Of a stretch of DNA of 64,000 bases, positions 1-64,000 are shown one piece after another; positions within the stretch are counted from its first letter, which is position 1, and each line of letters starts with the position of its first letter. Under the pieces are notes generated by a model, which saw only the letters and a program-made list of their open reading frames with translations, was not told where the DNA came from and did not search any database. The stretch lies in sequence record LC494302.1. One strand, written 5' to 3'. The position numbers and the translations under genes are program-made. The DNA comes from Escherichia phage SP27.

Positions 1-185
1 GTGAGTTGATGTGGCACACCCTATCAAAAAAAGAAGGGACATTACCAGTTGATGATAATGGGCCAGAAGCACTTGATCAGTACATGTTCATTGATGATAC
101 ATTTGGCATTGACTATTCTGCATATCAGTGTATACTAGCTATACACGAAAAATATTACGACCGTCTACGTGACAGATTAATTTAA
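1..185 (+). CDS. 3' end of an upstream gene, 5' truncated by the window edge; hypothetical protein
   Basis: Open frame from the window start (…ELMWHTLSKKEGTLPVDDNGPEALDQYMF…RDRLI) ending at TAA 183-185. Confidence 0.3.
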   Translation, partial: ELMWHTLSKKEGTLPVDDNGPEALDQYMFIDDTFGIDYSAYQCILAIHEKYYDRLRDRLI

Positions 186-196
186 TTGGAGGCATT

Positions 197-319
197 ATGA
201 TTGCTATGTTAGAAGAAGATTGGGGTGTTTCCGAGCAAGGCACTGATGAATATGAATACCCAGAATATAAGCCCAAAGGCTTATGGGAACGTTTGCGTGA
301 TTGGTTGATGGGGGAATAA
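197..319 (+). CDS. Small hypothetical protein (41 aa), not in the ORF track
   Basis: ATG 197 preceded by GGAGG; MIAMLEEDWGVSEQGTDEYEYPEYKPKGLWERLRDWLMGE; stop lies 1 nt before the next gene's ATG. Confidence 0.35.
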   Translation: MIAMLEEDWGVSEQGTDEYEYPEYKPKGLWERLRDWLMGE

Positions 320-320
320 T

Positions 321-1433
321 ATGAAAAAGTATTTGGTTGGTGGCTACGTCCGTGACCGTTTAATGGGTCTTCGTGCAAAAGACAAAGATTATGTCATTGT
401 CGGAGCAACTGAATCTGATATTAAGTACTTGCAAAGTATTGGCTATAAGCAAGTAGGTAAGGATTTCCCTGTATATCTAAGTCCAGAAGGTAATGAACAC
501 GCATTAGCCCGTACTGAGCGTAAAACTGGTACTGGATATGGTGGCTTTGAAGTGGATACAAAAGGCGTAACACTCGAACAAGATTTGTATCGCCGTGACC
601 TAACAATAAATGCAATTTCGTATGATCCAGTACTACAAATTCACATTGATCCATACGGTGGTAAAGCTGATATCAAGAACAAGGTACTACGTCATGTTTC
701 TGACCATTTTAAAGAAGATCCATTACGTGTGTTACGTCTTGCTCGATTTGCTACTCGTTATTCAGACTTTACTATCCATGAAAGCACTGAGGAACTAGCT
801 ATTGGAATGGTCAATAGTGGTGAGCTAAATCATCTTGTTCCTGACCGTGTTTTTGTGGAATTCGAAAAAGCATTTTCCGAAGAAAAGCCTGCAAAGTTCC
901 TTAAGACGCTAAGTAAATTTGGTTATTACGAAAAGGTGTTTAATACATCTTTGACCAAAAAGAATTTAGACCTTATTGATTATATTGCAGAGAACTGTAC
1001 GGATGTATATAAACCATATTTTCTGTGGTCTATTCTTCTTGAAAATGAAGAAGTAAATAATGATTCAGTACTTAACGGTGCTATTAAAGTTCCAGTTAAG
1101 TATGTTAAATTTAGTAATTATATCAAACGTTTCCGTGATGATATCAAAACATTCCGTAAAAAGACCCCTATTGAAATGGGTAATATTTTATTGGATATGA
1201 ATATTAAAAATAACGGAGGTGAAGAATTCCTTTATGAAGTTTTGGAATACTTCATTTTGCGAAAAGAAATTGATTTAGAACTTGAAGATCTAATTATTAA
1301 AGTTTATGATCGTTATACTGATGTTGAATTGCCTGATATTCAGCAAATGGTCAAAGATGGTGAACTTGAAACGTCAGAAATTCGTGATTTTGTTTGTGAA
1401 CTTCGTTACGAAGCAATCAAACAAATGTTCTAA
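321..1433 (+). CDS. cca: tRNA nucleotidyltransferase (CCA-adding enzyme) head/neck/body; no HD phosphohydrolase domain
   Basis: GGYVRD start motif, ARTERKTGTGYGGF, RRDLTINAI, EDPLRVLRLARFATRY; near-collinear with the N-terminal half of E. coli Cca as recalled; RBS before ATG 321. Confidence 0.85.
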   Translation: MKKYLVGGYVRDRLMGLRAKDKDYVIVGATESDIKYLQSIGYKQVGKDFPVYLSPEGNEHALARTERKTGTGYGGFEVDTKGVTLEQDLYRRDLTINAISYDPVLQIHIDPYGGKADIKNKVLRHVSDHFKEDPLRVLRLARFATRYSDFTIHESTEELAIGMVNSGELNHLVPDRVFVEFEKAFSEEKPAKFLKTLSKFGYYEKVFNTSLTKKNLDLIDYIAENCTDVYKPYFLWSILLENEEVNNDSVLNGAIKVPVKYVKFSNYIKRFRDDIKTFRKKTPIEMGNILLDMNIKNNGGEEFLYEVLEYFILRKEIDLELEDLIIKVYDRYTDVELPDIQQMVKDGELETSEIRDFVCELRYEAIKQMF

Positions 1434-1439
1434 AAAATA

Positions 1440-1470
1440 GTGGGACAAAAAACCAATAACTGATATAATT
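1440..1470 (+). promoter_or_regulatory. Sigma70-like promoter (GTGGGACA -35-like, 16-nt spacer, TATAAT)
   Basis: AGTGGGACAA…TGATATAAT; the same motif recurs at 20548-20577. Confidence 0.4.
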
Positions 1471-1510
1471 ATTAGTATCTGAACATCGATTGATGACAAA
1501 GAGATAAGAT

Positions 1511-1943
1511 ATGCGTTATAGTTGTGGTATAATATTTTATCGTGATGGTCAGATACTTATCGGACATACAACACGGACAGAATCATTGGGATTTACCTAA
1601 AGGGAAAGCTGAGGGTAATGAAACTTTCAAAGAAGCTGCTGTACGTGAATGTTTCGAAGAGACAGGATACGAAATCGATGAAGATGATCTTCTGTTTCTT
1701 GGTGATGTATCCTATAGAAAGGGAAAAAGGTTAGTACTTTTCTTTTATACTGCCAAAGACAAACCAATACCAGATGAATTAGTTTGTAAAAGTACTTACA
1801 CTAATAGATATGGTAAGAGTCATCCAGAATTGGATAAGTTCATGTACATTGATGTACGAGAATGTCAAAAGTATTTGACTGAACGAATGTGTAACAGTAT
1901 TATTAAAGCTGTTAAAGCTTTTCAAAGAAATAGAAGGAAATAA
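1511..1943 (+). CDS. NUDIX hydrolase interrupted by an apparent +1 frameshift at about 1583-1590 (pseudogene, programmed frameshift or sequencing indel)
   Basis: ATG 1511 with AAGAGA RBS encodes MRYSCGIIFYRDGQILIGHTTRTES (Nudix first strand) and stops at 1598-1600; the Nudix box GKAEGNETFKEAAVRECFEETGY is in the 1542-1943 frame. Confidence 0.6.
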
Positions 1944-1944
1944 C

Positions 1945-2193
1945 ATGAAAGTTAAAATTTATGGTCGCAAGACTGGTTGTAAATTTTGCGACACTGCAAA
2001 AGCTGTATGTGAACAAAATAAATTTGAAATGGAGTTTGTAGATATTGTTGCTGAAGGTATCGATGGTTCAAAACTGTCTGAAATTTGTGGTGAACCAGTT
2101 CGTCAAGTTCCTCAAATTTTCGTAAATGACATTTATGTACCAGGTGGTTGTACTGGGTTTATTGAAGGTCTTAAAGAAGGTCGTTGGAACTAA
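1945..2193 (+). CDS. Glutaredoxin-like protein (T4 NrdC-like)
   Basis: 82 aa with a CKFC redox motif near the N-terminus and a VPQIFV…GG C-terminal pattern. Confidence 0.6.
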   Translation: MKVKIYGRKTGCKFCDTAKAVCEQNKFEMEFVDIVAEGIDGSKLSEICGEPVRQVPQIFVNDIYVPGGCTGFIEGLKEGRWN

Positions 2194-2435
2194 TGGATAT
2201 TGAAAAAGTATCATCTCGTGCAAAACAACTAGCTGATACGTTGGGAGTAGAGTTCAAAATTCCTGATATTTCAATAGCTAAAGAAAAAGCCCAGATTAAA
2301 ATTAACAAGATGAAAGAATATCTATCTAAACAAGAACAGTATGATTCCGCTGTCGAATTTATTGTAAAATCTTTTAGTAAAGAGGATATTTTGGAATTTA
2401 TCAAATATGTGAAGGTTTCTGGCAACCCTAAATAA
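2193..2435 (+). CDS. Hypothetical protein (80 aa)
   Basis: ATG 2193 overlaps the upstream stop (TAATG); the track's earlier start is a TTG. Confidence 0.5.
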   Translation: MDIEKVSSRAKQLADTLGVEFKIPDISIAKEKAQIKINKMKEYLSKQEQYDSAVEFIVKSFSKEDILEFIKYVKVSGNPK

Positions 2436-2481
2436 ATGTGAAGAACAAAAAGTTCTTCTTAACAATTTGGGAGATACTATT

Positions 2482-2724
2482 ATGCTCAGTTTTCGTGAAC
2501 AATTAGCAAAAGGTCAATTTCAGGCTAAAGCTCAAACTAATATTCCTAAAAAATCTGCATTTTTAGGAACAATTACGGAAGATGGATTTTGTGATTATGA
2601 TGCACCAGAAGATTCATGGTACATTACAAAAGACACAAAACGCAGTAATAGACTTCACAAAAGTACAATAGCTAGAAAGCATCGAAAAGAATTAAAGAAA
2701 ATCCGTTTCGGTGAAGAAGAATAA
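2482..2724 (+). CDS. Hypothetical protein with a basic C-terminus (80 aa)
   Basis: ATG 2482 preceded by GGGAGA; the track start at 2467 is a TTG. Confidence 0.5.
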   Translation: MLSFREQLAKGQFQAKAQTNIPKKSAFLGTITEDGFCDYDAPEDSWYITKDTKRSNRLHKSTIARKHRKELKKIRFGEEE

Positions 2725-2732
2725 TTTAAAAT

Positions 2733-2765
2733 AAGGACTCTGACCACAGAGTCCTTTCTTTTCGG
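2733..2765 (+). terminator. Rho-independent terminator
   Basis: AAGGACTCTG-ACCAC-AGAGTCCTT hairpin followed by a T-rich tract. Confidence 0.55.
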
Positions 2766-2773
2766 AGAATATA

Positions 2774-3250
2774 ATGATTCATGAACACCGAGGTAATCTG
2801 TTTGAATTATTCAGTACTGTAACAGATGATAAAACAGCAATACATATAATTGCTCATGGTTGTAACGCACAGGGTAAAATGGGTTCAGGTTTTGCAAAAG
2901 AGCTAAGAAATCGTTACCCAATGGCATATGATGATTATAAAGCATATGAAAAGGAAATGGGATTTCTTAGAATTGGACAAATTGCATATTCAGCAATTAA
3001 CGATAATTTGATTATTGCAAACTGTATTACCCAAAAAATGTACGGTAATGACGGTGCTAAATATGTCAGTTATGATGCAATCGACGATGTGTTCAAACAT
3101 CTAAATTATTTTTGTAAAGTTGATCGAGATGTTCATGTACACTTCCCGAAAATTGGAGCCGATTTGGGCGGCGGTAACTGGAACGTTATCAAAGAAATCA
3201 TTGATCACCGACTGGTCAATGCAGAAAAACACTTATACATTCTAAAATAA
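2774..3250 (+). CDS. Macrodomain protein of the DarG/TARG1 (OARD1) type; ADP-ribose hydrolase-like
   Basis: IAHGCNAQGKMGSGFAKEL and HFPKIGADLGGGNWNVI match the HCISxDxxMGAGIA / PRIGCGLD pattern of TARG1/DarG macrodomains, from memory. Confidence 0.65.
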   Translation: MIHEHRGNLFELFSTVTDDKTAIHIIAHGCNAQGKMGSGFAKELRNRYPMAYDDYKAYEKEMGFLRIGQIAYSAINDNLIIANCITQKMYGNDGAKYVSYDAIDDVFKHLNYFCKVDRDVHVHFPKIGADLGGGNWNVIKEIIDHRLVNAEKHLYILK

Positions 3251-3269
3251 ACAAAAGGACTTGACAAAA

Positions 3270-3578
3270 ATGACTATGACCGTTAAACTACTAAACATCA
3301 ATAACATTGGCCCAGTACTAGCAGTTCTTCAAACCGATTCTGCTGAAGCTGTTGTAGTTAACTACCCAGCACAACTAGGGACTGACGAAAATGGTGAAAT
3401 CATTCTTCGTGATTATCTAGAGTTTGTTAGTATGGAGAAAAATGTTATTTTTTATAAATCCAACATTATTAGTGTTAGTGATGCAAACCCTGCATTAGTT
3501 GATGCTTATGTTGATGCTATTAAAGCAATCGAAAACACTCCAAAAGTTTTCGTTCCTGAGAATAAAATCATTCTATAA
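3270..3578 (+). CDS. Hypothetical protein (103 aa)
   Basis: ATG 3270 after AAAGGAC; the track start at 3261 is a TTG. Confidence 0.5.
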   Translation: MTMTVKLLNINNIGPVLAVLQTDSAEAVVVNYPAQLGTDENGEIILRDYLEFVSMEKNVIFYKSNIISVSDANPALVDAYVDAIKAIENTPKVFVPENKIIL

Positions 3579-3590
3579 TAGAGGTATATA

Positions 3591-3968
3591 ATGGCTGCTA
3601 ATGACGTTAAAGTAAAAACTATCCAAGCTATCGTAGTACTGAAAGATTCTACACCATCCCCTAAAGAATTAGTAATGGCTGGGATGACTATGTTACATCA
3701 ATACAACCCTGAATCACCTAACTATGTTCAAGAATACGAAGCTAAGAAGTTTAAAGAACATTGGCAGTCATGGATTAAAGATAATGAAATGGAGCAGGTA
3801 GTTTATGCTGCTGATGACATTTTCGAACTGGAACAAATTGAATATCTAGCTGGTCAGCAATCAGTACCATTGAGCATTTTCGGTAATGGTGAAGAAGTTC
3901 TGGTATTGGGACCATTCACTGCTGATGATATCATTCACTTACTGAGTAATTGTAAGAAAATTGAATAA
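3591..3968 (+). CDS. Hypothetical protein; weak resemblance to the PTH2 peptidyl-tRNA hydrolase fold
   Basis: ATG 3591 after AGAGGTA; C-terminal EEVLVLGPFTADDIIHLL resembles the PTH2 TVLGIGPGPADLID segment, by eye only. Confidence 0.5.
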   Translation: MAANDVKVKTIQAIVVLKDSTPSPKELVMAGMTMLHQYNPESPNYVQEYEAKKFKEHWQSWIKDNEMEQVVYAADDIFELEQIEYLAGQQSVPLSIFGNGEEVLVLGPFTADDIIHLLSNCKKIE

Positions 3969-4184
3969 AAATTCGAAACTATCAGGTTACCGTAACAACA
4001 CGTTGAAGTACAATGATATTAAGTACTGGGTTGATCCTTACTTAAATAAATCATTGTTAATGTACAGAGATAAATCACGAGATCTATATGGAATATATGT
4101 TACTCAGTTAATATATATAATAGATTCCGAACATTTTACTCCATTGGTATACCTGTACTGCTTGTATAATTCAAAATAACTATT

Positions 4185-4230
4185 AGCACCTCTAAATAAT
4201 GTATATAAACATTAATGAGGTGCTTTTTTA
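4185..4230 (+). terminator. Rho-independent terminator (long imperfect hairpin plus T6)
   Basis: AGCACCTC…GAGGTGCT stem with an inner AATGT/ACATT stem, followed by TTTTTT. Confidence 0.45.
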
Positions 4231-5021
4231 TGTCTTACGATTATATGGGTGGAAACCCTGATGCTCCTAACTTTGACCATCGTGAAAAACTGAAAGATGT
4301 TATCACTCAAATGTTGGGTGCTGGGGCCGTTGAGGTAGAAATTACTGATGGTCAATTAGAAATTGCAATTGATAATGCGGTATCGAATTACAGAGCGTGG
4401 AGTTCTGCTTCTAAAGAAGAAGCATTTTTAAATATGAAATTTTATGATTCACAATCTGTATATATGCTACCAACTGAAGTTGAAATTGTTAAAAAGATTT
4501 ATCGTTATGGTAATGGTTACTTAAGTTCTGGTAGTGGGAACTCAGTAGATCCGTTTTCTCTAGCATTCACCAACACTTACTTATTGACTTCAGCACGAAA
4601 TGCAGGTGGATATGATCTAACTACATATGATTTTAGTTTTCAGTTCCAAGAACTGGTAGGTCGTATGTTTGGTCGTGATATTATATTTCAATTTAACCCA
4701 ATGACCAAAAAATTAATTATAGATCGTGATATTCGCGGTACTGAAGAAGTACTATTACACGTATATCATAATATTCCTGAACCATTGTTGTTTCAAAGAC
4801 AGCAAAGTTATCCTTGGCTACGTGATTGGGCATTGTCTGAAGCCATGATTATGTTGGGTCGTAACCGTGCCAAATTTGCTTCTCTTCCAGGTCCACAGGG
4901 AACGTTTTCTATGGATGGTGATACATTACGTAATGAAGGATTACAACTTCAGGAACAGCTTAAAGAGCGTTTGAAACGTTATCAAGATGGTGCTGAACCA
5001 CTAGGTATGATTATTGGATAA
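4230..5021 (+). CDS. Hypothetical protein, possibly virion-associated (neck-like?)
   Basis: Second in-frame ATG chosen because the first (4215) lies inside the terminator hairpin; MSYDYMGGNPDAPNF…. Confidence 0.5.
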   Translation: MSYDYMGGNPDAPNFDHREKLKDVITQMLGAGAVEVEITDGQLEIAIDNAVSNYRAWSSASKEEAFLNMKFYDSQSVYMLPTEVEIVKKIYRYGNGYLSSGSGNSVDPFSLAFTNTYLLTSARNAGGYDLTTYDFSFQFQELVGRMFGRDIIFQFNPMTKKLIIDRDIRGTEEVLLHVYHNIPEPLLFQRQQSYPWLRDWALSEAMIMLGRNRAKFASLPGPQGTFSMDGDTLRNEGLQLQEQLKERLKRYQDGAEPLGMIIG

Positions 5022-5025
5022 ATTA

Positions 5026-5053
5026 AAAAAGACTCCTATATGGAGTCTTTTTC
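5026..5053 (+). terminator. Rho-independent terminator
   Basis: AAAGACTCC-TATAT-GGAGTCTTT hairpin then TTT. Confidence 0.5.
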
Positions 5054-5071
5054 ACATTATGTGATATAATG
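5036..5071 (+). promoter_or_regulatory. Early-type promoter with extended -10 (ATGTGATATAAT)
   Basis: TCACAT-T-ATGTGATATAAT about 27 nt upstream of ATG 5098; weak -35. Confidence 0.4.
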
Positions 5072-5097
5072 ATAATATTAATCTTAAGGAACCTAAC

Positions 5098-5367
5098 ATG
5101 AATAACAACATAGATGCAATGTATAACAAATATAGTTGTGGTGCACCTACATTAGATTATGAGTCAACAGAAAAATTCTGGAAATTTTTAAAAGAATCAA
5201 TCGTTGATGTTTTCGGTAGAGAACGAATAAACGCGTGGGCGAGTATATGTCGTGATGATAATGGAGAAACATTCTACATCACTTATGTTACTATATATTA
5301 TGGGAGCGAGTTTATAGTTCAATTACTTGAATGTTTAGTAGGAAAGGATTTAGTGGTACTTATATAA
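5098..5367 (+). CDS. Hypothetical early protein (89 aa)
   Basis: ATG 5098 after AAGGAA; directly downstream of the promoter-like element. Confidence 0.5.
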   Translation: MNNNIDAMYNKYSCGAPTLDYESTEKFWKFLKESIVDVFGRERINAWASICRDDNGETFYITYVTIYYGSEFIVQLLECLVGKDLVVLI

Positions 5368-5385
5368 TATACATGGAGAAGTATT

Positions 5386-6012
5386 ATGGAAAGACAAATA
5401 ATTGCAATTAACGGTACTATTGGAAGTGGTAAAGATACTTTTGGAGAAACTTTTATTAATAATGGTTACACCAGAATGTCATTTGCAACTAATCTTAAAG
5501 ATTCTGTTGCTGCTATTTTTGGATGGGATCGTGAAATGCTTGAAGGTTCAACTAAGGAAAGTCGTAAGATTCGTGAAGAACCGGACCAGTACTGGTGTGA
5601 TAAGTTAGGTCGTAATGATGTATCCCCTCGATGGGTATTGCAGAATTATGGTACTAATATTTTGCGTAAGTATTTTCATAATGATATTTGGGTATTCAGT
5701 TTAGAAAAATCAATGCAAGACATAGATGGAAATATCATCATCACTGATTGCCGTTTTCCAAATGAATTAAAAATGATTAGATCGAATAATGGGACTATTA
5801 TTGAAGTTCAACGTGTTCTACCACATTGGTATGGTTTGGCGGCCTCTTATAATAAAGGGGATATTAATATTAAACCAGTTGAACTAGAATCAGTACACGA
5901 ATCTGAGTGGGCTTGGATTGGCATAAACAATCCTGATATAATTGTACAGAATAACAGTACTATTGATGATTTACATAAAAAAGCAATGGACATTATTTAT
6001 TCTAATACATAA
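5386..6012 (+). CDS. Deoxynucleoside monophosphate kinase (T4 gp1-like)
   Basis: P-loop GTIGSGKDT and ITDCRFPNELKMIRSNNGTIIEVQR, resembling the T4 gp1 DTRQ…ATVIHVVR region from memory. Confidence 0.7.
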   Translation: MERQIIAINGTIGSGKDTFGETFINNGYTRMSFATNLKDSVAAIFGWDREMLEGSTKESRKIREEPDQYWCDKLGRNDVSPRWVLQNYGTNILRKYFHNDIWVFSLEKSMQDIDGNIIITDCRFPNELKMIRSNNGTIIEVQRVLPHWYGLAASYNKGDINIKPVELESVHESEWAWIGINNPDIIVQNNSTIDDLHKKAMDIIYSNT

Positions 6013-6106
6013 ATTATAAACAATAAGGACTGGACAATTAAATCCTTCAATAAATAAGACTATACGAATATATTTCGAATAACCAATTATTTTTGGAGGA
6101 TTTAAT

Positions 6107-8770
6107 ATGGCAGGAGATCTACTCTCACCTGGCGTTTCCATTTCAGTAACTGATGAAAGTATGAGTACCGCTGCTGCTCCTGGCACTGTACCACTATTTG
6201 TAATCGCTACTGCTGAAGACAAACTTGTCCCAGGAAGCAGTGCAATTGCTGCGGGAACTACTAAAGCAAACGCTGGAAAACTACAGCTTCTAACATCACA
6301 AAAAAGCTCACTTGATACCTATGGTACACCAATTTTTCAAATGAATAACGGTTCTGTTGTTCAAGGTGATGAACTAAACGAATATGGCCTACATGCAGTA
6401 TATTCTTATCTAGGCATTACTAACCGTGCATATGTAATTCGTGCTGATATCGATCTAGCACAACTAGCACCAAGTGCTGAAGCACCAACTGGCCCAGTAT
6501 CCAATGGTACTTTGTGGTTTGATACCGCACAATCACAAGTAGAAGCGTATGTAGCGAAGAAAGATAGTCCAAGCAGTTTTTATGATTGGCAACTTAAGCC
6601 AGTAACTATTGTAAGTGCTGAAGAAGTTGAAGATGTAAGTCTAGTAGGTTTAAATGTTGATGATTTAGTTCTACGTTACAAACCAAGCAATGGTCAGATG
6701 CTAATGTATAAACGTTCTGCTTCTGGGCTAGTGCAAATGGAAACTTATCTATCACCAATTAACAAAGTTCCAGTTGGCTCAACTGTAGAAAAAGGTAACA
6801 TTTGGATTCGTGATGGTTACACCCAAAATGGTTCAAACTATTTTGGTACTCGTTTTGTTATTAAACGTTATGCATCCCTAACTCAAGTTTGGAATATTGT
6901 ACCAGCATATACTGGTAATTCATTCCAAGAAATTGAAGCGAAAAGTGGTGTACTAAACAATAGTTATATCGCATCTCGTTTTGATGAAGATAGTAAGAGT
7001 TTCTCTTTCTATATTCAAAGTGCAAAACTAACAACAATTAGTGCTCCTGCTTTGCCACTTGGTGAAACTATTATTGAACAAGCAGGTGCTGATAGTTATA
7101 TGACTTTTGTTTATTTGAATAAATCAGTTAAAGTACTAGCAGTTCCACAAGGCGGTGTTATTAATACCCAAACTATCATCAATAATCTAAATGCAAATGT
7201 TGAAATTATTAACGATGGTTTTAAATTTAAACGTGAAACTAATGGTGGTTTAGTTGTTTCCAATACAAAAGGTTACAGTTTCAAAATCACACAAAGTGGT
7301 GATGATATTTTTGCTGAATCTGAACTACAAAAACTAACAGTAGATAGTAACAACTACTCTCTAATTAACGTGAATAACTTCCGTGTTAGTTATTCAGTAC
7401 CACGTAGTGTAGCAAAAGAAGGAACTCTCTGGTATGATTTCGGGAACTCCGATAATCTAACTGTAACTATGTATGTTGCTGATGTTGCTAATGATGAATG
7501 GGATCTAGTACAAGAAGAAAACAAATATGTACAAGTTGATGAACCAGCGGCTGACCGTTTAATTTGGGTTTGTCCTTTATCCCAAGGCATTGATGGTTAT
7601 GATTTCTATCGTAACGTTGATGGTGAATGGGTTAAACTTGACAGTACTGATCAAAGTACACTAAATGGTATGATTTTCCAAGACTTTAATTTCCCAAGCC
7701 AAGTTCCTGCTGCGGCATTGTATCAAAATGGTATGCTTGCAGTTGACCTAGGTAACACTGAAGGTGTTGTTAAGAAAATGGTTAATGGTCAATGGGAAGT
7801 TGTTAGTGGTGTAAGTCTTGATGGTGCTGGCCTATTTGGTCGTGCTGCACAACGTCAACTAGTAGTTGAAGCACTAGCTGCTGTTATTATTGGTAATGAT
7901 GACATTCGTTCTGAATTTATTGATTTTAACCTAATTTGTGTACCTGGTTACGTTGAAACACTTGATGAATGTGTAACTTTAAACACTGATCGTAAAGAAA
8001 CTGCATTTATTGTTACTGACGTTCCAGCACGTTTGAATCCAACTGGAAACGGTAGTGCTGTACAACAATGGGCTACTAATGCTAACAATGCACCAAGCAA
8101 CGGTTCAGTTGGTCGTACAACTGCTTATGATTATGCTGCTCAGTATATGGGTTGGTGTCTAAGTACTAACGTTGATGGTGAAGAAGTTGCAGTTCCTGGT
8201 AGTACTATTGCAATGCGTACATATGCATACAGTGATAGTGTTAGTTATGTATGGTATCCACCTGCTGGTACAACTCGTGGTGTTGTAACAAACGCTGCAA
8301 GTACTGGTTTTATCAACAGCGAAGGTGAATATCAACCAGTAGTATACAACCAAGGTCAACGTGACGTTATGTATACTAACAACATTAACCCAATTGCAAT
8401 GCGTCCTAACCGTGGTTTGCTTGTTTATGGAGATAAAACTCTATCTGCTAATCAAACTTCTGCACTAAGTCGTGTTAACGTTGCTCGTTTAGTTGTTTAT
8501 ATTCGTCGTCAACTAGAAATTATTTCCGAACCATTCCTATTCCGTTTGAATACTCCAAGTACTCGTCAGGAATTTAGTGGTGTAGTTAATAGCTTCTTGG
8601 CTGAAATTGTTCAACAACAGGGTCTTTATAACTTCGCAGTGGTTTGTGATGAAAGTAACAACACCGCAGAGCGTATTGACCGTAATGAACTTTGGATGGA
8701 TATTGCAATTCAACCAACTAAGAGTATTAACTTCATTTACGTACCAATCCGTATCGAGAAAACTCAATAA
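6107..8770 (+). CDS. Contractile tail sheath protein (T4 gp18 family, extended to 887 aa)
   Basis: C-terminus VARLVVYIRRQLE…FAVVCDESNNTAERIDRNELWMDIAIQPTKSINFIYV parallels the recalled T4 gp18 RVVCDTTNNTPSVIDRNEF…IQPARSINYI. Confidence 0.9.
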   Translation: MAGDLLSPGVSISVTDESMSTAAAPGTVPLFVIATAEDKLVPGSSAIAAGTTKANAGKLQLLTSQKSSLDTYGTPIFQMNNGSVVQGDELNEYGLHAVYSYLGITNRAYVIRADIDLAQLAPSAEAPTGPVSNGTLWFDTAQSQVEAYVAKKDSPSSFYDWQLKPVTIVSAEEVEDVSLVGLNVDDLVLRYKPSNGQMLMYKRSASGLVQMETYLSPINKVPVGSTVEKGNIWIRDGYTQNGSNYFGTRFVIKRYASLTQVWNIVPAYTGNSFQEIEAKSGVLNNSYIASRFDEDSKSFSFYIQSAKLTTISAPALPLGETIIEQAGADSYMTFVYLNKSVKVLAVPQGGVINTQTIINNLNANVEIINDGFKFKRETNGGLVVSNTKGYSFKITQSGDDIFAESELQKLTVDSNNYSLINVNNFRVSYSVPRSVAKEGTLWYDFGNSDNLTVTMYVADVANDEWDLVQEENKYVQVDEPAADRLIWVCPLSQGIDGYDFYRNVDGEWVKLDSTDQSTLNGMIFQDFNFPSQVPAAALYQNGMLAVDLGNTEGVVKKMVNGQWEVVSGVSLDGAGLFGRAAQRQLVVEALAAVIIGNDDIRSEFIDFNLICVPGYVETLDECVTLNTDRKETAFIVTDVPARLNPTGNGSAVQQWATNANNAPSNGSVGRTTAYDYAAQYMGWCLSTNVDGEEVAVPGSTIAMRTYAYSDSVSYVWYPPAGTTRGVVTNAASTGFINSEGEYQPVVYNQGQRDVMYTNNINPIAMRPNRGLLVYGDKTLSANQTSALSRVNVARLVVYIRRQLEIISEPFLFRLNTPSTRQEFSGVVNSFLAEIVQQQGLYNFAVVCDESNNTAERIDRNELWMDIAIQPTKSINFIYVPIRIEKTQ

Positions 8771-8776
8771 AACACT

Positions 8777-8806
8777 AAGGGAACCTTTTGGTTCCCTTTT
8801 TTATTG
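8777..8806 (+). terminator. Rho-independent terminator after the sheath gene
   Basis: AGGGAACC-TTTT-GGTTCCCT followed by TTTTTTATT. Confidence 0.6.
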
Positions 8807-8849
8807 ATTAAAATTAAATACCTTTATATTGATGTTATAAAGGAACATT

Positions 8850-8975
8850 ATGGATATGGAAGAAATACTAAAAAAAACAATACAAGATGTCAGTAAAATA
8901 GTTTTAACTCAGTTGGAATCAGTACACATACTAAATATATTTTTAAAAAATTTGGAAGATTGTCGGTATAATTGA
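8850..8975 (+). CDS. Possible small ORF (41 aa) in the sheath-tube intergenic region
   Basis: ATG 8850 after AAAGGAAC; MDMEEILKKTIQDVSKIVLTQLESVHILNIFLKNLEDCRYN; below the ORF-track cutoff. Confidence 0.2.
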   Translation: MDMEEILKKTIQDVSKIVLTQLESVHILNIFLKNLEDCRYN

Positions 8976-9165
8976 AAAATACGAAGTATACACAAATGGA
9001 AAATGGTCTATATCAGTAAACTATATTGACCACACTAAACGAAAAAGATACTTATATTGTGTTAATATTAATTGGTTCCCTGTTGATGACACTTTAGTTA
9101 ATTAAAAATATACTTCCAGATAGATAAATAATATAAAGATGTCATTCCATAATAGGAGAATATAA

Positions 9166-9852
9166 ATGGCTACAATGCTTGATCGATATGGCGTACCGCT
9201 CGCTGGCGGTGGTCGTATCTCTATGAAACAACCAAAAGCAAAATACAAATTTCGTGTTATTTTCTTTGGTTTTGGTACTAATGATGATGGTAATATGATT
9301 ACACTAGACACCAATACAGTTGGGGCAGTATCTGTATCACATGAAAATGTTACTGTTCATAGTTACAACAGTTCTGCACACTATAAAGGTAAGTACACTT
9401 GGGATACAATTGATGTTGCTTTCCGTGACTCAGTAGGTAATGCTTCTGCTAAAGCACTATACAACCAAATGCGTAAAGAATTCAACTACTACAGTCAAGA
9501 ATCTCGCATGACAGATTCACAATTTAAATTTGAAATGTGGATTCAAGAGCTTGATGGTTCTAATAGTGAAAATACAACAAACTTGTTTGAAGGAACATTG
9601 AGTACTTGGGTATGTCAAGGTTGCTTTATTGAATCCAGCAACTTTGGTGATTGGGATTATTCCTCAAGTGAAGCACAAGTTATTTCAATGACTGTTCAAC
9701 CAGATGGTTGTGCTAAATTGGGTCCAAATGGCGAAGCGTTCGGTGATGAAGTTAGTGGCTTCGGTAATCCATCAACTGCTACCTCTATTTCTGGTGCACA
9801 AACTAATATTAGTAGTACTACTCTACCAGATAGTAACTTCTACGAAAATTAA
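9166..9852 (+). CDS. Tail tube protein (paralog 1)
   Basis: Directly downstream of the sheath gene; YGVPLAGGGRISMKQPKAKYKFRVIFFGFG is shared with the next gene. Confidence 0.55.
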   Translation: MATMLDRYGVPLAGGGRISMKQPKAKYKFRVIFFGFGTNDDGNMITLDTNTVGAVSVSHENVTVHSYNSSAHYKGKYTWDTIDVAFRDSVGNASAKALYNQMRKEFNYYSQESRMTDSQFKFEMWIQELDGSNSENTTNLFEGTLSTWVCQGCFIESSNFGDWDYSSSEAQVISMTVQPDGCAKLGPNGEAFGDEVSGFGNPSTATSISGAQTNISSTTLPDSNFYEN

Positions 9853-9873
9853 TTTTATTTAAACTTAATATAT

Positions 9874-9903
9874 AGCCTCGAATCTATTCGGGGCTTTTTT
9901 TAT
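9874..9903 (+). terminator. Rho-independent terminator
   Basis: AGCCTCGAA-TCTA-TTCGGGGCT hairpin followed by T7. Confidence 0.55.
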
Positions 9904-9946
9904 GCTAAATAAAGTATAATGCCTTATAAAATAAAAAGAGGTTGCT

Positions 9947-10723
9947 ATGGCAAATAACATGATTAATAAATATGGCGTTCCTTTACCATCGGGGCGTAAT
10001 CGTTCAATGCTACAACCGAAAGCAAAATACAAGTTTCGTGTTATTGTGTATAATTTCGGTACTGATATAGATGAACGTGATCACATCGCATTAGATGTTG
10101 ATAAAATTGATAGACCTACTGTAACATTTAGTACTCATAAACTATATCAATTTACTACTAATACTTCCTATATAGGTAGTCATGATTGGGAACCAATTAC
10201 AATATCTATCCGTGATTCAGTTGGTAATGCATCAGCAAAAGCATTATCACGACAATTACAAAAACAACTTGACTTTCAACGTAGAATAACTTCCAGAAAT
10301 GACCAAGATTATGGTTCTTATAAATTTGGTTTGGTTATACAGATGTTGAGTGGACGTAACTCAGATGATACACTAGGAAATCTAGGAAGAGATACTCTAG
10401 TAGATGCTGCAACTGCTGCAACAAATAATTCTGGCTTAGTAAATGCAGTAGATCAATTTATTGGTGGTTCTTCATATAACAGTGCTGGTGTTATGGAATA
10501 CTTTGTTTTAACCGGATGTGTTATTCAAAACATATCATACGATTCATTAGATTATAGCTCAAGTTCTCCAGTTGAAATGGTAGTTACTATCAAACCAGAT
10601 AATTGTATACAATTTGATAATATTGAAGAAATGTATAGTACCAGAATTAATTCACTTTTACCTGAAAATGTCAATCAAGGTTTAGATATCATTGATCGTG
10701 TTTTTGGTAGTGTAGGATTTTAA
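9947..10723 (+). CDS. Tail tube protein (paralog 2)
   Basis: YGVPLPSGRNRSMLQPKAKYKFRVIVYNFG parallels the previous gene; RBS AAGAGG. Confidence 0.55.
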   Translation: MANNMINKYGVPLPSGRNRSMLQPKAKYKFRVIVYNFGTDIDERDHIALDVDKIDRPTVTFSTHKLYQFTTNTSYIGSHDWEPITISIRDSVGNASAKALSRQLQKQLDFQRRITSRNDQDYGSYKFGLVIQMLSGRNSDDTLGNLGRDTLVDAATAATNNSGLVNAVDQFIGGSSYNSAGVMEYFVLTGCVIQNISYDSLDYSSSSPVEMVVTIKPDNCIQFDNIEEMYSTRINSLLPENVNQGLDIIDRVFGSVGF

Positions 10724-10734
10724 GGAGATAATGA

Positions 10735-12842
<2,108 letters not shown>

Positions 12843-12869
12843 CTTAAACGACCTTATGGAGTTATTAAA

Positions 12870-13406
12870 ATGAATAGATTACAACAAATCCTAACTGAAA
12901 AGAAACCAGTTTATGAATACCGAGTTAAGTTTGCAGTTGAACCAACACCTGAGCAACTTAGTAAAGTAACACAGCGACTAATGGATCGCTATGATGCGTT
13001 TGAAATTGGAGCACTAAAGAAAACAATTTTTATGGAAAAACCATTAGATTTCTATGAATTAGATTGTGGTGAAATTTGGATGTTTGACTTTAAATGTCAT
13101 CGTGGCGTTCAATCAAATGTACTAATGTATGAAATTGGCAATTTACTAAGCATGACAGAAGCATTGATTCGTGTTCGTAGTAAAGATGAACCTCGTCAAA
13201 TTGAAATGACTGATTTGGAAGATGATATCGATTTTGATGATGTTGATGAACCAGTTATTGGAGTGGATTTTGGTAAACCAGAAGACAGTTATGACTTAGC
13301 TGGACAACAACGTGCAAACACTGCCGTTGATGATGCAATTGAAGCATCGAAAAAAGACAATAAATACTCTCAATATATGAGTGCTGGTTTTGGTAAAAAG
13401 GATTAA
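12870..13406 (+). CDS. Hypothetical protein (178 aa)
   Basis: ORF with RBS; acidic mid-region (DLEDDIDFDDVDEP). Confidence 0.5.
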   Translation: MNRLQQILTEKKPVYEYRVKFAVEPTPEQLSKVTQRLMDRYDAFEIGALKKTIFMEKPLDFYELDCGEIWMFDFKCHRGVQSNVLMYEIGNLLSMTEALIRVRSKDEPRQIEMTDLEDDIDFDDVDEPVIGVDFGKPEDSYDLAGQQRANTAVDDAIEASKKDNKYSQYMSAGFGKKD

Positions 13407-13409
13407 CAC

Positions 13410-13952
13410 ATGAGTATACTTAATGAAATGTTAGATTATGAAGACAATGAGTTAAATGAAGCTCGTCCTTATAGTCGTTCACAAAGTGCAGTTGATAGTG
13501 CAAAAGGAAAAGTAAAAGGCTTTTTTGGTAGTGGACAGATTGAACAAGGTGCACAAGAAGTTGGTGCTGAAGCCAACCGCTTATGGGCAGAGTTTAAACG
13601 TTATGTTGGACGTAAATATGGTAAAGCTCAACCATCAGTACCTTACGCTGATGTGGCACAGTTTTTTAAAGGTAACAATCTTGATATTAAACATTTAGGG
13701 AACAATCCTCGTCGTTCTTTTACACCAAAAGATGTAGGTACTGCTCTATTAAATGCTGCTCGTGATATAATGAATGACTACCGTGACCAACAAGGTGGCG
13801 AAGAAAGTTCAGAATCACAACCATCACAATCGACCTCAACTGAGCAACCAGCACAACAAGAACAACCAAAAGCACAAGGTTCCAGTATCCCTGATGCTCT
13901 ACAAAAATTAAGTCCAGAGCAACGCGACCAACTGTTACGTATGCTTTCTTAA
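13410..13952 (+). CDS. Hypothetical protein with a Q/S/E-rich tail (180 aa)
   Basis: ORF with AAGGAT RBS. Confidence 0.5.
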   Translation: MSILNEMLDYEDNELNEARPYSRSQSAVDSAKGKVKGFFGSGQIEQGAQEVGAEANRLWAEFKRYVGRKYGKAQPSVPYADVAQFFKGNNLDIKHLGNNPRRSFTPKDVGTALLNAARDIMNDYRDQQGGEESSESQPSQSTSTEQPAQQEQPKAQGSSIPDALQKLSPEQRDQLLRMLS

Positions 13953-13965
13953 GGAGAATCAACAC

Positions 13966-15483
13966 ATGGATAATTTTTTCAGTACTGAAACTACCACAGT
14001 TCCTAATGGATATGTATATACGTCACATACTGGTGCAAAATATGTATTTCTTGAAGGATTCTGGTTCAATGACAATAATATGTTAATGGTAGACCCTAGA
14101 AAATACCCATCCATGTACGCAAGTGCTCGACAACAGATTGTCGAGCACAATCTAGCTTCAAATGAATATAAGATTGGTAACAAATATATTGTTGAAGGTA
14201 AAGAGTGTACATTTATTGGTGAAAACCGTTTCAATTCAAAAGATGGAATTCTATTAACTGAAAGTGAATTCATCACTGAATTAATGGCAGATGATCATCG
14301 AGTATATAATGTTTCTAAAGAAACACTACAAAAAGAATGGAATGCATTAAAATTTTACATTCTTCCACCATATGCTGATGATATATCAATTCCAGCAGGT
14401 ATGGAAGTAAGTGGTTTTAAATTTGTGCCAAAGAATCACCGTTTTGTTGATATGAAATCAGGACGAGCAGTTGATCCAGCAATGACCCGTAAACTATCAG
14501 ATGAAGGTATGCGTATTGCTCGTCAGTTAGCTTCTAAAAATAAACTAATTCCAATCAAATCAACCTTAGTTCAAGGCAATACACGTTGTGAGTGGAATGG
14601 TAAAGAATTTTGTGATAATGATGGTAATGTAGTAATTCCAGAACAAAATGCACATGCAATTATTAATGCATATCAGCAATTTGTTAAGAATAACCCAAGT
14701 GATTTTCCTACATTAACGGGTGAACAAGAACATAGTGAGCAACGTTTTGGTTCAGGTGAAAAGCCACATAAAGCTTCACACCCTGCTAAACAGCCAGTAT
14801 TTGCAACTAAAGAATCAATTAATGAAGCAGATGAAGAAATTGAAGAATTTGAAAGCATTACTGTTCCTGACGGTTATAGAATGACTTCTTCTAAAGGAAA
14901 AACATACGCTAAGAAAAATAACTTGTGGTATGATATCGAAAGTAAAAAGCAACTTAACACAAGTGCTTCTAAAAGTGTTGAACGAGCAGCACAGCGTGAT
15001 ATTTTCCGTCATAACAATTCCGGTGCTATGAAAATCGGTACAAAAGTTAAATCCAAACAAGGCAAAGAATATTCGTATGTTGGTGGTGACAGATTCATTA
15101 GTGCTGATGGTAAGTTTATACCAAAAGCAACTGCTGCTAAATTACTTGCCAAATATGAACAAGATAAAGAAGTTAAAAGTGATGAAACACCTGAAGTAGA
15201 CTCTGGTACTGAGCAAATTCAATCAAAAGAAGAACCTAAGAAAGAACCAGAATCTGAACAAAAACCAGACGAAGTTTCTGAACCAGAAACTAAATCTGAA
15301 ACAATTGCTGGTGATGATGTACAATCATTAGCTTCTAAAATTAAAGAGTCACCTTATGCTAAAAAAATCACAGTACTACTAACTCGTGGTGATGAGGTTT
15401 CTCTACTTGCTGCTGACATTTTACTTTCAGGTAAAAAGGATGAAACAGTGCAAATTTTAAAATCATTAAATAATAATGATTGA
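13966..15483 (+). CDS. Hypothetical protein with two internal repeats (505 aa)
   Basis: TTVPNGYVYTSHTGAKY… repeats as ITVPDGYRMTSSKGKTY…; RBS AAGGAGA. Confidence 0.55.
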   Translation: MDNFFSTETTTVPNGYVYTSHTGAKYVFLEGFWFNDNNMLMVDPRKYPSMYASARQQIVEHNLASNEYKIGNKYIVEGKECTFIGENRFNSKDGILLTESEFITELMADDHRVYNVSKETLQKEWNALKFYILPPYADDISIPAGMEVSGFKFVPKNHRFVDMKSGRAVDPAMTRKLSDEGMRIARQLASKNKLIPIKSTLVQGNTRCEWNGKEFCDNDGNVVIPEQNAHAIINAYQQFVKNNPSDFPTLTGEQEHSEQRFGSGEKPHKASHPAKQPVFATKESINEADEEIEEFESITVPDGYRMTSSKGKTYAKKNNLWYDIESKKQLNTSASKSVERAAQRDIFRHNNSGAMKIGTKVKSKQGKEYSYVGGDRFISADGKFIPKATAAKLLAKYEQDKEVKSDETPEVDSGTEQIQSKEEPKKEPESEQKPDEVSEPETKSETIAGDDVQSLASKIKESPYAKKITVLLTRGDEVSLLAADILLSGKKDETVQILKSLNNND

Positions 15484-15505
15484 TAACTAAAAGGATTTAT
15501 TTAAA

Positions 15506-16486
15506 ATGGCTAAAAAAATTAATGAAGCACAAGTTAAAATCGATATCGCAGGTTTAGAATCTGATGATTTGGAAACTCTATCACGTATGTTAGCTCTTGC
15601 TGGTCAAGCTGAACGTCAAGACCCAGTAGTTGCCGCTCCAGTACCATCTATGGGGTCTATGACTCCATCTCTTCCACCTATTGCTCCACTAGATCTCGAT
15701 TCTATTGGTGCTGAAGAAGAAATTGGTGGAATTGAAACTTCAGTTGAAGACCCACTAGCAGCGGCAGTTGATGATCTTTCCGCTGATGTTGGTGATTTTG
15801 GTGCTGACACAGATGAAGTTAGTATGGATGCTGAATTTTCAGAACCAGGTGTAGAAGGTGAAGAAGATTTTTCTCTTGACCTTAGTGGTCAACCTCAACT
15901 AGAATCAGTTGAAGAAGACGATGAGGAAGAAGAAGAAATTATTGAAGAAGAATTCGATTTTAGTCGTATGCTATCTCTTGCTGGTATTAACGAAGAAGAA
16001 GACGAAGATTTTTCAGTAGAGGGTAATCCTGCTACCGATAAAGAAATGAAAGATACCCAATTTCTACCAGATCTAAGTATCTCTGAAGATGAAGAACCAT
16101 CTAACAGTACTGATTATGGTCCATATGATACAGAAGCTGATGCCGTTCGTGATGGTCAACTAAAGACTAATGGTGTTGAAGGTGACCATTTTGTTGTAAT
16201 TGCAAAAGGCAATCAATTTTATTGGAGACGTGTTGTAGATGAAGATCTTGACAATCGTCCAGAACCTGAGTATTATGATAATGAAGGGAACGAAAATCGT
16301 GTTCATAAATTTGAACCAAAATTCCCAGGCACTGCATTAGGAGATAACCCACTAAATGTTAATGAAAGTGAAGAAGATGATTCACCTGAAGGTAACATTG
16401 ACTTGGAAGATGATTCTGATGAAGAAGTAGAAGATATTTTTGAAAGTCTCCAAGAAAAATACAAGAAATTTTTAGGAGACAAATAA
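15506..16486 (+). CDS. Hyper-acidic protein (D/E-rich; candidate DNA mimic or scaffold/internal protein)
   Basis: Long D/E runs (EEDDEEEEEIIEEEFDF) and a repeated SRMLALAG / SRMLSLAG motif. Confidence 0.55.
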   Translation: MAKKINEAQVKIDIAGLESDDLETLSRMLALAGQAERQDPVVAAPVPSMGSMTPSLPPIAPLDLDSIGAEEEIGGIETSVEDPLAAAVDDLSADVGDFGADTDEVSMDAEFSEPGVEGEEDFSLDLSGQPQLESVEEDDEEEEEIIEEEFDFSRMLSLAGINEEEDEDFSVEGNPATDKEMKDTQFLPDLSISEDEEPSNSTDYGPYDTEADAVRDGQLKTNGVEGDHFVVIAKGNQFYWRRVVDEDLDNRPEPEYYDNEGNENRVHKFEPKFPGTALGDNPLNVNESEEDDSPEGNIDLEDDSDEEVEDIFESLQEKYKKFLGDK

Positions 16487-16487
16487 T

Positions 16488-16883
16488 ATGCAATATAATT
16501 ATCGTGAACTAGTTGAAGCGTTAGACGAAATTACCGGAAGAGATGAAGACGAAAGTTTTTCAGTTGAAGTTGAATCCGATGTTGTAGCAGTTGATGTTCT
16601 TAAGGATATTACCAAATGTCTTATTGATATTGTTGATAAGATTAAATCTGGTGAAGACCAAAAAGAAATTGTAGATAAACTACAAAAAGCCTGTGACATT
16701 TTGTCTGACATTCGATATAATGATGAAAGTACTGAAGTTGCTGATGAAGAAGTGTTGGAAGCCATTGCAGGTTGTTTTGGAACTGAAGGTATGGGACCAA
16801 CAATTGACAAAGAAGGCGTACAACACTATAATGAGCCTGGTGCACCATCATATGCTGCACGTCAAGGTTTTGTTGGAGACTAA
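16488..16883 (+). CDS. Acidic hypothetical protein (131 aa)
   Basis: ORF with RBS GGAGAC; overlaps the upstream stop. Confidence 0.5.
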   Translation: MQYNYRELVEALDEITGRDEDESFSVEVESDVVAVDVLKDITKCLIDIVDKIKSGEDQKEIVDKLQKACDILSDIRYNDESTEVADEEVLEAIAGCFGTEGMGPTIDKEGVQHYNEPGAPSYAARQGFVGD

Positions 16884-16886
16884 TAT

Positions 16887-17267
16887 ATGTTTCCAGAACC
16901 ATCACATAACAGTACTGAATATCAAAATAATGTACTTTCCAAAGTTAGGGAAGTACATGAATCAGATTCAGAAATAACAGACCGTATGCTTCTGATGTCA
17001 ATTTTTGAAAATTTCAGAACTGGCGGTGGTTTACGTCTTAGCAAGTTTGGGTATGGAATTTGTAAAGAAAATAATCTTTATGAATTTACAAAAATCCCCT
17101 TGCAAAGAGAATTTAAAAGTTCTATAATGTTTACATCACTTGACAGAATATGTACTTCACCTTATTATGTTGAAGGTCAGTACATATATCTGACAGATGC
17201 AATGATAATAACTGAATTAACATTGTGTTGTGACGATTTTAAACAGTTATTTTCTATTCATATGTAA
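16887..17267 (+). CDS. Hypothetical protein (126 aa)
   Basis: ORF with RBS GGAGAC. Confidence 0.45.
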   Translation: MFPEPSHNSTEYQNNVLSKVREVHESDSEITDRMLLMSIFENFRTGGGLRLSKFGYGICKENNLYEFTKIPLQREFKSSIMFTSLDRICTSPYYVEGQYIYLTDAMIITELTLCCDDFKQLFSIHM

Positions 17268-17291
17268 GAAAAAATGAATTAAAAATAAATG

Positions 17292-17319
17292 TTGACAAGA
17301 TAGAATGATGTGATACAAT
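17292..17319 (+). promoter_or_regulatory. Sigma70-like promoter (TTGACA-16-TACAAT), diverged first copy of the array
   Basis: TTGACAAGATAGAATGATGTGATACAAT. Confidence 0.5.
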
Positions 17320-17386
17320 AAGCATCAGACATAAAGTTTTCAAGCGACACAAGATGTGAGTTTGAAAAAAAAAAGAAAAAAAGTGA

Positions 17387-17414
17387 TTGACAAGTTGAAA
17401 CGATGTGATATAAT
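17387..17414 (+). promoter_or_regulatory. Strong sigma70-like promoter (repeat copy 1)
   Basis: TTGACA 17387-17392, 16-nt spacer, extended -10 TGATATAAT; upstream A-tract resembles an UP element. Confidence 0.55.
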
Positions 17415-17480
17415 GTTCACATCAAGACAGCAAAGAGATTTACCTTTTAAACACACGGAAAAAAAAAAGAAAAAAAGTGA

Positions 17481-17508
17481 TTGACAAGTTGAAACGATGT
17501 GATATAAT
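17481..17508 (+). promoter_or_regulatory. Strong sigma70-like promoter (repeat copy 2)
   Basis: Identical to copy 1, 94 bp downstream. Confidence 0.55.
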
Positions 17509-17569
17509 GTTCACATCAAGACAGCAAAGAGATTTACCTTTTAAACACACGGATGATTCATGAAGTAAC

Positions 17570-17617
17570 AAAGGAACTGATAAGTTAAATTATTTTAACA
17601 CAGTTCCTTTACTTTTG
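17570..17617 (+). terminator. Hairpin plus U-tract between the promoter array and the proximal promoter (terminator or attenuator-like)
   Basis: AAAGGAACTG-(21-nt loop)-CAGTTCCTTT followed by ACTTTTG. Confidence 0.35.
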
Positions 17618-17636
17618 CCCACGGATTGGCTATAAT
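17608..17636 (+). promoter_or_regulatory. Sigma70-like promoter proximal to the AAA+ gene (TTTACT-17-TATAAT)
   Basis: TTTACTTTTGCCCACGGATTGGCTATAAT about 40 nt upstream of ATG 17678. Confidence 0.45.
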
Positions 17637-17677
17637 AGAAACTTAAACGATTTTATCCAACAAAAGGAAATATATAC

Positions 17678-19003
17678 ATGACTACTCAAAACGATATCCT
17701 GAACGTTAAACTGACTCCAAAGAAAGCTAAAGAAGCAATGGCACTAGCTGACATGATTCAAGATAGCCTGATGATTTGGGGTAGCCCAGGTATCGGTAAG
17801 TCTGCAATCGCTCGTCAATACGCTGATGAAAATTACCCACTGCGTAAAGATAACGTAGCTAAAATCGAGTTCATGAAACAACAAATCGAAGCTGACCCTG
17901 AAAATGCTGATCAGCTACGCCGTGAACTGGCTGCATTTGAAGCAAAACTAATCGACCAAGATACTAACTTTATCGATTTCCGTTTGTCTCAAATCGAACC
18001 AAGTGACCTTCGCGGTATTCCAGTACCAGAGAAGCTTTTCCGTAAAACTGACGGTTCTCTTCTGAAAGAATCTGAGCTTGCCGAAGCAAAAGATTATGTA
18101 GCTGAAACTGCGGTAGTATGGGCTGCACCTAAAGTTCTGAAATTGTCCGAAGATTGGAAAGGTGTTATTCTGTTTGACGAAATTAACTCTGCAATGCCTA
18201 TTGTTCAGGCAGCGTCTTATCAGCTAATCCTCGACCGTTGTGTTGGTGAGATGAAGCTACCTAAGACTGCACTGATTCTTGCAGCAGGTAACCGTGAAAC
18301 TGATGGCGGTGTAACTTTCTCTCTTGCTACACCACTGCGTGACCGTATGACTCACATTGAGATGATTCCTTATCATCAAGATTGGATTAACGATTATGCG
18401 ATTGCAAAACGTTTGAACCCAGCAACTGTTGCGTTCATCAACAACACTGGTTCTAAGTACTTTAACACACTTAGTCCACAAGATCCTTCTCACAGTGGTG
18501 GTACTTCTCCACGTTCATGGGAAGCAGTAGCACGCTACGAAGATCTCAAGAAAACTAAGACAATTGATAAAGAAGTGTTCCGTGCAATGATTGCTGGTCG
18601 TGTTGGTGAAGGTGTTGCAACTGAATACATTGAGTACGTTGAGAACGTTGCTAAACTACCAGATACTATGTCTATTCTGTCTGGTGAAATCAAAGAAATC
18701 GACGCAACGCTGGATATTTCTGCGAACTACTTTATCACTCTGAACTTGGTTTATAAAATTATCGACCTGTTCAATGAGAAGCAAGAACAACGTCTACCAG
18801 TGGAAGAATGGGGTAAACTGTGTAACAACTTCATCACCTTCCTAGACCATAACTTCTCTGCAACTCAAGCAGAACTGGCAGTACTGGCAATTCGTACCAT
18901 CACGCTTCATAAGGTTGCGATTTCCATTAAAGATGTACCAGCGTTTAAAGATTTCATCGCTAAGTACTCTGAACTTGTACGTAAAGCACGCTCTCTTGGC
19001 TAA
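17678..19003 (+). CDS. MoxR-like AAA+ ATPase (CobS-like)
   Basis: Walker A GSPGIGKS, Walker B VILFDEINSA, MoxR-type FRLSQIEPSDLRG segment; CTG/CGT-rich codon usage unlike neighbouring genes. Confidence 0.8.
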   Translation: MTTQNDILNVKLTPKKAKEAMALADMIQDSLMIWGSPGIGKSAIARQYADENYPLRKDNVAKIEFMKQQIEADPENADQLRRELAAFEAKLIDQDTNFIDFRLSQIEPSDLRGIPVPEKLFRKTDGSLLKESELAEAKDYVAETAVVWAAPKVLKLSEDWKGVILFDEINSAMPIVQAASYQLILDRCVGEMKLPKTALILAAGNRETDGGVTFSLATPLRDRMTHIEMIPYHQDWINDYAIAKRLNPATVAFINNTGSKYFNTLSPQDPSHSGGTSPRSWEAVARYEDLKKTKTIDKEVFRAMIAGRVGEGVATEYIEYVENVAKLPDTMSILSGEIKEIDATLDISANYFITLNLVYKIIDLFNEKQEQRLPVEEWGKLCNNFITFLDHNFSATQAELAVLAIRTITLHKVAISIKDVPAFKDFIAKYSELVRKARSLG

Positions 19004-19025
19004 TTAACAAAGAGTTGTTGACAAG

Positions 19026-19056
19026 AAGGATGCCTAATGGTATCCTTCTTTTATCT
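19026..19056 (+). terminator. Rho-independent terminator
   Basis: GAAGGATGCC-TAAT-GGTATCCTTC then TTTTAT. Confidence 0.5.
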
Positions 19057-19077
19057 TAACTAAACGAGGAAATATAC

Positions 19078-20502
19078 ATGTCAGATAACAAATCTACTTC
19101 CAGATTCAATGAAGTATCTCCGGCACTCCAGAAAGAATGTCAAGATCGTCTGGTTCTGGCTCGTACATCTTTGATGTTAACTGCACCATTCTTTGGTGTA
19201 CTCGCTTCACGTTTACGTCCAGTTCCTAATAATACATGGTGTCGTACTCTAGCAGTTGATGGTAAACATCTATTCTACAACGTAGAATTTGTAATGGGTA
19301 TTCAAGACCCATCTAAAAAGAAAGAATATGAAGAAGCTATTCGTGAAAAGCATCCTGAAGTTACAGACGAACAATTAAAAGAAATGACTGAAGGTTTGAC
19401 TGATGAAAACCTTATTGCTGTAATTTGTCATGAAATTCTACACTGTGCTTACGATCACTTCCTTCGTCGTGGTATGCGTGATCCACAACGTTATAACCGT
19501 GCAGCGGATTATGCCATTAACCAAATCATCGTTCGTGAGAAAATTGGAAAAATCCAAAGTTCATGGTTGTATGATAAAAAATATGAAGGTATGACCGCAG
19601 AAGAGATTTACATTCTTCTTGAAGAAGAAGAACAAAAAGAAGATGGTGAAGGTGAAGGTCAACCACAAAGTGGCGGCGGTGAAGGTGAAGGTAAAAATCG
19701 CGGTACTTTTGGTGATATTAAAGATGGTAAGGGTAAACCAAAAGGTACTACCATTGACCAGCATGACGTTCCACAAGAAGGTCAAGAAGGTGGTTCAAGT
19801 GAACAGCAAAAACGTGATTATATGGATGATTTCAAAACAGCAATGATGAATGCTGCACGTGCAGGTGGTACACCAGCAGAAATCGCTCGTATGATTAACA
19901 ACTTTAAAGAACCAAAGATTGACTGGCGTTCAAAACTTCAACGTACACTTCGTAGTTGGTTGAAGTCTGATGCAACGTATCAAAGTCCTTCTCGTCGTTC
20001 ATGGGGTGCTGGTTTTGGTTCTAATGGTTCATTCTATGGTAATCCAATTTACCCAGGGATGAAACCAGATGATGATATTGATATTGCGATTGCACTAGAT
20101 GCTTCTGGGTCTATTTCTGAAGATATGCTTCGTGATTTCATTAGTGAAGTTCTTGGCATCACTAAACAATTCAAACAGTTTAAGATTCGTATCATGACTT
20201 TTGATACTGAAGTTTATACTGTAAAGGATTACAAAACTGGCGAAGAACGTAAGATTCTGGAATATCCAGTAAAAGGTGGTGGTGGTACTGACTTTGAAGC
20301 AGTATGGGTTCATATGAAGAACGACAACTACAAGCCTAAACAGCTTGTAATGTTTACTGATGGTGAACCGTGGCAGTCATGGGGTGATCCAAACTACTGT
20401 AAAACACTGTTCGTGATTCACAGTAACCCAAATAAAGTTGCACCATTTGGTGAGACTGTACACTACGAATATGAAGCTGATAAAAAGCGTCAACGTAGTT
20501 AA
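19078..20502 (+). CDS. vWA-domain protein with an N-terminal HExxH metallopeptidase-like motif (DUF2201/CobT-like partner of the MoxR ATPase)
   Basis: HEILH in ICHEILHCAYDH; vWA MIDAS motif DIAIALDASGSIS; Gly/Glu-rich linker. Confidence 0.75.
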   Translation: MSDNKSTSRFNEVSPALQKECQDRLVLARTSLMLTAPFFGVLASRLRPVPNNTWCRTLAVDGKHLFYNVEFVMGIQDPSKKKEYEEAIREKHPEVTDEQLKEMTEGLTDENLIAVICHEILHCAYDHFLRRGMRDPQRYNRAADYAINQIIVREKIGKIQSSWLYDKKYEGMTAEEIYILLEEEEQKEDGEGEGQPQSGGGEGEGKNRGTFGDIKDGKGKPKGTTIDQHDVPQEGQEGGSSEQQKRDYMDDFKTAMMNAARAGGTPAEIARMINNFKEPKIDWRSKLQRTLRSWLKSDATYQSPSRRSWGAGFGSNGSFYGNPIYPGMKPDDDIDIAIALDASGSISEDMLRDFISEVLGITKQFKQFKIRIMTFDTEVYTVKDYKTGEERKILEYPVKGGGGTDFEAVWVHMKNDNYKPKQLVMFTDGEPWQSWGDPNYCKTLFVIHSNPNKVAPFGETVHYEYEADKKRQRS

Positions 20503-20512
20503 GTACTAAATA

Positions 20513-20545
20513 AAGAGAACGGAATTTTCCGTTCTCTTCTTTTAT
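20513..20545 (+). terminator. Rho-independent terminator
   Basis: AGAGAACGG-AATTTT-CCGTTCTCT then TCTTTTAT. Confidence 0.6.
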
Positions 20546-20547
20546 AA

Positions 20548-20577
20548 GTGGGACAACTTATAAAAATATGATATAAT
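20548..20577 (+). promoter_or_regulatory. Sigma70-like promoter (GTGGGACA-16-TATAAT), second copy of the motif at 1440
   Basis: AAGTGGGACAACTTATAAAAATATGATATAAT. Confidence 0.4.
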
Positions 20578-20611
20578 AGTTAATGTACCAATATACATGG
20601 AGAGTATTAAA

Positions 20612-20857
20612 ATGGAACAAGAAAATAATCAAATTCAACTAACCCTTCTAGACCTAATCAATGCTGCAAAAATCATGGAAGCTGCTGTTGCACGAAACAC
20701 CTTTAAAGTTGAAGAACTTGTTGAGGTTGCTCCAGTTGTATCTAAATTTGTTTCTTTTGCAAATGTAGCTCTTGAAGATATTAAAGCACAAGAAGATGCA
20801 GCTAAAGAAGAAGCTGAATCACAAGATAGTGAAACTCAAGAAGATAAAGGAGAATAA
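20612..20857 (+). CDS. Small acidic early protein (81 aa)
   Basis: ATG 20612 has GGAGAG 8 nt upstream (the track's 20597 ATG lies within the RBS); acidic C-terminus. Confidence 0.5.
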   Translation: MEQENNQIQLTLLDLINAAKIMEAAVARNTFKVEELVEVAPVVSKFVSFANVALEDIKAQEDAAKEEAESQDSETQEDKGE

Positions 20858-20859
20858 TT

Positions 20860-21516
20860 ATGGCAGCTATTCGTCATGTTGGTGTAATGCGTAATACAGG
20901 TTCTCGTGTTTTTGTTGTTTGGCGTTCACTACCAGATGATCCTGAACACTGCCTTATCGTTTATCGTGATTCACTACCAGAAGCATATGTTCACGCAGTA
21001 ACTGATATTGTTATGGGTCATGGTCAATCTAATATTGATTTGTGGGAAGTAATGCATAAAATTGGTTATCTCGATGGACGCAAAATGCTAGATGTTCTAC
21101 ACAACATGCAGCATCTACGTCGCGTTCGTACTTGTGACATTGATATGCACACTGGTGGTAATAATAAAATTTCTCTTGATGTTCTAAACAAAGCATTAGA
21201 TGAAAATCAAGCGAAAGTACAAGAAGATGGTAAAGTAAAAGACTTTAACCCATTCAATCCACAAGAAGCGGACACTAAAGTAGAAGAAGCTACTATTGTA
21301 GAACAACTTCTCACTGATGCACAAAAATATGAAAAACTGGCTAAAGAACATTATGAACGTGCATACAATTTAGAGCCAAGCTTGCGTCCGCAAACACAAG
21401 TTGTTGAACAACCGAAAGATAGTAAAACAATTTATCTAGAAATTCCAGAAGGTATTTCACAGACTAAAGCTATTGAGAAAGTAAAACAACTATTTGCAGA
21501 ACGTAAAGCAAAATAA
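20860..21516 (+). CDS. Hypothetical protein (218 aa)
   Basis: ATG after AAGGAGAA. Confidence 0.55.
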   Translation: MAAIRHVGVMRNTGSRVFVVWRSLPDDPEHCLIVYRDSLPEAYVHAVTDIVMGHGQSNIDLWEVMHKIGYLDGRKMLDVLHNMQHLRRVRTCDIDMHTGGNNKISLDVLNKALDENQAKVQEDGKVKDFNPFNPQEADTKVEEATIVEQLLTDAQKYEKLAKEHYERAYNLEPSLRPQTQVVEQPKDSKTIYLEIPEGISQTKAIEKVKQLFAERKAK

Positions 21517-21519
21517 AAT

Positions 21520-22113
21520 ATGAAAAAGAATGAATTAGATGAAGCAATTAAAGGTTTATCTAATGTATGTTTTAGTGGCGGGGCAGCAGGTGCTGACCGC
21601 CTTTTTTCTATCTATGCAAAAAATAATGGATTTGAAGTTATTAATTTTTCATTCAAAGGTCATGAGCATAGTGTAGATGAAAGTACTATATTAGAAATAC
21701 CATCCAATATTCTATCTGATATTTCTATATTAAATCAACTAAACATTGCATGTTACTCGTTGCAGCGAAAAGTACCAAAACCTGGTTCTTATGTTTACAA
21801 CTTACTTGCAAGGAATAGTTATCAGATACTTAATACAGAAAGAATATATTGTATTGCAAATATCACATCACCAACTAAGGTAAGTGGTGGTACTGCATGG
21901 GCAGTACAGATGTATATGGATTCAGTTGAAAATCCTGAAATTTATTGTTATGATATGAATTCACGTTCAGTATTTTATTTCGATACAGTACTGAAAGAGT
22001 TCACACAAACATTCGTCGTTCCAGCACCACATGGTAACTGGACTGGTATTGGTTCACGCAATGCCACCGAAAAACATATGGAACATTTTATTACATTTTT
22101 CAAGGAAGAATAA
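21520..22113 (+). CDS. Rossmann-like protein with an SLOG/DprA/LOG-type glycine motif
   Basis: FSGGAAGADRL and GGTAWAVQM resemble SLOG-superfamily nucleotide-binding loops; stop overlaps the thyA start. Confidence 0.4.
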   Translation: MKKNELDEAIKGLSNVCFSGGAAGADRLFSIYAKNNGFEVINFSFKGHEHSVDESTILEIPSNILSDISILNQLNIACYSLQRKVPKPGSYVYNLLARNSYQILNTERIYCIANITSPTKVSGGTAWAVQMYMDSVENPEIYCYDMNSRSVFYFDTVLKEFTQTFVVPAPHGNWTGIGSRNATEKHMEHFITFFKEE

Positions 22114-23042
22114 TGAAACAACTACAAGAACTATATCAAAAAATTCTAGATGAAGGCGTAGAAAGCGTTGACCGTACTGGTGTTGGAACAATCAAACTTA
22201 TCGGTCAACAAATGCGTTTTGACCTTAAAGATGGTTTCCCAGCAGTGACGACAAAACGTCTAGCTTGGAAAGCAATGACTTCAGAATTACTATGGTTTAT
22301 TGAAGGTTCCCATGATGAGCGTCGCCTTTGTGAAATTTTGCATGGAACTCGTGATACAGAAAAGAAAACTATTTGGACAGATAATTACCTAAATCAAGGC
22401 GTTGCTCTTGGTTATACTGATGGTGAGTTAGGTCCAGTGTATGGTAAGCAATGGCGTGAATGGGAAGATTATAAATTTAGTTCCAGTACTGAAGAAATTC
22501 AAGAATTAAAAGATAAAGGATACAAAGTTATCGATTATACTGGTTCACATGGTGTTGTTATGAAACGTACAACTGACCAATTACAAGAACTAATCAAAGG
22601 TATAAAGTCCGATCCATATGGCCGTCGCCACATTCTAAGTGCATGGAACGTTGGTGAGCTTGATGATATGACGTTACCACCTTGTCATAGCTTTGTGCAA
22701 TTTTGTGTAGTGCAAGGAAAACTAAGCTGTATTCTGCATCAACGCTCCGCTGATCTATTTTTAGGAGTTCCATTTAATATCAGTAGTTACTCACTACTAA
22801 CTCATATGATTGCACAAATTACTGGTTTAGATGTTGGTGAATTTATTTGGAATGGTGGTGATTGTCACATTTATAAAAACCACGTTGAACAAGTAAAAGA
22901 GCAACTACAGCGAAAACCTCGTGAATTACCTGAATTGTGGCTTGATCCTACAATTACTAATATTGAAGATTTCACTATGGATTCTTTTAAATTAGTGAAT
23001 TACAACCCAATGCCAACAATTAAAGCACCTATGGCTGTATAA
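22113..23042 (+). CDS. thyA: Thymidylate synthase (ThyA / T4 td-like), uninterrupted
   Basis: DRTGVGT, catalytic PPCH, QRSADLFLGVPFNISSYSLL, C-terminal IKAPMAV; collinear with E. coli ThyA plus one insertion. Confidence 0.9.
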   Translation: MKQLQELYQKILDEGVESVDRTGVGTIKLIGQQMRFDLKDGFPAVTTKRLAWKAMTSELLWFIEGSHDERRLCEILHGTRDTEKKTIWTDNYLNQGVALGYTDGELGPVYGKQWREWEDYKFSSSTEEIQELKDKGYKVIDYTGSHGVVMKRTTDQLQELIKGIKSDPYGRRHILSAWNVGELDDMTLPPCHSFVQFCVVQGKLSCILHQRSADLFLGVPFNISSYSLLTHMIAQITGLDVGEFIWNGGDCHIYKNHVEQVKEQLQRKPRELPELWLDPTITNIEDFTMDSFKLVNYNPMPTIKAPMAV

Positions 23043-23047
23043 ACGAA

Positions 23048-23078
23048 AAGGGAGAACATCAGTTCTCCCTTTTTTATT
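23048..23078. terminator. Bidirectional rho-independent terminator between convergent thyA and the fiber gene
   Basis: GGGAGAAC-ATCA-GTTCTCCC flanked by A-rich upstream and T6 downstream. Confidence 0.65.
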
Positions 23079-25041
23079 ATCTAATTGTTACCAATGTTCT
23101 TCCGTCGAAACGTACATCAGGAGTTGAAGGTATACTAAACACTACGTTAGTGCCGTTAAACGTAACGCTATCGACCTCAACACGAGTATAGACACCAGGA
23201 CTAACCTGTTCCTGTATCTCTGCTGTGACGATGTTTGAGGCTGTTACAGTAAGGGTGTAGTAGTTACCACTTAATACCCAAGATGAAATTGTAAAAGCAT
23301 CGGTTCTCACTGAACCTGAACCAATTGGAACCCATTGACCTTGAACTTTTTGCATTGAAGTACGCTCGGTATTGGAGTATGCAATCATACCATCAACGCC
23401 AACAGAGTTATCAATAGTAGCTAGTACTGGTAATTGGATACCATATCTATTAAAACGTGTTCTTATAGTTCCATTATCATAGATACTTACATCAGCATAA
23501 TTACCCATTGATAGTTTTAAATCAGAACTAACTAATTGGATTGTACTTTGATTAGTAGTACTTTCTAATGTAATTATACCATTAGCTAATAGATTTATAT
23601 TTTTAAATTTATTAGTTGTTCCATTGAAATTAGTGTTTGCTGTAAACGTACTAACTCCATTAACTGTAATTGTATCAGATGCAGCATCGCCTAATGTAGT
23701 ATTACCTTGAATGTTCAAATTACCACTAGCAGTGATATTACTAGCTGATGTATCACCAGTCAATGTACTTGTACCATCAACCACAATATTACCATGAAAC
23801 GCACTTTCACCATTTTTAAATTCAACTTGTACTTTATTCATTGAACTAAATGAAATAATATTACTACTAGCACTTAGTCCAACATTAGTATTGGTTGCAT
23901 TATCAAATCTTAGTACTGGGGTTGATGCTGGGGTTGAAGTTGTTTGGTATAATGTTAATGTTGAATTATTAATTCTAATACGTTCAGTTCCAGCAGTACT
24001 GAAACCAATTGCATCATCTGCTGGATGAAACATACCAGTATTAGCGTCTGACCATTTTGCAGGATCATTACCTGGGTTATTGGTTGGATCAAATGGATTG
24101 TTATTAAATGTCAATGCTGGTGCTGCTGCACTACCATAGACCACACCAAAACGCCCTGAGCCGCTTGTTCCATCATTATACATGGAATCACCAGTTCTAC
24201 GTAAACATTCAATCACAACGTTATCTATGGATGTTTGTACGGTTCCTGCGTTTGTTCTAAATTGACGATGGTTTGCAATCATTACTGTATTGTCATATAA
24301 TACAGAAGCAGCAGAAATGCTTGTTCTTGACTGGCGTAGACGTATGTTTTTATCTTCAGTTATAATGATCCAATCACCATCTGATAGTGCGGTTTGGTTC
24401 ATTGGAACGCCTGAAGCAAATGGTTTGGTTAAGTCAGCATCTGTTGCTAAATTTTTAAGACCATCATGACCAGTACTAGGAATAGATGCAGTAATAATTC
24501 TTGCAAAAGCGTATGTTACAAGTTTAGCACCAGATATATTTGGATTGGAGTCAACATAATATAAAATTTCAATCCAATTACCTTGACCAGTTGGGTTCGT
24601 AGGTGTAAATGTAACCGGACTTGTTTGTGGGTTATTTGCTTCAAAGTGTGCTTGTGCTGCATCCATAATACCACGAACAACATAATAATCACCATTTAGT
24701 GATGCTGCTGGTGCTGGTAGTGGTGTTTGTGCTAAAGGTGGATCAATATCATCTGGGATAGGATTGTATGTACCAACAAACTGTAAACCACTAGTTACTG
24801 AATCTGGTAATTGGGAAGTAAGAAGTTTACCATTTGCATCTAAGTTTGCAAAGCGGCGATATGCCATAGTACCATCTTCAAAATCCAGAACACCTTCAAA
24901 TGATTTCCATTCCTTATTGTATCTAATCATCCCTGATCTTATTACATCAGCGGTTTCTTTTGATGGTGCTTTCGGTAACTCTAAAAAAGATTTACTATCA
25001 ATAATTACACCACCATCACCTCTAATTCGATTTATACTCAT
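23077..25041 (-). CDS. Tail fiber protein (654 aa)
   Basis: N-terminal SGMIRYNKEWKSFEGVLDFEDGT fiber-type motif; G/S/T/N-rich C-terminal part; RBS GAGGAAA. Confidence 0.6.
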   Translation of the reverse strand: MSINRIRGDGGVIIDSKSFLELPKAPSKETADVIRSGMIRYNKEWKSFEGVLDFEDGTMAYRRFANLDANGKLLTSQLPDSVTSGLQFVGTYNPIPDDIDPPLAQTPLPAPAASLNGDYYVVRGIMDAAQAHFEANNPQTSPVTFTPTNPTGQGNWIEILYYVDSNPNISGAKLVTYAFARIITASIPSTGHDGLKNLATDADLTKPFASGVPMNQTALSDGDWIIITEDKNIRLRQSRTSISAASVLYDNTVMIANHRQFRTNAGTVQTSIDNVVIECLRRTGDSMYNDGTSGSGRFGVVYGSAAAPALTFNNNPFDPTNNPGNDPAKWSDANTGMFHPADDAIGFSTAGTERIRINNSTLTLYQTTSTPASTPVLRFDNATNTNVGLSASSNIISFSSMNKVQVEFKNGESAFHGNIVVDGTSTLTGDTSASNITASGNLNIQGNTTLGDAASDTITVNGVSTFTANTNFNGTTNKFKNINLLANGIITLESTTNQSTIQLVSSDLKLSMGNYADVSIYDNGTIRTRFNRYGIQLPVLATIDNSVGVDGMIAYSNTERTSMQKVQGQWVPIGSGSVRTDAFTISSWVLSGNYYTLTVTASNIVTAEIQEQVSPGVYTRVEVDSVTFNGTNVVFSIPSTPDVRFDGRTLVTIR

Positions 25042-25085
25042 TTAAATATTTCCTCAGAATAGATTTATATGATGTATTTATTTTA

Positions 25086-25122
25086 GTTAAAAGAAAAGGC
25101 CAAGCATAGGCTTGACCTTAAA
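25086..25122 (-). terminator. Rho-independent terminator (minus strand)
   Basis: AAGGCCAAGC-ATAG-GCTTGACCTT hairpin with an A-run on the plus strand upstream. Confidence 0.5.
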
Positions 25123-25125
25123 AAA

Positions 25126-25905
25126 TTAACGTATACGTTCAGGAATATCAACACCTTCATATACCCAAGTTGCAGCTTGTTGTGCCTTATAAATTGCATC
25201 AGGATCTAAATCATCAACTGCATCAATTGCTGCACACTGATTGTCACATTCTGTAAACAATTGCTCAATCATAGCAAAGGCTCCAGTGTATAGTTGTGTC
25301 ATTTCAGTAGCAGATAATTTTACAATTGCGTCATCAAGAAAAATAGAAACACTTTCAGAACCTGAAGTGACTTGTGTATAGTAATTAAGAAGCATTTGAC
25401 GACCAGACATATCAGTACTGTAACGATGACCATTGAACATATAACCAGAATTCATACGATTTGTACGTTCTGATATAGTTCTTGCTTTTAAATCAACTTT
25501 AACATCTGCTATTGGCATATCAATATAATGATATGTTTTAAGAACAGTTAGTGCTTTATATTCTTCGGTAGCGTCTTCTAAAAATTCAACAATAGGTTGA
25601 TTTTCATCTTTTAATTTAATAAACTCCAACGGTTGTTCAATAGCATTAACATTTCCAACATTTTTATACACTAACCACCAAAAACCTTCTTCTTTTCTAA
25701 CAGCATCATTAGGTTCTACTGGGGAACCATCTTTACTTGAAATACCATAAAGAGTTCTAATATCACTATAAAGATAACGATAGGTTTGTGGATCTTCTGG
25801 TGTTGCACCAGGACGTTCTTTAAGTCCTTTTACACCAATTGGATTGGAAATAATGTTTCCCAATTCATAATTTTCTTTTGAATTTCCTTTCACATATGTG
25901 AACAT
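25126..25905 (-). CDS. Hypothetical protein in the fiber cluster (possible fiber accessory protein)
   Basis: 259 aa; RBS GTGAGGTAG. Confidence 0.5.
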   Translation of the reverse strand: MFTYVKGNSKENYELGNIISNPIGVKGLKERPGATPEDPQTYRYLYSDIRTLYGISSKDGSPVEPNDAVRKEEGFWWLVYKNVGNVNAIEQPLEFIKLKDENQPIVEFLEDATEEYKALTVLKTYHYIDMPIADVKVDLKARTISERTNRMNSGYMFNGHRYSTDMSGRQMLLNYYTQVTSGSESVSIFLDDAIVKLSATEMTQLYTGAFAMIEQLFTECDNQCAAIDAVDDLDPDAIYKAQQAATWVYEGVDIPERIR

Positions 25906-25969
25906 ATAACTACCTCACTTGTTATGATGGTGTCACCCAAAATGAGTGACACCTTTATTATTATAATTA

Positions 25970-28900
25970 TTAAGCAGTACGTTGTGCAATAAACATATCT
26001 GTTACTGGACTCACACCGTCATAAATGACTTGGTAGATAGTTACAGAGTTTGCAGTTTTGTTCAGTGTGCCATCAACAACCGCATAAGTACCATCAGTAG
26101 TAAAGTTTCTATTACCTGTTGCATCTTGTTTCACATAAATGTATACTGAAGATGCTTTACCACCACCGATTAGACCAGTGATTGGTGCTAGAGTGGTATC
26201 TTGATCTAGAGTGATAAAGTATACGTTGCTAGTACCGTCTGGGGTCCAAGTACCAGTTGGTGCGATAACAGAAGAAGTTACTTGATTAGGAATAACATCA
26301 TATTTTTTAGTAGTTACTGTTGTTGTAGTTAGGTCAGCATTAGTAGTTGTCAATTGACCAGTTACAGTTACATCTTTATCAAATACTGCATTTTCTTTGA
26401 AAGAAGATGTTGCATTGACAGTTAATGTATCAGCAGCAGCGTCACCTAAAACAACACTACCATTTGCAGTCATTAAACCAGTAACAGTTAAAGTACCACC
26501 GATTGTTGCTGCTCCAGTAACAGATGCACTAGCAAGTGTTGCTGCACCAGAAGTAGTAATGGTAGTTACTGAAGTTGCTGCTAGGGTTGCAGTACCTGTT
26601 GCAGAAATATCACCACCAACAGTTAGGTTACCAGAAGTAATTCCAACGGTTCCAGTAATGTTAGCACCACTTGACATCGTTACTGCACCACCAAATGAAC
26701 CAGTAGTAGTTACTTCAAGGGTGTTCCCTTTTAGTAGACCAGTTGCAGTAATACTTGTACCTGCGGTAATACTAGTACCAGCAGCAACACTGTTGGTTGC
26801 AGTTAATGATTTAACAGCTACATCAGAGTTTGCTTGGTTTAGTGTTGCGTTTAGTAGACCAGTTACTGTAAAGTTACCGTTGTTAACTACGTTACCATTG
26901 ATTGTTAAGTTGTTGTTTTGTGAACCAACATCACCAATAGTTGCTGATTTGGAAATCAACTCTGCACCAGAAGTAATGTTACCCGCTGCACTAATAGTGT
27001 CAGCCGCAACAACTGCATAAGGTTCAATTGTTTGACCACTAACGTCAATATCAGCGTTGATACCACCATCTACACGCAAGGAGCCTGCAATGTAAGTATT
27101 AGGGAAAATCTGAACTGTCTCTGGTTGATCACCAATTTTAGTACCGATAATAACATCAGAACCAGTTTTAACTGCACCAGAGGTTGTTAGAGAACCTAAA
27201 GTTGTAGCACCAGTTACACCTAATGTTCCACCAATTGTTGCGTTATTGGTAACTGCTAATGCAGCACCTTCACCATTAAGAGCGATTGATGGAGCAGATA
27301 CTGCACCAGTTACGCCTAATGTGCCACCAATTGTTGCGTTGCCATCTGAATGTAGAGTTGTAGCTACAGAAAGACTGTTAGCAACTACATCAGTACTAGC
27401 TAAATCCAATGCACCTGGGGTTAATGTACCAGTAATGTTAACATTATTACCAAAGGTTGCTGCACCAGTCACATCTAGTGTAGTACTAAATGTACCAGAG
27501 GTTGCAGAGATTGCACCTGAATCTAGTGATCCAACAGTTGCTTTACCAGTTACACCTAAAGTTCCACCAACAGTTCCATTTGTGGTTACATCCAATGTAC
27601 CAGTACTTAGTTCTTGTGCGGTTACCTTACCGGATGCAGTAACAGTTGAAGTGGAAACGCCACCAGTTAGAGTACTAGCACCAGTAACACTTAATGTGGT
27701 TGCAGCAGTTACGCTATTTACGCTAAGATCAGCACCGGATAAGTCCAAACCACCTTCAGGAACAAATACACCCTTAACAGTTAGTTTTTGTACTGTACTA
27801 TCACCTGTTACATCCAAGGTAGAAGCAGTTAAACCACCATTCATACTTGCTGCACCAGTAACACCTAGTGTAGTGGTTACAGTAGCACTATTAAGTGTTG
27901 AACTACCAGAAATATTAGCACTAGGAGCAGTAATAGTTCCAGAATCAACTTGTATACCACCAGCAACAACCTGAATTCCACCAGCATTAACTGTTAGTTT
28001 ACCAGCAGTATTCAATGTATTTGAAACTGTTGTTGCACCAGTTAAAGTTGTAGTACCAGTTACACCTAAGTTACCAGAAATAGATGGACTACCTGTAATA
28101 TTACCAGTAGTTAGTATCAAATCAGTACCTACGGTAGTGGAGCCAGTACTTTCTAGTGTCACACCAACGATGTTTGCAGAACTTAGGTTAATAGTACCAT
28201 CAACAGTTAAGTTACCTTGAACGGTTGCATCACCTAGAGAAGTTAATGTCTTCACAGACACATCAGTTGTGCTAAGATCAATAACACCCGCAGTTAGTGT
28301 TCCAGATACTGCTAAATTACCAGTAATCGCGGTATTTTTAGTAATGGATACATTTTCTGCCGCTGAAGTAATAGAACCAACAGTAAGTACACCACCAACA
28401 GTTGCGTTATTAGTTACATTTAGAGCAGTTCCAACACCAGATAGTGTTGCTGACCCACCAGTAATTGCACCTGAGATTGAAGCTGTTGCTGCTGAAACAT
28501 CACCAGAAACTACTGCATTTGTTGCATTTAGAGCAGACACTGTAACTTCAGTACTTTGAACTTTAGGTAGAACGTTGATACCTTCTGCACTACTAACTGT
28601 AATAATACCAGTACTTGTTAGAGATTTAACAGATACATCAGCACCACTTAAATCAACTGTACCAGAAACAACAAGATCTCCACCAATATTTGCTCCAGCG
28701 GTAGTAGTAATGGATTTTGCACTTACATCAGTTGTGCTCAAATCAATTGCACCTGGTGTTACTGTACCAGAAACTGTTAGGTCACCAGTAATAGATGTAT
28801 TATTGGAAATAGATACACCATCAACGTTACTAATTGTTGGGGTTTCTACAGAAACTGCTTTAACTTTACCTGAAGAAGTTACGTCAGCTACGGTAGATGC

Positions 28901-31495
28901 ACCAGTAACATTCAAATTAGTAATATTTGCAGTTGTTGAACCAAGGGTTGCAATAGTTGCATCAGTACTTTGAAGTTTAGGTAGAACACTACTAATTGTG
29001 GATTCATTACTAACAATTGCACCAGTACTAGTTAAAGATTTGACAGTAACATCAGCCGTAGTAAGATCTACTGTACCATTAACAGTTAGGTTACCACCAA
29101 TAGTTGCACCAGCAGTAGTAGTAATGGATTTAGCATTAACATCAGTTGTTGCTAGATCGATAGAGCCTGGAATAACTGCACCAGTAACGGTTAGGTCACC
29201 AGTTACATTTGTATTATTGGAAATAGTGACACCACTTGCATTTGAAATGGTTGGGGTAACCAACGATGCAGTTGTAGTTTCACCAGTTACAGTTAAAGTT
29301 GACCCAACTAGAACAGATGAGCTTGAGTAAATTGTACCCAAATTAGCAGATCCGGTAACAGTTATATCATCAGCATTAACAGTAGGAGCCGTTATGGTAG
29401 TACTATTAAGTACTGGAAGTACGTTAGCATTAACAAGATCATTACTTTTAACAATACCAGAAGTAGTTAATGATTTAACATTAAGGTCGGCTGCTGATAA
29501 ATCAAAAGAGCCTTGAACTACTAAATCACCACCAATAGTTGCACCAGCAGTAGTAGTGATTGATTTAGCATTAATATCGGTAGTGCTCAAGTCTAGAGAA
29601 CCAACAGTTAAGCTACCAGTAATATCAACATTTTCTGTAAAGTTAGTATTACCACTAATAGTTGGTGCAGTCAGAGTTGTTGCACTAATATTAGTACCGT
29701 TAATTGTTTGTCCACTTACAGTCCCACTCGCAGTGATAGTAGGAGCCGTTACTTCAGTAGATGCACTAATTGTTGGTGCAGATACAGAAGTTGTACCAGT
29801 AATAGAACCAGAACTTACTGAACCAGCGGATAATGCACCAGAAAGAGTTGCAGTTGTACCAGCAATATCACCAGTAACAGTTAGTTTAGCACCCACGGTA
29901 GTGTTACCAGTACTTTCAAGTGTTGCACCTTTAATATTTGCTGCCGCGACAACAGAATTAGGTGTTAGATCCTGCCCACTAACATCAACAGTTAGCCCAG
30001 TTACTGTTCCAGTAAATTCAACATCATTAAGAATTGCTTTACCACCAACTTGTAGGAATGGTGTACCTGGAGCTTGTGTTTCGTTACCAGTAATAGTTAG
30101 GTAATCTAGTTTGTTTAGACCGTTACCAGTAATACCATAAGTGGAAAGAGAAGCGTTACCGAAAGTTGCTGTTTTAAGAACGTTCAATGTAGAAGGAGAA
30201 ACGACTTCTGATTGAACTTCGTTAGGTAGAATAACTGTTGGGCGTTGACCTGGTGCAGTATATCCAAAACCTAGTTTCACTGCCGCATCTTGACTATTTT
30301 GACCTAAGCTGATAGCTTTAAAGGATGCAGTACTGTTATAACCAGTAATATTAGAACCAAGAGTAACACCACCAACTAATGAAGTTACACCAGTAACGTT
30401 CAAAGATACTGCATTAATATCGTCTAGTTGGAACGTTCCACCAAGAAGACCAGAAACATTAATGTTATTAAAATTAGCAGTACCAGTACTTTCGATATTT
30501 GGAATAGTTGCAGTTCCGGTTACTTCAAAGTCAGCAACTTTAGTTTTTCCTTTTTGAACTTCTAATAGTGGTGTGTCTGGTGATTGTGTATTGTTACCAG
30601 AAACTGTTAGATAATCTAATTTGTTTAGACCATTACCAGTAATACCATAAGAAGATAATGACGCATTACCAAAAGAAGCAGAGGTCAATACTGTCAAGTT
30701 TGCAGGTGACATTAGCTCGGACTGAATTTCGTTTTGTAGAATAACAGTTGGGCGTTTACCAGGAGCAGTGTAAGGGAAGCTTAATCTGAAGGTTTGTGAT
30801 TCAGAGTTAGAACCAATACGAATGTCTTTAAAAGTAGCAGTACTGTTAATACCAGTTACGTTAGCACCGAAAGTTACTGCACCTTGTTGGTTAGATGCAC
30901 CAGTAACGTTCAATGTTACTGCATTTAAGTCAGATAGATTAAACTCACCACCAAGTGTACCACTAATTGTCACATCGTTAAATGTAGCAGTACCAGTACT
31001 ACTAATATCTGTTGTACTTACATTAGTAATTTCTGCGGTATTAGCATTAATTTTATCAAATGCAGCAGTAGTCCCAACATCAGCAGTAATATTACCTTTA
31101 AATGCTGTTGTTTCAGCAACTTCTAAGTTTTTAACTTTAGTTGCTTGTAGAGTGGTTGTACCAGCAGTTTGTGTAAAATCAGAACCAACTGATACAGTAC
31201 CGTTAAAGGTAGCGTTTGAATTAATTGTTGCTGTATCAGACCCGACAACTGCACTACCGATTGTAGTATTACCCTCAACACCAAGACCACCAGAAAGTGT
31301 TGCTTTGCCACCTACATCTAAAGTAGATGTAATGTTGGCAGTTGATGATTCAATGGCAGTAAAAGTTGCATTTGCAAAAGTTACAGTACCATTTACAGTT
31401 AGGTTATTGTTGAAAACAGCATTTCCTTTGACTAAAAGATCCTTACCAACCGTACCAGCACCAGTAATATCTAAGTCAGTTTTTATTGAGTACAT
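25970..31495 (-). CDS. Very large tail fiber / surface fiber protein (1841 aa) with tandem repeats
   Basis: T/G/S/A/V-rich; about 140-aa units (IDLSTTDVxAKSITTTAGAxIGGxLxVxG…VKSLTxxG) repeated at least 4 times, plus a 2-copy N-terminal duplication; RBS GGAGGG. Confidence 0.65.
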   Translation of the reverse strand: MYSIKTDLDITGAGTVGKDLLVKGNAVFNNNLTVNGTVTFANATFTAIESSTANITSTLDVGGKATLSGGLGVEGNTTIGSAVVGSDTATINSNATFNGTVSVGSDFTQTAGTTTLQATKVKNLEVAETTAFKGNITADVGTTAAFDKINANTAEITNVSTTDISSTGTATFNDVTISGTLGGEFNLSDLNAVTLNVTGASNQQGAVTFGANVTGINSTATFKDIRIGSNSESQTFRLSFPYTAPGKRPTVILQNEIQSELMSPANLTVLTSASFGNASLSSYGITGNGLNKLDYLTVSGNNTQSPDTPLLEVQKGKTKVADFEVTGTATIPNIESTGTANFNNINVSGLLGGTFQLDDINAVSLNVTGVTSLVGGVTLGSNITGYNSTASFKAISLGQNSQDAAVKLGFGYTAPGQRPTVILPNEVQSEVVSPSTLNVLKTATFGNASLSTYGITGNGLNKLDYLTITGNETQAPGTPFLQVGGKAILNDVEFTGTVTGLTVDVSGQDLTPNSVVAAANIKGATLESTGNTTVGAKLTVTGDIAGTTATLSGALSAGSVSSGSITGTTSVSAPTISASTEVTAPTITASGTVSGQTINGTNISATTLTAPTISGNTNFTENVDITGSLTVGSLDLSTTDINAKSITTTAGATIGGDLVVQGSFDLSAADLNVKSLTTSGIVKSNDLVNANVLPVLNSTTITAPTVNADDITVTGSANLGTIYSSSSVLVGSTLTVTGETTTASLVTPTISNASGVTISNNTNVTGDLTVTGAVIPGSIDLATTDVNAKSITTTAGATIGGNLTVNGTVDLTTADVTVKSLTSTGAIVSNESTISSVLPKLQSTDATIATLGSTTANITNLNVTGASTVADVTSSGKVKAVSVETPTISNVDGVSISNNTSITGDLTVSGTVTPGAIDLSTTDVSAKSITTTAGANIGGDLVVSGTVDLSGADVSVKSLTSTGIITVSSAEGINVLPKVQSTEVTVSALNATNAVVSGDVSAATASISGAITGGSATLSGVGTALNVTNNATVGGVLTVGSITSAAENVSITKNTAITGNLAVSGTLTAGVIDLSTTDVSVKTLTSLGDATVQGNLTVDGTINLSSANIVGVTLESTGSTTVGTDLILTTGNITGSPSISGNLGVTGTTTLTGATTVSNTLNTAGKLTVNAGGIQVVAGGIQVDSGTITAPSANISGSSTLNSATVTTTLGVTGAASMNGGLTASTLDVTGDSTVQKLTVKGVFVPEGGLDLSGADLSVNSVTAATTLSVTGASTLTGGVSTSTVTASGKVTAQELSTGTLDVTTNGTVGGTLGVTGKATVGSLDSGAISATSGTFSTTLDVTGAATFGNNVNITGTLTPGALDLASTDVVANSLSVATTLHSDGNATIGGTLGVTGAVSAPSIALNGEGAALAVTNNATIGGTLGVTGATTLGSLTTSGAVKTGSDVIIGTKIGDQPETVQIFPNTYIAGSLRVDGGINADIDVSGQTIEPYAVVAADTISAAGNITSGAELISKSATIGDVGSQNNNLTINGNVVNNGNFTVTGLLNATLNQANSDVAVKSLTATNSVAAGTSITAGTSITATGLLKGNTLEVTTTGSFGGAVTMSSGANITGTVGITSGNLTVGGDISATGTATLAATSVTTITTSGAATLASASVTGAATIGGTLTVTGLMTANGSVVLGDAAADTLTVNATSSFKENAVFDKDVTVTGQLTTTNADLTTTTVTTKKYDVIPNQVTSSVIAPTGTWTPDGTSNVYFITLDQDTTLAPITGLIGGGKASSVYIYVKQDATGNRNFTTDGTYAVVDGTLNKTANSVTIYQVIYDGVSPVTDMFIAQRTA
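28200..29700 (-). repeat. In-frame tandem DNA repeats (about 420-430 bp period, 3-4 imperfect copies) inside the fiber gene
   Basis: Recurring block ccaccaatagttgcaccagcagtagtagtaatggatttagca… near 28690, 29100 and 29530; boundaries approximate. Confidence 0.6.
30050..30820 (-). repeat. Two-copy segmental duplication (about 480 bp apart) inside the fiber gene
   Basis: ttgtttagaccgttaccagtaataccataag… at about 30110 and 30600 (protein GNASLSxYGITGNGLNKLDYLT twice); boundaries approximate. Confidence 0.55.
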
Positions 31496-31588
31496 TTATA
31501 CCCTCCATTATAACCTTGTTAATATGTATATATTTAGTTTTATTATGCTGTTATCCAACAATTAATATGTTATTTGACAAAAGCAAAT

Positions 31589-31628
31589 ATAATAAAAACC
31601 AGACTTATTTAGAACAAGTCTGGTTAAT
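31589..31628. terminator. Hairpin terminator with T-runs on both sides
   Basis: CCAGACTT-(9-nt loop)-AAGTCTGG flanked by AAAAA upstream and TTAATTTTTTTT downstream. Confidence 0.45.
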
Positions 31629-31633
31629 TTTTT

Positions 31634-32530
31634 TTACTTACCAGAGATGACAATCTTACCACTGAAAGAAATATCAGAAGTGAAGATTACATCACCAGTA
31701 CTACTAATTTGTGTATCAGTCACTACCAATTCAAATGGAGATGACGAAACACTCCCAGGTGTTTTATTTGCATAAATTGAAATATACAAATTATCTGGTG
31801 TTTGATTGTGTTCAGATGCAGGAATAGTGATTGTAAAATCACCATCACTAGAAACCCAATCTGCTTGGTTTACCAATTTACTATAAGGTACTGTCATTGT
31901 TGTTGCTCCTATAATGTTTACTTTAACACTTGCATAATCTGTGATTTGACCAATCACATCAATTGTTATATCCCCAATACCACTAACTGTTACTGTGGTT
32001 TGGAATACTGATTCCAATGCAACATTACCTGGGTCACCTTGTAGTTGGATCATAATATCAGAACCTCTACCATGAACTGATTCTGGTAGTGTGTAAGTAT
32101 AATGATCAGTAGTATCTGGCACTAATGTAAATGCAGAAACAGGAACTATTTCAGTAGTTACATATGAGCTATCAGTCCCAGGTGAGCTACCTTTAAATGG
32201 TTTCCAAATACCAAGATCTTTAATATAAATTTGAAGAACATTAGTACTATCAACCAAAAAGTAAACGTCACCATCTAGACCGATCGAATCGGATGGTGCT
32301 GTTGTTCCACGTAAGATACCAGAACTACCACCACCACTGTGTGCGTTTAAATATCCTAATGTAACCAAGTGTGTGTTTGCAGTTGGTTCACCTGCTGAAA
32401 TTGGAAGAAGTTGTGTTCCTGAGTAGTTTTGAATTTGCACAACACTACCATTTGTGGTAATCTGTGCACCATTCTTCCCAAGAATGAAGGACTTCTTCAT
32501 GGTTCCTTCTAAATTAGAAAAAACTGCCAT
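31634..32530 (-). CDS. Tail fiber/spike protein with the conserved N-terminal MAVFSNxEGTM module (298 aa)
   Basis: N-terminus MAVFSNLEGTMKKSFILGKNGAQI nearly identical to the next gene; divergent C-terminus; RBS AAGGAG. Confidence 0.55.
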   Translation of the reverse strand: MAVFSNLEGTMKKSFILGKNGAQITTNGSVVQIQNYSGTQLLPISAGEPTANTHLVTLGYLNAHSGGGSSGILRGTTAPSDSIGLDGDVYFLVDSTNVLQIYIKDLGIWKPFKGSSPGTDSSYVTTEIVPVSAFTLVPDTTDHYTYTLPESVHGRGSDIMIQLQGDPGNVALESVFQTTVTVSGIGDITIDVIGQITDYASVKVNIIGATTMTVPYSKLVNQADWVSSDGDFTITIPASEHNQTPDNLYISIYANKTPGSVSSSPFELVVTDTQISSTGDVIFTSDISFSGKIVISGK

Positions 32531-32546
32531 TTTAATATAATCTCCT

Positions 32547-34688
32547 TTATGGTAGGGTTATGTAAGTTACGGGTTGGGCAGCTTTTAATGCTGCACCAGC
32601 GGCAGTTGCTGTTATGATAGGATCTGCAATATCAATTCTATATACGTTGTTTACAACATACACTGCACGAGTTATATACGTTCTCAAATCACCACCATTT
32701 TCACCAGCACCGGATATAATGATCTCAGTACCAGCAGCTTTTGCATATTGGTTTTCACCCCATGACACACCCAATGCTTCTATGTATGTTTGTCCTGCTA
32801 CCGTTTGTCTAATTGTGTCATATTTTCCGAAAAAAGAACCACCAACAGTTACAATATATTTTCCACCCGATTGTTTATGAATAATCGTGCCTTCAGAGAA
32901 ATAGCGTCCCCCAGGAAAAGTATCGTATGGAATATAATATTGCTCAACTACAGGTATCAGTACTGGGCCACGGTGTCCTGTACCATCGATTGCAGTTGTA
33001 ACTTTAAAGTTATTAGATGATTGGTCTATTCTGTCTACATACATTTTAGAAAAACTATATTTTGAAACATTACAATCATCTTGAACAACACAGTTAGTCC
33101 AATTAGTATAAGTATATTTAGAGCGAGTATAGATACCACCACCTTCGCCTTCGGTAGAGAGGTGTTGACCAATTACATCTAATTCTTTAGTTCTAATATC
33201 ACTAAATTTAGATGATGATGGCAAACCACGCCAAAGGATTTTAGAACAGGTGATATTGCTCAATTCTGTATTATTTAACCAATTATCAGAACCGGAAGTA
33301 TAAACAAGTATAGAAGACTCTGGAATATAGAGATTAGAAATTTTAAAGTTTCTAGGTGGTCCAGCAAAACGACCAGAAGTTACACCCCAGTTTATTGAAA
33401 CCATTCTATTTGTGATAGAAGGATCATTAAGCAAATGACCAGTCAACCCATCAATAATGAATTCTTTCGAACCATAAGTTATAACACCAGCAGTGGTTAA
33501 TCCAGTACCAACAGAAACTAAAGATGATGGATAAACTTCATTATTAAGTATTTTAAAGTCCATTCCTAATTCAACGTGGATACATTGTCTAACATTATAT
33601 AGTCTGTTATTTTTAATAACAAAGTTTCTGACATATTGTGTATCTGGTGCATCTAAACCATAAGGACCAGAACCAGCAACGCCAATACCAATGCCCCAGT
33701 TTGAAAGTGGGATTGGAGCGTTAGAACCATCAACGTTTTCAATTACGTTTCCTTCAATCACAAAACCATCAGGATAATGTGAGTTAATTACGTTTAGTTC
33801 AATTGCATCACCATATATATCATGTATGTGGTTATATGAATATCTACCAACCTTCATTTTCTCACCAGTACCTTGTTGAAGAACACCATACTTACATTGG
33901 GTCATTTCATTAAAGCAAAAATCTATTGTTCCTGGTTGTGTCATACCTTGCATTAAAAATGCAGCAGTACTTGTGATGTTTATAAATTTATTAAAATAAA
34001 ACTTACCATCGCCACCGAAGAATTTTAAATAACATCCAGTAAGTGTTGCAAATTGTATTTGGGAATTAATAACGGATACCATAGTACCACCATTACCAGT
34101 AATAGTTCCCCCAAACCAAGTTACATCTTCCAGGTATATTGCAGTTTTGATACGGTAATTACCACCAGCCTGAATTTGGATTTTATTTTCTTTAGCATAA
34201 GCAGCACATAAATTTACAGCAGCAGTGTCATCAGTTTCGCCATCACCTTTAGCACCAAATTCTTCTGGTGTTATATAAAACTGGGCCTGTTGAACTGTAC
34301 CTCCAGTAATAAGTCCGATGAAATCGCCACCATTTTTACTGGATAGAACTTTTTTATTAATGTATAATGATTTTACCCATGTACCATTACTTTTTGCAAA
34401 AATATCAACAATACCATCTTCATCAATTTGAAAATACGTATTATTGTTCTTTCCTACATCATCGGTAGGGGGTACAACACCAAATAATGCATTAGGGTTA
34501 TCTTCAAGATATTTTACGTTAACTGCTGAATTAGGGTCAGATGAAGTTCCTACCTTCAGTGGTAGGAACTGTTCTCCTAGATAATCTTTTATAGAAACTG
34601 AATCATTGATAAAATTTATTGAAGCACCTTTTTTCCCCAATATGAATTTGGGCTGCATAGTTCCTTCAAAATTAGAAAATACTGCCAT
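32547..34688 (-). CDS. Tailspike-like protein with the shared N-terminal module and a beta-helix-like body (candidate depolymerase)
   Basis: N-terminus MAVFSNFEGTMQPKFILGKKGASI; body has repeated N/G-rich short strands; RBS GGGAGG. Confidence 0.55.
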   Translation of the reverse strand: MAVFSNFEGTMQPKFILGKKGASINFINDSVSIKDYLGEQFLPLKVGTSSDPNSAVNVKYLEDNPNALFGVVPPTDDVGKNNNTYFQIDEDGIVDIFAKSNGTWVKSLYINKKVLSSKNGGDFIGLITGGTVQQAQFYITPEEFGAKGDGETDDTAAVNLCAAYAKENKIQIQAGGNYRIKTAIYLEDVTWFGGTITGNGGTMVSVINSQIQFATLTGCYLKFFGGDGKFYFNKFINITSTAAFLMQGMTQPGTIDFCFNEMTQCKYGVLQQGTGEKMKVGRYSYNHIHDIYGDAIELNVINSHYPDGFVIEGNVIENVDGSNAPIPLSNWGIGIGVAGSGPYGLDAPDTQYVRNFVIKNNRLYNVRQCIHVELGMDFKILNNEVYPSSLVSVGTGLTTAGVITYGSKEFIIDGLTGHLLNDPSITNRMVSINWGVTSGRFAGPPRNFKISNLYIPESSILVYTSGSDNWLNNTELSNITCSKILWRGLPSSSKFSDIRTKELDVIGQHLSTEGEGGGIYTRSKYTYTNWTNCVVQDDCNVSKYSFSKMYVDRIDQSSNNFKVTTAIDGTGHRGPVLIPVVEQYYIPYDTFPGGRYFSEGTIIHKQSGGKYIVTVGGSFFGKYDTIRQTVAGQTYIEALGVSWGENQYAKAAGTEIIISGAGENGGDLRTYITRAVYVVNNVYRIDIADPIITATAAGAALKAAQPVTYITLP

Positions 34689-34702
34689 TATGACATCCTC
34701 CC

Positions 34703-35830
34703 TTAAATATTATCTTGAATCGGTTGGATAGGAGCTTGCCATGAAAGAGTACAAATAATTTCCATTTTTCCATAAGGACTGTTGTTAACAGAATCGTTGA
34801 ATACACATGAAATAATTTCATCAACATCGGATGCTGCATGATTAGTTTCATTAACAATAAAACGCATCTGACGATTGATATCAAAGTAGGAAGTTGGTGC
34901 AATTACAGTCCCACCAATATCTTCTTGTGCTTCACCACCAAAACGTACAAACATATCAGTTACAGGAAGAGAATAAGGTTGTATAACGTTTACATCAATA
35001 TTAGAAACTACATATCCAGCAGGACACGTACCAATAACTAATAGTGCGTTAGTCCATGAGCTATCTATTGTATTTCTAATAGAAATTGTATCTTTACCTG
35101 GTGCACCTGGTTCGCCTTGTATACCTTGAATACCTTGCTGACCTTCTTTACCACGGAATAGAATACCCTCACTCCACTCTTTTGAAGGAGGGGTAGTTGT
35201 AGTTACTTCATCAACATAATATAGTTTTCCATCAGTGTTGTTATAAAAACAATAATCAACTGGAAGATTTTCAATACTTGGAAATTGATCACCACTGCTA
35301 TCAATATGGAAACGACCACGCGGACCTTGTTCACCACGGAAAGGTATACCATCACTCCAAGTAGCAGTTACACTTTGATAGAAATAAAGTTTACCATCTT
35401 GAGTATTATAAAATGTATAGTTATCAAAAAGACCAGTTGTTGGGAAAGTAGTTCCAGCACTATCAATGTGGAACGGCTTACCCGCTTCACCCGTATCACC
35501 TTTACCAAACTCAACACTAATCCATGTACTTGTCGGATCTTGTGCATCATTTGATTTAAAGTATAGAGTACTGGTATTGTTAGCCAAGCTTAAGTAGCAC
35601 CACCCAAGTGGTTCACCAACTTTAAATTGTTCGGAAGGAATTTCAAAACCAATCTCATTAGGATAAAAGTTTTTACCATTCTCGCCATTCTGTCCTACAA
35701 CAAGACCTAAATCTTGAATTGTGTTATCTGCATAGGTTACAATTAAATGCCCAGCACCATTAATAACTAGACTTTTGATGCCGGAGTTATTACATGAACC
35801 ACTGGACCCATTGTTAAATGAAATTGTCAT
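34703..35830 (-). CDS. Tail fiber-like protein with a collagen-like G-X-Y stretch and an internal duplication
   Basis: GKEGQQGIQGIQGEPGAPGKD; FHIDSAGTTFP…YNTQDGKLYFY repeated as FHIDSSGDQFP…YNNTDGKLYYV; ATG 35830 with AAGGGA RBS. Confidence 0.55.
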   Translation of the reverse strand: MTISFNNGSSGSCNNSGIKSLVINGAGHLIVTYADNTIQDLGLVVGQNGENGKNFYPNEIGFEIPSEQFKVGEPLGWCYLSLANNTSTLYFKSNDAQDPTSTWISVEFGKGDTGEAGKPFHIDSAGTTFPTTGLFDNYTFYNTQDGKLYFYQSVTATWSDGIPFRGEQGPRGRFHIDSSGDQFPSIENLPVDYCFYNNTDGKLYYVDEVTTTTPPSKEWSEGILFRGKEGQQGIQGIQGEPGAPGKDTISIRNTIDSSWTNALLVIGTCPAGYVVSNIDVNVIQPYSLPVTDMFVRFGGEAQEDIGGTVIAPTSYFDINRQMRFIVNETNHAASDVDEIISCVFNDSVNNSPYGKMEIICTLSWQAPIQPIQDNI

Positions 35831-35940
35831 AATATTTCCCTTGTATGAGTTAATGTCATATACCAATATTTATCAGTACAAAATACATTTCGTTATCATT
35901 AATAAATAAATGAAAGTTCACTACTAAAAGGGCTTAAACA

Positions 35941-36438
35941 ATGGCATTAAGATCAAAAGACTTTCTCTTCAGAAGAAAAACAAAAGATGGTTCATGGCAA
36001 GATTTTCCTGAATCTGATAGCTGGTATCCAGCTAACTTGGATTATCACTGGAATGAACAAACGTTACCACTCGCAAGTGGTGGCTACTATGGCTGTACTA
36101 CAGGTTTACATACTATTTCATTTACACTACGTAATTTTATTGGTAGAATTTATGTGTTAGCTACATTAGCTAGTAATCCTACTGATGATGATTGGTTTCC
36201 AATTAAATTCACTGAAAGTTGTAATTATTATCTTGAATTTACTGATATGGTTATTTTAAATCCAAATGGTGGGGATTTAATTAGACAACAAGGAACTACC
36301 GGAACATTTGCTGAAACAGTAACTGGTAATTTTACTTACCTTAAAGTTGGTATAGACCGTGATTATATTAGTAAGTATCCATCAGATGTCCAAAAAAGTT
36401 TAGCTGGGAAGTTAGAACAAATTTTAATTAACTACTAA
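35941..36438 (+). CDS. Hypothetical protein (165 aa)
   Basis: ATG with AAAGGG RBS. Confidence 0.45.
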   Translation: MALRSKDFLFRRKTKDGSWQDFPESDSWYPANLDYHWNEQTLPLASGGYYGCTTGLHTISFTLRNFIGRIYVLATLASNPTDDDWFPIKFTESCNYYLEFTDMVILNPNGGDLIRQQGTTGTFAETVTGNFTYLKVGIDRDYISKYPSDVQKSLAGKLEQILINY

Positions 36439-36447
36439 GGATTAGAA

Positions 36448-37056
36448 ATGAAATTAGAAACAGAACAACCAAAACTATTTGTTAAAGGTCATGTCCTAAT
36501 TACTGACGTTACTGATCCATCAAATCAAAAAATCGTTTTAGATAAATCTAACGCTATTCACCCTGAAAATATGAGTACTGCCATTGCTAATGCGTTAGCA
36601 TATAATCAAGACAGTACTGGTATTCCTATTGGTTCTATTAGCGAGATGCGTTTTGGTAATGGTGGTACAGTAGTTTTAAGTACTGGTCGTGTTACTTATA
36701 AAAAACCACGTGTTACATCATTCGGTGGTTTGTATTCACAAACATATTTGAAAAAAATCAACCCACGAATTACGGCAGGTATTGATTCACAATACAATAA
36801 TATTACAACTGTACATATACCAGGACAGTCCTATACTGATATTGTATGTATTTGTACTCTAGGGTTAGGTGAACCATCCGACCAAGGTGTAAGCTCAGGG
36901 ACAAGCATGGATGGAACTTATGTATTTGATGAATTGGGATTGTACACGGATGGCGATAGTGGTATTCCTTTAACCCATATCATTTTTCACCCAGTTGAGA
37001 AAAGTGCAAACCGTGTCTTACAAATTAAATACACAGTTCGTGTACAATTACAATAA
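36448..37056 (+). CDS. Hypothetical, probably structural, protein (202 aa)
   Basis: ATG with AAGGA RBS; lies inside the fiber/baseplate region. Confidence 0.45.
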   Translation: MKLETEQPKLFVKGHVLITDVTDPSNQKIVLDKSNAIHPENMSTAIANALAYNQDSTGIPIGSISEMRFGNGGTVVLSTGRVTYKKPRVTSFGGLYSQTYLKKINPRITAGIDSQYNNITTVHIPGQSYTDIVCICTLGLGEPSDQGVSSGTSMDGTYVFDELGLYTDGDSGIPLTHIIFHPVEKSANRVLQIKYTVRVQLQ

Positions 37057-37068
37057 TGGGGACATATA

Positions 37069-38169
37069 ATGAGTGTTAATTATACAATTTATAGAAGTAA
37101 TGGTAGTGTTTATGCTACCATTCCAAATAATGTTATTTTAGGACCAAACCAGCCCGGAAGTAACCCAGTTCCGTTAAATTTAGTTGGTAGAAATAAAGTA
37201 AGTTACGGTCAAGCATGGAATGAAAACTTTTTACATTTAGTTGAAAATTTCAGTTCAGCATCTGCACCACGTGGCAACGTCAATGGTCAACTTTGGTATA
37301 GAAACACTGGTAGTACTGGTGAGTTATTGATATCATTAGTTGATAATGCTAGACAACCTGCTGATATGGTAAGTGAAGCTGAATGGGCGTCTATCCCTAT
37401 GATTACTGTTTTTAACACAGTACCTGATGGTGAAAATAGTGTTATGGGTCGTATGGTATTAACTAGTAACGGTGATTCTCTTCGTGTGTTAATGAAAAAC
37501 AAAGAATGGCGTGAAATTCAAACATCTAGACCAGAAAACAAAGAGTATTCATCATTATTAGATATTAACTATGATAATGGTAAAAAATATATAGAGTTCA
37601 CACAAAGTAATAGTACTAAACCAATTGCGTATTTTAACTTAGGTGGTACTTCACAAGTAGATACAAATAACTGGACAACATTAACTAATGGTACTGGTGT
37701 CTTTGAATTTGGTAGCAACTATTTCTATGAATTAAAAATTATGATTAGAGAAGTAAATGATTCTTCTGGTGAGATAGTTTCTCTTCCATACAATTCAAAA
37801 ACCTTTTTTATAAAAGGGCAATTTTATGTAGATAATCAAGGAACTTTTGTTCCTGGTTCGGTGGGGGCAAGTCAAATGCCAGACCCACGTAGGATTACAC
37901 AATTAGAATCCATAAAAGATGTTATTACCAGTAGTCGCCCAAACTGGGACGTAAATATTGTTATTAATGGTGTAGATCCATCTATCCCAAATCCTAATGG
38001 AACATCTAAAGCTGATTATGAAAATTGGGTTATCAATTCTCTAAACTCAAATAAAAATTTAGGTTTTCGAGTTGATGGTAGCATTAGTAATCTAACTGCT
38101 GGTGAATCCGTTAAACTACAAGCATCCGTGTTGTTAAATATTACAGGTATTCCGATTATTGGAGTATAA
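37069..38169 (+). CDS. Hypothetical, probably structural, protein (366 aa)
   Basis: N/S/T/G-rich ORF; followed by a terminator. Confidence 0.45.
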   Translation: MSVNYTIYRSNGSVYATIPNNVILGPNQPGSNPVPLNLVGRNKVSYGQAWNENFLHLVENFSSASAPRGNVNGQLWYRNTGSTGELLISLVDNARQPADMVSEAEWASIPMITVFNTVPDGENSVMGRMVLTSNGDSLRVLMKNKEWREIQTSRPENKEYSSLLDINYDNGKKYIEFTQSNSTKPIAYFNLGGTSQVDTNNWTTLTNGTGVFEFGSNYFYELKIMIREVNDSSGEIVSLPYNSKTFFIKGQFYVDNQGTFVPGSVGASQMPDPRRITQLESIKDVITSSRPNWDVNIVINGVDPSIPNPNGTSKADYENWVINSLNSNKNLGFRVDGSISNLTAGESVKLQASVLLNITGIPIIGV

Positions 38170-38200
38170 AAAAAGGAGCCACACGGCTCCTTTTTGTTTT
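38168..38200. terminator. Bidirectional rho-independent terminator between convergent genes
   Basis: A7-GGAGCC-ACAC-GGCTCC-TTTTTGTTTT. Confidence 0.65.
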
Positions 38201-38663
38201 AATATCTATATGGTAAACTGTTGACAAACTGTGTACCTTCACGTATACTTTCCCATAGTGAGTAAAAATCTTTCATTAAGTTTGTGTTAAGTAAAGTATT
38301 TTTAGCACCAGGGTGTAATGGTTTAGGCCAAGAACCAATTCTAACCCAAGCATAACCAGAGCTTTCATGATTTAAAGTTGGTACAAATTCATTCTCAACT
38401 ACAATAACAAATGAATAATATTTAAATTTACCATTTTTTGTACAAAATACATCAAACGGTATAATATCAATAATGTTAGGTATTGAGTTGCCCAACTCTT
38501 CTTTAATTTCTCTCATCAGACCTTGTAGTGGTGTTTCGTTATGTTCAAGCTTTCCACCAACAAATGCCCAGTTGTTAGAATAGGTACTTCTTTCAGAACG
38601 CAAGTTTAACATCATATGTCCAGTACTTTTTGATAAAAATATAGCACCAACCGCTTCATTCAT
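38199..38663 (-). CDS. NUDIX hydrolase (second, intact copy)
   Basis: Nudix box GGKLEHNETPLQGLMREIKEELG; RBS AAGGAGG. Confidence 0.7.
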   Translation of the reverse strand: MNEAVGAIFLSKSTGHMMLNLRSERSTYSNNWAFVGGKLEHNETPLQGLMREIKEELGNSIPNIIDIIPFDVFCTKNGKFKYYSFVIVVENEFVPTLNHESSGYAWVRIGSWPKPLHPGAKNTLLNTNLMKDFYSLWESIREGTQFVNSLPYRY

Positions 38664-38676
38664 AACAACACCTCCT

Positions 38677-40020
38677 TTATTTGTCAGTGAAAGTTATTTT
38701 CCAATATCCCTGACGATACACAGGCATGATACTTTTATGCCATTTAAATTTGTCATTATATCTATAATAACCATTGTCTTCTTTATTATAAATGTAATTT
38801 CGTACAGTAGATGGATCAATTAATTGTGCACCATCATTTGTAATTTTAAACAAATAATTTGATGGGATTTCGGTTTCTTTATAAATGATGTTATGTATAC
38901 TGTTATTTACATAATATTGTTCAGGTAATGCACTTGAAAGTACTGAATCTTTCTGCACAAACCCATGTATAGTGTAATCAACAGTATAATTGGTATTATC
39001 AAGCTGTACTATAATTTTGTTGGCATCTTCATTTTCACCATACGACGCTATATGACCTTTTAGTGGGTTGTCTTCTTCAATAGATTGTTGAAATTTAATC
39101 CCTACTTTTTTGTCATCAAAATTTGGTTCTAGATATTTAAGATATTTTTCCCATGAATATATTCCACCGTTGGGAGAAACCGCAGATAGCGATTGGCTAA
39201 CCAAGGTAAGTTGGTATGTATCAGGTAAATTATACTTGGAATTAGTAATTTCTTCAACTTTAATGCATAAATTCTTGGGTGTAAAAACATCTGTTATTAT
39301 ATCTGAATAATTTCCCATTTCAAAATCAAATTCGTCACGAGCACCTTTAATATTTGTAGTAATCTGTTGGATTAATTTTGGTTTTTCAACAATAGCTGGT
39401 AAAGAAAACCATATTGTCGTTTCAAATGTTAAAACCATTATATCCAAATCTGGGTCAGTTCCTTGTGGAAAACCACGAGTAGAAAACTGACAATCTATTA
39501 GTTCAACATCACTAAGCGATGTCCAATCTAACGGGTTATCAGATAATTGAAGTTGTATACTAGGTGCAAACAAAGTTGAGATTTGTTCGAATAATTCCAT
39601 TTTAGTTTGAGTTTGAGTTACCCAAATATTCAAATCAAACGTAAAAGTCCAAGGTACTGGGTTATGTCTTACAATTTTGTATTGTGTGTCAAGATCTTTT
39701 GTGTACTCATTAATAGCAGGGGACTTGTTAGACCCCATTACTATAGTTTCGTTGGCATTAGAACGAATATTTTTACGATCCAACTTTAGTTGATTAACAC
39801 TTATGGTCATTATAGGTGCTGATGGGAGAACATTTTCACTATTCCCATTTATAATTGCTGCTGCCATTCTTGAAATATCGGCATAGCGACATGGAACCTT
39901 TTTGTATTTTGGGTTTCCATTAGCATCAATACCATTTTGTACTTGAAATTCACCAAAAACTCTGATAAGATGTTTCAGTACTCTGCGAAATTGACCGTCA
40001 TAATAATAATCTATTTTCAT
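38677..40020 (-). CDS. Hypothetical structural protein (baseplate/tail?)
   Basis: 447 aa; start overlaps the upstream stop (ATGA); co-oriented with the next structural gene. Confidence 0.45.
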   Translation of the reverse strand: MKIDYYYDGQFRRVLKHLIRVFGEFQVQNGIDANGNPKYKKVPCRYADISRMAAAIINGNSENVLPSAPIMTISVNQLKLDRKNIRSNANETIVMGSNKSPAINEYTKDLDTQYKIVRHNPVPWTFTFDLNIWVTQTQTKMELFEQISTLFAPSIQLQLSDNPLDWTSLSDVELIDCQFSTRGFPQGTDPDLDIMVLTFETTIWFSLPAIVEKPKLIQQITTNIKGARDEFDFEMGNYSDIITDVFTPKNLCIKVEEITNSKYNLPDTYQLTLVSQSLSAVSPNGGIYSWEKYLKYLEPNFDDKKVGIKFQQSIEEDNPLKGHIASYGENEDANKIIVQLDNTNYTVDYTIHGFVQKDSVLSSALPEQYYVNNSIHNIIYKETEIPSNYLFKITNDGAQLIDPSTVRNYIYNKEDNGYYRYNDKFKWHKSIMPVYRQGYWKITFTDK

Positions 40021-41510
40021 TCTGTGTCCTTATGTATGCGATAAACAGTATTAGGTTTAACTGCGTCATGTAATGGAACTTTGTTATCACTATTTACAAA
40101 CTGTGTAAGTGCTAAGTCTGCACCTTCCCACGGTTTTCTTCCACCATAATCAAAAATAACCCATGAATTCTTAGTTGCATTGAATTCCCATAACGTAACT
40201 GGAGTATAATCGGTGCGATAGAAATAGTCACCATCTACTGCATCAGTTGGGAACATATTTCCTTCAGGGACTGTACCTCGTGCTGGTGGAATTTTAGGAC
40301 GATAATCTTGTTGCGAATCAATATTACCATATACACAATTGGACGTGAATGGTTCATTGACATAAGTTACCTTTGGTTCCCCCCACTTGTCATCATTATA
40401 CTGATAAATGTGTGGTTCTTTATAAAAAATACAAAAATCTTCCACATCTTCTGGTGGAACATCACTGGTAGTATATTCTACATCACAATTTAACCATTTT
40501 TTAGCACTTTTATCATATTGATACAACGTATAACCTGTCACATCTGCGTCATTTTCTTTAAAGAAGAAGTCACCATCCATTGGTTTTCTGGGAAAGATGG
40601 TTCCACGCTTGACTTCCACAGAAATCCATGTATCATTAACAAACTCTTTGAGTACTGGGTATGTTTTTTTCAAAAAATACATTCCATCGGCAGGTTCTTC
40701 TGGAAAATCATAACCGTTAAGCATATATTTTGATAAATCTACTGTATCAGGTCGATCATCATACAAATGTTCATTTGTATAATGAATATAGGGTACTTCA
40801 TCATCAGCTTGCATGATGATACGGTTCATGATATCCATTTCATTGCCATAGTTACTGTTTTCCGACGAACCATCATCGGTATTTCCATTACCATTATTAG
40901 GGTCATCTGGATTATCAGGATAATTATTGTTACCGAGTAAATCGGAGTACTCAGGTGAGTCGGTTAGCGGTTTAACTCTAAGTTTATAAATGTGATGTTG
41001 CCACGTAACCGAGTATCCCTCAGATGTACGAAATGCATCTTGGACGACATAGAAGCGGTTTAGACCTGTATCTTTACCCAATACATCAAAATCACGTAAA
41101 TTTGGTAGTTCTATCACATCCCCTGGCATGATTTTTCTACCTAAACGCTGCATCATTGTATTATAATGGATTGTGATGTCCATAGTGTTGAAATTAAAGA
41201 ACAATCCTGGGATTTTCAAGTCTGGAGTTGCTTCTTGAACTTGATAGACACAACTAAGTGTGATAGCTTCAAGGTTGTAGTTTCTGTTTGGTGTGTCACC
41301 AAAAATTAAATCGCCAATACTTGACACAACTGATCCTGAAGATGTATAATCACCTCCATAGGATAAGTCAGTGTTGTCAGCAACTTGTTTTGGACCGACA
41401 TATGCATAAAGCCACATGTCAACTCCACCAATGTTGTATTGTTCAGCAATGGCAGAATCAATGAACTTGTAATCATTGGTTCTACCTTTTTTCCACATTC
41501 TATATGTCAT
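40017..41510 (-). CDS. Structural protein with C-terminal DGxYF(F/Y) repeats
   Basis: ATG 41510 with GGAGAC RBS (the track's 41522 start is a TTG); PADGMYFLKK / PMDGDFFFKEN / AVDGDYFYRTD repeats; N-rich linker. Confidence 0.45.
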   Translation of the reverse strand: MTYRMWKKGRTNDYKFIDSAIAEQYNIGGVDMWLYAYVGPKQVADNTDLSYGGDYTSSGSVVSSIGDLIFGDTPNRNYNLEAITLSCVYQVQEATPDLKIPGLFFNFNTMDITIHYNTMMQRLGRKIMPGDVIELPNLRDFDVLGKDTGLNRFYVVQDAFRTSEGYSVTWQHHIYKLRVKPLTDSPEYSDLLGNNNYPDNPDDPNNGNGNTDDGSSENSNYGNEMDIMNRIIMQADDEVPYIHYTNEHLYDDRPDTVDLSKYMLNGYDFPEEPADGMYFLKKTYPVLKEFVNDTWISVEVKRGTIFPRKPMDGDFFFKENDADVTGYTLYQYDKSAKKWLNCDVEYTTSDVPPEDVEDFCIFYKEPHIYQYNDDKWGEPKVTYVNEPFTSNCVYGNIDSQQDYRPKIPPARGTVPEGNMFPTDAVDGDYFYRTDYTPVTLWEFNATKNSWVIFDYGGRKPWEGADLALTQFVNSDNKVPLHDAVKPNTVYRIHKDTE

Positions 41511-41552
41511 GATTGTCTCCAAAATAAATCGGGTATATCTTTATTTACCTTG

Positions 41553-41580
41553 TAGACAAACCGTAAGAATGTGATATAAT
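41553..41580 (+). promoter_or_regulatory. Sigma70-like promoter with extended -10 upstream of the ClpA-like gene
   Basis: TAGACA-16-TGTGATATAAT; the ATGTGATATAATG core is shared with the promoters at 5060 and 17400. Confidence 0.5.
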
Positions 41581-41620
41581 GTTTATTAATTAGAGTGACG
41601 TGAATCACATAGGAGAATAC

Positions 41621-43909
41621 ATGAATCTTACTCAATTGTTCAAAAAAAGCGACGAACTGGCAACATCTCTAGGTCATACATTCTTGACTATTGACCACGT
41701 AAGTGCCACAGTACTGACTATTGATAGCATCAAGAACGTATTTGAAGATATGAACATTGATGCAGACAAACTGCACAACCGCCTGATGAACTATCTTAAA
41801 AATACAACAGTTCCACATGCACCAAAAAGTGTTAAAGATGAAGACGCGAATCGAACTTCACTTCTAGTGAATCGCGTTGTACATGAGCTTTCTAAAAAAT
41901 CAGTTATTGAACAACTAAAAAGTGATGATTTTTCGATTGATGCATATTTTGTTCTATTCGAATGTCTGTCTTTCCCTAACACAGCACTAGAAGCTGCGTT
42001 AAAAGAAGAAGGTGTTAGCTGTACTGAAGCTGCACGTGCATTACAGAAACACGTTGAGTCACTTGATAAAGGTATCAACTTACAAAGTATTAATGACGAA
42101 CCGATTGGAGATAAAAAAGTGGCCCAACAGCAGCAATCATCTAAACAAAAAGGTTTGGAAGACTATACAACGAATCTAACTGCTCTTGCAAAAGAAGGCA
42201 AACTAGATCCTATGATTGGTCGCCAGAAAGAATTGTCTGCATTGATTGAGACTCTTGCTCGCAAAACCAAAAAGAATGCTATTCTCACTGGTGAAGCTGG
42301 TGTAGGTAAAACACAAATCATCGACGGGCTTGCACAAGCTATTGCTGATGGTAACGTACCTGAACACCTGAAAGACGTTGAAATTCTTTCACTAAATGTT
42401 GGTGCATTGACTGCTGGTACTAAGTATCGTGGTGAATTTGAAGAACGCATCGACAATTTGCTAAAAGAACTAAAGAAACGTGAAAATACTATTGTTTTCA
42501 TTGATGAAATTCATATTATGGTTGGGGCTGGTTCCGCAAGTAATGGTTCTATGGACATGAGCAATATGCTTAAGCCAGCACTTTCACGTGGTGAGATTCG
42601 TGTAATTGGTGCAACAACATATGATGAATATCGTAAAAATATCGAGAAAGATAGTGCATTAACTCGTCGTTTTATGAAAATTGACGTAGTTGAGCCGACA
42701 ATTGATGAAACTCGTGCAATTGTTAATGGTTTGAAACCAACGTATGAAAAATTCCATAATGTTGAGTTCACATCTGATGCAATGGATGCTGTAATTTCTC
42801 TCAGTGATAAATTCCTGAAGAATAAGCACTTCCCAGATAAAGCAATTGATCTAATGGATGCTGCTGCGGCTAAAGTTCGTTCACGTGACAACAATAGTAA
42901 GCTAATTACTGCCAATTTGATTCAAGAAGTTGTTGCTGGTATTGCCAATTTGGATATCAACGTGGTTGCATGTACTGAAAGTGATCGTATGCGTAATCTA
43001 CCAGATGCACTACGCTCACGTGTATACGGTCAAGAGGAAGCTATTCAAAAATTAGTTGATAACGTGATGGTAGCTCGTGCAGGACTGCGTGACAAATCTA
43101 GTGTTCAGGGTGCATTTATGTTTGTTGGACCATCTGGTACTGGTAAAACAGAAATTACCAAAGCATTAGCAGACGCAACTGGTGCGGAACTCATTCGCTT
43201 TGATATGTCAGAATTTTCTCAAGAACATACTGTTTCTAAACTAATTGGTTCACCTCCAGGTTATGTTGGTCATGATTCTGGTAACGGTTTACTGTTGGAT
43301 AAAATTGAGCAGTTCCCTAATGCAGTACTGTTACTTGATGAAATTGAAAAAGCAGATCGTAAAGTACTACTAACCTTCCTACAGGTTTTGGATGAAGGTC
43401 GTCTGACTGGTTCTCAAGGTAAAACTGTATATTTTAATAACGTAACTGTTATTATGACTACAAACCTTGGTGCGGCTGATTCAACAAAGCGTAGCATTGG
43501 TATGAGCGGTAGTGACACTGCACAGGACAAGGCAATTAAAGCATTCTTGCCACCAGAGTTTATTAACCGTATTGATAGTATCGTTACGTTTAAAGACCTA
43601 AGCAGTGAAGCTATTGACAGCATCATTGATAAGTTCATGGGTGGTTTGAATGAACAAGTCAAAGACCGTAATGTTAAAGTTACATTAACAAAAGCTGCAC
43701 GTGAATGGCTTGCGAAAAATGGGGTAAAAGTTGGTATGGGTGCACGTCCAATGAAACGTACCATTGAACAAAACATTCGTGTGCCACTAGCTAAAGAAAT
43801 GTTGTGTGGTTCACTTGTGAATGGTGGTAACATTACATTTGATGTTATTGATGGTAAAATCGGTATTAAGCCGAAACGTACCAAAGCTGTAGATAAAGCA
43901 CTAGTATAA
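41621..43909 (+). CDS. clpA: ClpA-like AAA+ unfoldase (Clp protease ATP-binding subunit homolog)
   Basis: Two AAA+ modules ([24 protein letters not shown]), [17 protein letters not shown] loop at the ClpA IGL position; ATG 41621 with AGGAGA RBS. Confidence 0.85.
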
Positions 43910-43911
43910 AA

Positions 43912-43947
43912 AAAGAAAAGGAGAGCATAATGCTCTCCTTTTTTTAT
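43912..43947. terminator. Bidirectional rho-independent terminator between clpA-like and the giant gene
   Basis: A-rich-GGAGAGCA-TAA-TGCTCTCC-TTTTTTTATT. Confidence 0.65.
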
Positions 43948-46900
43948 TACTTAACTAATAATATATTTTTAATATCATTACCACTAACTTGTAGACTATC
44001 AGTGTATACTGAAAGATCTATAGTGTAACTATTTTGTGTGTAACGTTTTAACATATCATAATTACCTAAATTAATTCCATTGAAAGAATATGTAGTATTA
44101 AGTTTAAAATCATGTTCTGCACTATACATTACACCACGGAGTAAATTATTTGCATTTCTAACTTCAACTTTTTCATATCCAATCGATATAATATCATTCA
44201 TGTTTGCGGCTGAACCGGATAAAACATTATTTCTAATACTATAAGGACTTATTGATTTAGGTTGAGAAACATAGGTTGTATTTTCTTCACTAATGGTTGT
44301 GATGTTAGTAACAGTACCACCAACAACACCGATATACATACCGTCAACCATTGGGAATCCATAAACCCATATCCCTTCATTATTTCTAAACGGTTGAATA
44401 ACACTTGAATCATATTCGATAACGTTGATTTCTAAACTATCAGTCATTTTAGTTCTTGCCAATTCACTAAGAACTCCCGCACCCGTAATTGGTAAGTTAT
44501 AACCGTTATCGATAGTAATTCCATCAACATCAAATATTTCATTAGAGATTATCCAAACGTCAACGTCATCTGGTGTTATTCCGTCATTGTACTTACCACC
44601 ATTTAAAGTAGTATCGTAGAAAACATCATAATTAATTACATCAATGGTGTAATTTCTATTTTGTTCATACAATTTAATACCATTCTTGACAAATTCAGGG
44701 TCAGCAAATGTTCTAACACGAACAATGTTCAATGCTAGAGGCTGTACTGGCTCATTTTGTTGTGCAAGAGTGATGTTATCATAACGGAGAACTGCACCAG
44801 TACTCTCATCAATCAATTCAATCGTTTCCTTACCTGTATTTCTTACAGTGAATAGGATCGGAGTTGTATTGTTTTTGATGTTAGATACACGCAAGATTGT
44901 TTCCCATGTGTGATTTTGATATCTCACAAAATCTTCACCATCAGGAGTGAAAATCATCACCTTATCACCATCAGATAGGTCATTGTCAACTATTTCTGCT
45001 TCAGTTAAGCTATTAATAGATCTCACACGATAGAAATATTTTTCATCAAACTTCGATGTTGTTTTATTAATATCATTTTCAATCTTAGCATATGAAGGAA
45101 TACTTACAATTGCTTCTGTATGTTTATATGGATTGATAATTGCCATACCTTCAGTTTGATATCTGCTGTTATCACGTAATTGTACAAGAGATACATTGTC
45201 AAACCCATATCCATCAACTGTAAATCTAATTTGACCTACATCACGCCCAGAAGGGTTTATGTCAGATATATCCACAATATAAGGATCAACTTCATCATCT
45301 TTAACTTCCCATTTTATTGAAGAAGTTTGAGATTCCAATGCTAGGTTATCAAATGCATTCATATCATTGAAGTACTTAGCTTCAGTAATACTATCAAGTA
45401 TATATTGATAATCAGAATACATTGGATTATTTTGATCTAGTGGTAAATCATCAAGATTTATTTCAGCTAGTTCAACCATTTCACCATTTGTGATAAAATA
45501 ATCTTCCATGAAATCATCAATACTTTGTTCATCAGGTATACTTTGATATACACCGTTAACATTTAAGTAAACATATTTTCGTGGAATCATTGTAATTGCA
45601 TAGATATCAATTGGGGTCTTACTAAGAATCTCTTCAGCTTTTTCGTACTTATCAGTAGCGTCTTTGTCGAATAACCCTCTCATACCTGCTAATACGTGAA
45701 TAGCATCAGTATAGAAACGGGTATCACCACCTACTTCATCATAACGATAAACATATACACCATACTCAACTTCAAGTTTAACTTTTACTTCATAGTCTGA
45801 TGCGTCAGGATTTTTATCTTTAATTAATGAAATGTATTTTTGATACAATTCACTGCTTATTTCAAAATATCCATAGTTATAATCATTACTAGAAGAAAAG
45901 CCTAATGGAAGTCTAGTACTAGGATTGTCATTATAAGTAAGTCCACTAAATCCACATCCAACTTCATCGTGAATTTTCTCATCACTTATATCTTTATAAA
46001 GTTTCAAACGGTTTGCCAATGTGTTATACTGAACATATTGTCTAAGGTCAGTAAACATATCGTTATGCGTTGATTCTTTATAAACACGTTCCAATGTAGC
46101 AGTGAATTCATCAGTTGCTTCTAAATCTTCCGCATGGTCTTTATACCACTGGTTAACGCCATATGCTGTTCCTAGTGTTACATCCAATTCTGGATAGTAG
46201 ATTTGCATTTGATAAGCAATAAGAAGATCGAAAGTTTCTTCACTATATTCTGGGAAAGAATATATATAACGTTGTAATTCATAGTTACTAACAGCATCCT
46301 TTTCATTGGATTGATATTTGTTATTAACACTTACTAATTCATTTATGCTTGCCAAATCTTCATTTGGTTTACACTGAATATTATCATAATGCATAATAAT
46401 ATCAATTTCTTGGAATCTTCTATTTGGTGTAACGAAATCACTTGGTAGTGAACCTACCTGTTCCCATTTTTGGGTAATTTCATTAAATTGAGCGTACTCA
46501 TAATCCCAAATATCTTTTTCAGTTTTGATCCAAGAACCGTCAACGAAAATATATCCATTAGGATCTAAATCATTACATAGACCTTTTATTAAATCATCAT
46601 CAGATGTCTTTTGCTCTATTTGTGAACGAATTTTAGTTCTATAAGGTTTAACTTCTTCAAAATATTCAACAATTTGATTAATCAAATTATCGTTTGAATA
46701 GTTTTGAACTAATGATTGTTCCAAACCAACAATATAGATATATGATGTTTTAAATACCCAATCCACAACACTTTGTTCAACATGTACATATTTGACCATA
46801 TCAAAAACAATTTCGCTTTGATGTAAATCGAAAGAATTTTTGAGTAAAGCTAGTGCTTTACGAACGTTGATTTCACGATTGCTTAGTGAACCATTATCAT

Positions 46901-49900
46901 TATGAACACTATAATCTGCGTAAAGCATATCATTGAGTTCAACTGTACTGTTTTCACGACCAATCGCTTTCCAATAAATTGAATCGCGTGATTGTGATTT
47001 AATATACAATGTCCAAATGTTTTCACTATCGGTAACTCTGATAATATCGCCAACTTGGTAGTTTTTAGTATTAGCATCTTCTAAGCTTGACTCTTGAGTA
47101 TAAGTCGTGTTACTATCATATCCAACATCATACCAATCAGCATATGACCAGTACTGAGTCATGTCTAATGAGGTTCCTAGTGATTCAACATAATCAGATT
47201 GTTTAATCATTTTATGTTGTCCCTCACCTTTGTTTTCTAACGTTATAGTAACAACACTACCCGCGTTTGCTGGACTATTCATTAACTGAATATATCCATT
47301 TTCGTCGAAGTGAATAAAATAAACAGCACTAGAAGTTAATGGATTTGGTAGATATCCACTAGTACTTAAAATAACAGCGTCATTTTCTTTAAATTTATCA
47401 CTTTCAACTGCAATAACTAATTCATTATTGTAAGACAACACACGGAAAGAAACTTCATTAGGGTTAACTTCAGTGGTTTTAACATTAAACACATCTTCCA
47501 TAACAACACTATTAGTGGTTATGTTTTGTGACCTATAATAATTATTAGCACTTTCTACAAAGTTTCTACGAGCTTCTATAACATTTTGGAACCAAGTTTT
47601 GTTTGATCCTAAACCGTTATCAACATCTGGATATAATAAATTAATCACAGAACCTGATTCAGTTGTTTCTTGACCAATTAGTGAGTTCCACATTGAATCC
47701 CAAATTAGTGGGTTAAAGTTATAGCTGTCACCTTCTTTACATAGTTGATACTGGTCATGTTTAACAACTTCAGTACTATCCATGTAATAAGAAACAGTTA
47801 AAATACTGGTATCATCATTCACTTTAAATTGCATATTACTAAGAATAAACGAGTTTTCATTTATTGGAGCGAACCAAGGAATGTTTAGCTGTGTTGGATC
47901 TTTAATAATACGAGCAATGTCAGTACATGATTTCGTTCTGGTATGTAGTGGTGGTACATAAATTGTATCACGTACCCAGAAATAGTATTTTGTTACATAA
48001 CTATCAGTTGAACTATCATATTCCAAAAATGTACTATAATTATCTTCAAGTGCAGTTCCACTTGGTAGATACATAGTATTATTTTTGTTTTTCTTAGCAA
48101 CATCTTTACAGTATTTGTCCCAGTTATATGGCTCAACTGGTGAACAAACCCACTCTAACACATCAATGGTACTATGTGGTAACAAACGGCCCCAGTTGTA
48201 ACGTTTGTATTCATTGGTTGCATCAATATCAACATTACCGTCTGCGTCATAAATTGCACGAGTATAATCCAAATAAAATGCAGTGCTAGTGTTCCACCAT
48301 ACTTGACCAACTTTATCAGCACCCCAAGCCTGGATTAACTCTCCATTACTATTATACTGTGCAGGATCAACTGGTGAAGTATATGTTACGTTTTGCATAG
48401 CCGCACCTGGAATAACACCATTAATTGGGTCATAAACGTTTAGATATAGCTCAGTAATGTTAGTACGTTCATCATATGTCGTTGGACGATCAAATAAAGT
48501 ACTTTGTGGTGCTTTAAAACTATATTTCTTGTCAATGTAAGCTTGACGATCATCAGTACTGGCAAAACGTGATACATAACGATACAAACGTGGACGTGTA
48601 TCTGGATCAGTAAATTCAATATCAATAGAAGTGTCAAATGGAACTACCATAACTTTAGGATCAGAACCAGCAGTATAATATTGACTTTCTACTGTTAAAG
48701 TATCTGGCATAAAGTTAGTTTCATCAACAAAATAATAATAATCACCATCTTCAAGTGGTACATTATCAGTTAAAGTTACTTTACAAAATTGTTCAGCATA
48801 CACATCGGTATTTTCAATAGGTGTTATAGAAACCATTTGTACATTAGTATCAACCAATTCAAAAATGTTCCACAAACCATTACCGTCTTTAAACATCCAC
48901 ACAGATTCAGGATTTTCACCTTTACCATTAGTATAAGTTATGCGGTCATTATATGCAGTACTGAAATCTTTTGTTGTGTACGATACTTCATCCAATGTTA
49001 CTGGACCAATATCTGGAAGTTGGATGTTTTCACTTCTTCCACTACGCATTGGGAATGAGAACTTACCATTTGGACGTGTAATCCAACGAGGATCTTTACC
49101 TTGCTCACCGAAGTATACAATATGATTACCATTACCATTTGAAGTTGCATTTACATCAAAAGAAACCATTTGAGGTTGTTGTTTAAATTGGTCATTGATT
49201 AGTTTAAATTGAAGGTTTTTCTTACCATCAATATTACCATATGTACCAATTTTAAATGCCCATTCTTGTAATGCTTTATATTCATCAGTGTCATATGATT
49301 TAGAAACACGAAGTACACGTTCTAAAACTTGGTTAGTACCTTTATCGTGAATGAATCCTTTATAGAAATCAACACGACTAACATCACTACTAATCATACG
49401 CTGTAGATAATCACGAGATTGATAACCAATCAAATGGTTTGACAACTCTTGTAATTGTACATCACTTACTGGAGTTTCACTATCATAATAATGTTGGAAA
49501 TCCGACACTAATTTTTCAAATGATGGTAGTGTTCCAGCTTCCAAGATAATAAATCCAGGAGCTTGTAGGCGACCAGTCCATGAACCAGTAATATATCCAT
49601 ACATTTTAATTAGTTCTTGAATAGAACCATATGTTGGCTGATAAATGTAATCACCAAAAATAGTTTTATCATCAAAAATAACAGCATGTTCATATGAACA
49701 CAAACTTAAACGAATCAATGCAATGCGTTTATTAGATTCTAAAGTTCTAACAGTGAAGATATTTCCAATACGAGAAGTTTCAATTTCATATTGGCGAATA
49801 CCTTGGTTATTATCATCAAGTAATGACCATACACCACCATTATTTTGCGTAATAGATTGTACTGAACCAAAGTCTGCCCCAAATTTAGCGTTTGCAGCAC

Positions 49901-52900
49901 TTGGGGTACAAGAAATAAATTCACCAGTTACTAGAGAATTCTGACTCCAGATCACGAAATCTTTAGCAATAGTGTTCCAATCTTGTTGAGCACCACTATC
50001 ATTTACATCTTCAAAAATCCAACCATGTTCTTTAAGATATTCACCATATCCACAAATAAAAGTATAAACTTCTTGGTAACTATTGAAAACTTTACCATAT
50101 TCAATTGAAGCTTCAGACTTCCATTCATTATAATGAACAACATTACGGTTTTCCAATTTAAGAGTTACTTTTCTACCATTTTTTACTGGAAGTTTATATT
50201 TAAATTTAGCACCAACTAGATCATATCCATCAATCTGATATGCACTACCATTCCAAGTAATTTTGATCGCACTCATTTGCTCATCACGGATATTATTAGA
50301 ACGAACAAGACCAATGGTTTGGTTTTCTTGTGAAATAAGACCGAAAGATTTAGCATTGAATGTTAGCTGATCTGCTTTAGTAAATCCTCCAATTTTATGA
50401 CCAACATTTATATAAGAAGAACGAACTACATCCCCATACTTGGTGGTAATATTTTTATTTTGATACATCAAATGGTCACTTACAAACATTTGATAACCAA
50501 TTGTTCTTGTGCTATTTTCACCATGAACTACTGTATTTTTATCAAAATTAATACGCTTACGTGTATCACCATAAAGGAATTGTGAACCATCAGTGAATAC
50601 TTCTTTTAAGTTATCGTTGCGGGTATCCCAGAAATAGTTAGCAAATTGTGCTGGTTTAGCTTTATACAAAAGCATCATTTGGTCATATGCAAACAATGTA
50701 GTGTTCATGTATGTAAATTCCATGTCACCCATATCACCATATGTCCAAGGTTCTGCTCTATGATTTAAAGATCCAGACACTAAACCTAAAATTTCAGGTG
50801 CAATATATTCAACCACACAAATATCAATACCAGAAGATGTTTTATTTCCAGTTTTTGTAATTTTGAATGGCTGTACACCAAATCTTTTATATTTGTCATA
50901 TTGACCACGACGATCACCAAATAAAATAGTTCCAGTACTGCTATCTCCAATAGTTCCGTCAATATCCCAAAGACCACTAGGAACTAAATCACCTTGCTCA
51001 TTCATAACAAGTGCTTCATATACATATACAACATCACTATCACGTTCACCAACTTGAACAGCCGTTGGTTCGTATTCTTGGTTCCACCAAGTTGGACGTT
51101 GTGTAAAGCCAAACATTTCCCACGGATGGGTAGCTGGGCGATATGTACCATATTGGTCAGTGTAAATGGCACGCCATGAACCACGTGCAGGAATTTCAGT
51201 ACTTTGACCATTAACTACATAATAAGTGCCAGTATAGTTCCAAGTTCTCCAATTGTTAGGATCATAATCATGTGTACTATTACTGATACCATTAGTTGCG
51301 GTGAAGTTAATGTATCCACGTAGTAATAATGTTTGTTTCTCTTCAGCACTATATTCAGTTTTAGTGAAATATGGTGTAGGGAAAAGGTCATCACTATTCA
51401 ATACTGGTACGTAATCAACATCTTTGAATTTATTATCAATACTATTAAAAATTCTATTTTCTAATTCATATACAACATCATCCATTTTATCAACACCATT
51501 GATAACACGGTATGCTTTGGAAATAATACCAGTATGACTGATGTTATAACAGCTTGGTTTACTACCAGCAGTGAGGAATGTCGCTTTTTCTGGTACATAT
51601 GCTTGAAGAATACCTAAGAACTGTGGTGTTGGTGGTATAAATGCACGAATGAATCCAGAAGTACTTCCAACATTATCATAATAGAATGGGAATGAACTAT
51701 CACGTCCCATATTAATAGTAGTTAAAATTGCATCAACAATGTTTGCAGCACTATTTTGTAAAAAGTCTGATGGATTTTCATCATACATACGAAGCATTTG
51801 TGTATTAAATTTATTAATGAATCTAAAATATTCAGATTGCATAAACATAGTTGCTTCAAACAAATCAATATCTTCATTTGCAGTATGTGCCATCAATGGA
51901 AGCATAGATGCTTCATTTTGGATAATTTTAGTACCTACGCCATTATTAACCAATCCTTTAGCCAAACGTTCTTCATAGTCATTGAAATCATCAGAAGAAC
52001 CACGTGTAATGTTCTTTTGAATAATATCCTGAAAATGTAAAGTGTAGTCACCTTGGTTAATGTATATAATATTAGAATTATATGGGTTATTTTGTAGGTT
52101 GATTGGAACTTCATATGCACCTAATTCTTTATTAGGAGTTACAGTACTGCTATAAGTTCTAATTTGAATAACAGAATCTTCATCCAATTCTACAGTACTA
52201 TCTAGAGTGATGCTTTGTACTTGACCTTTTGAAACATTTTTGGTATATTTGGACACATCAACACCATCAACCACAACTTCAATAATATCAGAATCATTAT
52301 CTAAAACTTTTTGTGCCAATTCGAATGTATGGTCATATTTTACAATCTGAACACCATCACCAGTAATTGGATGCCAATCTAGATAAGTTTCACGGTCAGC
52401 TTTATAGTACTGATATGTTCTATCAACTTCAATAACATATGCATACATACCATCAACTGGTTCTTTAAAAACTTCCATATCATAAACAGTACTGAATACA
52501 CGATACATATCAGTACGTTGGACTTGTGGAGTTTGTTTTACAAATTGTTTAGAGTACTCTTCTGAACGAACCCAATCGGTTTGAAGATTCATTTCATTAT
52601 TTTCATCAATAATGTTATAATAGTATAAACCATCAATTTCAACTTCTTTTCCAAGATGGTCATAGGTATAACGTTGGGATTGTAAAAAGTTTTCATAAAT
52701 GTAATAATTATAATCACCAAGTTCAATGTTATATCCATATACACTATCAGTTGCATAGTTGTAATTTATTTTAAAACCAAACAACTCTGAACCTTTAAAG
52801 TTACTTGATGGATATGTAGTACTGTTGTCAAGTTTGATACCATTACGATCATAAAGTTGGAATTTAGGGAATACGTTAACACTAGTTTTTGATTGTGCAC

Positions 52901-53948
52901 GAACCCACAAAGATCCATTCCAGTACATAGAACTATTACCATACTCATTACCTTTAGTGATTAGAACAACATCACCATCTTGAGGTTCACCACTTGGGCG
53001 TGATTCGGTTTCTTCTTCTGGATCTAGTGCTAAACCATAAACACGAGTACCATCTTGCATTTTTTTCACATATACATTATAAATTCTATTGTTTTCACCA
53101 TTGTTACCAATACTGGTGAATAGAATACGCATTCCATCTTGCGGAATAATACCATCAATACGTATACCACTATTAATATCTTTTTGAACGATATCTTCAG
53201 GTTTAATAATATCAGAGAACAGATCAACAGTTCCACGGAATTTTGTACCGTAGTTAATTAGCTCAATATTTTTATTATATTCAATAATTGGTGCACGTGC
53301 ACGAATAAAACGTGAATCTTGCATTAATTCTTCAGTTAATATTGAGCCATCTTCTAATGTTTCACCTAAAGTATACCAAAAGTTTTGTAGTGACCATGTA
53401 TTACCATTAAGTGCTCCACGTTCCATTACAATGTAATCAGGTGAAGTAATATTATAAGAGTTTTTAGTATCCCAAAGATATGAGCTAAAATTGTTCATTT
53501 TATTTGGGTTAATAGCTGGAGTCCATGCATAAAACTTACCGTTGAACAAACGGCTTTCATTATCGGTTAGTGCTCCATAATGATTCATGTATCCAACTAG
53601 ATCATCATAAAATTGAATTGAACGAATTGTCGAATCATCATTTTTTGAGACGTAAGCAGTGGACAACTGATAAAGTTGACGTGCTACAGTACTTTCATGT
53701 AAGAAGATATTACCAGCAGCGGCAGGAGAACCCATATCACCAATATAGCCGTCAACTAATTCGTTTTCAGCCGGATTAAACCATTGTTGAATAACATCAT
53801 CACTGACTTTTTGAATATCTTCTAAGCCTTGCATCCACTCAGGCAATCTTTTAATAAAAAGCTTCTTCTGTACTGCTTCAGCCATCTGTGTAGGTTGAAA
53901 CTTAAAATTATTAGTCATTTTTGGACTCCATATAATTCGTTCATTCAT
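43947..53948 (-). CDS. Giant structural protein (about 3330 aa), probably an expanded baseplate wedge/fiber-network protein
   Basis: Single uninterrupted frame immediately downstream of the gp6-like gene; likely start is the second Met (plus 53918, GGAG 8 nt upstream). Confidence 0.7.
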   Translation of the reverse strand: MNERIIWSPKMTNNFKFQPTQMAEAVQKKLFIKRLPEWMQGLEDIQKVSDDVIQQWFNPAENELVDGYIGDMGSPAAAGNIFLHESTVARQLYQLSTAYVSKNDDSTIRSIQFYDDLVGYMNHYGALTDNESRLFNGKFYAWTPAINPNKMNNFSSYLWDTKNSYNITSPDYIVMERGALNGNTWSLQNFWYTLGETLEDGSILTEELMQDSRFIRARAPIIEYNKNIELINYGTKFRGTVDLFSDIIKPEDIVQKDINSGIRIDGIIPQDGMRILFTSIGNNGENNRIYNVYVKKMQDGTRVYGLALDPEEETESRPSGEPQDGDVVLITKGNEYGNSSMYWNGSLWVRAQSKTSVNVFPKFQLYDRNGIKLDNSTTYPSSNFKGSELFGFKINYNYATDSVYGYNIELGDYNYYIYENFLQSQRYTYDHLGKEVEIDGLYYYNIIDENNEMNLQTDWVRSEEYSKQFVKQTPQVQRTDMYRVFSTVYDMEVFKEPVDGMYAYVIEVDRTYQYYKADRETYLDWHPITGDGVQIVKYDHTFELAQKVLDNDSDIIEVVVDGVDVSKYTKNVSKGQVQSITLDSTVELDEDSVIQIRTYSSTVTPNKELGAYEVPINLQNNPYNSNIIYINQGDYTLHFQDIIQKNITRGSSDDFNDYEERLAKGLVNNGVGTKIIQNEASMLPLMAHTANEDIDLFEATMFMQSEYFRFINKFNTQMLRMYDENPSDFLQNSAANIVDAILTTINMGRDSSFPFYYDNVGSTSGFIRAFIPPTPQFLGILQAYVPEKATFLTAGSKPSCYNISHTGIISKAYRVINGVDKMDDVVYELENRIFNSIDNKFKDVDYVPVLNSDDLFPTPYFTKTEYSAEEKQTLLLRGYINFTATNGISNSTHDYDPNNWRTWNYTGTYYVVNGQSTEIPARGSWRAIYTDQYGTYRPATHPWEMFGFTQRPTWWNQEYEPTAVQVGERDSDVVYVYEALVMNEQGDLVPSGLWDIDGTIGDSSTGTILFGDRRGQYDKYKRFGVQPFKITKTGNKTSSGIDICVVEYIAPEILGLVSGSLNHRAEPWTYGDMGDMEFTYMNTTLFAYDQMMLLYKAKPAQFANYFWDTRNDNLKEVFTDGSQFLYGDTRKRINFDKNTVVHGENSTRTIGYQMFVSDHLMYQNKNITTKYGDVVRSSYINVGHKIGGFTKADQLTFNAKSFGLISQENQTIGLVRSNNIRDEQMSAIKITWNGSAYQIDGYDLVGAKFKYKLPVKNGRKVTLKLENRNVVHYNEWKSEASIEYGKVFNSYQEVYTFICGYGEYLKEHGWIFEDVNDSGAQQDWNTIAKDFVIWSQNSLVTGEFISCTPSAANAKFGADFGSVQSITQNNGGVWSLLDDNNQGIRQYEIETSRIGNIFTVRTLESNKRIALIRLSLCSYEHAVIFDDKTIFGDYIYQPTYGSIQELIKMYGYITGSWTGRLQAPGFIILEAGTLPSFEKLVSDFQHYYDSETPVSDVQLQELSNHLIGYQSRDYLQRMISSDVSRVDFYKGFIHDKGTNQVLERVLRVSKSYDTDEYKALQEWAFKIGTYGNIDGKKNLQFKLINDQFKQQPQMVSFDVNATSNGNGNHIVYFGEQGKDPRWITRPNGKFSFPMRSGRSENIQLPDIGPVTLDEVSYTTKDFSTAYNDRITYTNGKGENPESVWMFKDGNGLWNIFELVDTNVQMVSITPIENTDVYAEQFCKVTLTDNVPLEDGDYYYFVDETNFMPDTLTVESQYYTAGSDPKVMVVPFDTSIDIEFTDPDTRPRLYRYVSRFASTDDRQAYIDKKYSFKAPQSTLFDRPTTYDERTNITELYLNVYDPINGVIPGAAMQNVTYTSPVDPAQYNSNGELIQAWGADKVGQVWWNTSTAFYLDYTRAIYDADGNVDIDATNEYKRYNWGRLLPHSTIDVLEWVCSPVEPYNWDKYCKDVAKKNKNNTMYLPSGTALEDNYSTFLEYDSSTDSYVTKYYFWVRDTIYVPPLHTRTKSCTDIARIIKDPTQLNIPWFAPINENSFILSNMQFKVNDDTSILTVSYYMDSTEVVKHDQYQLCKEGDSYNFNPLIWDSMWNSLIGQETTESGSVINLLYPDVDNGLGSNKTWFQNVIEARRNFVESANNYYRSQNITTNSVVMEDVFNVKTTEVNPNEVSFRVLSYNNELVIAVESDKFKENDAVILSTSGYLPNPLTSSAVYFIHFDENGYIQLMNSPANAGSVVTITLENKGEGQHKMIKQSDYVESLGTSLDMTQYWSYADWYDVGYDSNTTYTQESSLEDANTKNYQVGDIIRVTDSENIWTLYIKSQSRDSIYWKAIGRENSTVELNDMLYADYSVHNDNGSLSNREINVRKALALLKNSFDLHQSEIVFDMVKYVHVEQSVVDWVFKTSYIYIVGLEQSLVQNYSNDNLINQIVEYFEEVKPYRTKIRSQIEQKTSDDDLIKGLCNDLDPNGYIFVDGSWIKTEKDIWDYEYAQFNEITQKWEQVGSLPSDFVTPNRRFQEIDIIMHYDNIQCKPNEDLASINELVSVNNKYQSNEKDAVSNYELQRYIYSFPEYSEETFDLLIAYQMQIYYPELDVTLGTAYGVNQWYKDHAEDLEATDEFTATLERVYKESTHNDMFTDLRQYVQYNTLANRLKLYKDISDEKIHDEVGCGFSGLTYNDNPSTRLPLGFSSSNDYNYGYFEISSELYQKYISLIKDKNPDASDYEVKVKLEVEYGVYVYRYDEVGGDTRFYTDAIHVLAGMRGLFDKDATDKYEKAEEILSKTPIDIYAITMIPRKYVYLNVNGVYQSIPDEQSIDDFMEDYFITNGEMVELAEINLDDLPLDQNNPMYSDYQYILDSITEAKYFNDMNAFDNLALESQTSSIKWEVKDDEVDPYIVDISDINPSGRDVGQIRFTVDGYGFDNVSLVQLRDNSRYQTEGMAIINPYKHTEAIVSIPSYAKIENDINKTTSKFDEKYFYRVRSINSLTEAEIVDNDLSDGDKVMIFTPDGEDFVRYQNHTWETILRVSNIKNNTTPILFTVRNTGKETIELIDESTGAVLRYDNITLAQQNEPVQPLALNIVRVRTFADPEFVKNGIKLYEQNRNYTIDVINYDVFYDTTLNGGKYNDGITPDDVDVWIISNEIFDVDGITIDNGYNLPITGAGVLSELARTKMTDSLEINVIEYDSSVIQPFRNNEGIWVYGFPMVDGMYIGVVGGTVTNITTISEENTTYVSQPKSISPYSIRNNVLSGSAANMNDIISIGYEKVEVRNANNLLRGVMYSAEHDFKLNTTYSFNGINLGNYDMLKRYTQNSYTIDLSVYTDSLQVSGNDIKNILLVK

Positions 53949-53963
53949 TTGATTTATTTATGA

Positions 53964-53991
53964 TATAAAAAAGGCGTTCCGAAGAACGCCC
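53964..53991 (-). terminator. Rho-independent terminator (minus strand) between the gp6-like and giant genes
   Basis: GGCGTTC-CGAA-GAACGCC with AAAAAA on the plus strand upstream. Confidence 0.5.
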
Positions 53992-53997
53992 GTTATA

Positions 53998-56900
53998 TTA
54001 AGAACCGATATTAATATTACTTTTAGCTAGTGAGTTAACAATTTGAACATTTTCAACAGATGCAGTACTCAAAAATATTTGGTCTGAACGTGAAGGGATT
54101 TCAAATAGAGAGCCAAATTTTGAATTTGGATTTTGTGCAACTATAACAATGGTACTAATATGTCTACCTAACTGTGAGTGTATGTAAGTACACAAATCAG
54201 TATAATAGAAACTTTCACCGAAATCCCAGTTGTCAACATTGAAGTATTCATTAGTTAATGCTATAACATTTTGACGAATTTCATCGTCACTCATTGTGCT
54301 GTTTGGTAATTTCACTACTTTAAAATCAGCTTTGTAATCTTCAGCAGCACTGTTGCCAAATAAAGGTAAGTACTCAGCACTATGCCAAATAATACTATCA
54401 CTAATGACTATTTTTTGTTCAACATCTTTGAACATATCTTTCAATTCAACCGATGTAGGTGGTTTAGGAATACTACCAACAGCATTATTTTTCAACCAAA
54501 CGTCAACTTCAGTTTTATATGAATTGGTTAATACATACATATCAATTAAGTTTGTTCTACTAGGATCAATGCGATTGTCGTCAGGTGCATAGTGTTTCCA
54601 ATGGAAGTCTATACTAGTACGTGCATTAGTTTTAACAGTGTACTGTGAAGTAACATCTTTGTATCCATAATAATCTAGCTTCTGATTCTCGTCAGCATTA
54701 GTTCCCATGTTATTAATTGCACGATAAAAAGCCAATTCAGGACTAACAGTGCCAGTATCATCGGAATAAGTTAAATTACTAATTAGCTGTCCTAAACGAT
54801 CATTGTTGTTACCAACTGTTTGTTCAATAAAATAATATTTACCATCATAGTTAAAACCAACTAAAAATCCAGAACCTTTACTATATAATCCACTCAATGT
54901 GGTTGAACGAATTGCGTTATTTCTAACAAATTCAGTTCTTTTATATGCATTCGGCTCTGCCAAGGCTTGTTCCATTGTATAAGACCACGATGAATCAAGA
55001 AGTGTGAAGGTATCATTTGGTAACGACAGTACTGATATAGTGAAATCACTATTTTCCTGAAATACCAAAATACCACCATATTTTAATGCATCGGTTCCAG
55101 TCCAAGTAGGAACAATTTCTTTAAATTGGTTTGGTTCCAATGGTATACCATTACTATCTACTTTCCTAGATGTAACAATAACACGAGAACCATCTAGATA
55201 GCCATTCTCTTGTTGAATTGTGTCATAAATTTGAAAATCTATATTACTTGTCAATCCTGAATTACTACTACTAGTAGTGTTAGATGATAAAATTTCAATC
55301 TTATCACTTTGAACTGTACCAGTACTAATATCAGTAATTTTTTTAGATGATACAAAGTAAAATCTTACTTTTTCTCCACCCACAAAAATATATTCAATAC
55401 CGTTAGCATCAAATTCCCAAGTTTCTGCTGTATATTTTACATTAATTATAATTAAAACTTCATTACCATTATATACAATAGTATCATCATTGGTACTTAC
55501 TTCAATAGGAACCCATGATGTCGTTTCTTTGTCATGTACAATAACAAAATCAGTTTTTTTATCTAGCATAGCAGAAATTGCTTGAACTTCAACCGAGTTA
55601 AATCTAGTTCTATATGGTAAAATGTACTCTATGGCTTGCATTCCACTTGGAACCGATGTACTCAGTACATAAAATCCATTATCCAATACACTAACTACAC
55701 TAGCCCATATAGTAGTTCCAGAATTAGAAAATTTAATTAGAGTACCAACCTGATATGAACCATAAACTGTACCAGATGAACCCAAAATTCTACCATATGT
55801 GTTAGTTGTATAATTTGAATTGTATACCGGAGTCCATGCTTGTTGTATTTCAATACCAATTGTATTTGATGGAAACGCTTGGTAACGTTGTATTACCGCA
55901 TTTTCACCAATCAATGGTTGAATATTGTCAATAACAATACTAGCATTTGTTTTTGTAGTTGGTAGCAATAATGATCTATTAAATTGTGTGTTTTCTTGAT
56001 ATAATGCACCATCATCACTAAAAACATCGGTATTTTGATACTTACCAGTAGGATCATTAATATCAATAAATCTTGATTGTCCACTATAAATTCTATTAAT
56101 AGCTTTAGATTTAAGTACAGTATTGCCTAAACTAAGTGGTGCAATATTATAATCTTCACCATTGACAAAACGGTTTTGTGTATAGTACATTTGTGGTGCA
56201 CGTGCTTTAATCTGCTCAATAGTCTCTGCACTTTGTGCACGGTCGGACTCATATTGTAATGAAAAACGTATATCCAATGTACTAGATTCATAACTTGACT
56301 GTGTTTTTGTACGATATGTATATTTTACGCTTTTGTTTTGAATTTCAGAAGTTTTAATGTTATATGTTTTACCATTACTAACACGATACCATACGCGGAA
56401 CGTCCCACGGGGAACAACACCACTTCTTGAGTCTGGATACTTAATTGTTATTTGATCTTTATCACGAGTAGTAACAGCAAAAATTGTTTTTAATTGACGA
56501 TTAACAGTGTTATATGCAATACTTTCCATTGATGGAACTTTTGTCCATTTGGTACGAACAATACCATCTTCATTTATTTCTTGAACCCATACATCAGTTT
56601 CGTTGATATTATCAACGTTAATATCTTGTATACGGTTCTCTTCACGGATAGCATATTGATAATCTTGATATGTCAATGTACCTTGTACGAAATATACAAA
56701 AAAACCAGTATTTGGTGAACTAAATCCATTACCATCATTTTGATAAACAATATATTTTTGCTCTTGTGGTTCTGGATGTCGTTCTTCAACACCAACAGAC
56801 GTAATATCAGGATTCACTACTTCAAATGTCATAGATTCACCATTGACAGTTGCAATAAATGGAATACTGGGTGCTGTCATTGGGATGGTGTTCATTCGAT

Positions 56901-57459
56901 ATAGTTGACGAGAGACACCATTAACATCAATACGCTTGACTGGATTACCAAATTGGTTAGTACTGACAAATGAACTGTTCATTACTAGAATGAAGTTTTC
57001 ATACCAGTTAGCATCCATCGGGTCATTCCAACGAATGATTTTATCTTTTAATGATTCATTAAAACTATTACGAACATCTTGGTTTGTTTTAATTTCGGTT
57101 AATTTAGCAACTGCACGACCTGGATATGAGCGGCGTGGTGAGTAAGAAATCATTTTAGCTAGTTTTAGTACTGATGCACGACGAGTTGCAGTATCTAAAA
57201 AGTTTTCACGTGTGTTCAAATCCATACGAAATGCCAAGTTCTGCCCTAGCATAGAAATCGTATCTAAAATAAAAATAAACTGGTCGTTTTCGATCCAGTC
57301 GTTGAATGAGTCTGGGTAAGTTGCACGTAGATAATCAATCATACTCTGACGGATAGTATCGAAGTCATAAGCTGTAAGATTGATTTTATAAAAACTTTCA
57401 TATACTTGAGTCCAATCCTCACCAGCGTATAAATTTGATTGCCTTTTTTGTTGTGACAT
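53998..57459 (-). CDS. Baseplate wedge protein, gp6 / Baseplate_J-like (1153 aa)
   Basis: N-terminal FIFILDTISMLGQNLAFRMDLNTRENFLDTATRRASVLKLAKMISYSPR resembles the Baseplate_J pattern; RBS AAAGGAA. Confidence 0.6.
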   Translation of the reverse strand: MSQQKRQSNLYAGEDWTQVYESFYKINLTAYDFDTIRQSMIDYLRATYPDSFNDWIENDQFIFILDTISMLGQNLAFRMDLNTRENFLDTATRRASVLKLAKMISYSPRRSYPGRAVAKLTEIKTNQDVRNSFNESLKDKIIRWNDPMDANWYENFILVMNSSFVSTNQFGNPVKRIDVNGVSRQLYRMNTIPMTAPSIPFIATVNGESMTFEVVNPDITSVGVEERHPEPQEQKYIVYQNDGNGFSSPNTGFFVYFVQGTLTYQDYQYAIREENRIQDINVDNINETDVWVQEINEDGIVRTKWTKVPSMESIAYNTVNRQLKTIFAVTTRDKDQITIKYPDSRSGVVPRGTFRVWYRVSNGKTYNIKTSEIQNKSVKYTYRTKTQSSYESSTLDIRFSLQYESDRAQSAETIEQIKARAPQMYYTQNRFVNGEDYNIAPLSLGNTVLKSKAINRIYSGQSRFIDINDPTGKYQNTDVFSDDGALYQENTQFNRSLLLPTTKTNASIVIDNIQPLIGENAVIQRYQAFPSNTIGIEIQQAWTPVYNSNYTTNTYGRILGSSGTVYGSYQVGTLIKFSNSGTTIWASVVSVLDNGFYVLSTSVPSGMQAIEYILPYRTRFNSVEVQAISAMLDKKTDFVIVHDKETTSWVPIEVSTNDDTIVYNGNEVLIIINVKYTAETWEFDANGIEYIFVGGEKVRFYFVSSKKITDISTGTVQSDKIEILSSNTTSSSNSGLTSNIDFQIYDTIQQENGYLDGSRVIVTSRKVDSNGIPLEPNQFKEIVPTWTGTDALKYGGILVFQENSDFTISVLSLPNDTFTLLDSSWSYTMEQALAEPNAYKRTEFVRNNAIRSTTLSGLYSKGSGFLVGFNYDGKYYFIEQTVGNNNDRLGQLISNLTYSDDTGTVSPELAFYRAINNMGTNADENQKLDYYGYKDVTSQYTVKTNARTSIDFHWKHYAPDDNRIDPSRTNLIDMYVLTNSYKTEVDVWLKNNAVGSIPKPPTSVELKDMFKDVEQKIVISDSIIWHSAEYLPLFGNSAAEDYKADFKVVKLPNSTMSDDEIRQNVIALTNEYFNVDNWDFGESFYYTDLCTYIHSQLGRHISTIVIVAQNPNSKFGSLFEIPSRSDQIFLSTASVENVQIVNSLAKSNINIGS

Positions 57460-57525
57460 AATTTATTCCTTTAAATCAGTAAAGTACTAGTTCAGTACTG
57501 GGAATTATATATAGAAATATTTATT

Positions 57526-57557
57526 CAAAAAGAAAAGCACTCCGAAGAGTGCTTTTG
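57526..57557 (-). terminator. Rho-independent terminator (minus strand) after the gp25-like gene
   Basis: AAAGCACTC-CGAA-GAGTGCTTT with an A-rich plus-strand tract upstream. Confidence 0.5.
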
Positions 57558-57560
57558 TAA

Positions 57561-57956
57561 TTATAAAGACGATACTGAATATGTTGCCATTCTGTTATTA
57601 CTTCTTGCATCGAATACAATAGTAAGTTCTTCTAATGTATCCAATACTACGTACTGTAATACAATATTCATTTGGTATCCATATTCTATTCTTGAAATTT
57701 GCAATTTCTTAAGATTTAAGCGTGGATCTAAGCTAATTATTCTACGGGCATCTGCTTCCAAAAGGTTGATAGTATTATAACCTTCCAATTCAAACAGCAA
57801 ATCCCATGCAATAAAACCATAGTCAGCATCAAATGCTCTTTCGCCTTTTTTTGTATTGAAATGATTCATTAAATCTTGGCGAACCAATTCACTATCATAC
57901 AATGTTTCAGTTCTACCCACTACTGGGGTAGAAAAACCTTTAAAAACAACTGCCAT
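57561..57956 (-). CDS. Baseplate wedge protein, gp25 / GPW family
   Basis: 131 aa; GERAFDADYGFIAWDLLFE…ADARRIISLDPR matches the gp25-type G-R-F-P-FG core; RBS AAAGGAAA. Confidence 0.75.
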   Translation of the reverse strand: MAVVFKGFSTPVVGRTETLYDSELVRQDLMNHFNTKKGERAFDADYGFIAWDLLFELEGYNTINLLEADARRIISLDPRLNLKKLQISRIEYGYQMNIVLQYVVLDTLEELTIVFDARSNNRMATYSVSSL

Positions 57957-57971
57957 TGACTATTTCCTTTA

Positions 57972-58460
57972 TTATACGGATTCAACAATACGTGCCATCT
58001 TTTCCGCTCTTGAAGTGGTTTGTTTATACCATGTACTATCACGCAATTCCTTACCAGCAGTTTTATAATCAGCCTTACCTAATGCGGTCATTGCTTTTTT
58101 AAATTTTAAAACTTTGGTTTTGCCCATCTGGAATACCATCAACCATAATACACGTTGAACCTGTATAGGTGCGGTCATACCAAATTGTTCATAAATTGAT
58201 TTTGCATCATTGTACGCAGTTTGAGCATCTTTAAGAAGAAGTTGGTCAGCTTGTGCTTCTGTTAAACCATTCTTGAAATTTTCACCAGGTAAAACTAGGT
58301 GACCATAGCCAATTGTATCAAGACCTAAGCTGTCTTTATATACCCAAAACTTATCATTTTTAAAATAACCAAGTTTTTTCTGATAAGCAATAGTTCCTTC
58401 AAATTCTTTAATTTCCTTAAAAAATTGCTCATCTGTATTTTTAATTTCCCATTTACTCAT
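57972..58460 (-). CDS. T4-type lysozyme (GH24), stand-alone
   Basis: FEGTIAYQ…YKDSLGLDTIGYGH catalytic E/D/T triad, MVFQMG, STWYKQTTSRAEKMARIV. Confidence 0.85.
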   Translation of the reverse strand: MSKWEIKNTDEQFFKEIKEFEGTIAYQKKLGYFKNDKFWVYKDSLGLDTIGYGHLVLPGENFKNGLTEAQADQLLLKDAQTAYNDAKSIYEQFGMTAPIQVQRVLWLMVFQMGKTKVLKFKKAMTALGKADYKTAGKELRDSTWYKQTTSRAEKMARIVESV

Positions 58461-58496
58461 AAAGATATCCTCGTTTTATTTATAGTACTAAAATAT

Positions 58497-61160
58497 TTAT
58501 TGACATGCCTCTAAACGACGAGCCATTAACTCAGCACGGCGAGTAGTTTGGCGATACCAAGCTGAATTACGTATTTGAGCAGCAGCTTGTTTATAATTAC
58601 CTTTAGCTAATTCAGACAACATAGTTTTAAATTTAAGTACCCCACCTTTACCCATCTGGAATACCATTTGGCATAGTACTTGTTGAGCCAAATAAGGTGT
58701 TTTCATGTTATATGAAGCATAAATTGATTTAGCATCATATATAGCTTTACTACTATCACGAACTAACATATCGTTGGCTTGCTGTTCAGTTATTCCATCT
58801 GAAAAGTTTTCACCACTAATAATCAAGTGACCATAACCAATAGTTGGATACCCACGACTATCCAAATAACGCCAGAATTTACCATTACGATAATATCCTT
58901 TTGCTTGTTGGTATTGTAATGTACCTTCATATTCTTTTAATTCAGAAATAAATTGTGCATCACCTGGAACAACTTTCCAATCGATTGCAGTTTTATCAAC
59001 ATTTCCAATATTATAGGTAGGTTGCTCCACCGGAGTTGTTGAAGCTCCACTTCTCTGTGTTCTTCTCCTACGAGGCACATGACGAGAACCACGTTGAGAA
59101 TATCCAGTACCTATCGTTTTGATTTTTGTTGTAACTACCAATTCATCACTATCAACTGAAGGTTGTACAACTGCTTTTGGAGCAGATTGATTAGTTGCTT
59201 GACCACCAATTAATGTTTTATTCGCCGCATCAGACCCTGTTCCTGTTTGTGAAGCATAAAATAATCCTGGGTCAACAGAACCACTGAATCCAAGAACATT
59301 TGCTGATGTAACACGAATTTCAAACTGTATGACACCATTTGCTTTTCCAACAACTTGACCTTTTTGAACAACATCTTTGTTTAATAAATCAGATTGAATA
59401 TTATAAAAAATAGATTTATATCCAGACTTATGTTGTATTAAAAGAGCACCATTAGTAATTACTACCACACCACCATCTGGTGCAACTACATCACCTTTAC
59501 ATTGTATTTCCCAACCTGAACGGTCTGCCTTTCCTCCACTTTGTGTTGGAACACCTTTCCCCCAGTAACCATATTGTCGAATAGTACCGCTACATGGCAT
59601 TAACATATGTAAACCTTCATATGTAATACTATATCCAGTCATCCCAGGATCAGATGTCATCAAATCTTGTGATTGAACTTGTTCAGTTTCTGATGTATAG
59701 TTAACAAACTGAACAGCTTCAGTGTCTTGTGCTACGGGTAATTCTGGTGATACATCATTTGCTGGTTGTGGTTGTACTGGTGATTCACTAGAACCACTTC
59801 CACCACCTTGTCTTGGTGGTTCAACATAACTACCATGATTTTCAGCGTTAACCCATGCAGCGATATCATGAATGTGTTCATTAAGACCAGCAGATGGTGT
59901 TCTAAAGTTTGGTGCAGTAAATTCAGCAGTACCGCTATTACCACCACTATTAACTGTTAATGTTTGACCACCACCACTAATAATTGCTGATGATGATCCA
60001 ATTAGGTTTGCAGATGTTGCGGCAGAAATAGAAGCATTTGAACCAGCCGTAATATCAGTACTGCTACCACTTTGCATACGTAATGATGCAGCCGTAACTA
60101 AACGAAGGTCTGCCCCAGAATTAACAACAACTTGTCCACCAACTTTTGCATCAAGAGCACCAATTAGATCTAATTTAGTATTTGCACCAACTCGTGCATT
60201 GAAATCTTGTCCGGTTTCAATATTATATGAACGTCCAGCAGTAATATTAATATCTTGACCAGCACGAATATTAATATTCTTATCACAGTGCATGTCAATA
60301 TCACCTTCACCAGTGAATTTTATACGTGCAGTGCCATCACGGTTAATTAAAAGAACATCACCAGTAGCTTCTGATAAAAGAAGTTGTGCACCACTACGTG
60401 TTTTTATTACGACACCTTCATTTTTACGAGAACCAACACGTGTATCGTTTACTGGGTTATTAAATTGTGTATCTTGATATCCATCTGGGTCTTGATCCCA
60501 CGTTGGTGCTGTTAATTCCTCTTCAGTATATCCATCATCAATAATAAAACTATTACCACGTGGCGAAGACATACCATATACAGTACTGGTGGTTTGTCGA
60601 GTACTACTACGATTCGCCAACCCAGCTTCTTCGTCATATAAAAGGTTTTGCTTTTTAAGACCTGCGATAATTGGAACGTTAGCATATTTGTCTTGCATAT
60701 CGGTAGTGATAGTGTTACGATCATAGTCAGTAACAGGAAGTGGCATATCAGTTCCACCATAATTACTTACTTCAGTTGCCATACCTGGAACCATAGTATT
60801 CATACGCTGGTCATATACACAACCAATCCAATATGCTTGGAATGTACGGGCTTGTGCAAAAATTACAACAACTGTACACCCTACGTCTGGTGGTACTGCC
60901 CAAAAACCGTATCCTTTTGGATATTGACCATATGCATCAGCACTTGGAATACCTGGTGTTTTACCAGCAAAAGGAGACATGTAAGATGCTTCTATCCATG
61001 ATTCTTTTGAGTTTTTATCACTTTGAGAACCTTGTATCCAAACTTTCAGTTTTCCTGATTTAGTTGGATCTCTGTTATCCATAACAGTTGCTAACTGCGG
61101 ATAAGATGGGTCAAAACGACCCAACTGCTGTTGTGCATACTTTTTACTTGTATCTGCCAT
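58497..61160 (-). CDS. Baseplate central spike (gp5/VgrG-like) with OB-fold, beta-helix, degenerate LytM/M23-like domain and C-terminal lysozyme domain
   Basis: OB-fold LKVWIQ…SPFAG…GFWAVPPDVGCTVVVIFA; V-x-G beta-helix repeats; M23-like segment with IQFEIR in place of HLHFE; C-terminal lysozyme paralogous to 57972-58460. Confidence 0.8.
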   Translation of the reverse strand: MADTSKKYAQQQLGRFDPSYPQLATVMDNRDPTKSGKLKVWIQGSQSDKNSKESWIEASYMSPFAGKTPGIPSADAYGQYPKGYGFWAVPPDVGCTVVVIFAQARTFQAYWIGCVYDQRMNTMVPGMATEVSNYGGTDMPLPVTDYDRNTITTDMQDKYANVPIIAGLKKQNLLYDEEAGLANRSSTRQTTSTVYGMSSPRGNSFIIDDGYTEEELTAPTWDQDPDGYQDTQFNNPVNDTRVGSRKNEGVVIKTRSGAQLLLSEATGDVLLINRDGTARIKFTGEGDIDMHCDKNINIRAGQDINITAGRSYNIETGQDFNARVGANTKLDLIGALDAKVGGQVVVNSGADLRLVTAASLRMQSGSSTDITAGSNASISAATSANLIGSSSAIISGGGQTLTVNSGGNSGTAEFTAPNFRTPSAGLNEHIHDIAAWVNAENHGSYVEPPRQGGGSGSSESPVQPQPANDVSPELPVAQDTEAVQFVNYTSETEQVQSQDLMTSDPGMTGYSITYEGLHMLMPCSGTIRQYGYWGKGVPTQSGGKADRSGWEIQCKGDVVAPDGGVVVITNGALLIQHKSGYKSIFYNIQSDLLNKDVVQKGQVVGKANGVIQFEIRVTSANVLGFSGSVDPGLFYASQTGTGSDAANKTLIGGQATNQSAPKAVVQPSVDSDELVVTTKIKTIGTGYSQRGSRHVPRRRRTQRSGASTTPVEQPTYNIGNVDKTAIDWKVVPGDAQFISELKEYEGTLQYQQAKGYYRNGKFWRYLDSRGYPTIGYGHLIISGENFSDGITEQQANDMLVRDSSKAIYDAKSIYASYNMKTPYLAQQVLCQMVFQMGKGGVLKFKTMLSELAKGNYKQAAAQIRNSAWYRQTTRRAELMARRLEACQ

Positions 61161-61173
61161 AATATTTTATTCC

Positions 61174-63423
61174 TTAATCAACTATACTATCGTGACGTTT
61201 GAGTGCACGAATTACAATTGCAGCTTGAATTTGTTGTGTAAAAGAACCACCTGCACCAAAATCATGAACAATTTTATTAACACGATAAATTGTTTGGTTA
61301 AATGTGGTTGGTGTATTAATATCCAAAACACCAGTGTTATCATTTATTGATATTACTGGTTGTAATTTTAGTAATAGATACGCTTCAGATGTTATATAAT
61401 TTGCTACATGATAATCATCTGGGTTAATTTCCATATCTTCACCATTAATTACTTGTTCTAGATATTGTAAGTAAGAGTAATCACTCCACCCTAACCAGTA
61501 CGGGTCGCCTACTACACGCATATCGAGTTTACACAAAAAAGGTCTATTGTAATAGTTGTCACGTATTTTACGTCTATCCATTTCATATGTGCTGCTGTTA
61601 TCGTTTAACGAAGCGGATAAAGTTGTTTCATTGTTAGTTGCTTCGGTTGGCATTGTGAACACTTCACCATAACGGTGACCAACACCATCAGTGCCACCAT
61701 CGTTTTCTTCATAAGTGGTTACATAATCTTCAATATATTGAGGTAAAACATTGACTTGATAGTTATTATAACGGTCTTGTTCTTCTGCGTTACCAACCTG
61801 CATTTGATTTTTTGCTAAAGTTTCAACTTCAGTTAACAATTGTTGTTGGGCTTGTGTTAACATCCCTCCTAAATCACGAGTTACACGTAAATCACTTGTT
61901 TTTGCCCATGCGTCTGGTATACTATTGTATTGTACACCTTGAATATTGAGTTCTTGGGATGTATGTGTACCTGCATGGTTCGCTACATCTTGTATCGGAC
62001 CAGGGTTACGTGTAGTGGCTACGAAAAATTGCTGATCAAATTTCAAATCCAAATCAAGTATCTCACTATTAAGTCCACTAAATTGATAATTATAAGTTTT
62101 CATGTTTATTTTTGGTTTTTGATCATTAGGATCTACGTATTTTTCTGCGTTCTCAAAAAAGTACTCAAATGTGAAATTTTCAGGTTGTAAATCCGATTCA
62201 TGAACAATATCACCTATTTTAAATCTAACAATATAAAAAATTACTTTATAAACAGAAGTATTACGATAATTATCAAAACCAACGTATTGTTTAACTGGTA
62301 TAATGTTTACAAATTGACGCACACTAGTACTATCATCGGCTTGTACAGTACATGTATCAATAACGTCATCAATAATTCGAGATATAGGAGTACTTGGGTT
62401 CCATGAAAAGTTTTTAGAACCTTGTGCACCACTTTTAGTTGTTCCGGCCTCTGCCATTTGTTTAGAATCATAGTTTATAAACAAATCTTGCAAATCTGGT
62501 GCTACTTTAAATTCGAAAAATTTACCTTCGGATAATTCACCAAATTTATATCTAAGATAACCATATTGTTGGTCAGCCATCTGATTTAATTTATCTTCTA
62601 AATCAAAACAGAAGTCACCAAAGTTTTCAGCAGTACAATTGAATGGTTCTTTTAAGGTCCATTCAATGTTATCAACTAAAGCTGCTCTATTATGAACTAA
62701 GTTCATAGTATACATCATAGTACTACCACTTTGTGAAGCACTTGCAGTAACACTATTAATTTTAACTGACCAGCGTCTTGTTGTTTCTGGGATAATTTCA
62801 GGTATTCCATTTTTATTAAAGCCAATAAACTTTAATTCCAAGATCAATGGCAAGTCCATAAATTTATGATATCTAAGTTTGTTACTTAACGAAATTAATT
62901 CATCATATAGACTCATACTATTATTTTCAGACATATTAAGTACTGCTGTATTAAAACAATAGTTTGTTGTCATTCCTGGTGTTGAAGGTCCAGCTTGTGT
63001 CATTTGTACACTAGTGATATTATATTTGCCAGTAACACCACTTTCTGATATCACATGTCGTTGCACTTCTGCATCTGGGTAAAGCCAAAAGTTTTTAAAA
63101 TCATCTTTATCTAAGGCAAATAAACAAAAGTGCCAAGTTGGGTTATCATATTTCAATAATTTATTGTCATACGGTATTACAAACTGACTTAAATCGAGAT
63201 CTTCATAAACTTGATCAACACTAGCACTTTGTTTTGGTAATGATACTACATTACTTACATTTGCTTTGTAATTATTTTTTGTAATAGTTTTTACATCATT
63301 TTGTAATGTATTTGCTGTAGCTTTCAAACTATCAAGTGCATTAGATGTGGTGGTTTTAGCCTTACCAGTAATACTTGTAATATCATTTTGAAAATTATCA
63401 ACTGTACTTCGTAAATCTGCCAT
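61174..63423 (-). CDS. Hub-associated structural protein (gp27-like position; function unassigned)
   Basis: 749 aa directly upstream of the spike gene; RBS GGAGTAA. Confidence 0.45.
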   Translation of the reverse strand: MADLRSTVDNFQNDITSITGKAKTTTSNALDSLKATANTLQNDVKTITKNNYKANVSNVVSLPKQSASVDQVYEDLDLSQFVIPYDNKLLKYDNPTWHFCLFALDKDDFKNFWLYPDAEVQRHVISESGVTGKYNITSVQMTQAGPSTPGMTTNYCFNTAVLNMSENNSMSLYDELISLSNKLRYHKFMDLPLILELKFIGFNKNGIPEIIPETTRRWSVKINSVTASASQSGSTMMYTMNLVHNRAALVDNIEWTLKEPFNCTAENFGDFCFDLEDKLNQMADQQYGYLRYKFGELSEGKFFEFKVAPDLQDLFINYDSKQMAEAGTTKSGAQGSKNFSWNPSTPISRIIDDVIDTCTVQADDSTSVRQFVNIIPVKQYVGFDNYRNTSVYKVIFYIVRFKIGDIVHESDLQPENFTFEYFFENAEKYVDPNDQKPKINMKTYNYQFSGLNSEILDLDLKFDQQFFVATTRNPGPIQDVANHAGTHTSQELNIQGVQYNSIPDAWAKTSDLRVTRDLGGMLTQAQQQLLTEVETLAKNQMQVGNAEEQDRYNNYQVNVLPQYIEDYVTTYEENDGGTDGVGHRYGEVFTMPTEATNNETTLSASLNDNSSTYEMDRRKIRDNYYNRPFLCKLDMRVVGDPYWLGWSDYSYLQYLEQVINGEDMEINPDDYHVANYITSEAYLLLKLQPVISINDNTGVLDINTPTTFNQTIYRVNKIVHDFGAGGSFTQQIQAAIVIRALKRHDSIVD

Positions 63424-63434
63424 ACGTTACTCCA

Positions 63435-63749
63435 TTAGCCTATGTTTCGAGTACCATTAAGATAATTCTGTACTCTTTGATTTGCTGGTATTCTAATTGT
63501 TACTCCACTTTTAAAATTATATATAGGATCTTCTCCTAGTATGTCTGGATTTAACAATGCGAAAATATAATATAAGCGTTCATTACCATACATTTCGTAT
63601 GCTAAACGCCAAGGTTGATATTCATATTTCAATGGGATCTCATAAAAATCATCAGTATCAGCCGGAACAATATCACGTGGTAAAGTATACCCAAGATACC
63701 ATGTTTGTTTCACCTTAGCGTAAGGTGAGTATTGACTATAGTTGGACAT
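63435..63749 (-). CDS. Small baseplate protein with a gpX-like LysM-type motif
   Basis: WRLAYEMYGNERLYYIFALLNPDILGEDPIYNFKSGVTIRIP resembles the P2 gpX pattern; RBS AAAGGAGG. Confidence 0.5.
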   Translation of the reverse strand: MSNYSQYSPYAKVKQTWYLGYTLPRDIVPADTDDFYEIPLKYEYQPWRLAYEMYGNERLYYIFALLNPDILGEDPIYNFKSGVTIRIPANQRVQNYLNGTRNIG

Positions 63750-64000
63750 TAAATGAATCCTCCTTTACGTAATAGTTCACCACGTTTGAATGCATTGAGG
63801 TTGAACGTTTTAGTCATATAATCCGATGTTGGTTGTTCTTCAAGTTGTAACATAACTGAGATTTTTTGTGGAACCCAAACTTCATCTTGTGGGTTCATAT
63901 ATCCAGTACTTCTAAGTTGTTCGAAGAATTTTCTACTATCCATGTCGGATAAATTAAAAGTACTATCGCTACTATTCAACGGAACTTGAATATAAGAAAC
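63749..64000 (-). CDS. 3' part of a minus-strand gene whose start lies beyond the window end; hypothetical
   Basis: Open frame runs to the window edge with no in-frame stop; stop overlaps the next gene's start. Confidence 0.4.
   Translation of the reverse strand, partial: VSYIQVPLNSSDSTFNLSDMDSRKFFEQLRSTGYMNPQDEVWVPQKISVMLQLEEQPTSDYMTKTFNLNAFKRGELLRKGGFI

Follow-up and report, generated by a model that had tools for sequence, protein, structure and literature searches.

Two hyper-acidic virion proteins encoded near the tail genes of RaK2-like jumbo phages are candidate head-internal proteins

In phage T4, a capsid-targeting sequence of ~10 residues sends internal proteins into the prohead core (PMC9026906; PMC7697877). 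The cleavage motif of the T4 prohead protease gp21 is L/I-X-E, and cutting often occurs at a Glu-Ala bond (PMC9026906). The T4 core proteins gp22, gp67 and gp68 are themselves cleaved, and their fragments mostly leave the head (PMC9026906).

The inner-body proteins of phiKZ-type phages form the PF12699 family (phiKZ gp93/95/97 and Goslar gp58, following the definition in the Goslar preprint). They are folded paralogues present in hundreds to thousands of copies. Bubblegram imaging also shows a phiKZ-like axial inner body in phages 121Q (PMC5646251) and phAPEC6, where it is a rod of 91 x 18 nm (PMC7247149). The authors of the phAPEC6 study found no phiKZ homologues, and could suggest only RCC1-like proteins. 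Dense acidity is a feature of T7 Ocr and ArdA. These proteins (116-170 aa) fold compactly and hold their carboxylates in a fixed, B-DNA-like array. Ocr is expressed early and is not packaged.

The stretch of DNA analyzed here (the window) comprises 64,000 nucleotides of Escherichia phage SP27 (LC494302.1). It belongs to an Asteriusvirus, a RaK2-like or 121Q-type jumbo myovirus, and is near-identical to Escherichia phage 121Q; against 121Q gp557-564 the identity is 100% save for one 95-bp indel. Two adjacent ORFs of 326 and 131 codons are the counterparts of gp560 and gp561 (Table 1). In 121Q, both carry the annotation 'structural protein'. A sequence-only reading of the window had placed these ORFs downstream of the tail genes, and the positions of the sheath gene and three tube-like genes bear this out. 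Between the tube-like genes and the 326-aa ORF lie the gp4-like gene and four others, three annotated as structural and one as hypothetical.

The gene order is conserved. The sheath gene is followed by three tube genes, a gp4-like head-completion gene, four to five further genes, the acidic protein, the small acidic protein and a protein of ~120 aa. This order persists in divergent metagenomic relatives, in which an ATPase gene comes next where the contig reaches that far. The gp560 and gp561 counterparts, the tube paralogues and the head-completion gene form one co-directional block free of terminators. The window has fewer copies of the T4 late-promoter box TATAAATA than expected (one versus 10.3), so this box does not serve as the late promoter here. 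An Rfam scan of positions 16000-18000, covering a possible small RNA behind the promoter array, returned only sub-threshold noise.

Table 1. Features of the locus, in window coordinates; a slash within a peptide marks a candidate cleavage point.
Feature	Position	Strand	Basis or remark
Sheath gene	6107-8770		
Three tube-like genes	9166-11829		
T4 gp4-like head-completion gene	11829-12257		
Four upstream genes of a common conserved module, counterparts of 121Q gp556, gp557, gp558 and gp559	12288..15483	+	annotation, synteny
CDS, 326 aa, counterpart of 121Q gp560 (phrog_15988 'virion structural protein')	15506..16486	+	ORF; tblastn 100% identity to gp560; PHROG E 1e-142
I5-N6-E7/A8, candidate prohead-protease site closing a 7-residue N-terminal propeptide, similar to the T4 capsid-targeting sequence	15518..15529	+	conservation
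Motif 1, predicted helix, aa 19-35, DDLETLSRMLALAGQAE	15560..15610	+	AF2 pLDDT ~74; most conserved segment of the gp560 family
Acidic region predicted to be intrinsically disordered, aa 38-149, without K or R	15617..15952	+	sliding charge; pLDDT mostly <50
Motif 2, aa 150-164, FDFSRMLSLAGINE, predicted helix with conserved (L/I)-x-E site I161-N162-E163 immediately after it	15953..15997	+	AF2 helix 152-158
Predicted small beta-alpha-beta-beta domain, ~40 residues, aa 203-242, GPY..EA..DG..TNG.EG..F.V..KGN.FYW.R	16112..16231	+	pLDDT 88-95
Conserved C-terminal predicted helix, aa 308-322, VEDIFESLQEKYKKF	16427..16471	+	AF2 pLDDT ~86
CDS, 131 aa, counterpart of 121Q gp561 (phrog_14971 'virion structural protein'), acidic, predicted helical	16488..16883	+	ORF; PHROG E 3e-60; AF2
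L8-V9-E10 followed by A11, candidate prohead-protease site of the 131-aa protein	16509..16517	+	R6, L8 and E10 invariant in 14 homologues, including those of CBB and RaK2
Final gene of the module, gp562 counterpart, 126 aa, hypothetical, non-acidic	16887..17267	+	position kept in all relatives

The acidity of both proteins, described from the sequence alone, is confirmed by their composition and exceeds chance. The 326-aa protein contains 43 Asp and 53 Glu residues (29.4%) and only 21 Lys plus Arg, for a net charge of -75 and a pI of 4.05, and includes the acidic run VEEDDEEEEEIIEEEF at aa 135-150. In the 131-aa protein, 33 residues (25.2%) are acidic, the net charge is -21 and the pI is 4.10. 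The 121Q genome has 390 ORFs that are 100 aa or longer; in acidic fraction, the two proteins rank second and fourth among them, ~3.8 and ~2.8 standard deviations above the mean (0.136, standard deviation 0.042). A strong negative net charge is kept throughout the gp560 family, with values from -42 to -87 in 61 homologues.

The 326-aa protein appears from its AlphaFold2 (AF2) model to be a modular polyanion. It is predicted to be mostly disordered (mean pLDDT 59, with 138 residues below 50). A [LIVMF]-x-E tripeptide occurs at the N terminus of all 61 gp560 homologues (100%), and E7 and A8 are invariant. Motif 1 lies between this site and the long acidic region, which varies in both length and sequence among homologues, as judged by gaps and low conservation. 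In distant homologues, the equivalent region is rich in G, M and D. Beyond it is motif 2, whose trailing [LIVMF]-x-E site is kept in 87% of homologues. The two motifs contain the SRML(A/S)LAG repeat that had been pointed out in the sequence-only reading, as SRMLALAG at aa 26-33 and SRMLSLAG at aa 153-160. The repeat is real but weak: a motif-1 profile retrieves motif 2 as its second-best match in the whole proteome, with a domain E value of 0.05. Most family members have both copies. The SRMLxLAG pattern was found nowhere else in the phage, either by regular expression over ~2/3 of the 121Q genome or with motif HMMs over the full predicted proteome.

A further acidic linker connects motif 2 to the small domain, in which G205, P206, T221, N222, G223, F229, W240 and R242 are invariant. 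Foldseek searches against BFVD and PDB returned only family members or nothing, and the domain has no known fold relatives. In one homologue (P0026) the small domain is triplicated in tandem. The C-terminal helix conserves I311, E313, S314 and Y319. In total, the protein has five conserved [LIVMF]-x-E sites, at residues 7, 163, 194, 246 and 313. The 131-aa protein is modeled with helices at residues 5-16, 30-53 and 58-74 (mean pLDDT 62); its predicted helical hairpin has a pLDDT of ~75 and no Foldseek match in PDB.

The N-terminal tripeptides are suggestive of processing by a prohead protease, and the same genome encodes such an enzyme outside the window. 121Q gp601 matches Peptidase_S77 (PF03420, E 1e-20), the family of gp21-type prohead proteases, and the major capsid protein matches PF07068 (Gp23). 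The latter carries L-T-E/S at residues 41-43, which fits its reported processing from 42.2 to 37 kDa. The head module also includes a gp22-like scaffold, gp602, and an acidic core-like protein, gp600. This other hyper-acidic virion protein is encoded between the portal and protease genes, is 31% acidic with a net charge of -54, and starts with LLQE/A. An (L/I)-x-E tripeptide that starts at residues 2-8 is present in 9.1% of 606 predicted proteins. It is found in all five head-module proteins gp599-603 versus none of 21 tail, baseplate and fibre proteins, and in five of the six genes gp556-561 (binomial P 3e-5, for a short motif and a test framed post hoc). In the counterparts of gp556-558, the N-terminal (L/I/V)-x-E is conserved, being kept in CBB, RaK2 and two metagenomic relatives.

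Both proteins are conserved, packaged virion components in relatives. Mass spectrometry of purified virions detected phAPEC6 gp267c, which differs from the 326-aa protein by one residue, with one peptide (4.9% coverage). In CBB, the two proteins correspond to CBB_213 (five peptides, 18.9%) and CBB_214 (one peptide, 15.4%), and in RaK2 to gp050 (one peptide, 5.3%) and gp051 (two peptides, 18.7%). Virion mass spectrometry is also on record for orthologues of gp557-559. The virion proteomes of GAP32 and JP4 do not report the acidic proteins; the JP4 supplement lists proteins only. Low coverage is expected for the 326-aa protein because aa 38-154 form a single tryptic peptide of 117 residues.

The published tables in the CBB and RaK2 supplements give coverage figures without peptide lists, and the CBB figures have no unique decomposition into peptides. 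The phAPEC6 result fits the sole 16-aa tryptic peptide of the 326-aa protein, aa 12-27, which accounts for both the single peptide and the 4.9% coverage. For the 5.3% coverage in RaK2, the same position is one of three possible 16-aa peptides and the only one that is fully tryptic. Because aa 12-27 is downstream of the putative E7/A8 site, these figures are compatible with cleavage there, although they do not prove it.

The best explanation of these observations, to which we give about an even chance, is that both proteins are head-internal, that recruitment brings them into the prohead, where they are processed, and that they are candidates for the inner body of 121Q and phAPEC6. We infer that the proteins reside in the head and not in the tail, that they are actually cleaved, that they have an inner-body role and that they are ejected. 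Recruitment into the prohead core would occur through the N-terminal or helical motifs, as it does for T4 internal proteins through the capsid-targeting sequence, and the gp21-type (S77) protease would trim the proteins at (L/I)-x-E sites. At least some of the trimmed material would stay in the head once it is filled with DNA. A disordered polyanion would be strongly repelled by DNA and may segregate from the packed genome, and could therefore be one of the components of the axial 'inner body'. At infection, the polyanion would exit the capsid together with the DNA. Several observations argue against this explanation: the genes adjoin those for the tail sheath and tube, the GAP32 and JP4 proteomes lack reports of both proteins, and neither protein is homologous to the internal or core proteins of T4 or the inner-body proteins of phiKZ.

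The gene neighborhood invites another explanation, in which the proteins belong to the virion outside the head interior, in the neck, a portal plug, the tail lumen or the surface, and the N-terminal (L/I)-x-E is coincidental or caps a helix. Such a location would be consistent with the genes sharing a terminator-free block with those for the tail tube paralogues and for head completion. However, the motif is confined to the head-module side of the comparison made above between head-module and recognised tail, baseplate and fibre proteins, and it is invariant over deep divergence. Also, a polyanion that is ~60% disordered is an unlikely building block for an ordered tail. We therefore regard a position outside the head interior as unlikely.

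Perhaps, instead, the 326-aa protein acts only in assembly, as a prohead core or scaffold spacer that helps to build or size the very large T=28 prohead, is cut at several (L/I/V)-x-E sites, and is then expelled with only traces left in virions. Its five conserved sites would suit this role, as would the single peptides from phAPEC6 and RaK2, the lack of any from GAP32 and JP4, and the precedent of T4 gp22, gp67 and gp68, whose fragments mostly leave the head (PMC9026906). In contrast, purified virions from three phages contain orthologues of the 326-aa protein, represented in CBB by five peptides, and the missing tryptic sites account for the low coverage. The head module already has the dedicated scaffold gp602 and the acidic core-like gp600, and profile searches show no similarity to the scaffold. 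A purely assembly-related role thus seems quite improbable. The sequence-only reading had proposed a capsid-internal or scaffold protein. Its internal part agrees with the detection in virions of three relatives, the (L/I)-x-E N termini, the S77 protease and the inner body, whereas a completely removed scaffold is contradicted by the peptides in mature virions and does not fit the presence of a separate gp22-like scaffold gene. A possible mimicry of the scaffold was also considered. Visual inspection gives a gap-free alignment of motif 1 (DDLETLSRMLALAG) with the C termini of gp22-like scaffolds of CBB, SE_PL, K64-1 and 121Q. The resemblance was rejected, as an HMM of scaffold C termini leaves the 326-aa protein outside its top 20 in the proteome, and the HMMs built from motifs 1 and 2 recover no scaffold.

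The charge density had also been read as typical of DNA-mimic anti-restriction proteins. The proteins might accordingly be packaged polyanionic decoys or DNA mimics that are injected with the genome, bind defence or nucleoid proteins of the host such as type I restriction enzymes, RecBCD or H-NS-like proteins, and so shield the incoming DNA. Packaged anti-restriction proteins do exist, as exemplified by T4 IPI* and P1 Dar. The extreme negative charge is family-wide, relatives package the proteins in virions, and the 131-aa protein is predicted to be helical and is within the size range of known mimics. Like Ocr and ArdA, the proteins have dense Asp and Glu and a very low pI. Yet no Pfam match to Ocr (PF08684), ArdA (PF07275) or others was found, nor any sequence match in PDB or any Foldseek match outside the family in PDB and BFVD. 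The carboxylates of Ocr and ArdA are fixed, whereas the 326-aa protein, a virion component, has acidic segments that are predicted to be disordered and that are indel-rich and poorly conserved; its conserved elements are non-acidic helices and the small domain. The DNA-mimic reading thus finds no positive support in sequence, fold or conservation, and we consider it quite improbable. A decoy role could nonetheless be compatible with head-internal proteins, as a later function after ejection.

Head-internal proteins of this kind would resemble T4 IPI-III, Alt, gp67 and gp68 in having a short N-terminal segment that ends in (L/I)-x-E, here at a Glu-Ala bond. As in T4, the genome has an S77 protease and a head module similar to gp20/21/22/23, and the proteins are present in mature virions; extra internal (L/I)-x-E sites are likewise a feature of T4 core proteins. 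The likeness is one of working principle and not of family membership, because there is no sequence or profile similarity. T4 IPI-III are basic and folded, whereas the 326-aa protein is a polyanion, predicted to be mostly disordered, with a repeated helical motif. Also unlike the situation in T4, the genes are outside the head module, next to tail and head-completion genes, and both cleavage and head location are putative.

The likeness to the phiKZ inner-body proteins is that both sets are packaged in virions, lineage-specific, and possibly processed by a protease and ejected. They are not homologous: Pfam scans of the two proteins and of 61 family members gave no match to PF12699. The prohead protease here is a further difference, being T4-like S77. 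The gp600 family (orthologues CBB_254, RaK2 ORF091 and JP4_335) shares with the 326-aa protein its hyper-acidity (26-31% Asp plus Glu, net charge -40 to -57), its presence in virions, an N terminus of the E/A type (LLQE/A) and its restriction to the same lineage. Unlike the 326-aa protein, to which it has no detectable similarity, it is encoded in the canonical head module, where T4 has gp67/gp68, and its C-terminal tail is basic.

A more specific proposal, which we think rather improbable, is that the 326-aa family, possibly with the 131-aa and gp600 families, is the building material of the inner body in RaK2/121Q-type phages. The material would be a disordered, hyper-acidic polyelectrolyte unrelated to PF12699 that charge repulsion demixes from the packed DNA into an axial rod. 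As a rough estimate, a rod of 91 x 18 nm, if solid, would hold ~19 MDa. Scaffold-like helices, each followed by a protease site, would target the polyelectrolyte for loading; it would be expelled either before the genome or along with it, maybe also serving as a polyanionic decoy against DNA-binding defences of the host.

The common signature of N-terminal (L/I)-x-E, virion presence, extreme charge and predicted disorder provides a short list of candidates for the RaK2-like inner body, so that its make-up and the loading of proteins in these phages become directly testable. In this jumbo lineage, a conserved gene module that lies apart from the canonical head module probably follows the same T4 logic of capsid targeting and processing. 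If the targeting helices suffice for packaging, they could serve to load foreign proteins into a capsid of very large size. In other respects, the finding is an ordinary one, concerning two annotated virion proteins.

The gp560 family has ~100 homologues, all of them on contigs of RaK2-like jumbo phages, and a search of 1.84 billion proteins yielded 83 representatives. Pfam and PHROG link the two proteins only to the lineage-specific phrog_15988 and phrog_14971, and a Pfam scan of both (E<=0.01) gave no relevant family. Among 61 gp560-family members, a scan at E<=0.1 produced only weak STAS_2 matches, in 12 of the 61 with a best E of 0.0012, which were judged to be noise. A sequence-profile search of PDB found nothing below E 0.2, and the best Foldseek match of the gp560 model in PDB has an E value of 3. 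With the gp560 model, Foldseek gave only family members or non-significant matches in BFVD and PDB, and the outcome for the gp561 model in PDB was the same. Ten of the distant profile matches (P0149-P0182) were scanned against Pfam and gave no informative domain. In two of these distant matches, the N-terminal module is internal and is joined to a different C-terminal domain.

The two acidic genes (table below) adjoin one another, and hyper-acidity beyond chance is a property of both products. The 326-aa protein contains 43 Asp and 53 Glu residues, with 13 Lys and 8 Arg (29.4% acidic, net charge -75, pI 4.05). It includes the acidic run VEEDDEEEEEIIEEEF at aa 135-150, and no Lys or Arg occurs between aa 38 and aa 154. 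The corresponding values for the 131-aa protein are 25.2% acidic residues, net charge -21 and pI 4.10. As background, the genome of the closest phage was reassembled in full and ORFs were called crudely; the 390 that reach 100 aa have a mean acidic fraction of 0.136 (sd 0.042), and the two proteins take 2nd and 4th place. The sequence-only reading had placed hyper-acidic ORFs at 15506-16883, which is exact, and the doubled SRML(A/S)LAG motif that it reported is present in the 326-aa protein as SRMLALAG at aa 26-33 (motif 1) and SRMLSLAG at aa 153-160 (motif 2). It also correctly located the genes downstream of the tail genes; a gp4-like gene and the gp556-gp559 counterparts intervene.

Coordinates of the acidic ORFs and surrounding genes in the window
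Feature	Coordinates	Strand	Remark
Sheath	6107-8770		
Three tube-like genes	9166-11829		
T4 gp4-like head completion	11829-12257		
gp556 to gp562 counterparts	12288-17267		
ORF, 326 aa	15506-16486	+	ORF listing
ORF, 131 aa	16488-16883	+	ORF listing; adjoins 326-aa ORF
MoxR-type AAA ATPase	17678-19003		beyond promoter-rich spacer
DUF2201 metallopeptidase/VWA protein	19078-20502		

By megablast, window positions 13000-20600 are 100% identical to Escherichia phage 121Q (KM507819), a RaK2-like jumbo myovirus of the genus Asteriusvirus (348.5 kb), and 99.4-100% identical to G17, Sharanji, phAPEC6, PBECO4, JP4 and others. The counterparts of the two ORFs, 121Q gp560 and gp561, are labelled 'structural protein', and the PHROG matches (phrog_15988, E 1e-142, and phrog_14971, E 3e-60, respectively) are both 'virion structural protein'; a Pfam scan of the two proteins gave no matches. 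Both were thus previously annotated as virion proteins of unknown function. The window is distinct from 121Q itself, because it carries a 95-bp tandem duplication and lacks gp584. The latter, a 765-bp gene for a 'protein associated with group I intron', sits in 121Q between a baseplate wedge gene and the baseplate gene that follows it; it is absent from the window at 57460-57560, where the offset between the two sequences shifts by 737 bp.

Several neighboring genes merit comment. The 505-aa gp559 counterpart (13966-15483) has an internal duplication, with VPNGYVYTSHTGAKY... close to the N-terminus and VPDGYRMTSSKGKTY... around aa 290, a similar domain after each copy, and K/E/S-rich linkers between copies. 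Two names derived from PHROG/RefSeq look wrong: the 180-aa protein at 13410-13952 is called 'Hsp70 heat shock protein' without any Hsp70 domain, and the 474-aa VWA protein is called 'HNH endonuclease', where Pfam finds DUF2201_N metallopeptidase and VWA-like domains.

Virion proteomics, the check proposed along with the original observation, can be drawn from published data, which place 326-aa orthologues in phAPEC6, CBB and RaK2 particles and 131-aa orthologues in those of CBB and RaK2. In phAPEC6, gp267c, which differs from the 326-aa protein by one residue, is listed with 1 unique peptide (4.9% coverage), and the 131-aa orthologue gp266c is absent from the list. The CBB proteins are CBB_213 (5 peptides, 18.9%) and CBB_214 (1 peptide, 15.4%), and those of RaK2 are gp050 (1 peptide, 5.3%) and gp051 (2 peptides, 18.7%). 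Neither orthologue is reported in the GAP32 and JP4 virion proteomes. Coverage of 326-aa orthologues is poor because aa 38-154 form a single 117-residue tryptic peptide. In the phAPEC6 protein, trypsin would release just one 16-residue peptide, aa 12-27, which accounts for exactly 4.9%; the homologous 16-mer of RaK2 gp050 gives exactly 5.3%, although two missed-cleavage peptides fit too. We infer that the conserved N-terminal region is present in mature particles, and a completely removed scaffold is therefore unlikely. Two downstream products also occur in virions despite apparent early promoters ahead of their genes: the MoxR-type ATPase orthologue in phAPEC6 (6 peptides) and the VWA/DUF2201 orthologue in JP4 (1 peptide).

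The N-termini of both acidic proteins are suggestive of T4-type targeting and processing. The T4 protease gp21 cuts after the Glu of L/I-X-E, classically at a Glu-Ala bond, and T4 internal proteins enter the prohead core by means of an N-terminal capsid-targeting sequence of ~10 residues that is later removed (PMC9026906; PMC7697877). 121Q has a T4-type head module comprising portal gp598, gp599, gp600, protease gp601 (Peptidase_S77, E 1e-20), scaffold gp602 and major capsid protein gp603 (Gp23 family). The 326-aa protein begins MAKKINE↓A (arrow, putative protease cut); [LIVMF]-x-E is present in 61 of 61 homologues, with E7 and A8 invariant. In the 131-aa protein, which starts MQYNYRELVE↓A, the residues R6, L8 and E10 are invariant. 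The likeness to T4 comprises the S77 protease, the gp23-type capsid protein, the N-terminal L/I-x-E and Glu-Ala at the candidate site.

Similar N-terminal motifs occur nearby in gp556 (IDE↓A), gp557 (LTE) and gp558 (LNE, LNE↓A), and are kept in CBB, RaK2 and metagenomic relatives. They also occur in all five head-module proteins inspected (gp599 IFE↓S, gp600 LQE↓A, gp601 IRE, gp602 LKE↓S, gp603 LNE↓S), and in none of 21 recognized neck, sheath, tube, baseplate and fibre proteins. Among 606 predicted proteins, 9.1% have (L/I)-x-E starting at residues 2-8. Five of six proteins in the cluster do so (P = 3e-5 versus this background; Fisher P = 7e-5 versus tail proteins), for a short motif and a test defined only once the sequences had been inspected. 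Also, gp603 has L-T-E↓S at 41-43, where a cut would leave ~37 kDa; the mature 121Q capsid protein is reported to be 37 kDa (PMC5646251).

Roughly 100 homologues of the 326-aa protein were found by tblastn and large protein searches, all in RaK2-like jumbo phages (of enterobacteria, Erwinia, Yersinia, Serratia, Xanthomonas and Vibrio) or similar metagenomic contigs; 1.84 billion representatives, searched exhaustively with a profile, contained only 83 at E<=1e-3. Throughout the 61-sequence alignment, net charge is -42 to -87, and the acidic stretches have many indels and low conservation; the most distant homologues have G/M/D-rich low-complexity sequence in their place. Conserved elements are residues 1-36, the second SRML-type motif, aa 183-282 and the last ~20 residues. 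Further conserved [LIVMF]-x-E sites lie at 161-163 (87%, right after motif 2), 192-194 (90%), 244-246 and 311-313. Because (L/I/M)-x-E-S/E nearly always succeeds motif 2 across the family, each helix motif looks like a candidate targeting element with a processing site behind it.

An AlphaFold2 model built with this alignment averages pLDDT 59, and 138 of its residues fall under 50. Its confident elements are helices at 19-35 (motif 1), 152-158 (motif 2) and 308-322, and a beta-alpha-beta-beta unit at aa 203-242 (pLDDT ~90). This ~40-residue domain is an independent module, because the relative P0026 has three tandem copies. Modules are shuffled within the family: in the metagenomic relatives P0149 and P0151, the N-terminal module is internal, behind an extra ~115-residue domain, and is joined to a different C-terminal domain. 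Foldseek with the 326-aa model returned two family members and nothing else from BFVD, and a best E of 3 from PDB; a sequence-profile search of PDB found no matches. The 131-aa model (mean pLDDT 62) has an N-terminal helix and a helical hairpin (aa 30-74), with no PDB fold matches. The gene neighborhood is kept in CBB and RaK2, and two divergent metagenomic contigs keep the gene order upstream through a ~120-aa gene; one also has the downstream ATPase, and the other stops short of its position.

Two roles had been proposed for the acidic proteins, DNA mimic and capsid internal or scaffold protein. A mimic of the Ocr or ArdA type presents a rigid DNA-like carboxylate array, whereas the acidic parts of the 326-aa protein are predicted to be disordered and seem free to evolve save for composition, which is the opposite. 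Profiles for Ocr, ArdA and other DNA-mimic families match neither protein, nor does any fold, so the mimic proposal found no support. A packaged polyanion might act as a decoy after ejection, a function that we consider improbable. Of the second proposal, the capsid-internal part is favored by detection in virions and by an N-terminal signature of head type, and the fully removed scaffold is not. That both proteins are head-internal and protease-processed is the reading we prefer, at about even odds.

If they are head-internal, an inner body is one possible location. 121Q has a phiKZ-like linear inner body in bubblegram imaging (PMC5646251), and the phAPEC6 one is rod-shaped, measures 91 x 18 nm and follows the portal axis; the authors of the phAPEC6 study found resemblance to phiKZ inner-body proteins in no phAPEC6 protein, and suggested only RCC1-like proteins (PMC7247149). 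PF12699 defines the phiKZ and Goslar inner-body proteins (Goslar preprint), whereas Pfam scans did not find it in the 326-aa or 131-aa protein. Demixing is to be expected of a disordered polyanion and the DNA it is packaged with. Taken with its occurrence in virions and its N-terminus of head type, this makes the 326-aa protein a reasonable candidate for an inner-body component. So is the similarly acidic gp600 family, with 31% acidic residues and net -54, whose members were detected in virions of CBB, RaK2 and JP4. The gp600 gene lies outside the window, between the portal and prohead-protease genes (43880-44728 of the 121Q DNA, L005); the N-terminus reads LLQE↓A, and the protein is conserved and acidic as far as PA5oct-like Pseudomonas phages. 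What this analysis adds is a modular description of the 326-aa protein and an argument that a conserved module beyond the head module may undergo T4-like targeting and processing, and hence a concrete candidate list for the 121Q/phAPEC6 inner body.

The ATPase/VWA pair is probably a separate transcription unit driven by host polymerase, as judged from clustered sigma-70 promoters and their retention in RaK2. On both strands of the 64-kb window, 11 near-consensus sites (at least 11 of 12 positions matched) were found, with 5.3 +/- 2.3 expected. Seven lie on the + strand within 16248-17508, all directed at this pair, and three are perfect (TTGACA-N16/17-TATAAT). Four are within the gp560, gp561 and gp562 counterpart coding sequences, with sites inside the gp560 counterpart lying upstream of the 131-aa ORF; two belong to the duplication absent from 121Q. 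RaK2 retains a perfect promoter in the equivalent spacer, and within its gp051 gene lies an 11-of-12 site at the matching codon position, whose -10 box is a conserved Tyr-Asn codon pair. No terminator-like sites occur between 9895 and 19023.

The 95-bp duplication (~17365-17555, intergenic after the gp562 counterpart) holds a perfect sigma-70 promoter unit. Direct alignment shows one copy in 121Q, and the other closest relatives in the collection apparently have one too, judged by matched-stretch length. A long hairpin (17560-17617; AAAGGAACTG...CAGTTCCTTT, then ACTTTT) separates the promoter array from the ATPase gene and could be a terminator, an attenuator or the place where a short RNA ends; an Rfam scan around it gave only sub-threshold noise. 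The T4 late-promoter box TATAAATA is strongly depleted in the window (1 observed versus 10.3 +/- 3.4 expected), so late transcription in this phage with a T4-like head, which encodes sigma-like factors of its own, must rely on a different signal.

Follow-up and report, generated by a model that had tools for sequence, protein, structure and literature searches.

Tandem host-type promoter sequences with a private duplication, upstream of a conserved terminator-like hairpin in the jumbo coliphage SP27

Among tandem promoters, T7 A1, A2 and A3 and E. coli rrnB P1-P2 are strong sigma70 promoters that lie about 100-130 bp apart, point in the same direction and serve one unit. The rrnB P1 promoter carries an UP element, and T7 A1-A3 stand at the genome end, with their terminator some 7 kb away. 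In phage lambda, the PR'-6S RNA-tR' segment gives a promoter-proximal terminated leader, which is released by Q antitermination. The early promoters of T4 combine -35, TGn, -10 and UP elements, the same four that we discuss below, and are used by the unmodified host RNA polymerase; the middle genes of this phage are fed by their own promoters and also by extended early transcripts (PMC2988021). T4-type phages also harbour the PeSL cassettes, composed of a terminator stem-loop and a strong sigma70-like promoter that is preceded by an AT-rich tract; these cassettes are repeated regulatory modules and substrates for recombination and indels (PMC2839356, PMC4122927). For the Rak2-like phages, which lack an RNA polymerase of their own, RpoD-like promoters with UP elements have been predicted for early genes (PMC5259590, PMC11895373); the promoters predicted for CBB and GAP32 are RpoD-like with an UP-like element, plus a second class, “TGAAACG” (PMC5259590). 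Our literature searches found no transcriptome or promoter map for Asteriusvirus or the Rak2-like phages.

Here we describe an intergenic locus of Escherichia phage SP27 (record LC494302.1), from which a stretch of 64,000 nucleotides, hereafter the window, was analysed. The window belongs to an Asteriusvirus, the genus of jumbo coliphages like 121Q and phAPEC6. The locus lies between conserved core genes whose synteny is maintained (Table 1), and the genes near it all occupy the + strand up to about 23 kb, with no switch of orientation at the array. Its upstream neighbour, the homologue of 121Q gp562, closes a run of virion structural genes. As for the downstream ATPase gene, an earlier note on this DNA had called it MoxR-like, a label that is weakly supported: the Pfam AAA profile is barely at its cut-off (21.3 bits against 21.2) and AAA_3 falls under threshold (16.7 bits, cut-off 27). 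The partner gene clearly encodes a VWA-like protein, with matches to DUF2201_N (119.5 bits, E = 2.7e-34) and VWA-like DUF2201 (75.1 bits, E = 7e-21).

Table 1. Features of the promoter locus and its flanking genes, in window coordinates
Feature	Position	Strand	Description and basis
Upstream gene	16887..17267	+	121Q gp562 homologue, PHROG 15638, function unknown; ORF list, 121Q annotation, PHROG match
P1	17270..17319	+	A/T-rich upstream tract, TTGACA 17292-97, 16-nt spacer, TGa, TACAAT 17314-19; 11/12 plus TGn
Duplicated unit, copy A	17364..17457	+	UP-like A10-G-A7 17365-82, TTGACA 17387-92, TGTGATATAAT 17404-14 (TATAAT 17409-14), box CACATCAAGACAG 17418-30, about 27 nt more
Duplicated unit, copy B (P2 elsewhere)	17458..17551	+	TTGACA 17481-86, TATAAT 17503-08, initial transcribed box 17512-24
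GGAT leader motif	17551..17554	+	Recurs 9-19 nt 5' of the hairpin in most genera (listing of 18 loci)
Terminator-like hairpin	17570..17617	+	10-bp stem AAAGGAACTG (17570-79) / CAGTTCCTTT (17601-10), 21-nt loop, ACTTTTG tail
P3, proximal promoter-like site	17608..17636	+	TTTACT 17608-13, 17-nt spacer, TATAAT 17631-36; 10/12
Mini stem-loop CCA-CGGAT-TGG	17619..17629	+	GGA in loop; arms covary across 17 lineages
RBS AAAAGGAAA and ATPase-gene ATG	17662..17680	+	Sequence, alignment
AAA+ ATPase gene	17678..19003	+	121Q gp563, PHROG 1297 “ATPase”; Pfam
ATPase partner gene	19078..20502	+	121Q gp564; DUF2201_N (putative metallopeptidase) and VWA-like DUF2201

The description of this gap as an array of strong promoters holds well at the level of sequence elements, since the sites are tandem consensus sigma70 promoters with UP-like tracts and extended -10 regions. 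Each 94-nt unit contains a full sigma70-type promoter, formed by an A10-G-A7 UP-like tract, TTGACA, a 16-nt spacer and TGTGATATAAT; with TG at -15/-14, both copies of P2 reach 12/12 plus TGn, next to the 11/12 plus TGn of P1. The -35 hexamer is TTGACA (6/6) in P1 and in both P2 copies and is kept in all Asteriusviruses, the -10 is 6/6 in P2 and 5/6 in P1, and the 16-nt spacer and TG occur in all three. The tract A10-G-A7-GTGA lies directly 5' of the P2 -35, as an UP element would. P1 is a diverged old paralogue of P2 (72% identity over 50 nt, 95-nt spacing), present in all Asteriusviruses, most of which read TATAAT at its -10. The proximal site P3 has neither an UP tract nor a -35 consensus, and its -35 overlaps the tail of the terminator; its TATAAT is invariant within Asteriusvirus, and other genera show a -10-like TAtAAc at varying spacing. 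The earlier count of three to four promoters is thus adequate for the SP27 genome but not for the genus, whose standard is P1, P2 and the proximal site.

A census shows more sites of this kind than chance would give. Promoter-like sites number 27 in 5 kb, compared with 14.9 +/- 4.3 in shuffled sequences, and 12/12 sites with TGn occur only four times in the whole 348.5-kb genome of 121Q. The 31 strict sites of this genome show a 29:2 strand bias in the direction of the genes; the upstream tracts of P1 and P2 are the most A-rich among them (16 A in 22 nt), and P1-P2 is the sole adjacent pair in a gene-free gap with TGn in both members. P2 has an initial transcribed box, ACATCAAGAC(A/G), in common with early-region promoters that directly precede small genes. 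Several other candidates were discarded. The intragenic promoter-like sites at 16693, 16804, 17100 and 17140 are not parts of the array, as 16804 is unconserved and the other three fall in coding sequence that is itself conserved. A GGAT-N4-TATAAT promoter class was also rejected (15 matches against 9.0 +/- 3.0 expected, with a spacing to the -10 that varies between genera), and so was the idea that early-region units of promoter, about 90 nt and promoter are structured RNAs, whose folds are insignificant (z from -0.6 to -1.6) and have no Rfam match.

Repeat search and TRF identified a perfect 2 x 94 nt tandem repeat at 17364-17553, with two copies of 100% identity and a repeated register that extends to 17553 (190 nt, TRF score 380), owing to a 2-nt “GA” microhomology at the junction. 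The duplication previously placed at 17365-17458 and 17459-17552 is borne out, in an equivalent phase. This is the sole long-period tandem repeat in the 64 kb, where the remaining tandem repeats have periods of 21 nt or less. A comparison of copy number among related phages, suggested together with the duplication, gave a plain answer: each of about 55 public relatives (genomes and assemblies) carries a single P2 unit, and the extra copy is absent from all of them. Between the gp562 stop codon and the gp563 ATG there are about 410 nt in SP27 and 311-316 nt in relatives. One of the relatives, L056 (GCA_958305445.1), differs from the window with one unit removed by 1 mismatch and 0 gaps over 2,780 nt, and has the A10-G-A7 allele naturally as a single copy. 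The junction was not found in IMG/VR, JGI metagenome contigs or GTDB genome contigs, and BLAST found no match to the locus among the complete genomes and the plasmids of E. coli. The duplication is private to the SP27 genome among these relatives, and their single copies, together with the near-identity of L056, suggest a one-step event that is either recent or confined to a sub-population, in keeping with the proposal that a perfect duplication reflects recent expansion or selection. Unequal crossing-over between P1 and P2 was rejected as its source, because it would have copied the segment downstream of P1 and left a hybrid promoter, unlike the sequence seen.

The hairpin that follows the array folds with -15.2 kcal/mol (z = -5.35), a stability that none of 200 shuffles equalled. 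Its loop holds an inner GTTAAA/TTTAAC helix, and the tail (UUU)ACUUUUG directly 3' of the stem gives it the stem-loop and U-rich tract of an intrinsic terminator; an ARNOLD terminator is annotated at this position in G17. The Asteriusvirus version, with a loop of 21-23 nt, its inner helix and only 4 G-C pairs, is missed by a simple terminator scan, while CBB-type relatives have canonical terminator loops of 4-6 nt. Seven stem variants occur across the genera, all of them perfect, with compensatory changes in 3 of 8 pairs (both-side changes in 6, 2 and 4 sequences), and a covariance model of the hairpin finds a strong match at the array locus only. The hairpin and its U-tract do stand between the array and the proximal -10, as the earlier note had it, but the role of a mere separator does not suit the best-conserved non-coding element of the locus. 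The GGA mini stem-loop that follows is also retained: its summed stem length is 88, compared with 54.2 +/- 5.8 in shuffles, none of which (0/2000) reach 88. The segment 17515-17617 folds with z = -3.3. An Rfam E-value scan of 16800-18000 returned chance-level matches only, and no tRNA or tmRNA was found. Other proposals for this leader were rejected: a leader peptide (ATGATTCATGAAGTAA...) is unconserved and stops after 3 codons in A4; a 27-codon ORF through the hairpin in CBB is not common to the clade, and other genera have no ATG for it; pairing of the hairpin 3' arm with the ATPase RBS, as an anti-SD, is lost in Hallingskeid; and an anti-terminator pairing CCUUUU/AAAGG, compared by eye only, is uncompensated in RaK2.

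The whole arrangement is conserved. Throughout the genus the order is P1 and P2 (94-95 nt apart), hairpin with T-tract, GGA-loop mini-hairpin, proximal -10, RBS and the ATPase/DUF2201 (VWA-like) operon, and no Asteriusvirus, down to a DNA identity of about 82%, lacks P1, P2, the hairpin or P3. The fraction of invariant columns among diverged Asteriusviruses is 0.79 in the P2 core and 0.92 in the hairpin, against 0.46 at third codon positions, so that the hairpin, loop included, is as conserved as codon positions 1-2. Beyond the genus, every Rak2-like genus has an extended -10 promoter, a short leader and then a terminator hairpin. A promoter followed within 150 nt by a hairpin and U-tract is kept in 17 of 17 distinct lineages, among which promoter type, leader length and module order vary; the other genera keep promoter and terminator, but without A-tracts or tandem arrangement. 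In EJP2, a P2-type promoter lies directly before the ATPase gene with no terminator between, and the GGA hairpin is found in the 5' UTR, adjoining the ATPase RBS and not a terminator. This direct layout suggests that P2-type transcripts are meant to reach the ATPase gene. Elsewhere in the window, the default layout is a terminator followed by a promoter (near 5,03x-5,07x and 20,51x-20,58x).

Taking these observations together, the region is probably a compound transcription-control region of the Asteriusvirus AAA-ATPase/DUF2201 (VWA-like) operon, in which tandem early-type promoters would feed a leaky terminator or attenuator, with one extra promoter in SP27. From the elements described we infer promoter activity, timing, partial termination and a dosage effect, as follows. 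P1 and P2 would act as early-class promoters for the host RNA polymerase (sigma70), and the 94-95 bp between them would amount to about nine helical turns, a distance at which two polymerases can bind simultaneously. Transcripts would reach the terminator-like hairpin after about 100 nt (from P2) or 200 nt (from P1); the fraction stopped there would yield short RNAs, and the transcripts that read through into the ATPase gene would include the GGA-loop stem-loop and the RBS, with P3, a weaker proximal -10, as an independent supply of transcription. The nested short RNAs that had been envisaged for the array are accordingly a real possibility, whereas the idea of an RNA polymerase sink found no support in our analysis. 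In SP27, a single slippage or illegitimate-recombination event at the “GA” microhomology may have doubled the whole 94-nt P2 unit, which would bring the complete early promoters to three and create a new leader isoform of greater length; greater initiation flux into leader and operon would be expected. Strong tandem promoters may also interfere with each other, so that more promoters need not mean more expression.

Two further features count against this attenuated-leader reading. The order of promoter before terminator is that of a small RNA gene, opposite to the default of the window, and the sequence of the hairpin loop and of the leader box is conserved, a constraint that a simple attenuator would not impose. 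It is thus conceivable, although rather unlikely in our judgement, that the promoter-to-terminator unit is a small non-coding RNA gene conserved across the Rak2-like clade and acting in trans or as a protein decoy. Such an RNA would be about 103 nt long in Asteriusvirus, if started at P2, and shorter in the other genera, at about 50-75 nt. It would consist of a conserved 5' box (cAUCAAGACAg / AUUAAGAcA), GGA(U) in single-stranded form and the terminator hairpin; nested longer isoforms and a higher dose would come from P1 and the duplicated P2. The persistence of the promoter-hairpin layout in 17 lineages despite the changes around it, the recurrence of leader box and GGAT across genera, the conservation of the hairpin, loop included, at the level of codon positions 1-2, the fold of 17515-17617, and a unit that owns promoter and terminator but no conserved ORF, in reverse of the usual order of this phage, all speak in its favour. 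No Rfam family matches it, however, and the covariance model turns up no paralogue in the rest of the genome; the position of the conserved GGA stem-loop, 3' of the U-tract, places it in the read-through RNA and not in the terminated one; and the P2-type promoter of EJP2 has no terminator after it. The leader box, moreover, is common to ordinary early mRNA promoters, and it may be a feature of the promoter or initial transcript instead of an sRNA seed. A broader proposal, which we regard as speculative and of similarly low probability, would join the extended -10 promoter, AAGAC box, GGA(U), covarying terminator hairpin, covarying GGA-loop stem-loop and GGA-containing RBS into an undescribed riboregulatory leader or small RNA that governs the MoxR-like ATPase/VWA operon via a GGA-recognising factor, with the duplication as an adaptive change of RNA dosage. 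Host CsrA-type binding is one candidate and a nuclease like RegB another; RegB cleaves unpaired GGA(G/U) in leaders of early mRNAs (PMC3014915).

The remaining alternatives touch the duplication itself, the A-tracts and the coding capacity of the region. If the second 94-nt copy had arisen as an artefact of assembly or consensus calling, or belonged to a minority of the sequenced stock, the locus would be an ordinary P1 plus P2. The absence of the extra copy from the relatives and of its junction from the databases searched fits this; the identity of the copies leaves no internal sign of age, and one would not expect a perfect direct repeat of 94 nt to be stable in a T4-like phage proficient in recombination, given that homology below 50 bp suffices for recombination in T4 (PMC2839356). 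Nevertheless, a tandem copy in an assembly presumably requires junction reads, the common error being collapse and not expansion; comparison of the rest of the window with 121Q gives 7 gap openings in 57 kb and thus no indel noise, the 2-nt microhomology is clean, and both copies carry an A10 allele known naturally as a single copy, which is the pattern that a real one-step duplication should leave. We deem an artefact distinctly unlikely. Tandem promoters and A/T-rich tracts could also denote a transcription-primed replication origin, as in T7, whose primary origin consists of the tandem promoters 1.1A/1.1B and an AT-rich stretch. The likeness is one of layout only (tandem strong promoters, long A-tracts, short transcripts), comparable to the promoter plus unwinding element of T4 oriF/oriG. 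T4 origins driven by middle promoters have been noted (PMC2988021). The uniform gene orientation across the site, the placement of the A-tracts exactly at the UP-element position and the loss of these tracts and of the tandem arrangement in other genera make an origin highly improbable. Hardly credible at all is that the region encodes a small protein. ORFs do exist, a 42-aa one on the + strand (17356-17484) and a minus-strand PHANOTATE ORF (SHEFM2K, others), and several records annotate a “hypothetical protein” here. But the A/T homopolymer within them varies from A7 to A10 among strains, so that the frame is lost; in 121Q, whose tract is A9, the + strand ORF is cut to 9 codons. No PHROG matches the annotated ORF, and the genus shows indels of lengths not divisible by 3. 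On these grounds this reading was rejected.

Taken as a promoter array, the locus offers a clean natural example of a large T4-like phage tuning one operon: host-type promoters of full consensus stand one behind the other in helical phase, and this stack alters by duplication of the whole unit, through an old event that gave P1 and P2 and a fresh one in the SP27 genome. The 94-nt unit is a ready-made compact E. coli promoter, very strong by its sequence, and the duplication may serve as a strain marker and possibly as a read-out of selection on how strongly the ATPase operon is expressed. Of greater interest, as a by-product, is the previously undescribed module of promoter, leader, terminator and GGA stem-loop, which is conserved, with covariation, across all Rak2-like jumbo phages and provides a specific and inexpensive target for first RNA-level work in a group with no published transcriptome.

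How does this locus stand next to the systems described at the outset? With T7 A1-A3 and rrnB P1-P2 it has in common several strong co-directional sigma70 promoters leading into one unit; it differs from T7 in its terminator-like hairpin within about 100 nt, its position inside the structural-gene region and the identity of two of its units. The lambda PR' region resembles it in the strong promoter with an intrinsic terminator within about 100-200 nt, upstream of the genes served, and in what would be a short RNA as default product, but the genes behind the SP27 array are not late, and a proximal promoter is also present. Compared with T4, the -35, TGn, -10 and UP matches are excellent, the downstream genes lie behind early promoters and a promoter of their own, and the phage lacks its own RNA polymerase; on the other hand, the barriers to extension described in T4 are Rho-dependent whereas an intrinsic-type hairpin is found here, P3 has no MotA box, and the SP27 promoters are stacked without an intervening gene. 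The order of PeSL cassettes is seen around 5.05 kb and 20.55 kb of the window, where a terminator precedes a promoter, and in the hairpin with P3. Nonetheless, P1 and P2 precede the stem-loop, a GGGG...CCCC stem is lacking, ORFans are not flanked by the locus, the 94-nt unit stays at 1-2 places per record instead of being dispersed, and its junction is a 2-nt microhomology and not cassette homology; membership in this family was rejected on the order of promoters and stem-loop, the lack of dispersal, and the missing UP tract and -35 consensus of P3. P1 and P2 belong to the same class as the RpoD-like/UP promoters predicted for CBB and GAP32 in a report that lists promoters genome-wide; its accessible part describes neither the promoter-leader-terminator unit nor the conservation of this unit across the clade, nor tandem copies (PMC5259590). 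In the homologous slot of CBB, we find a promoter formed by TGAAACG, a 16-nt spacer and TATAAT, followed by a canonical terminator. The array, with its conserved, unexplained RNA leader, is in sum a phage control region of an ordinary kind.

The gap between gp562, a small gene closing a run of virion structural genes, and gp563 (121Q gene names) is occupied by an array in which Tandem Repeats Finder and a second repeat search both locate a 94-nt unit, present as two head-to-tail copies with 100% identity, whose repeat register extends 2 bases past the second copy, to 17553 (TRF score 380). The perfect 2 x 94 duplication of the earlier note is thus confirmed, its phase, one base later, being equivalent, and Tandem Repeats Finder gave no other tandem repeat with a period >21 nt in the 64-kb window. 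Each unit runs A10-G-A7, GTGA, TTGACA, a 16-nt spacer with terminal TG-A, TATAAT and 43 nt that start with GTTCACATCAAGACAG and end with ACACACG. The scans and folding collected in the table also bear out the extended -10 promoter sequence described in both copies (P2), the diverged upstream copy (P1), the distinct proximal promoter-like site (P3) and the downstream hairpin with its U-tract. P1 and P2 are 72% identical across the promoter core, at a spacing of 94-95 nt, and as paralogues they indicate that the locus had already been enlarged by unit duplication. The 5-kb neighbourhood holds 27 promoter-like sites, versus 14.9 +/- 4.3 in shuffles. On grounds of sequence and of conservation the promoter assignment is well supported; as a tandem promoter control region the array is a well-known kind of element.

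Features of the locus, with consensus-scan or folding scores and the fraction of invariant columns in six genomes spanning the genus
Feature	Coordinates	Sequence	Score	Invariant columns
P1	17292-97; 17314-19	TTGACA; TACAAT	11/12 with TGn	0.61 (core)
Mini-palindrome, P1 leader	17348-17358	CACA-AGA-TGTG		
94-nt unit, two copies	17364-17457; 17458-17551			
First A-run of UP-like tract	17365-17374; 17459-17468	A10		
P2, both copies		TTGACA; TATAAT	12/12 with TGn	0.79 (core)
Initial transcribed box	17418-17430; 17512-17524	(C)ACATCAAGAC(A/G)		
Terminator-like hairpin		AAAGGAACTG ... CAGTTCCTTT, then ACTTTTG	-15.2 kcal/mol, z = -5.35	0.92 (with T-tract)
P3, proximal site	17608-13; 17631-36	TTTACT; TATAAT	10/12	0.79 (-10, with GGA stem-loop)
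GGA stem-loop, directly after terminator T-tract	17619-17629	CCA-CGGAT-TGG		0.79 (with P3 -10)
ATPase codon position 1				0.90
ATPase codon position 2				0.92
ATPase codon position 3				0.46

Further promoter-like sites lie within gp561/gp562 (16693-16721, 16804-16832 and 17100-17168; 10-12 of 12), as a local cluster with five sites at >=11/12 in ~700 nt; the 16804 site (12/12) is not conserved and the remaining ones coincide with conserved coding sequence. An array reaching into the upstream genes was rejected. Another promoter-like site (41553-41580: TAGACA, 16-nt spacer, TGTGATATAAT) is found in the divergent gap upstream of a ClpA-like gene (121Q gp581). Downstream of the array, gp563 encodes an AAA ATPase and is followed by gp564, a DUF2201_N plus VWA-like DUF2201 protein. 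Pfam lends the earlier “MoxR-like” label weak support, since AAA just reaches the cut-off and AAA_3 falls short of it. In SHEFM2K (locus L060, 284-511), JP4, BAU.Micro_ELP-22 and SD phages, Pharokka/PHANOTATE annotations place a minus-strand “hypothetical protein”, with no PHROG, over P1/P2 and the A/T tract; this is almost certainly a spurious gene over a promoter region, and a small-protein reading of the locus was rejected.

All Asteriusviruses have the same order of elements: P1 with its UP-like tract, ~45 nt, an A-tract with P2, ~45 nt with a terminal GGAT, the hairpin with its T-tract, the short GGA stem-loop, the TATAAT of P3, an RBS and the ATG. The mini-palindrome of the P1 leader is nearly invariant throughout the genus, and most other members carry it as TCACA-AGA-TGTGA. 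Judged by invariant columns, purifying selection on the hairpin, including its loop, is as strong as on the ATPase protein. The hairpin module is also a single-copy element, its covariance model scoring 65.8 bits here and <=22.7 bits in the rest of the window and of the 121Q genome. Rejected for this locus were a leader peptide, a known Rfam family, and an anti-SD or anti-terminator switch.

The ATPase served as an anchor to find loci of the wider Rak2-like clade in IMG/VR and in the GenBank phages Hallingskeid, EJP2 and CBB and two contigs (345,809 and 358,663 nt) taken to be RaK2 and GAP32. The order of genes holds down to an ATPase identity of 54%, and 17/17 distinct lineages share one set of elements: a perfect TATAAT with TGn right behind the stop codon of the gp562 homologue, a short leader whose (A/U)UUAAGAcA-like box has GGA(U) after it in most cases, a perfect hairpin of 7-12 bp and a T-tract, a small GGA-loop stem-loop 7-8 nt further on, and a -10-like TAtAAc, RBS and ATG. 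The -35 of this promoter is TTGACA with A-tracts in RaK2 and GGGACA in others, and in the CBB group it is the “TGAAACG” class-2 motif (PMC5259590). Seven hairpin stems (GGAACTG/CAGTTCC, GGACTG/CAGTCC, GACACTG/CAGTGTC, GGCACT/AGTGCC, GCACTGA/TCAGTGC, GGCACTGA/TCAGTGCC and GCACTGG/CCAGTGC) were found; RNAalifold gives eight pairs; three show changes of both partners (in 6, 2 and 4 sequences), and hardly any pair is broken. In the small stem-loop the GGA of the loop is invariant and the arms covary between lineages (GCTTA-TGGA-TAAGC, CTCAA-GGA-TTGAG and CAGA-TGGA-TCTG, loci among L005-L032 of the relatives compared); its summed stem length is 88, versus 54.2 +/- 5.8 in flank shuffles, and 0/2000 shuffles reach it, figures that treat these related lineages as more independent than they are. 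EJP2 has its modules in another order: an extended -10 promoter comes first, the hairpin second, and a P2-type promoter with UP tracts third, ahead of the GGA stem-loop, the RBS and the ATPase; therefore the P2-type promoter is meant to transcribe the ATPase gene, and the GGA stem-loop is part of its 5' UTR and not of the terminator. CsrA/RsmA-type sites have GGA in a loop, and the stem-loop at the studied locus resembles them. It can likewise be compared with the unpaired GGA(G/U) targets of RegB (PMC3014915).

Among the genomes compared, the duplication itself occurs in the window alone. The window belongs to an Asteriusvirus, a jumbo coliphage of ~350 kb similar to 121Q, PBECO4, G17 and phAPEC6, and has no exact match among the public records; it is ~99% identical to 121Q overall, with 99.8% to phAPEC6 in its first 25 kb and 99.9% to CRJP21 in its last 24 kb. 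Its closest relative changes from phAPEC6 (1-25000) to CRJP21/ECO103 4-12-1 (99.9%; 40000-64000), a mosaicism that suggests recombination among co-circulating Asteriusviruses. At 57474-57504 a mobile element is polymorphic for presence: ~770 nt of 121Q that carry gene 584 (“protein associated with group I intron”) are missing from the window. In the copy-number comparison proposed earlier, each close relative matches the locus as two overlapping pieces spanning ~95 nt less than the query, and alignments give one unit copy in 121Q, G17 and UE-S1 and in the diverged lineages ph0011, JNE01, A4, BF17, CMSTMSU and TH47. The same holds for 20/20 further independent assemblies (gap 311-316 nt), chosen for encoding exactly the same gp562 or gp563 from NCBI bacterial-assembly contigs, one ENA metagenome scaffold and one Logan contig. 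No record matched a junction-spanning query colinearly at high identity, the junction was not found in IMG/VR, JGI metagenome contigs or GTDB genome contigs, and BLAST with the locus found no match among E. coli complete genomes or plasmids.

The first A-run varies by strain (A8, n=13; A9, n=7; A7, n=2; A10, n=1), and in UE-S1 a T replaces the G between the two runs. The sole A10 genome among the relatives compared, GCA_958305445.1, aligns over 2,780 nt with the window minus one unit, showing 1 mismatch and no gap; therefore the window reads as this existing allele to which an exact tandem duplication of 94 nt was added, probably in a private, one-step event. With the 2-nt GA microhomology at its boundary, the pattern is the one expected from a single recent event of slippage or illegitimate recombination. 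A crossing-over of P1 with P2 in unequal register was rejected as the source, as it would duplicate the other segment and leave a hybrid promoter. An assembly artefact seems less likely, because the assembler needs junction reads to write a tandem copy and the window is free of general indel noise. Since homology patches of <50 bp suffice for T4 recombination (PMC2839356), a T4-like phage proficient in recombination would not be expected to keep a perfect 94-nt direct repeat stably. The duplication would therefore be very recent, selected, or confined to part of the stock, the last an addition to the “recent expansion or selection” already proposed, both of which we keep.

A census of the assembled 121Q genome found 29 sites of >=11/12 with TGn on the + strand and 2 on the - strand, in agreement with gene direction; four are 12/12, and no other site has an upstream tract as A-rich as those of P1 and P2. 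The 105 + strand sites of >=11/12 form only six adjacent pairs 40-160 nt apart, among which P1-P2 alone both lies in a gene-free gap and has TGn in each member. The predicted first transcribed bases of P2, ACATCAAGACAG, recur after early-region promoters at 109, 141, 143, 146 and 147 kb that directly precede small genes. The initial transcribed box, 6-7 nt after the -10, is common to P2 and promoters at 109.3, 141.4, 143.0, 143.3, 145.8 and 146.6 kb; as a bare motif count its enrichment is weak (10 vs 6.4 expected). The leader of the EJP2 P2-type promoter, CACATCAAGACGAGAACGT, is identical over 19 nt to that of the 146.6-kb promoter. From the census and the common box, P1 and P2 would thus belong to the early promoter class of the phage, sited outside its main early region. 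Paralogous early units in 121Q (138.8 and 148.8 kb, or 38750-38900 and 48720-48870 of locus L035; also 141.4 and 146.6 kb) comprise a promoter, ~80-100 nt of non-coding sequence, a second promoter and a small gene, stacked like the studied locus; their predicted folds do not reach significance (z -0.6 to -1.6), and no Rfam family matches them. Reports on relatives fit the early-class assignment of P1 and P2: RpoD-like promoters with UP-like elements have been predicted for CBB early genes (PMC5259590), and Rak2-like phages encode RpoD-like sigma factors and lack their own RNA polymerase (PMC11895373). In the searchable Asteriusvirus literature no promoters are described for this locus, and a literature search on Asteriusvirus and Rak2-like phages found no transcriptome.

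The anatomy of the locus is that of T4 prereplicative control, where early promoters have matches to -35, TGn, -10 and UP at once and beat host promoters in competition, and where downstream genes are reached both from extended early transcripts and from promoters of their own (PMC2988021). Given this likeness, P1 and P2 are most likely early promoters for host sigma70, whose transcripts would reach a moderately strong intrinsic terminator ~100-200 nt on. Terminated molecules would be short RNAs, and read-through molecules would extend into the ATPase/DUF2201 operon and contain the GGA stem-loop and the RBS, with P3 as a weaker, proximal additional entry point; a P3-started transcript would not include the GGA stem-loop. 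The private duplication would supply one extra complete promoter and a new leader isoform (predicted at ~197 nt, the P1 isoform being lengthened to ~291 nt), and since the 94-nt spacing, about nine helical turns, exceeds one polymerase footprint, the units could be occupied simultaneously.

In the PeSL (promoter-early stem-loop) cassettes of T4-type phages, a terminator precedes a promoter (PMC2839356, PMC4122927). Modules with this order, a canonical terminator with an extended -10 promoter at once after it, occur at 5000-5070 (AAAAAAGACTCC..GGAGTCTTTTT, then TGTGATATAAT) and 20507-20577 (terminator, GGGACA, 16-nt spacer, TGATATAAT) of the window; in loci L017-L019 the homologous ATPase promoter likewise uses GGGACA as its -35. 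The studied locus was rejected as a PeSL member: unlike those modules, it has the promoter ahead of the terminator in every genus, so that the short promoter-to-terminator transcription unit itself appears to be selected. This order is the main support for a rival reading, in which the unit may encode a conserved small RNA or may work, like lambda PR'-6S-tR', as a regulated attenuator.

Follow-up and report, generated by a model that had tools for sequence, protein, structure and literature searches.

What is the function of two adjacent genes of a giant phage that stand behind an array of promoters, use host-like codons and encode an ATPase together with a metal-binding partner? We examined this pair in a stretch of 64,000 nucleotides of Escherichia phage SP27 (LC494302.1), referred to here as the window. 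The gene numbers gp562 to gp566 follow Escherichia phage 121Q (Asteriusvirus), a giant or jumbo phage of E. coli. The original prediction described a chaperone-like pair with a codon bias due to very high early expression or recent acquisition. The pair and its codon bias were borne out, whereas recent acquisition and the description of the bias in terms of CGT and GAA were not. Both open reading frames were confirmed to the base (Table 1).

Table 1. Features of the gp563/gp564 locus, with positions in the window.
Feature	Position	Strand	Description or basis
gp562, co-conserved upstream neighbour	16887..17267	+	homologue (E 3e-9) precedes the pair in phage-like MAG loci
Promoter-like P1	17292..17319	+	TTGACA-16-TACAAT with TG extended -10; also in GenBank 121Q and phAPEC6 records
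Perfect tandem repeat, 94 bp x 2	17364..17553	+	bears P2 and P3; sequence
Promoter-like P2	17387..17414	+	perfect TTGACA-16-TATAAT with TG, A-tract ahead; motif search
Promoter-like P3	17481..17508	+	identical to P2, within second 94-bp unit; motif search
Leader hairpin and U-tract, terminator/attenuator-like	17570..17617	+	between promoters and ATPase gene; dG -15.1 kcal/mol, z -5.2
gp563, divergent MoxR-class AAA+ ATPase	17678..19003	+	441 aa, 49.5 kDa; N4 gp24-like, PHROG 1297
Walker A, GSPGIGKS	17780..17803	+	aa 35-42; 38-sequence alignment
Walker B, D167-E168	18176..18181	+	38-sequence alignment
Intergenic hairpin and U-tract, candidate partial terminator	19023..19057	+	between ATPase and partner genes; dG -18.6 kcal/mol, z -7.8
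gp564, predicted DUF2201_N zincin metallopeptidase, acidic/Gly-rich linker, VWA (DUF2201)	19078..20502	+	474 aa; N4 gp25-like, PHROG 1314
HEILH, predicted zinc-binding/catalytic motif	19429..19443	+	aa 118-122; invariant in 30/30 sequences; profile match to selecase MJ1213
MIDAS, DASGS	20098..20112	+	aa 341-345; alignment of 30 sequences
Terminator-like hairpin and T-run	20513..20545	+	closes the two-gene unit; sequence
gp566, co-conserved downstream neighbour	20860..21516	+	homologue (E 9e-21) follows the pair in 7 MAG loci

The full catalytic set of an AAA+ ATPase is present in gp563. In an alignment of 38 sequences the Walker A and B motifs, sensor-1 (N205), the arginine finger (R223 in PLRDRMT), sensor-2 (R279 in SPRSW) and the segment EPSDLRGIP (residues 107-115) are invariant or nearly so, in agreement with the Walker motifs and PSDLRG segment claimed before. 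The PLRDRMT and SPRSW segments resemble the LLDRF and SPRA motifs of MoxR proteins. In Pfam searches, which gave a clear assignment for the partner (see below), gp563 itself barely reached the generic AAA family (21.3, cutoff 21.2) and stayed under the thresholds of AAA_3 (16.7, cutoff 27) and AAA_5 (15.6, cutoff 22), but some clear homologues do pass. Sixteen of the 38 family members matched AAA_5, 14 AAA_3 and 4 bpMoxR, and the homologue in a Brucella locus scored 28.4 with AAA_5, above the threshold of 22.

The AF2 model of gp563 (pLDDT 86) was most similar to NorQ and CbbQ. The top 11 Foldseek matches were NorQ (E 5e-7 to 5e-6) and CbbQ2 followed at rank 17, with other AAA+ clades close behind. 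Because of these top folds a packaging or replication ATPase was ruled out. According to the secondary-structure string of the model, a long hairpin resembling a helix-2 insert (strands 115-123 and 140-148) follows EPSDLRGIP, and a pre-sensor-1 hairpin with short strands around residues 187-193 precedes the sensor-1 strand (199-205). The protein further contains two lineage-specific insertions (residues ~54-95 and ~117-147) and a C-terminal helical domain (residues ~298-440). Single-sequence PDB searches with gp563 and gp564 returned nothing useful, and with the ATPase alignment as a profile the matches, to many AAA+ proteins, were confined to the P-loop region. We conclude that gp563 is a divergent MoxR-class AAA+ ATPase of the helix-2-insert/pre-sensor-1 hairpin lineage.

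The partner gp564 gave two Pfam matches above the gathering thresholds, DUF2201_N (2.7e-34, 119.5 bits, cutoff 23.2) followed by the VWA-like DUF2201 (7e-21, 75.1 bits, cutoff 26.4). The HEILH motif and the DxSGS signature of a vWA MIDAS, both anticipated in the original prediction, were found to be invariant across 30 sequences: this holds for H118, E119 and H122 as well as for D341, S343, S345, T404 and D428, which make the MIDAS complete. The third zinc ligand may be H127 or D144. The N-terminal domain gave a profile match to selecase MJ1213, an active minigluzincin (E 1.7e-4); the alignment with minigluzincins and M48 peptidases covers a β-strand and the HExxH helix, only about 50 residues. 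The predicted model of gp564 has a pLDDT of 71.5, with low confidence outside the domains. By its sequence, gp564 joins a predicted zincin protease to a VWA domain whose MIDAS is complete.

Two database labels of the partner are misleading. The RefSeq name 'HNH endonuclease' is wrong, as no HNH family was found in Pfam or NCBIfam and its only source is the name of PHROG 1314; the NCBIfam search returned no matches for either gp563 or gp564. In phages MIJ3 and Pylas, HNH homing endonucleases are inserted beside or within the pair, and these insertions are a possible source of the mislabel. The label 'T4 gp25-like' is also an annotation error, in which N4 gp25 was probably mistaken for T4 gp25; gp264c of phAPEC6 is annotated 'N4 gp25-like'.

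The two genes are the 121Q counterpart of the gp24 (AAA ATPase)/gp25 (vWFA) module of phage N4, which belongs to the N4-like core genes (PMC4193335, PMC2784036). The N4-like proteins are shorter, without the two ATPase insertions and without an insert of ~34 residues in the protease domain of the 121Q proteins. Furthermore, the N4 pair belongs to a podovirus and sits among the middle genes of its replication region, whereas the 121Q pair lies between structural clusters. A MoxR/vWA-metallopeptidase pair in jumbo phages was already described by Iyer, Anantharaman, Krishnan, Burroughs and Aravind (Viruses 2021, PMC7824862; example accessions ASV44729.1/ASV44728.2). Their 'group 2.2' of T4-related jumbo phages, a MoxR ATPase with a vWA cochaperone carrying an N-terminal metallopeptidase, has the identical architecture and is the same entity. 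What we add to that account is not the discovery of the pair but its context, i.e. promoters, leader and internal hairpins and codon adaptation, together with virion mass spectrometry and the N4 gp24/25 and rV5-like homologues.

Both genes co-occur in Rak2-like jumbo phages and in PA5oct-, rV5- and N4-like phages, the latter recovered with tblastn and HMM searches, and many uncultured phages also carry them. The ATPase gene lies upstream of its partner on the same strand in 30/30 bacterial or MAG loci with enough upstream sequence. This strict pairing, the NorQ/CbbQ folds and the AAA_5, AAA_3 and bpMoxR matches support the chaperone-like pair that had been proposed. The closest homologues are all phage proteins. 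Homologues of gp562 also precede the pair in GAP32, BF17, SE_PL and an Erwinia phage, and in MAG loci a tail-fibre-like Mtd_N gene occurs downstream together with a gp566-like gene. The block lies within the morphogenesis region in five genera, in Rak2-like phages between structural clusters, and gp563 and gp564 are its most conserved genes.

The pair forms what appears to be a self-contained transcription unit: putative σ70 promoters would be followed by the leader hairpin, the ATPase gene, the second hairpin, the partner gene and a terminator. The previously noted promoter array is real and consists of three predicted σ70 sites, all near-consensus with an extended -10 element. Perfect TTGACA-16-TATAAT sites occur 4 times in the window against 0.31 expected, and none of the related database records contains the P3 copy. 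The leader hairpin has equivalents in BF17, SE_PL, Erwinia phage pEa_SNUABM_19 and GAP32 despite changed sequence, and the intergenic hairpin is likewise kept in all four. An Rfam scan of the promoter and leader region gave sub-threshold chance matches only. The late motif of Rak2-like phages (ATAAATA-type, no more than ~65 nt ahead of the start codon) does not occur in 17268-17677 or 19004-19077, although it is found upstream of 10 structural ORFs in the window. In the same structural region a gene for a ClpA-like chaperone carries the same promoter and codon signature as the pair.

Ranked by E. coli CAI, gp563 is first and gp564 second of the 44 ORFs in the window. The CAI of gp563 was 0.464 (z 10.4), which exceeds the value for the major capsid protein, and that of gp564 was 0.412 (z 6.2), so that the comparison with the host gave significant values for both. 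The weights follow the E. coli set of Sharp and Li (1987); small errors in them would hardly affect the ranks and z-scores, and the absolute values are approximate. The GC3 of gp563 was 0.343 against 0.194 expected (z 8.8), that of gp564 deviated by a z of only 2.45. The bias had been attributed to CTG, CGT and GAA. This was correct for CTG, which makes up 41% of the leucine codons in gp563 and 15% in gp564 against 3% in the background, with the partner weaker than the ATPase; neither CGT nor GAA, with background values of 0.59 and 0.87, sets the pair apart. The distinctive codons are CTG and the 'major' codons of the NNC/NNT type.

The possibility that this codon signature reflects recent acquisition from the host or from a GC-richer genome agrees with the composition of gp563, which tops the 44 ORFs in both GC (0.423) and GC3. 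However, its GC1 and GC2 are ordinary and the shift is codon-specific: CTG, AAC, ATC, TTC, TAC, TCT, ACT and GGT are increased, whereas CCG is used 0/19 times and CAG 3/15 times. The CCG/CAG/GCG enrichment that imported E. coli DNA should show is thus missing. Orthologues with conserved synteny occur in five genera, both genes are core to the lineage, and their divergence follows that of the neighbours (ATPase, 93/74/59/57%; ThyA, 93/72/70%). The bias is limited to the E. coli-infecting genus, where it is present in both 121Q and BF17, and the pair has the highest synonymous conservation of the block. The pair is vertically inherited and, with the bias confined to one genus, recent acquisition is unsupported. 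In view of the synteny, the divergence, the codon-specific shift and the phage-only closest homologues we consider it refuted.

High expression, by contrast, is plausible, because of the translational-selection codon pattern, a CAI exceeding that of the major capsid protein and the detection of the ATPase, next to thymidylate synthase, in virion preparations of phAPEC6. The claim that expression is also early draws on promoter type only; the conserved terminator-like leader hairpin stands between these promoters and the ATPase gene, and the N4 homologues are middle genes (PMC4193335). The main texts of the PA5oct (RNA-seq), CBB, RaK2 and Sharanji papers make no mention of the pair. Taken together, the host-type promoters, the two conserved hairpins, the codon adaptation and the ClpA-like gene sharing the signature speak for abundant synthesis ahead of the late genes, with the ATPase made in excess over the cofactor.

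[quoted passage not shown] In docking of the NorQD/CbbQO type a finger of the VWA domain enters the pore of the ATPase, and the C-terminus of the cofactor lies on the post-sensor-1 loop. In such a mechanism gp563 would form a ring on which gp564 docks through its C-terminal VWA domain. The MIDAS would grip an acidic residue of the target protein and the zincin, positioned on its flexible acidic linker, would cut it, while ATP hydrolysis may twist or pull gp564 so that the substrate is remodelled or exposed. Several gp563 subunits would be made per gp564 cofactor, which fits the internal hairpin and the stronger codon optimization of the ATPase gene. NorQ-NorD and CbbQ-CbbO (PMC13036017, PMC4660213) likewise combine a MoxR-class ATPase with a VWA cofactor, but NorD and CbbO lack a peptidase domain and each system serves one defined enzyme (cNOR and Rubisco, respectively); the 121Q ATPase is ~180 residues longer than NorQ and CbbQ. 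Another viral pair is p618 (MoxR) and p892 (VWA) of ATV (Scheele et al. 2011, as described in PMC4124505). ATV is an archaeal virus whose pair has no peptidase domain and showed no detectable sequence relationship to the 121Q pair; a myovirus has nothing that corresponds to its role in extracellular tail growth. We found no experiment on any member of the family in the literature. That the pair is a machine made of a MoxR ring and a VWA-protease cofactor we nevertheless regard as highly probable.

Its likeliest substrates would be phage proteins that depend on being chaperoned and processed in the course of morphogenesis, and Iyer et al. (PMC7824862) also proposed a role in virion assembly. 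Assembly proteins as target are favoured by the position of the block in the morphogenesis region of five genera, the gp566-like and Mtd_N genes downstream in MAG loci, and the ClpA-like chaperone gene with the same signature in the structural region. Virion mass spectrometry of phAPEC6 (PMC7247149) points in the same direction: the ATPase was detected with 6 peptides (19% coverage) and the partner was not listed, which matches ATV, for which PMC4124505 describes p618 as virion-associated and p892 as undetected. The same data contain one peptide of gp262c, the counterpart of gp566. They also list thymidylate synthase, so the ATPase may be an abundant carry-over. The host-type promoters and the missing ATAAATA motif, unlike the 10 structural genes of the window, count against an assembly target, as do the N4 homologues being middle genes among replication and nucleotide-metabolism genes and the DNA ligase and β-clamp rather than structural genes near the alphaproteobacterial pair. 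We propose assembly proteins as the target only tentatively.

The last two observations lend some weight to a remodeller that strips or processes DNA-bound proteins or replisome parts during replication of the phage genome; clamp or ligase partners and protein-DNA adducts would be examples of targets. In the N4-like phage Pylas dUTPase and helicase flank the pair, the block of 121Q and its relatives also includes thymidylate synthase and a SLOG/DprA-like gene, and alphaproteobacterial loci encode a DnaN-like β-clamp and an ATP-dependent DNA ligase close by. However, these neighbourhood links are loose, being drawn from few loci with a span of ±5 kb, the Rak2-like block lies between structural clusters, Pfam detected no DNA-binding domain in either protein, and the zincin resembles selecase and M48 peptidases rather than SprT/Wss1. 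We consider a function in replication or repair unlikely, and the same grade applies to a host-takeover or counter-defence machine, made pre-late from host-type promoters, whose VWA/MIDAS captures host proteins for unfolding and cleavage. Candidate captured proteins would be defence complexes and nucleoid or quality-control proteins. The σ70 promoters without late motif, a codon usage tuned, only in the genus infecting E. coli, to the pool of major tRNAs of this host, the shared signature of the ClpA-like gene and the early/middle position in Pylas beside Clp/FtsH-like genes are all in line with takeover, and zincin proteases such as ArdC have been discussed as anti-host effectors (PMC7824862). 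Counter-defence genes are usually accessory and variable, whereas this pair is conserved core (2 of the 14 N4-like core genes and the most conserved of its local block); moreover, PADLOC models of anti-phage defence and counter-defence matched neither gp563 nor gp564 and there is no known host target. Slightly less probable still is a bolder version, a novel type of zincin protease, fuelled by ATP and targeted by its MIDAS, that captures and cuts specific host proteins pre-late instead of acting as an assembly chaperone, with the leader hairpin as a regulated attenuator timing its synthesis. Large virulent phages with host-type promoters would be its users, and defence, nucleoid or proteostasis factors its targets.

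A chaperone that inserts a metal cofactor into a phage enzyme, comparable to NorQD (Fe), CobST (Co), BchID (Mg) and CoxDE, is improbable. The peptidase-like domain would then bind metal or remove a pro-peptide. NorQ-NorD are indeed the nearest solved structures (PMC13036017) and the pair repeatedly lies near nucleotide-metabolism enzymes, but across loci it has no strict link to any conserved candidate metalloenzyme, and the catalytic Glu of HExxH is invariant, which indicates hydrolysis rather than mere metal binding. The best explanation as a whole remains an N4-type module that acts as a remodelling protease machine in morphogenesis, to which we assign a probability of about 0.5; the module being common to podoviruses and myoviruses with very different virions and the scores of the 121Q ATPase below the AAA_3 and AAA_5 thresholds count against it.

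The N4 gp24/gp25-type pair, core in N4-like phages and present in rV5-, PA5oct- and Rak2-like phages and many uncultured phages, is among the most widely conserved phage modules without a known function. Knowing which substrate it acts on would close a real gap in phage biology, and the features of its context provide concrete experimental handles.

The region 17000-21000 is 100% identical to Escherichia phage 121Q (NC_025447/KM507819; Asteriusvirus; 348.5 kb) and to phAPEC6, and some 19 related E. coli and Salmonella jumbo phages match it at 99% identity or more (megablast). Both ORFs have exactly the boundaries originally predicted. In the 121Q annotation gp563 is an 'ATPase', and gp564 is an 'HNH endonuclease' in RefSeq and a 'Zn-dependent hydrolase (T4-gp25-like)' in GenBank; the phAPEC6 labels are 'MoxR ATPase' and 'N4 gp25-like protein'. 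The names 'HNH endonuclease' and 'T4-gp25-like' are mis-annotations of gp564, and PHROG 1314 bears the same wrong name. The former may stem from HNH homing endonucleases in or beside the pair in phages MIJ3 and Pylas, the latter from N4 gp25 having been mistaken for T4 gp25.

Pfam searches matched gp564 to DUF2201_N ('putative metallopeptidase', 2.7e-34) and DUF2201 ('VWA-like', 7e-21). In an alignment of 30 sequences with identities down to ca. 43%, the zincin motif (H118, E119, H122) and the MIDAS residues D341, S343, S345, T404 (GGGGTDF) and D428 (FTDG) were invariant, which bears out the predicted HExxH and vWA partner. Taken alone, gp563 barely passed the generic AAA model (21.3 bits, cutoff 21.2) and stayed below threshold for AAA_3 and AAA_5; PHROG 1297 matched it at 3e-107. 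The 38-sequence alignment of the ATPase family showed the full AAA+ catalytic set and the predicted PSDLRG segment, as EPSDLRGIP, with two insertions (aa ~54-95 and ~117-147) confined to the jumbo-phage branch. Since the shorter relatives (~360 aa) pass MoxR-type Pfam models (AAA_5 16/38, AAA_3 14/38, bpMoxR 4/38) and NorQ (11 of the top 13 matches) and CbbQ2 come nearest to the AF2 model of gp563 (pLDDT 86, pTM 0.79), the MoxR assignment holds at the family level. The profile searches did not point to a packaging or replication ATPase.

Homologues of both proteins occur throughout the Rak2-like jumbo phages. A tblastn search with the partner gave 447 phage records, including PA5oct/MIJ3-like, rV5-like and N4-like phages, the last being podoviruses, and ~145-kb Klebsiella, Proteus and Cronobacter myoviruses. 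In N4-like phages gp24 (AAA) and gp25 (vWFA) are two of 14 core genes (PMC4193335). Among 33 loci from GTDB genomes and MAGs, the ATPase lay upstream on the same strand in all 30 with enough upstream sequence, as expected of the chaperone-like pair proposed. Co-occurrence was retained where adjacency was looser: in rV5-like WalterGehring the genes are divergent and 3.6 kb apart, in MIJ3 a homing endonuclease separates them, and in Pylas an HNH intron splits the ATPase. Among the recurrent neighbours, two are homologous to 121Q proteins, gp562 (E 3e-9) and gp566 (E 9e-21), and another is a tail-fibre-like Mtd_N protein. Alphaproteobacterial loci instead have a DUF3150-like gene, an ATP-dependent DNA ligase and a DnaN-like clamp. 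There (L019-L025 and L033; L021, for example, is from Brucella pecoris) the genes of a recurring locus, cellular or on a mobile element, run in the order DUF3150-like gene, small ORF, MoxR-like ATPase, one or two small paralogous ORFs, DUF2201 protease-VWA, ligase and beta-clamp, with no structural phage genes within 5 kb on either side.

The predicted promoter array is real: the 410-nt spacer upstream of the ATPase holds three near-consensus extended -10 sites, all with a TG element and upstream A-tracts. Perfect consensus sites number four in the window, against 0.31 expected. The 64-kb window has 11 near-consensus sigma70-like sites, seven of them in one 1.3-kb stretch. The 94-bp unit carrying two of the sites is doubled in the window (95 extra bases in all); GenBank 121Q, phAPEC6 and 22/22 related records have one copy, with no contiguous duplication junction in any. 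The extra copy may reflect a difference between isolates or assemblies, or a strong promoter may truly have been duplicated in tandem. Leader and intergenic hairpins lie at matching positions, with differing sequence, in the related phages BF17, SE_PL, Erwinia pEa_SNUABM_19 and GAP32, which retain at least an extended -10 element upstream. The leader region and four equivalent spacers (L036, L038, L039, L040) share, past the promoter(s), a transcript start region (t[ct]aagaca...), then hairpin and U-tract, GGATT and RBS; the whole may encode a short RNA or serve as attenuator or antitermination site, and it matched no Rfam family.

Coordinates of the ATPase-partner unit and of other features in the window
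Feature	Position	Strand	Details
gp560	15506-16486	+	326-aa 'virion structural protein'; directly upstream of the syntenic block
Further sigma70-like sites	16248-17168	+	four, near-consensus (0-1 mismatch), within ORFs gp560-gp562
Promoter-like site	17292		TTGACA-16-TACAAT
Promoter-like sites	17387, 17481		TTGACA-16-TATAAT
Perfect 94-bp tandem duplication	17364-17553		carries sites 17387 and 17481
Conserved leader region	17421-17617
Leader hairpin and U-tract	17570-17617		between promoters and RBS; dG -15.1 kcal/mol, z -5.2
ATPase, gp563	17678-19003		441 aa
Intergenic hairpin and U-tract	19023-19057		between ATPase and partner; dG -18.6, z -7.8
Partner, gp564	19078-20502		474 aa; YP_009102151.1
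Terminator-like hairpin	20513-20538		downstream of partner
gp567	21520-22113	+	annotated 'DprA-like DNA recombination-mediator'
gp581	41621-43909	+	762 aa; wider region 41553-43909
ATAAATA (example sites)	6050, 9124, 12835, 13360, 25081, 35873, 35902, 53961, 57524, 58483

Codon usage was compared across 44 non-overlapping window ORFs of at least 100 aa. The ATPase ranked first in GC (0.423), in GC3 (0.343, where its amino-acid sequence and the background synonymous usage predict 0.194; z 8.8) and in E. coli CAI (0.464, z 10.4; absolute CAI values are approximate, ranks and z-scores robust). The partner ranked second in CAI (0.412, z 6.2) with a mild GC3 excess (z 2.45). GC1 and GC2 were ordinary, and the shift is therefore synonymous. 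In the ATPase it is codon-specific, with CTG (Leu) at 41% vs 3% in the background, AAC (Asn) 85% vs 35%, ATC (Ile) 46% vs 15%, TTC (Phe) 65% vs 29%, TAC (Tyr) 62% vs 22%, TCT (Ser) 67% vs 25%, ACT (Thr) 72% vs 51% and GGT (Gly) 89% vs 69%. The gene has no ATA, AGA, TTA or GGA, CCG in 0/19 and CAG in 3/15 cases; highly expressed E. coli genes show this 'major codon' pattern, and average E. coli DNA does not. The host-like bias originally proposed is significant against the window ORFs, except that CGT and GAA are normal phage choices (background 0.59 and 0.87). Set against a further 22 annotated 121Q genes, the ATPase still had a higher CAI than the major capsid protein (0.425), gp600 (0.433) and the scaffold (0.365), and CTG was absent from the highest-CAI structural genes examined (MCP, gp600, gp618, scaffold, sheath and tube). 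BF17 (86% DNA identity) has the same bias (ATPase CAI 0.461, CTG 0.47; partner 0.451 and 0.27); it was not found in Salmonella SE_PL, the Erwinia phage or Cronobacter GAP32 (CTG 0-0.03, CAI 0.27-0.34).

Recent acquisition, offered originally as one reason for these codons, is refuted by synteny and by the divergence of the genes. Five genera keep the order structural genes, gp562-like gene, ATPase, partner, small ORF, gp566-like gene, SLOG/DprA-like gene and thymidylate synthase. Amino-acid identities of 121Q to BF17, SE_PL, Erwinia phage and GAP32 are 93/74/59/57% for the ATPase and 91/71/59/55% for the partner, comparable to ThyA (93/72/70%) and at or near the top of the block in every comparison. 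The genes descend vertically. Where 121Q and BF17 have the same residue, the codon was also the same most often in the ATPase (79% vs 58-75% in other genes), a pattern that selection on synonymous sites would produce. Within the block gp567, kept in all four phages, has a weak sub-threshold Pfam match to SLOG-family YAcAr (E 5e-4). The upstream gp560 is extremely acidic (D/E-rich) and of low complexity, and corresponds to gp267c in phAPEC6 MS (one peptide).

The window has 13 copies of the CBB/GAP32-type late motif ATAAATA where shuffled sequences have 48.6 ± 7, a depletion of about four-fold. Eleven copies are found 13-65 nt ahead of the starts of ten structural genes, which would agree with a T4-like late promoter served by gp591, the gp55-like sigma factor of the phage. 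None lies upstream of the ATPase-partner unit. By promoter type the unit is predicted not to be late, because sigma70-like promoters and no ATAAATA precede it; its N4 homologues are middle genes (PMC4193335). As for the very high early expression proposed, high expression is plausible, and 'early' is only inferred, since the leader hairpin sits between the promoters and the ATPase.

Domain content, catalytic and MIDAS residues, strict pairing and regulatory layout are direct observations. We consider it likely (probability about 0.85) that the pair forms a MoxR ring with a VWA-protease cofactor. By analogy with NorQ-NorD as studied by cryo-EM (PMC13036017) and other MoxR-VWA pairs, a single cofactor would dock by its VWA domain on a hexameric ATPase ring, the target would be held at two points, by the MIDAS site and by the N-terminal domain, and ATP hydrolysis would twist or stretch the linker. 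What sets this module apart among MoxR-VWA pairs is its N-terminal zincin domain, whose catalytic Glu is invariant; remodelling is therefore probably coupled to cleavage. The ATPase would be in excess over the cofactor, which fits the conserved intergenic hairpin, the stronger codon optimisation of the ATPase and its detection by MS without the partner.

That detection comes from ESI-MS/MS of phAPEC6 virions, which listed gp265c 'ATPase' (49.52 kDa, 6 peptides, 19% coverage) and not the 54-kDa partner (PMC7247149); the computed mass of the ATPase, 49.51 kDa, matches, phAPEC6 being identical at this locus. Thymidylate synthase was listed as well (PMC7247149), and the ATPase signal may therefore be carry-over of abundant soluble proteins. 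Iyer et al., who had described this MoxR/vWA-metallopeptidase pair in jumbo phages, proposed a role in virion assembly with proteolytic processing, likened to ATV p618/p892 (PMC7824862); we found no experimental work on DUF2201 proteins or N4 gp24/25. An assembly target is a tentative assignment, for which we counted where the block lies, the MS detection, the similarity to the ATV case and gp581, a ClpA-like AAA+ 'ATP-dependent protease' gene among the late structural genes. Besides those of the pair, the window has a single intergenic near-consensus sigma70 site (TAGACA-16-TATAAT), which lies upstream of gp581 and is a promoter of the same type as that of the pair (...AATGTGATATAAT), and gp581 shares the codon marks of the pair (CTG 0.15, GC3 z 4.95, CAI z 5.6). 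A role in replication or host takeover would instead agree with the N4-like and alphaproteobacterial contexts and with the non-late promoter class.

The pair itself was known before, from the literature and from GenBank annotation. Its substrate is a worthwhile question, one that the window alone does not make newly tractable; the present work contributes the expression architecture and the genus-specific codon adaptation of the pair.

Follow-up and report, generated by a model that had tools for sequence, protein, structure and literature searches.

The 197-aa protein encoded directly upstream of the thymidylate synthase gene (thyA) of Escherichia phage SP27 is, judged by its sequence and its structural model, a stand-alone SLOG domain that is circularly permuted and belongs to the YpsA/DprA-like branch, and its gene and thyA very probably belong to one four-gene operon. 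We tentatively propose, at somewhat less than even probability, that this protein acts on or senses a (deoxy)nucleoside 5'-monophosphate-type ligand alongside the dNMP enzymes of the phage. The stretch analyzed here (hereafter the window) was 64,000 nt of sequence record LC494302.1, which is DNA of a 121Q/phAPEC6-type jumbo coliphage (99.8% identity). SLOG domains were reported in 31% of jumbo phages (PMC9503650), and in our literature searches experimental work on the family of the 197-aa protein was not found.

The SLOG gene, thyA and their transcription unit

The protein contained the motifs SGGAAGAD (residues 19-26), R83/P86, NLLARNSYQ (94-102), SGGTAW (122-127, GGTAW being residues 123-127) and WTGIGSR (174-180). 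The original prediction had started from the SGGAAGAD and GGTAW loops and from a stop codon sharing one base with the thyA start, and all of these were confirmed in the sequence. Comparison with other phages indicated that the ORF is a genuine gene and that purifying selection acts on it. The protein was 100% identical across the top 13 phage records among the matches listed, including PBECO4, CRJP21 and JP4, while the DNA around the gene in these three was only about 97-98% identical to the window, and pN/pS was 0 against PBECO4 (three synonymous and no nonsynonymous differences) and 0.15 against BF17. Hundreds of homologues with sequences 25-78% identical had 15 invariant and 17 near-invariant columns, and the invariant set included GIGSR, SGGAxGAD, R83/P86, R98-N99-Q102 and GGTAW, with strands assigned from the DSSP of the AF2 model. 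At 50% identity the family fell into about 2,800 clusters, almost all phage-encoded, and neither NCBIfam nor Pfam had a model for it.

The co-expression with thyA that had been predicted gained support from the close packing of the genes, the promoter-like site, the strong terminator and the conserved AAGGA in the final SLOG codons (Table 1), which together argue for one four-gene operon. The segment TTCAAGGA, which contains the thyA Shine-Dalgarno sequence, was unchanged in BF17, Turkey5 and RaK2. The SLOG-thyA junction differed among the compared phages (TAATG, ATGA or TAAAAATG), so that a tight junction with the Shine-Dalgarno sequence in the coding end of the SLOG gene occurred in three forms across Asteriusvirus and RaK2. 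In RaK2, GAP32 and XaC1 the 86-aa gene was likewise conserved ahead of the SLOG gene. The 218-aa gene had no match in a Pfam search, and its homologue in phAPEC6, gp262c, was represented by one peptide in virion mass spectrometry (PMC7247149).

Table 1 Features of the window around the SLOG gene and at the dNMP kinase locus
Feature	Position	Strand	Remarks
T4 gp1-type dNMP kinase	5386..6012	+	directly before tail sheath gene (6107-8770)
Terminator-like hairpin	20513-20538		closes preceding gp25-like gene; just 5' of promoter candidate
Sigma-70-like promoter candidate	20550..20577	+	GGGACA-16-TATAAT with TG; consensus match only; ahead of four-gene unit
First gene, 86-aa acidic protein	20597..20857	+	PHROG 13789
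Second gene, 218-aa protein	20860..21516	+	PHROG 15894; start 2 nt past preceding stop
SLOG gene, 197 aa	21520..22113	+	121Q gp567; ATG start, TAA stop 22111-22113
Shine-Dalgarno sequence for thyA, AAGGA	22102..22106	+	within final SLOG codons, 6 nt 5' of ATG
thyA, 309 aa	22113..23042	+	ATG at 22113-22115
Intrinsic terminator	23045..23074	+	13-bp stem, then T run; closes four-gene unit
Convergent structural gene	23077-25041		opposite thyA, terminator between

The thyA ORF matched PF00303 (E 7.7e-102, 340 bits) and the NCBIfam equivalog NF002497 (342.9 bits, cut-off 327), and its product shared 53% identity with E. coli ThyA, relative to which it is a long form whose inserts add up to about 45 residues. 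Alignment of the two proteins showed that PCH, QRS.D...PFNI, GGD.H.Y and the C-terminal KAPMAV were all kept, and these provide the catalytic Cys, the residues that bind dUMP (Arg/Asn/Asp/His/Tyr) and the carboxylate tail at the C-terminus. By its sequence, the enzyme is a canonical thymidylate synthase. A role in DNA base modification had also been suggested, and it was rejected because ThyA is canonical and no DNA modification genes were found in the four-gene unit.

Fold and strand order of the SLOG protein

In the AF2 model of the 197-aa protein (pLDDT 97.2, pTM 0.92), strands and helices alternated in a three-layer alpha/beta fold built on a parallel sheet, and by Foldseek the model resembled SLOG structures that have been solved. 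The top Foldseek match in the PDB was 3imk (probability 1.00, E 3e-3, TM 0.49/0.59), and the structural alignment was sequential, which implies the same permuted strand order in both proteins. The 3imk protein is a member of Pfam PF12694, a family formerly called "MoCo carrier" that has been renamed "Circularly permutated YpsA SLOG family". The window protein had no match to PF12694 in Pfam (cut-off 26.2 bits), two relatives (P0216 and P0225) had sub-threshold scores of 19.5 and 17.5 bits, and the family profile did not retrieve the 3imk sequence.

Native-order searches of PDB sequences with the single sequence or the family profile gave nothing meaningful and no DprA. When residues 166-197 were placed ahead of residue 1, DprA accounted for each of the four best PDB profile matches (3uqz, E 0.0022), and the 3uqz alignment spanned the artificial junction, pairing GIGSR...SGGAxGAD with VVGSR...SGLAKGID. 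Eight of ten permuted family sequences matched Pfam DNA_processg_A, starting at model positions 45-50. Alignment by hhalign to the single E. coli Smf sequence placed the expected motifs together and covered 113 columns in permuted order vs 22 in native order, at non-significant E values (0.32 and 0.55). The re-ordering test and the sequential 3imk alignment both pointed to a circularly permuted SLOG topology, and they support the view that the C-terminal GIGSR strand is the counterpart of the first strand of DprA.

The SLOG/DprA-like superfamily had been proposed from the loops, and this assignment held up: PHROG 768 ("DprA-like") matched residues 4-161 with E 1.3e-26, and the 3imk fold match, the DprA matches after re-ordering and a sub-threshold match to YAcAr SLOG (PF10686, formerly DUF2493) agreed with it. 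The YAcAr match covered residues 6-44 only (20.2 bits, E 5e-4, cut-off 28.2), and similar sub-threshold matches were seen in 21 of 55 relatives. PF02481 did not match the window protein, whether its chain was in the native or in the permuted order, and the best scores in the family were 23.9-26 bits, under the cut-off of 29.6. Pfam also gave no match for the C-terminal extension of about 110 aa in some relatives (P0072, P0084, P0096 and that of phage Phosso) or for an N-terminally extended relative (L056).

Gene neighborhoods and candidate roles

Stand-alone SLOG proteins were clustered at 60% identity into 35 lineages, and a T4 gp1-type dNMP kinase gene (DNMK) was found near the SLOG gene in 16 of them. 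The kinase was identified by PF21448 (E 6e-14) and PHROG 139 (E 2e-41), and in 32 loci it was immediately upstream of the SLOG gene, with stop/start overlap in most. This pair is part of a tail module that is conserved among T4-like phages, and it may be one inherited arrangement and not 16 independent events. The dNMP kinase of the window keeps its place before the tail sheath gene, without a SLOG gene there; this slot is where the SLOG gene sits in the relatives with dNMP-kinase context. The SLOG gene, missing from the kinase slot of the window, is beside thyA instead, which means two distinct juxtapositions to dNMP enzymes. There was also a dCMP deaminase gene two genes upstream of the SLOG gene in one lineage, a dUTPase gene among the neighbors in another single lineage, a fusion of the SLOG domain to a histidine phosphatase in a relative, a Metallophos phosphoesterase gene immediately upstream in lineage L075, and an ORF of the same cluster as this phosphoesterase three genes upstream in L068. 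The part in nucleotide salvage first suggested for the protein is plausible from the kinase, deaminase and phosphatase contexts of its relatives, which is evidence beyond that originally offered.

In the dNMP-ligand reading, the Rossmann-like fold, with its usual first strand (GIGSR) shifted to the C-terminus, most likely gathers its invariant residues (Ser/Thr, Arg, Asn/Gln, Asp and Trp) around a single pocket for a nucleotide that bears a phosphate. The protein is very probably made from the four-gene transcript that ends with thymidylate synthase, and its partner enzymes would be ThyA in the window phage and the dNMP kinase in the 16 lineages mentioned above. It might be a catalyst that processes an N-glycosidic bond or phosphoribosyl moiety, or alternatively a regulatory or sequestering subunit. 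Several observations count against this role: thyA adjacency is clade-limited, about half of the lineages have unrelated neighbors, and the virion RNA-polymerase and NADAR contexts are not obviously explained by dNMP metabolism. Kongming host immunity turns the products of a phage kinase into alarm nucleotides, and the countermeasure of phage T5 is a dNMP phosphatase. An improbable further version of the proposal is that the SLOG protein removes or sequesters specific dNMPs (e.g., dAMP/dIMP, dUMP-type) and so shields the dNMP-kinase/ThyA pathway from immunity that makes alarm nucleotides; if this were true, SLOG domains in injected virion RNA-polymerase proteins would be the same activity at the very start of infection.

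It is almost as likely, though again at less than even probability, that the adjacency to thyA has no functional meaning, the SLOG gene having landed in a packed operon with a role independent of thymidylate synthesis. The TAATG overlap on which the original prediction drew is real, but as a sign of a special link it is weak, as 4 of the 44 same-strand gene pairs in the window had a 1-nt stop/start overlap (12 of the 44 were ≤10 nt apart or overlapping). The SLOG-thyA linkage was seen only in the RaK2-like clade (three lineages), which is vertically related, and relatives of the GAP32 and XaC1 type had one or two small ORFs between the two genes; distant relatives had other neighbors. Retention of the tight junction in its three forms argues against this reading, however, as does the finding that the gene, when missing from the dNMP-kinase slot, again adjoins a dNMP enzyme. 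An unlikely but published alternative is counter-defence, in which the domain would bind or degrade NAD+/ADP-ribose-derived immune signals (e.g., cADPR isomers) early in infection. This was proposed by Iyer, Burroughs, Anantharaman and Aravind for viral YpsA-like SLOG domains, as a prediction for a clade described there as experimentally uncharacterised (PMC9503650, PMC7824862). It would suit the SLOG domains that crAss-like and N4-like phages carry, with all motifs intact, in giant virion RNA-polymerase proteins, which are presumably delivered at infection, and also the NADAR domain about 85 residues past the SLOG domain in one protein (P0198), the neighboring NADAR gene in L076, the Acb1 neighbor in one lineage, and the NMNAT-Nudix and NAMPT genes a few genes downstream in L015. 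But these contexts are single lineages vs 16 lineages with the dNMP kinase, the window operon has no Macro, NADAR or ART gene, and the gene shares a unit with thyA in the RaK2-like clade. Pfam scans of three long proteins (P0215, P0247 and P0249) also gave no Macro, NADAR or ART domain, and the giant proteins P0215 and P0247 had no Pfam domains at all.

A DprA-like binder of ssDNA is slightly less likely still by our estimate. By analogy with DprA and ShosA, the GSR / SGxAxGxD / RN pocket would grip ssDNA, either in the service of recombination or replication or as a tether between dNTP-precursor enzymes and DNA that is being replicated. DprA Rossmann domains were the nearest detectable sequence relatives, and the re-ordered alignment paired GIGSR with GTR/GSR. 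The motifs shared with DprA contact ssDNA in the structure of H. pylori DprA with ssDNA. The SLOG gene of Caulobacter phage Cr30 comes after gp46/gp47, the genes for a recombination nuclease. Virion RNA polymerases carry the domain in fused form, and folds related to it are also seen in helicase proteins. ShosA, which is DprA-like and outside transformation, still binds ssDNA and RecA (PMC12961424), and phage DprA/Smf was suggested as an extra ssDNA-binding protein by Iyer et al. 2021 (PMC7824862). However, the SAM and winged-helix domains of DprA are absent and the chain is permuted, the best relative reached only 26 bits against the Pfam DprA threshold of 29.6, a UvsX/RecA or SSB gene was not consistently nearby in the neighborhoods of the relatives, and the histidine phosphatase fusion and phosphoesterase neighbors better suit a small phosphorylated ligand. 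The family median pI was about 7, and an acidic pI is found in E. coli Smf itself, so pI or net charge cannot tell proteins that bind DNA from those that bind nucleotides.

The permutation, the dNMP-kinase coupling elsewhere and the thyA neighbor here point to candidate ligands that are concrete and inexpensive, and they tie the family to the question of how phages guard their nucleotide-precursor enzymes from host immunity that exploits them. Even if the protein did no more than bind ssDNA or act as a cADPR sponge, a function would thereby be assigned for the first time to a phage domain that is very widespread.

Comparison with known SLOG families

The gene is already annotated as "DprA-like" in RefSeq and PHROG 768. 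The RefSeq entry "DprA-like DNA recombination-mediator protein" is the same gene (121Q gp567, YP_009102154.1, 100% identical), and further members are RaK2 ORF058, GAP32_215 and Cr30 gp147. This name is a homology label only, the chain order is unlike that of DprA, and "recombination mediator" is misleading for a family of about 2,800 clusters. Compared with the DprA/Smf Rossmann domain (PF02481; 3uqz, 4ljk/4ljr), the 197-aa protein has GSR, SGxAxGxD, P, RN and SG(S/T) in the same order once re-ordered, but its GSR strand is C-terminal and it is without the SAM or winged-helix domains. The closest solved structure is 3imk of the cpYpsA family (PF12694), and compared with cpYpsA the 197-aa protein has an additional three-strand beta meander (141-164) and a helical insert (57-81).

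The protein also resembles the LOG/PpnN nucleotide 5'-monophosphate N-glycosidases in its SLOG fold, in the GG...T loop after strand 4 and in the Arg in the helix after strand 3, and a nucleoside-monophosphate substrate would suit the dNMP context. The LOG Pfam models did not match the window protein, and its motif SGGTAWAVQ has the invariant Ala128 at the position of the LOG catalytic Glu (PGGxGTxxE) by a register inferred from the motifs, so LOG-type hydrolysis is unsupported and a hydrolase of this type was set aside. The YpsA/ThsA-type and viral YpsA-like SLOGs of Iyer et al. 2021/2022 belong to the same branch, being stand-alone, viral and enriched in jumbo phages, with occasional NADAR. 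Those papers stress Macro/NADAR/DUF4326 contexts and ADPr ligands (PMC7824862, PMC9503650), and sporadic guanylate-kinase fusions of viral SLOGs are mentioned in one of them (PMC9503650). The dNMP-kinase context was not found in either paper (PMC7824862, PMC9503650), whereas it is the dominant context in the family of the window protein.

Thymidylate synthase and its transcription unit

The window comes from a 121Q/PBECO4/phAPEC6-type (Asteriusvirus) jumbo coliphage, and over bases 19000-25000 it shares 99.8% identity with phAPEC6 and 99.6% with 121Q. The SLOG protein showed no differences across the best 13 phage records among the matches listed, and in PBECO4, CRJP21 and JP4 it was identical though the flanking DNA was only about 97-98% identical; pN/pS of the gene was 0 against PBECO4 and 0.15 against BF17. 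On this protein identity despite DNA divergence, and on the low pN/pS, comparative sequence analysis indicates that the 197-aa ORF is a genuine gene. GenBank already contains it, with a DprA-like label. Some public records mis-annotate it: in phAPEC6 (MK817115), where the protein is 100% identical, two small ORFs are given instead (3020-3157 and 3397-3594 of the fetched locus L011), so the published phAPEC6 proteomics could not properly detect the SLOG protein, and in CRJP21 (OQ708376, match H31) the gene is named "long tail fiber proximal subunit".

Features of the window discussed in the text
Feature	Coordinates	Strand	Description
dNMP kinase, T4 gp1-type	5386-6012		After neck (head-tail adaptor) gene, directly before tail sheath (6107-8770)
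Sigma-70 promoter cluster	16690-17640	+	Dense near-perfect promoters
MoxR ATPase gene	17678-19003		Counterpart of phAPEC6 gp265c
Terminator-like hairpin	20513-20538		Closes preceding N4-gp25-like gene
Promoter-like site	20550-20577		Between hairpin and first gene of four-gene unit
86-aa gene	20597-20857		Four-gene unit
218-aa gene	20860-21516		Four-gene unit; homologue of phAPEC6 gp262c
SLOG gene	21520-22113	+	197-aa ORF; SGGAAGAD residues 19-26, GGTAW residues 123-127
thyA	22113-23042	+	309 aa; PF00303 E 7.7e-102; above NCBIfam equivalog cut-off
Terminator, 13-bp stem	23045-23074		Ends four-gene unit; structural gene beyond is convergent

The original prediction had coupled the SLOG gene to thyA through a TAATG stop/start overlap. 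The overlap is present, with one base common to the SLOG TAA stop (22111-22113) and the thyA ATG, but there is nothing unusual in it, since 4 of the 44 same-strand pairs in the window share a one-base overlap and 12/44 overlap or lie no more than 10 nt apart. Co-expression is nevertheless well supported by the layout of the unit, which is compact (gaps of 2, 3 and -1 nt) and bounded by a promoter-like site and a terminator, and by the thyA Shine-Dalgarno AAGGA inside the final SLOG codons, which is conserved in BF17, Turkey5 and RaK2 while the junction itself varies in this comparison (TAATG, ATGA, TAAAAATG).

Window ThyA was 53% identical to E. coli ThyA, and the PCH cysteine, QRS.D...PFNI, GGD.H.Y and C-terminal KAPMAV, which we take to be the catalytic and dUMP-binding residues, were all aligned. 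By this alignment the thyA product is a canonical thymidylate synthase, which leaves the earlier suggestion of DNA base modification with no support. Its inserts relative to the E. coli enzyme amount to about 45 residues in total, including ...YKFSSSTEEIQELKDKGYKVIDYTGSHGVVMK..., and are conserved in the RaK2-like relatives RaK2, GAP32 and (partly) XaC1. Published virion mass spectrometry of phAPEC6 counted three of these gene products among the virion-associated proteins: thymidylate synthase gp259c (3 peptides), the match to window thyA, the MoxR ATPase gp265c (6 peptides) and gp262c (1 peptide) (PMC7247149).

Upstream of the unit, the sigma-70 cluster has 12/12 matches at 16804, 17387 and 17481 and three more at 11/12; it occupies mostly non-coding DNA before the MoxR ATPase gene, and its earliest members overlap the two preceding ORFs. 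The MoxR-type ATPase and a DUF2201 metallopeptidase-plus-VWA protein (17678-20502) form an N4 gp24/gp25-like pair, and the PHROG/RefSeq label "HNH endonuclease" for the latter is unsupported by its Pfam domains (PF13203, PF09967).

A circularly permuted SLOG family

Profile searches matched the SLOG protein to PHROG 768, "DprA-like DNA recombination-mediator protein" (E 1.3e-26), a name that RefSeq also gives to its homologue 121Q gp567. The Pfam YAcAr SLOG family matched residues 6-44 below threshold (20.2 bits, cut-off 28.2), and NCBIfam had no model for the protein. A confident AlphaFold2 model built from a 55-sequence alignment (pLDDT 97.2, pTM 0.92) showed alternating strands and helices, and the PDB structure that matched it best was that of a "putative molybdenum carrier protein", 3imk (probability 1.00, E 3e-3, TM 0.49/0.59). 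This structure is presumably a member of PF12694, which the current Pfam library calls "Circularly permutated YpsA SLOG family" and which two SLOG family members matched at sub-threshold level.

The invariant C-terminal WTGIGSR of the family resembles the first strand "IVGSR" at the N-terminus of DprA, so SLOG residues 166-197 were placed ahead of the rest of the chain. The native-order family profile found no DprA in the PDB, whereas in permuted order DprA made up all top four matches (S. pneumoniae 3uqz at E 0.0022, then three H. pylori chains), and the alignment crossed the artificial junction unbroken (GIGSR-helix-SGGAxGAD against VVGSR-helix-SGLAKGID). Pfam DNA_processg_A matched 8 of 10 permuted sequences, from model positions 45-50, but only 11 of 55 in native order. 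With hhalign against E. coli Smf, 113 columns aligned in the expected register after permutation and 22 before it, neither being significant. Put into canonical order, the elements are GIGSR (strand 1), SGGAAGAD (strand 2 and loop), strand 3 followed by an insert, SGGTAW (strand 4 and loop), and strand 5, after which comes a three-strand meander. Two ligand/active-site positions are named in the published account of the TIR-DrHyd-SLOG clade, one being the loop after strand 1, and the window protein carries GIGSR and R83/P86-NLLARNSYQ at these two positions. Together with the PHROG 768 and 3imk matches, the permutation test and these motifs show that the SLOG superfamily was assigned correctly, and that the protein belongs, more precisely, to a YpsA/DprA-like SLOG family that is circularly permuted and separate from existing Pfam models.

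Fifteen residues were invariant in the 55-sequence alignment (S19, G20, A22, G24, D26, A77, R98, Q102, G123, T125, A128, G176, I177, G178, R180) and 17 were near-invariant, including R83, P86, N99 and W127. A LOG-type mechanism is not supported because, by motif register, Ala128 takes the place of the LOG catalytic Glu.

Distribution, fusions and gene neighbourhoods

A full HMMER search over 1.84 billion representative proteins gave 2,818 clusters with E <= 1e-3, of which 764 reached E <= 1e-30. Members are mostly stand-alone proteins of 175-210 aa, known chiefly from jumbo and T4-like phages, with copies on a few Flavobacteriia and Bacteroidales chromosomes. Homologues on Flavobacterium, Myroides and Paenimyroides chromosomes (L098-L105; 27-31% identity) lie in an apparently cellular context, near Pfam families that include a sigma-54 activator and UPF0004/radical-SAM (MiaB-like), the neighbours being assigned from ORF sizes only.

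Embedded copies retain all motifs. They occur in giant proteins of the crAss-like phages cr113_1 and cr130_1, in the annotated virion RNA polymerase of the N4-like phage Pylas (L008), and in comparable giant proteins of several metagenomic phages, one with a DxDGD motif. Among further architectures, P0154 is fused to a histidine phosphatase, and the giant protein P0198 has a NADAR domain about 85 residues past the SLOG domain. The SLOG domain is N-terminal in two virion RNA-polymerase giants, the Pylas protein and a metagenomic ORF (L092/L093, 4795-12603) whose GGADLDGDE is a DxDGD motif of the sort associated with crAss-type polymerases. The two polymerases are probably unrelated; if so, the fusion arose independently twice. 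The virion-associated ThyA, gp262c and MoxR ATPase are consistent with SLOG relatives embedded in virion proteins, and recall old reports of T4 thymidylate synthase in the baseplate.

For the neighbourhood census, ORFs were called in 107 fetched loci, neighbours within four genes were clustered, and each cluster was scored once per SLOG lineage (60% identity; 35 stand-alone lineages). The most frequent neighbour (16/35 lineages; position -1 in 32 loci, most with a 1-34 nt stop/start overlap) was a protein of about 215 aa identified as a T4 gp1-type deoxynucleotide monophosphate kinase (PF21448 E 6e-14, PHROG 139 E 2e-41). This pair usually lies beside tail sheath and neck genes, for example in Atu_ph07, Phosso and a 549-kb metagenomic phage. 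thyA lay near the SLOG gene in just three lineages, each from the RaK2-like clade, where the conserved block runs MoxR ATPase, N4 gp25-like VWA/metallopeptidase protein, 2-3 small genes, SLOG, 0-2 small ORFs, thyA. The window has its dNMP kinase in the same gene order as distant T4-like and huge phages but without a SLOG gene after it, so in the RaK2-like clade the SLOG gene left, or never held, the kinase slot, and it adjoins a second dNMP enzyme. Another lineage has a dCMP deaminase two genes upstream and NMNAT-Nudix and NAMPT downstream. Neighbours in the other 17 lineages were mixed: peptide deformylase and calcineurin-like phosphoesterase (2 each), and dUTPase, NADAR, Acb1, DNA polymerase and ligase (one each). 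Peptide deformylase follows the SLOG gene in Cr30 (L001, 3998-5055), and an ORF of the same cluster lies three genes upstream in a metagenomic lineage (L042). In E. coli (L108, 2437-4200) def lies next to, and divergent from, smf, which is the true DprA gene; this proximity may be accidental or may reflect a shared origin.

Possible roles of the SLOG protein

Computational surveys of phage SLOG domains have been published (PMC7824862, PMC9503650). In the literature covered we found no explicit permutation test for this family, and no statement of its separateness from PF12694, PF10686 and PF02481 or of the dominant dNMP-kinase coupling with thyA relocation in the RaK2-like clade. Its function can be tested at low cost.

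What unites dNMP kinase, ThyA, dCMP deaminase, dUTPase and the phosphatases, as neighbours or fusions, is a phosphorylated mononucleotide, a ligand that the conserved residues would suit, since they include three Arg along with Ser/Thr, Asn/Gln, Asp and Trp. We therefore tentatively place the function within phage dNMP metabolism or close to it; the protein may be an enzyme that works on the glycosidic or phosphoribosyl portion of the ligand, or else a subunit that binds or regulates. The thyA adjacency may quite possibly have no functional meaning, which would be compatible with this role and with either of the following ones. The published view of viral YpsA-like SLOG domains is that they sense or degrade ADP-ribose-derived immune signals (PMC9503650); such counter-defence, a serious rival reading, is consistent with the NADAR fusion, with NADAR as a neighbour and with the domain being packaged inside giant virion proteins, but we consider it less likely here. 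DprA-like ssDNA binding would agree with the motif identity to DprA, the position of the Cr30 gene after gp46/47 genes, the polymerase and helicase fusions and the precedent of ShosA (PMC12961424); it too is a serious rival, slightly less likely still.

A notable precedent is the Kongming defence, which uses phage dNMP kinases to make a dITP alarm signal and which T5 counters by a dNMP phosphatase. A SLOG protein that is directed at dNMPs and coupled with the kinase would be in keeping with this, a long shot that we offer as speculation.
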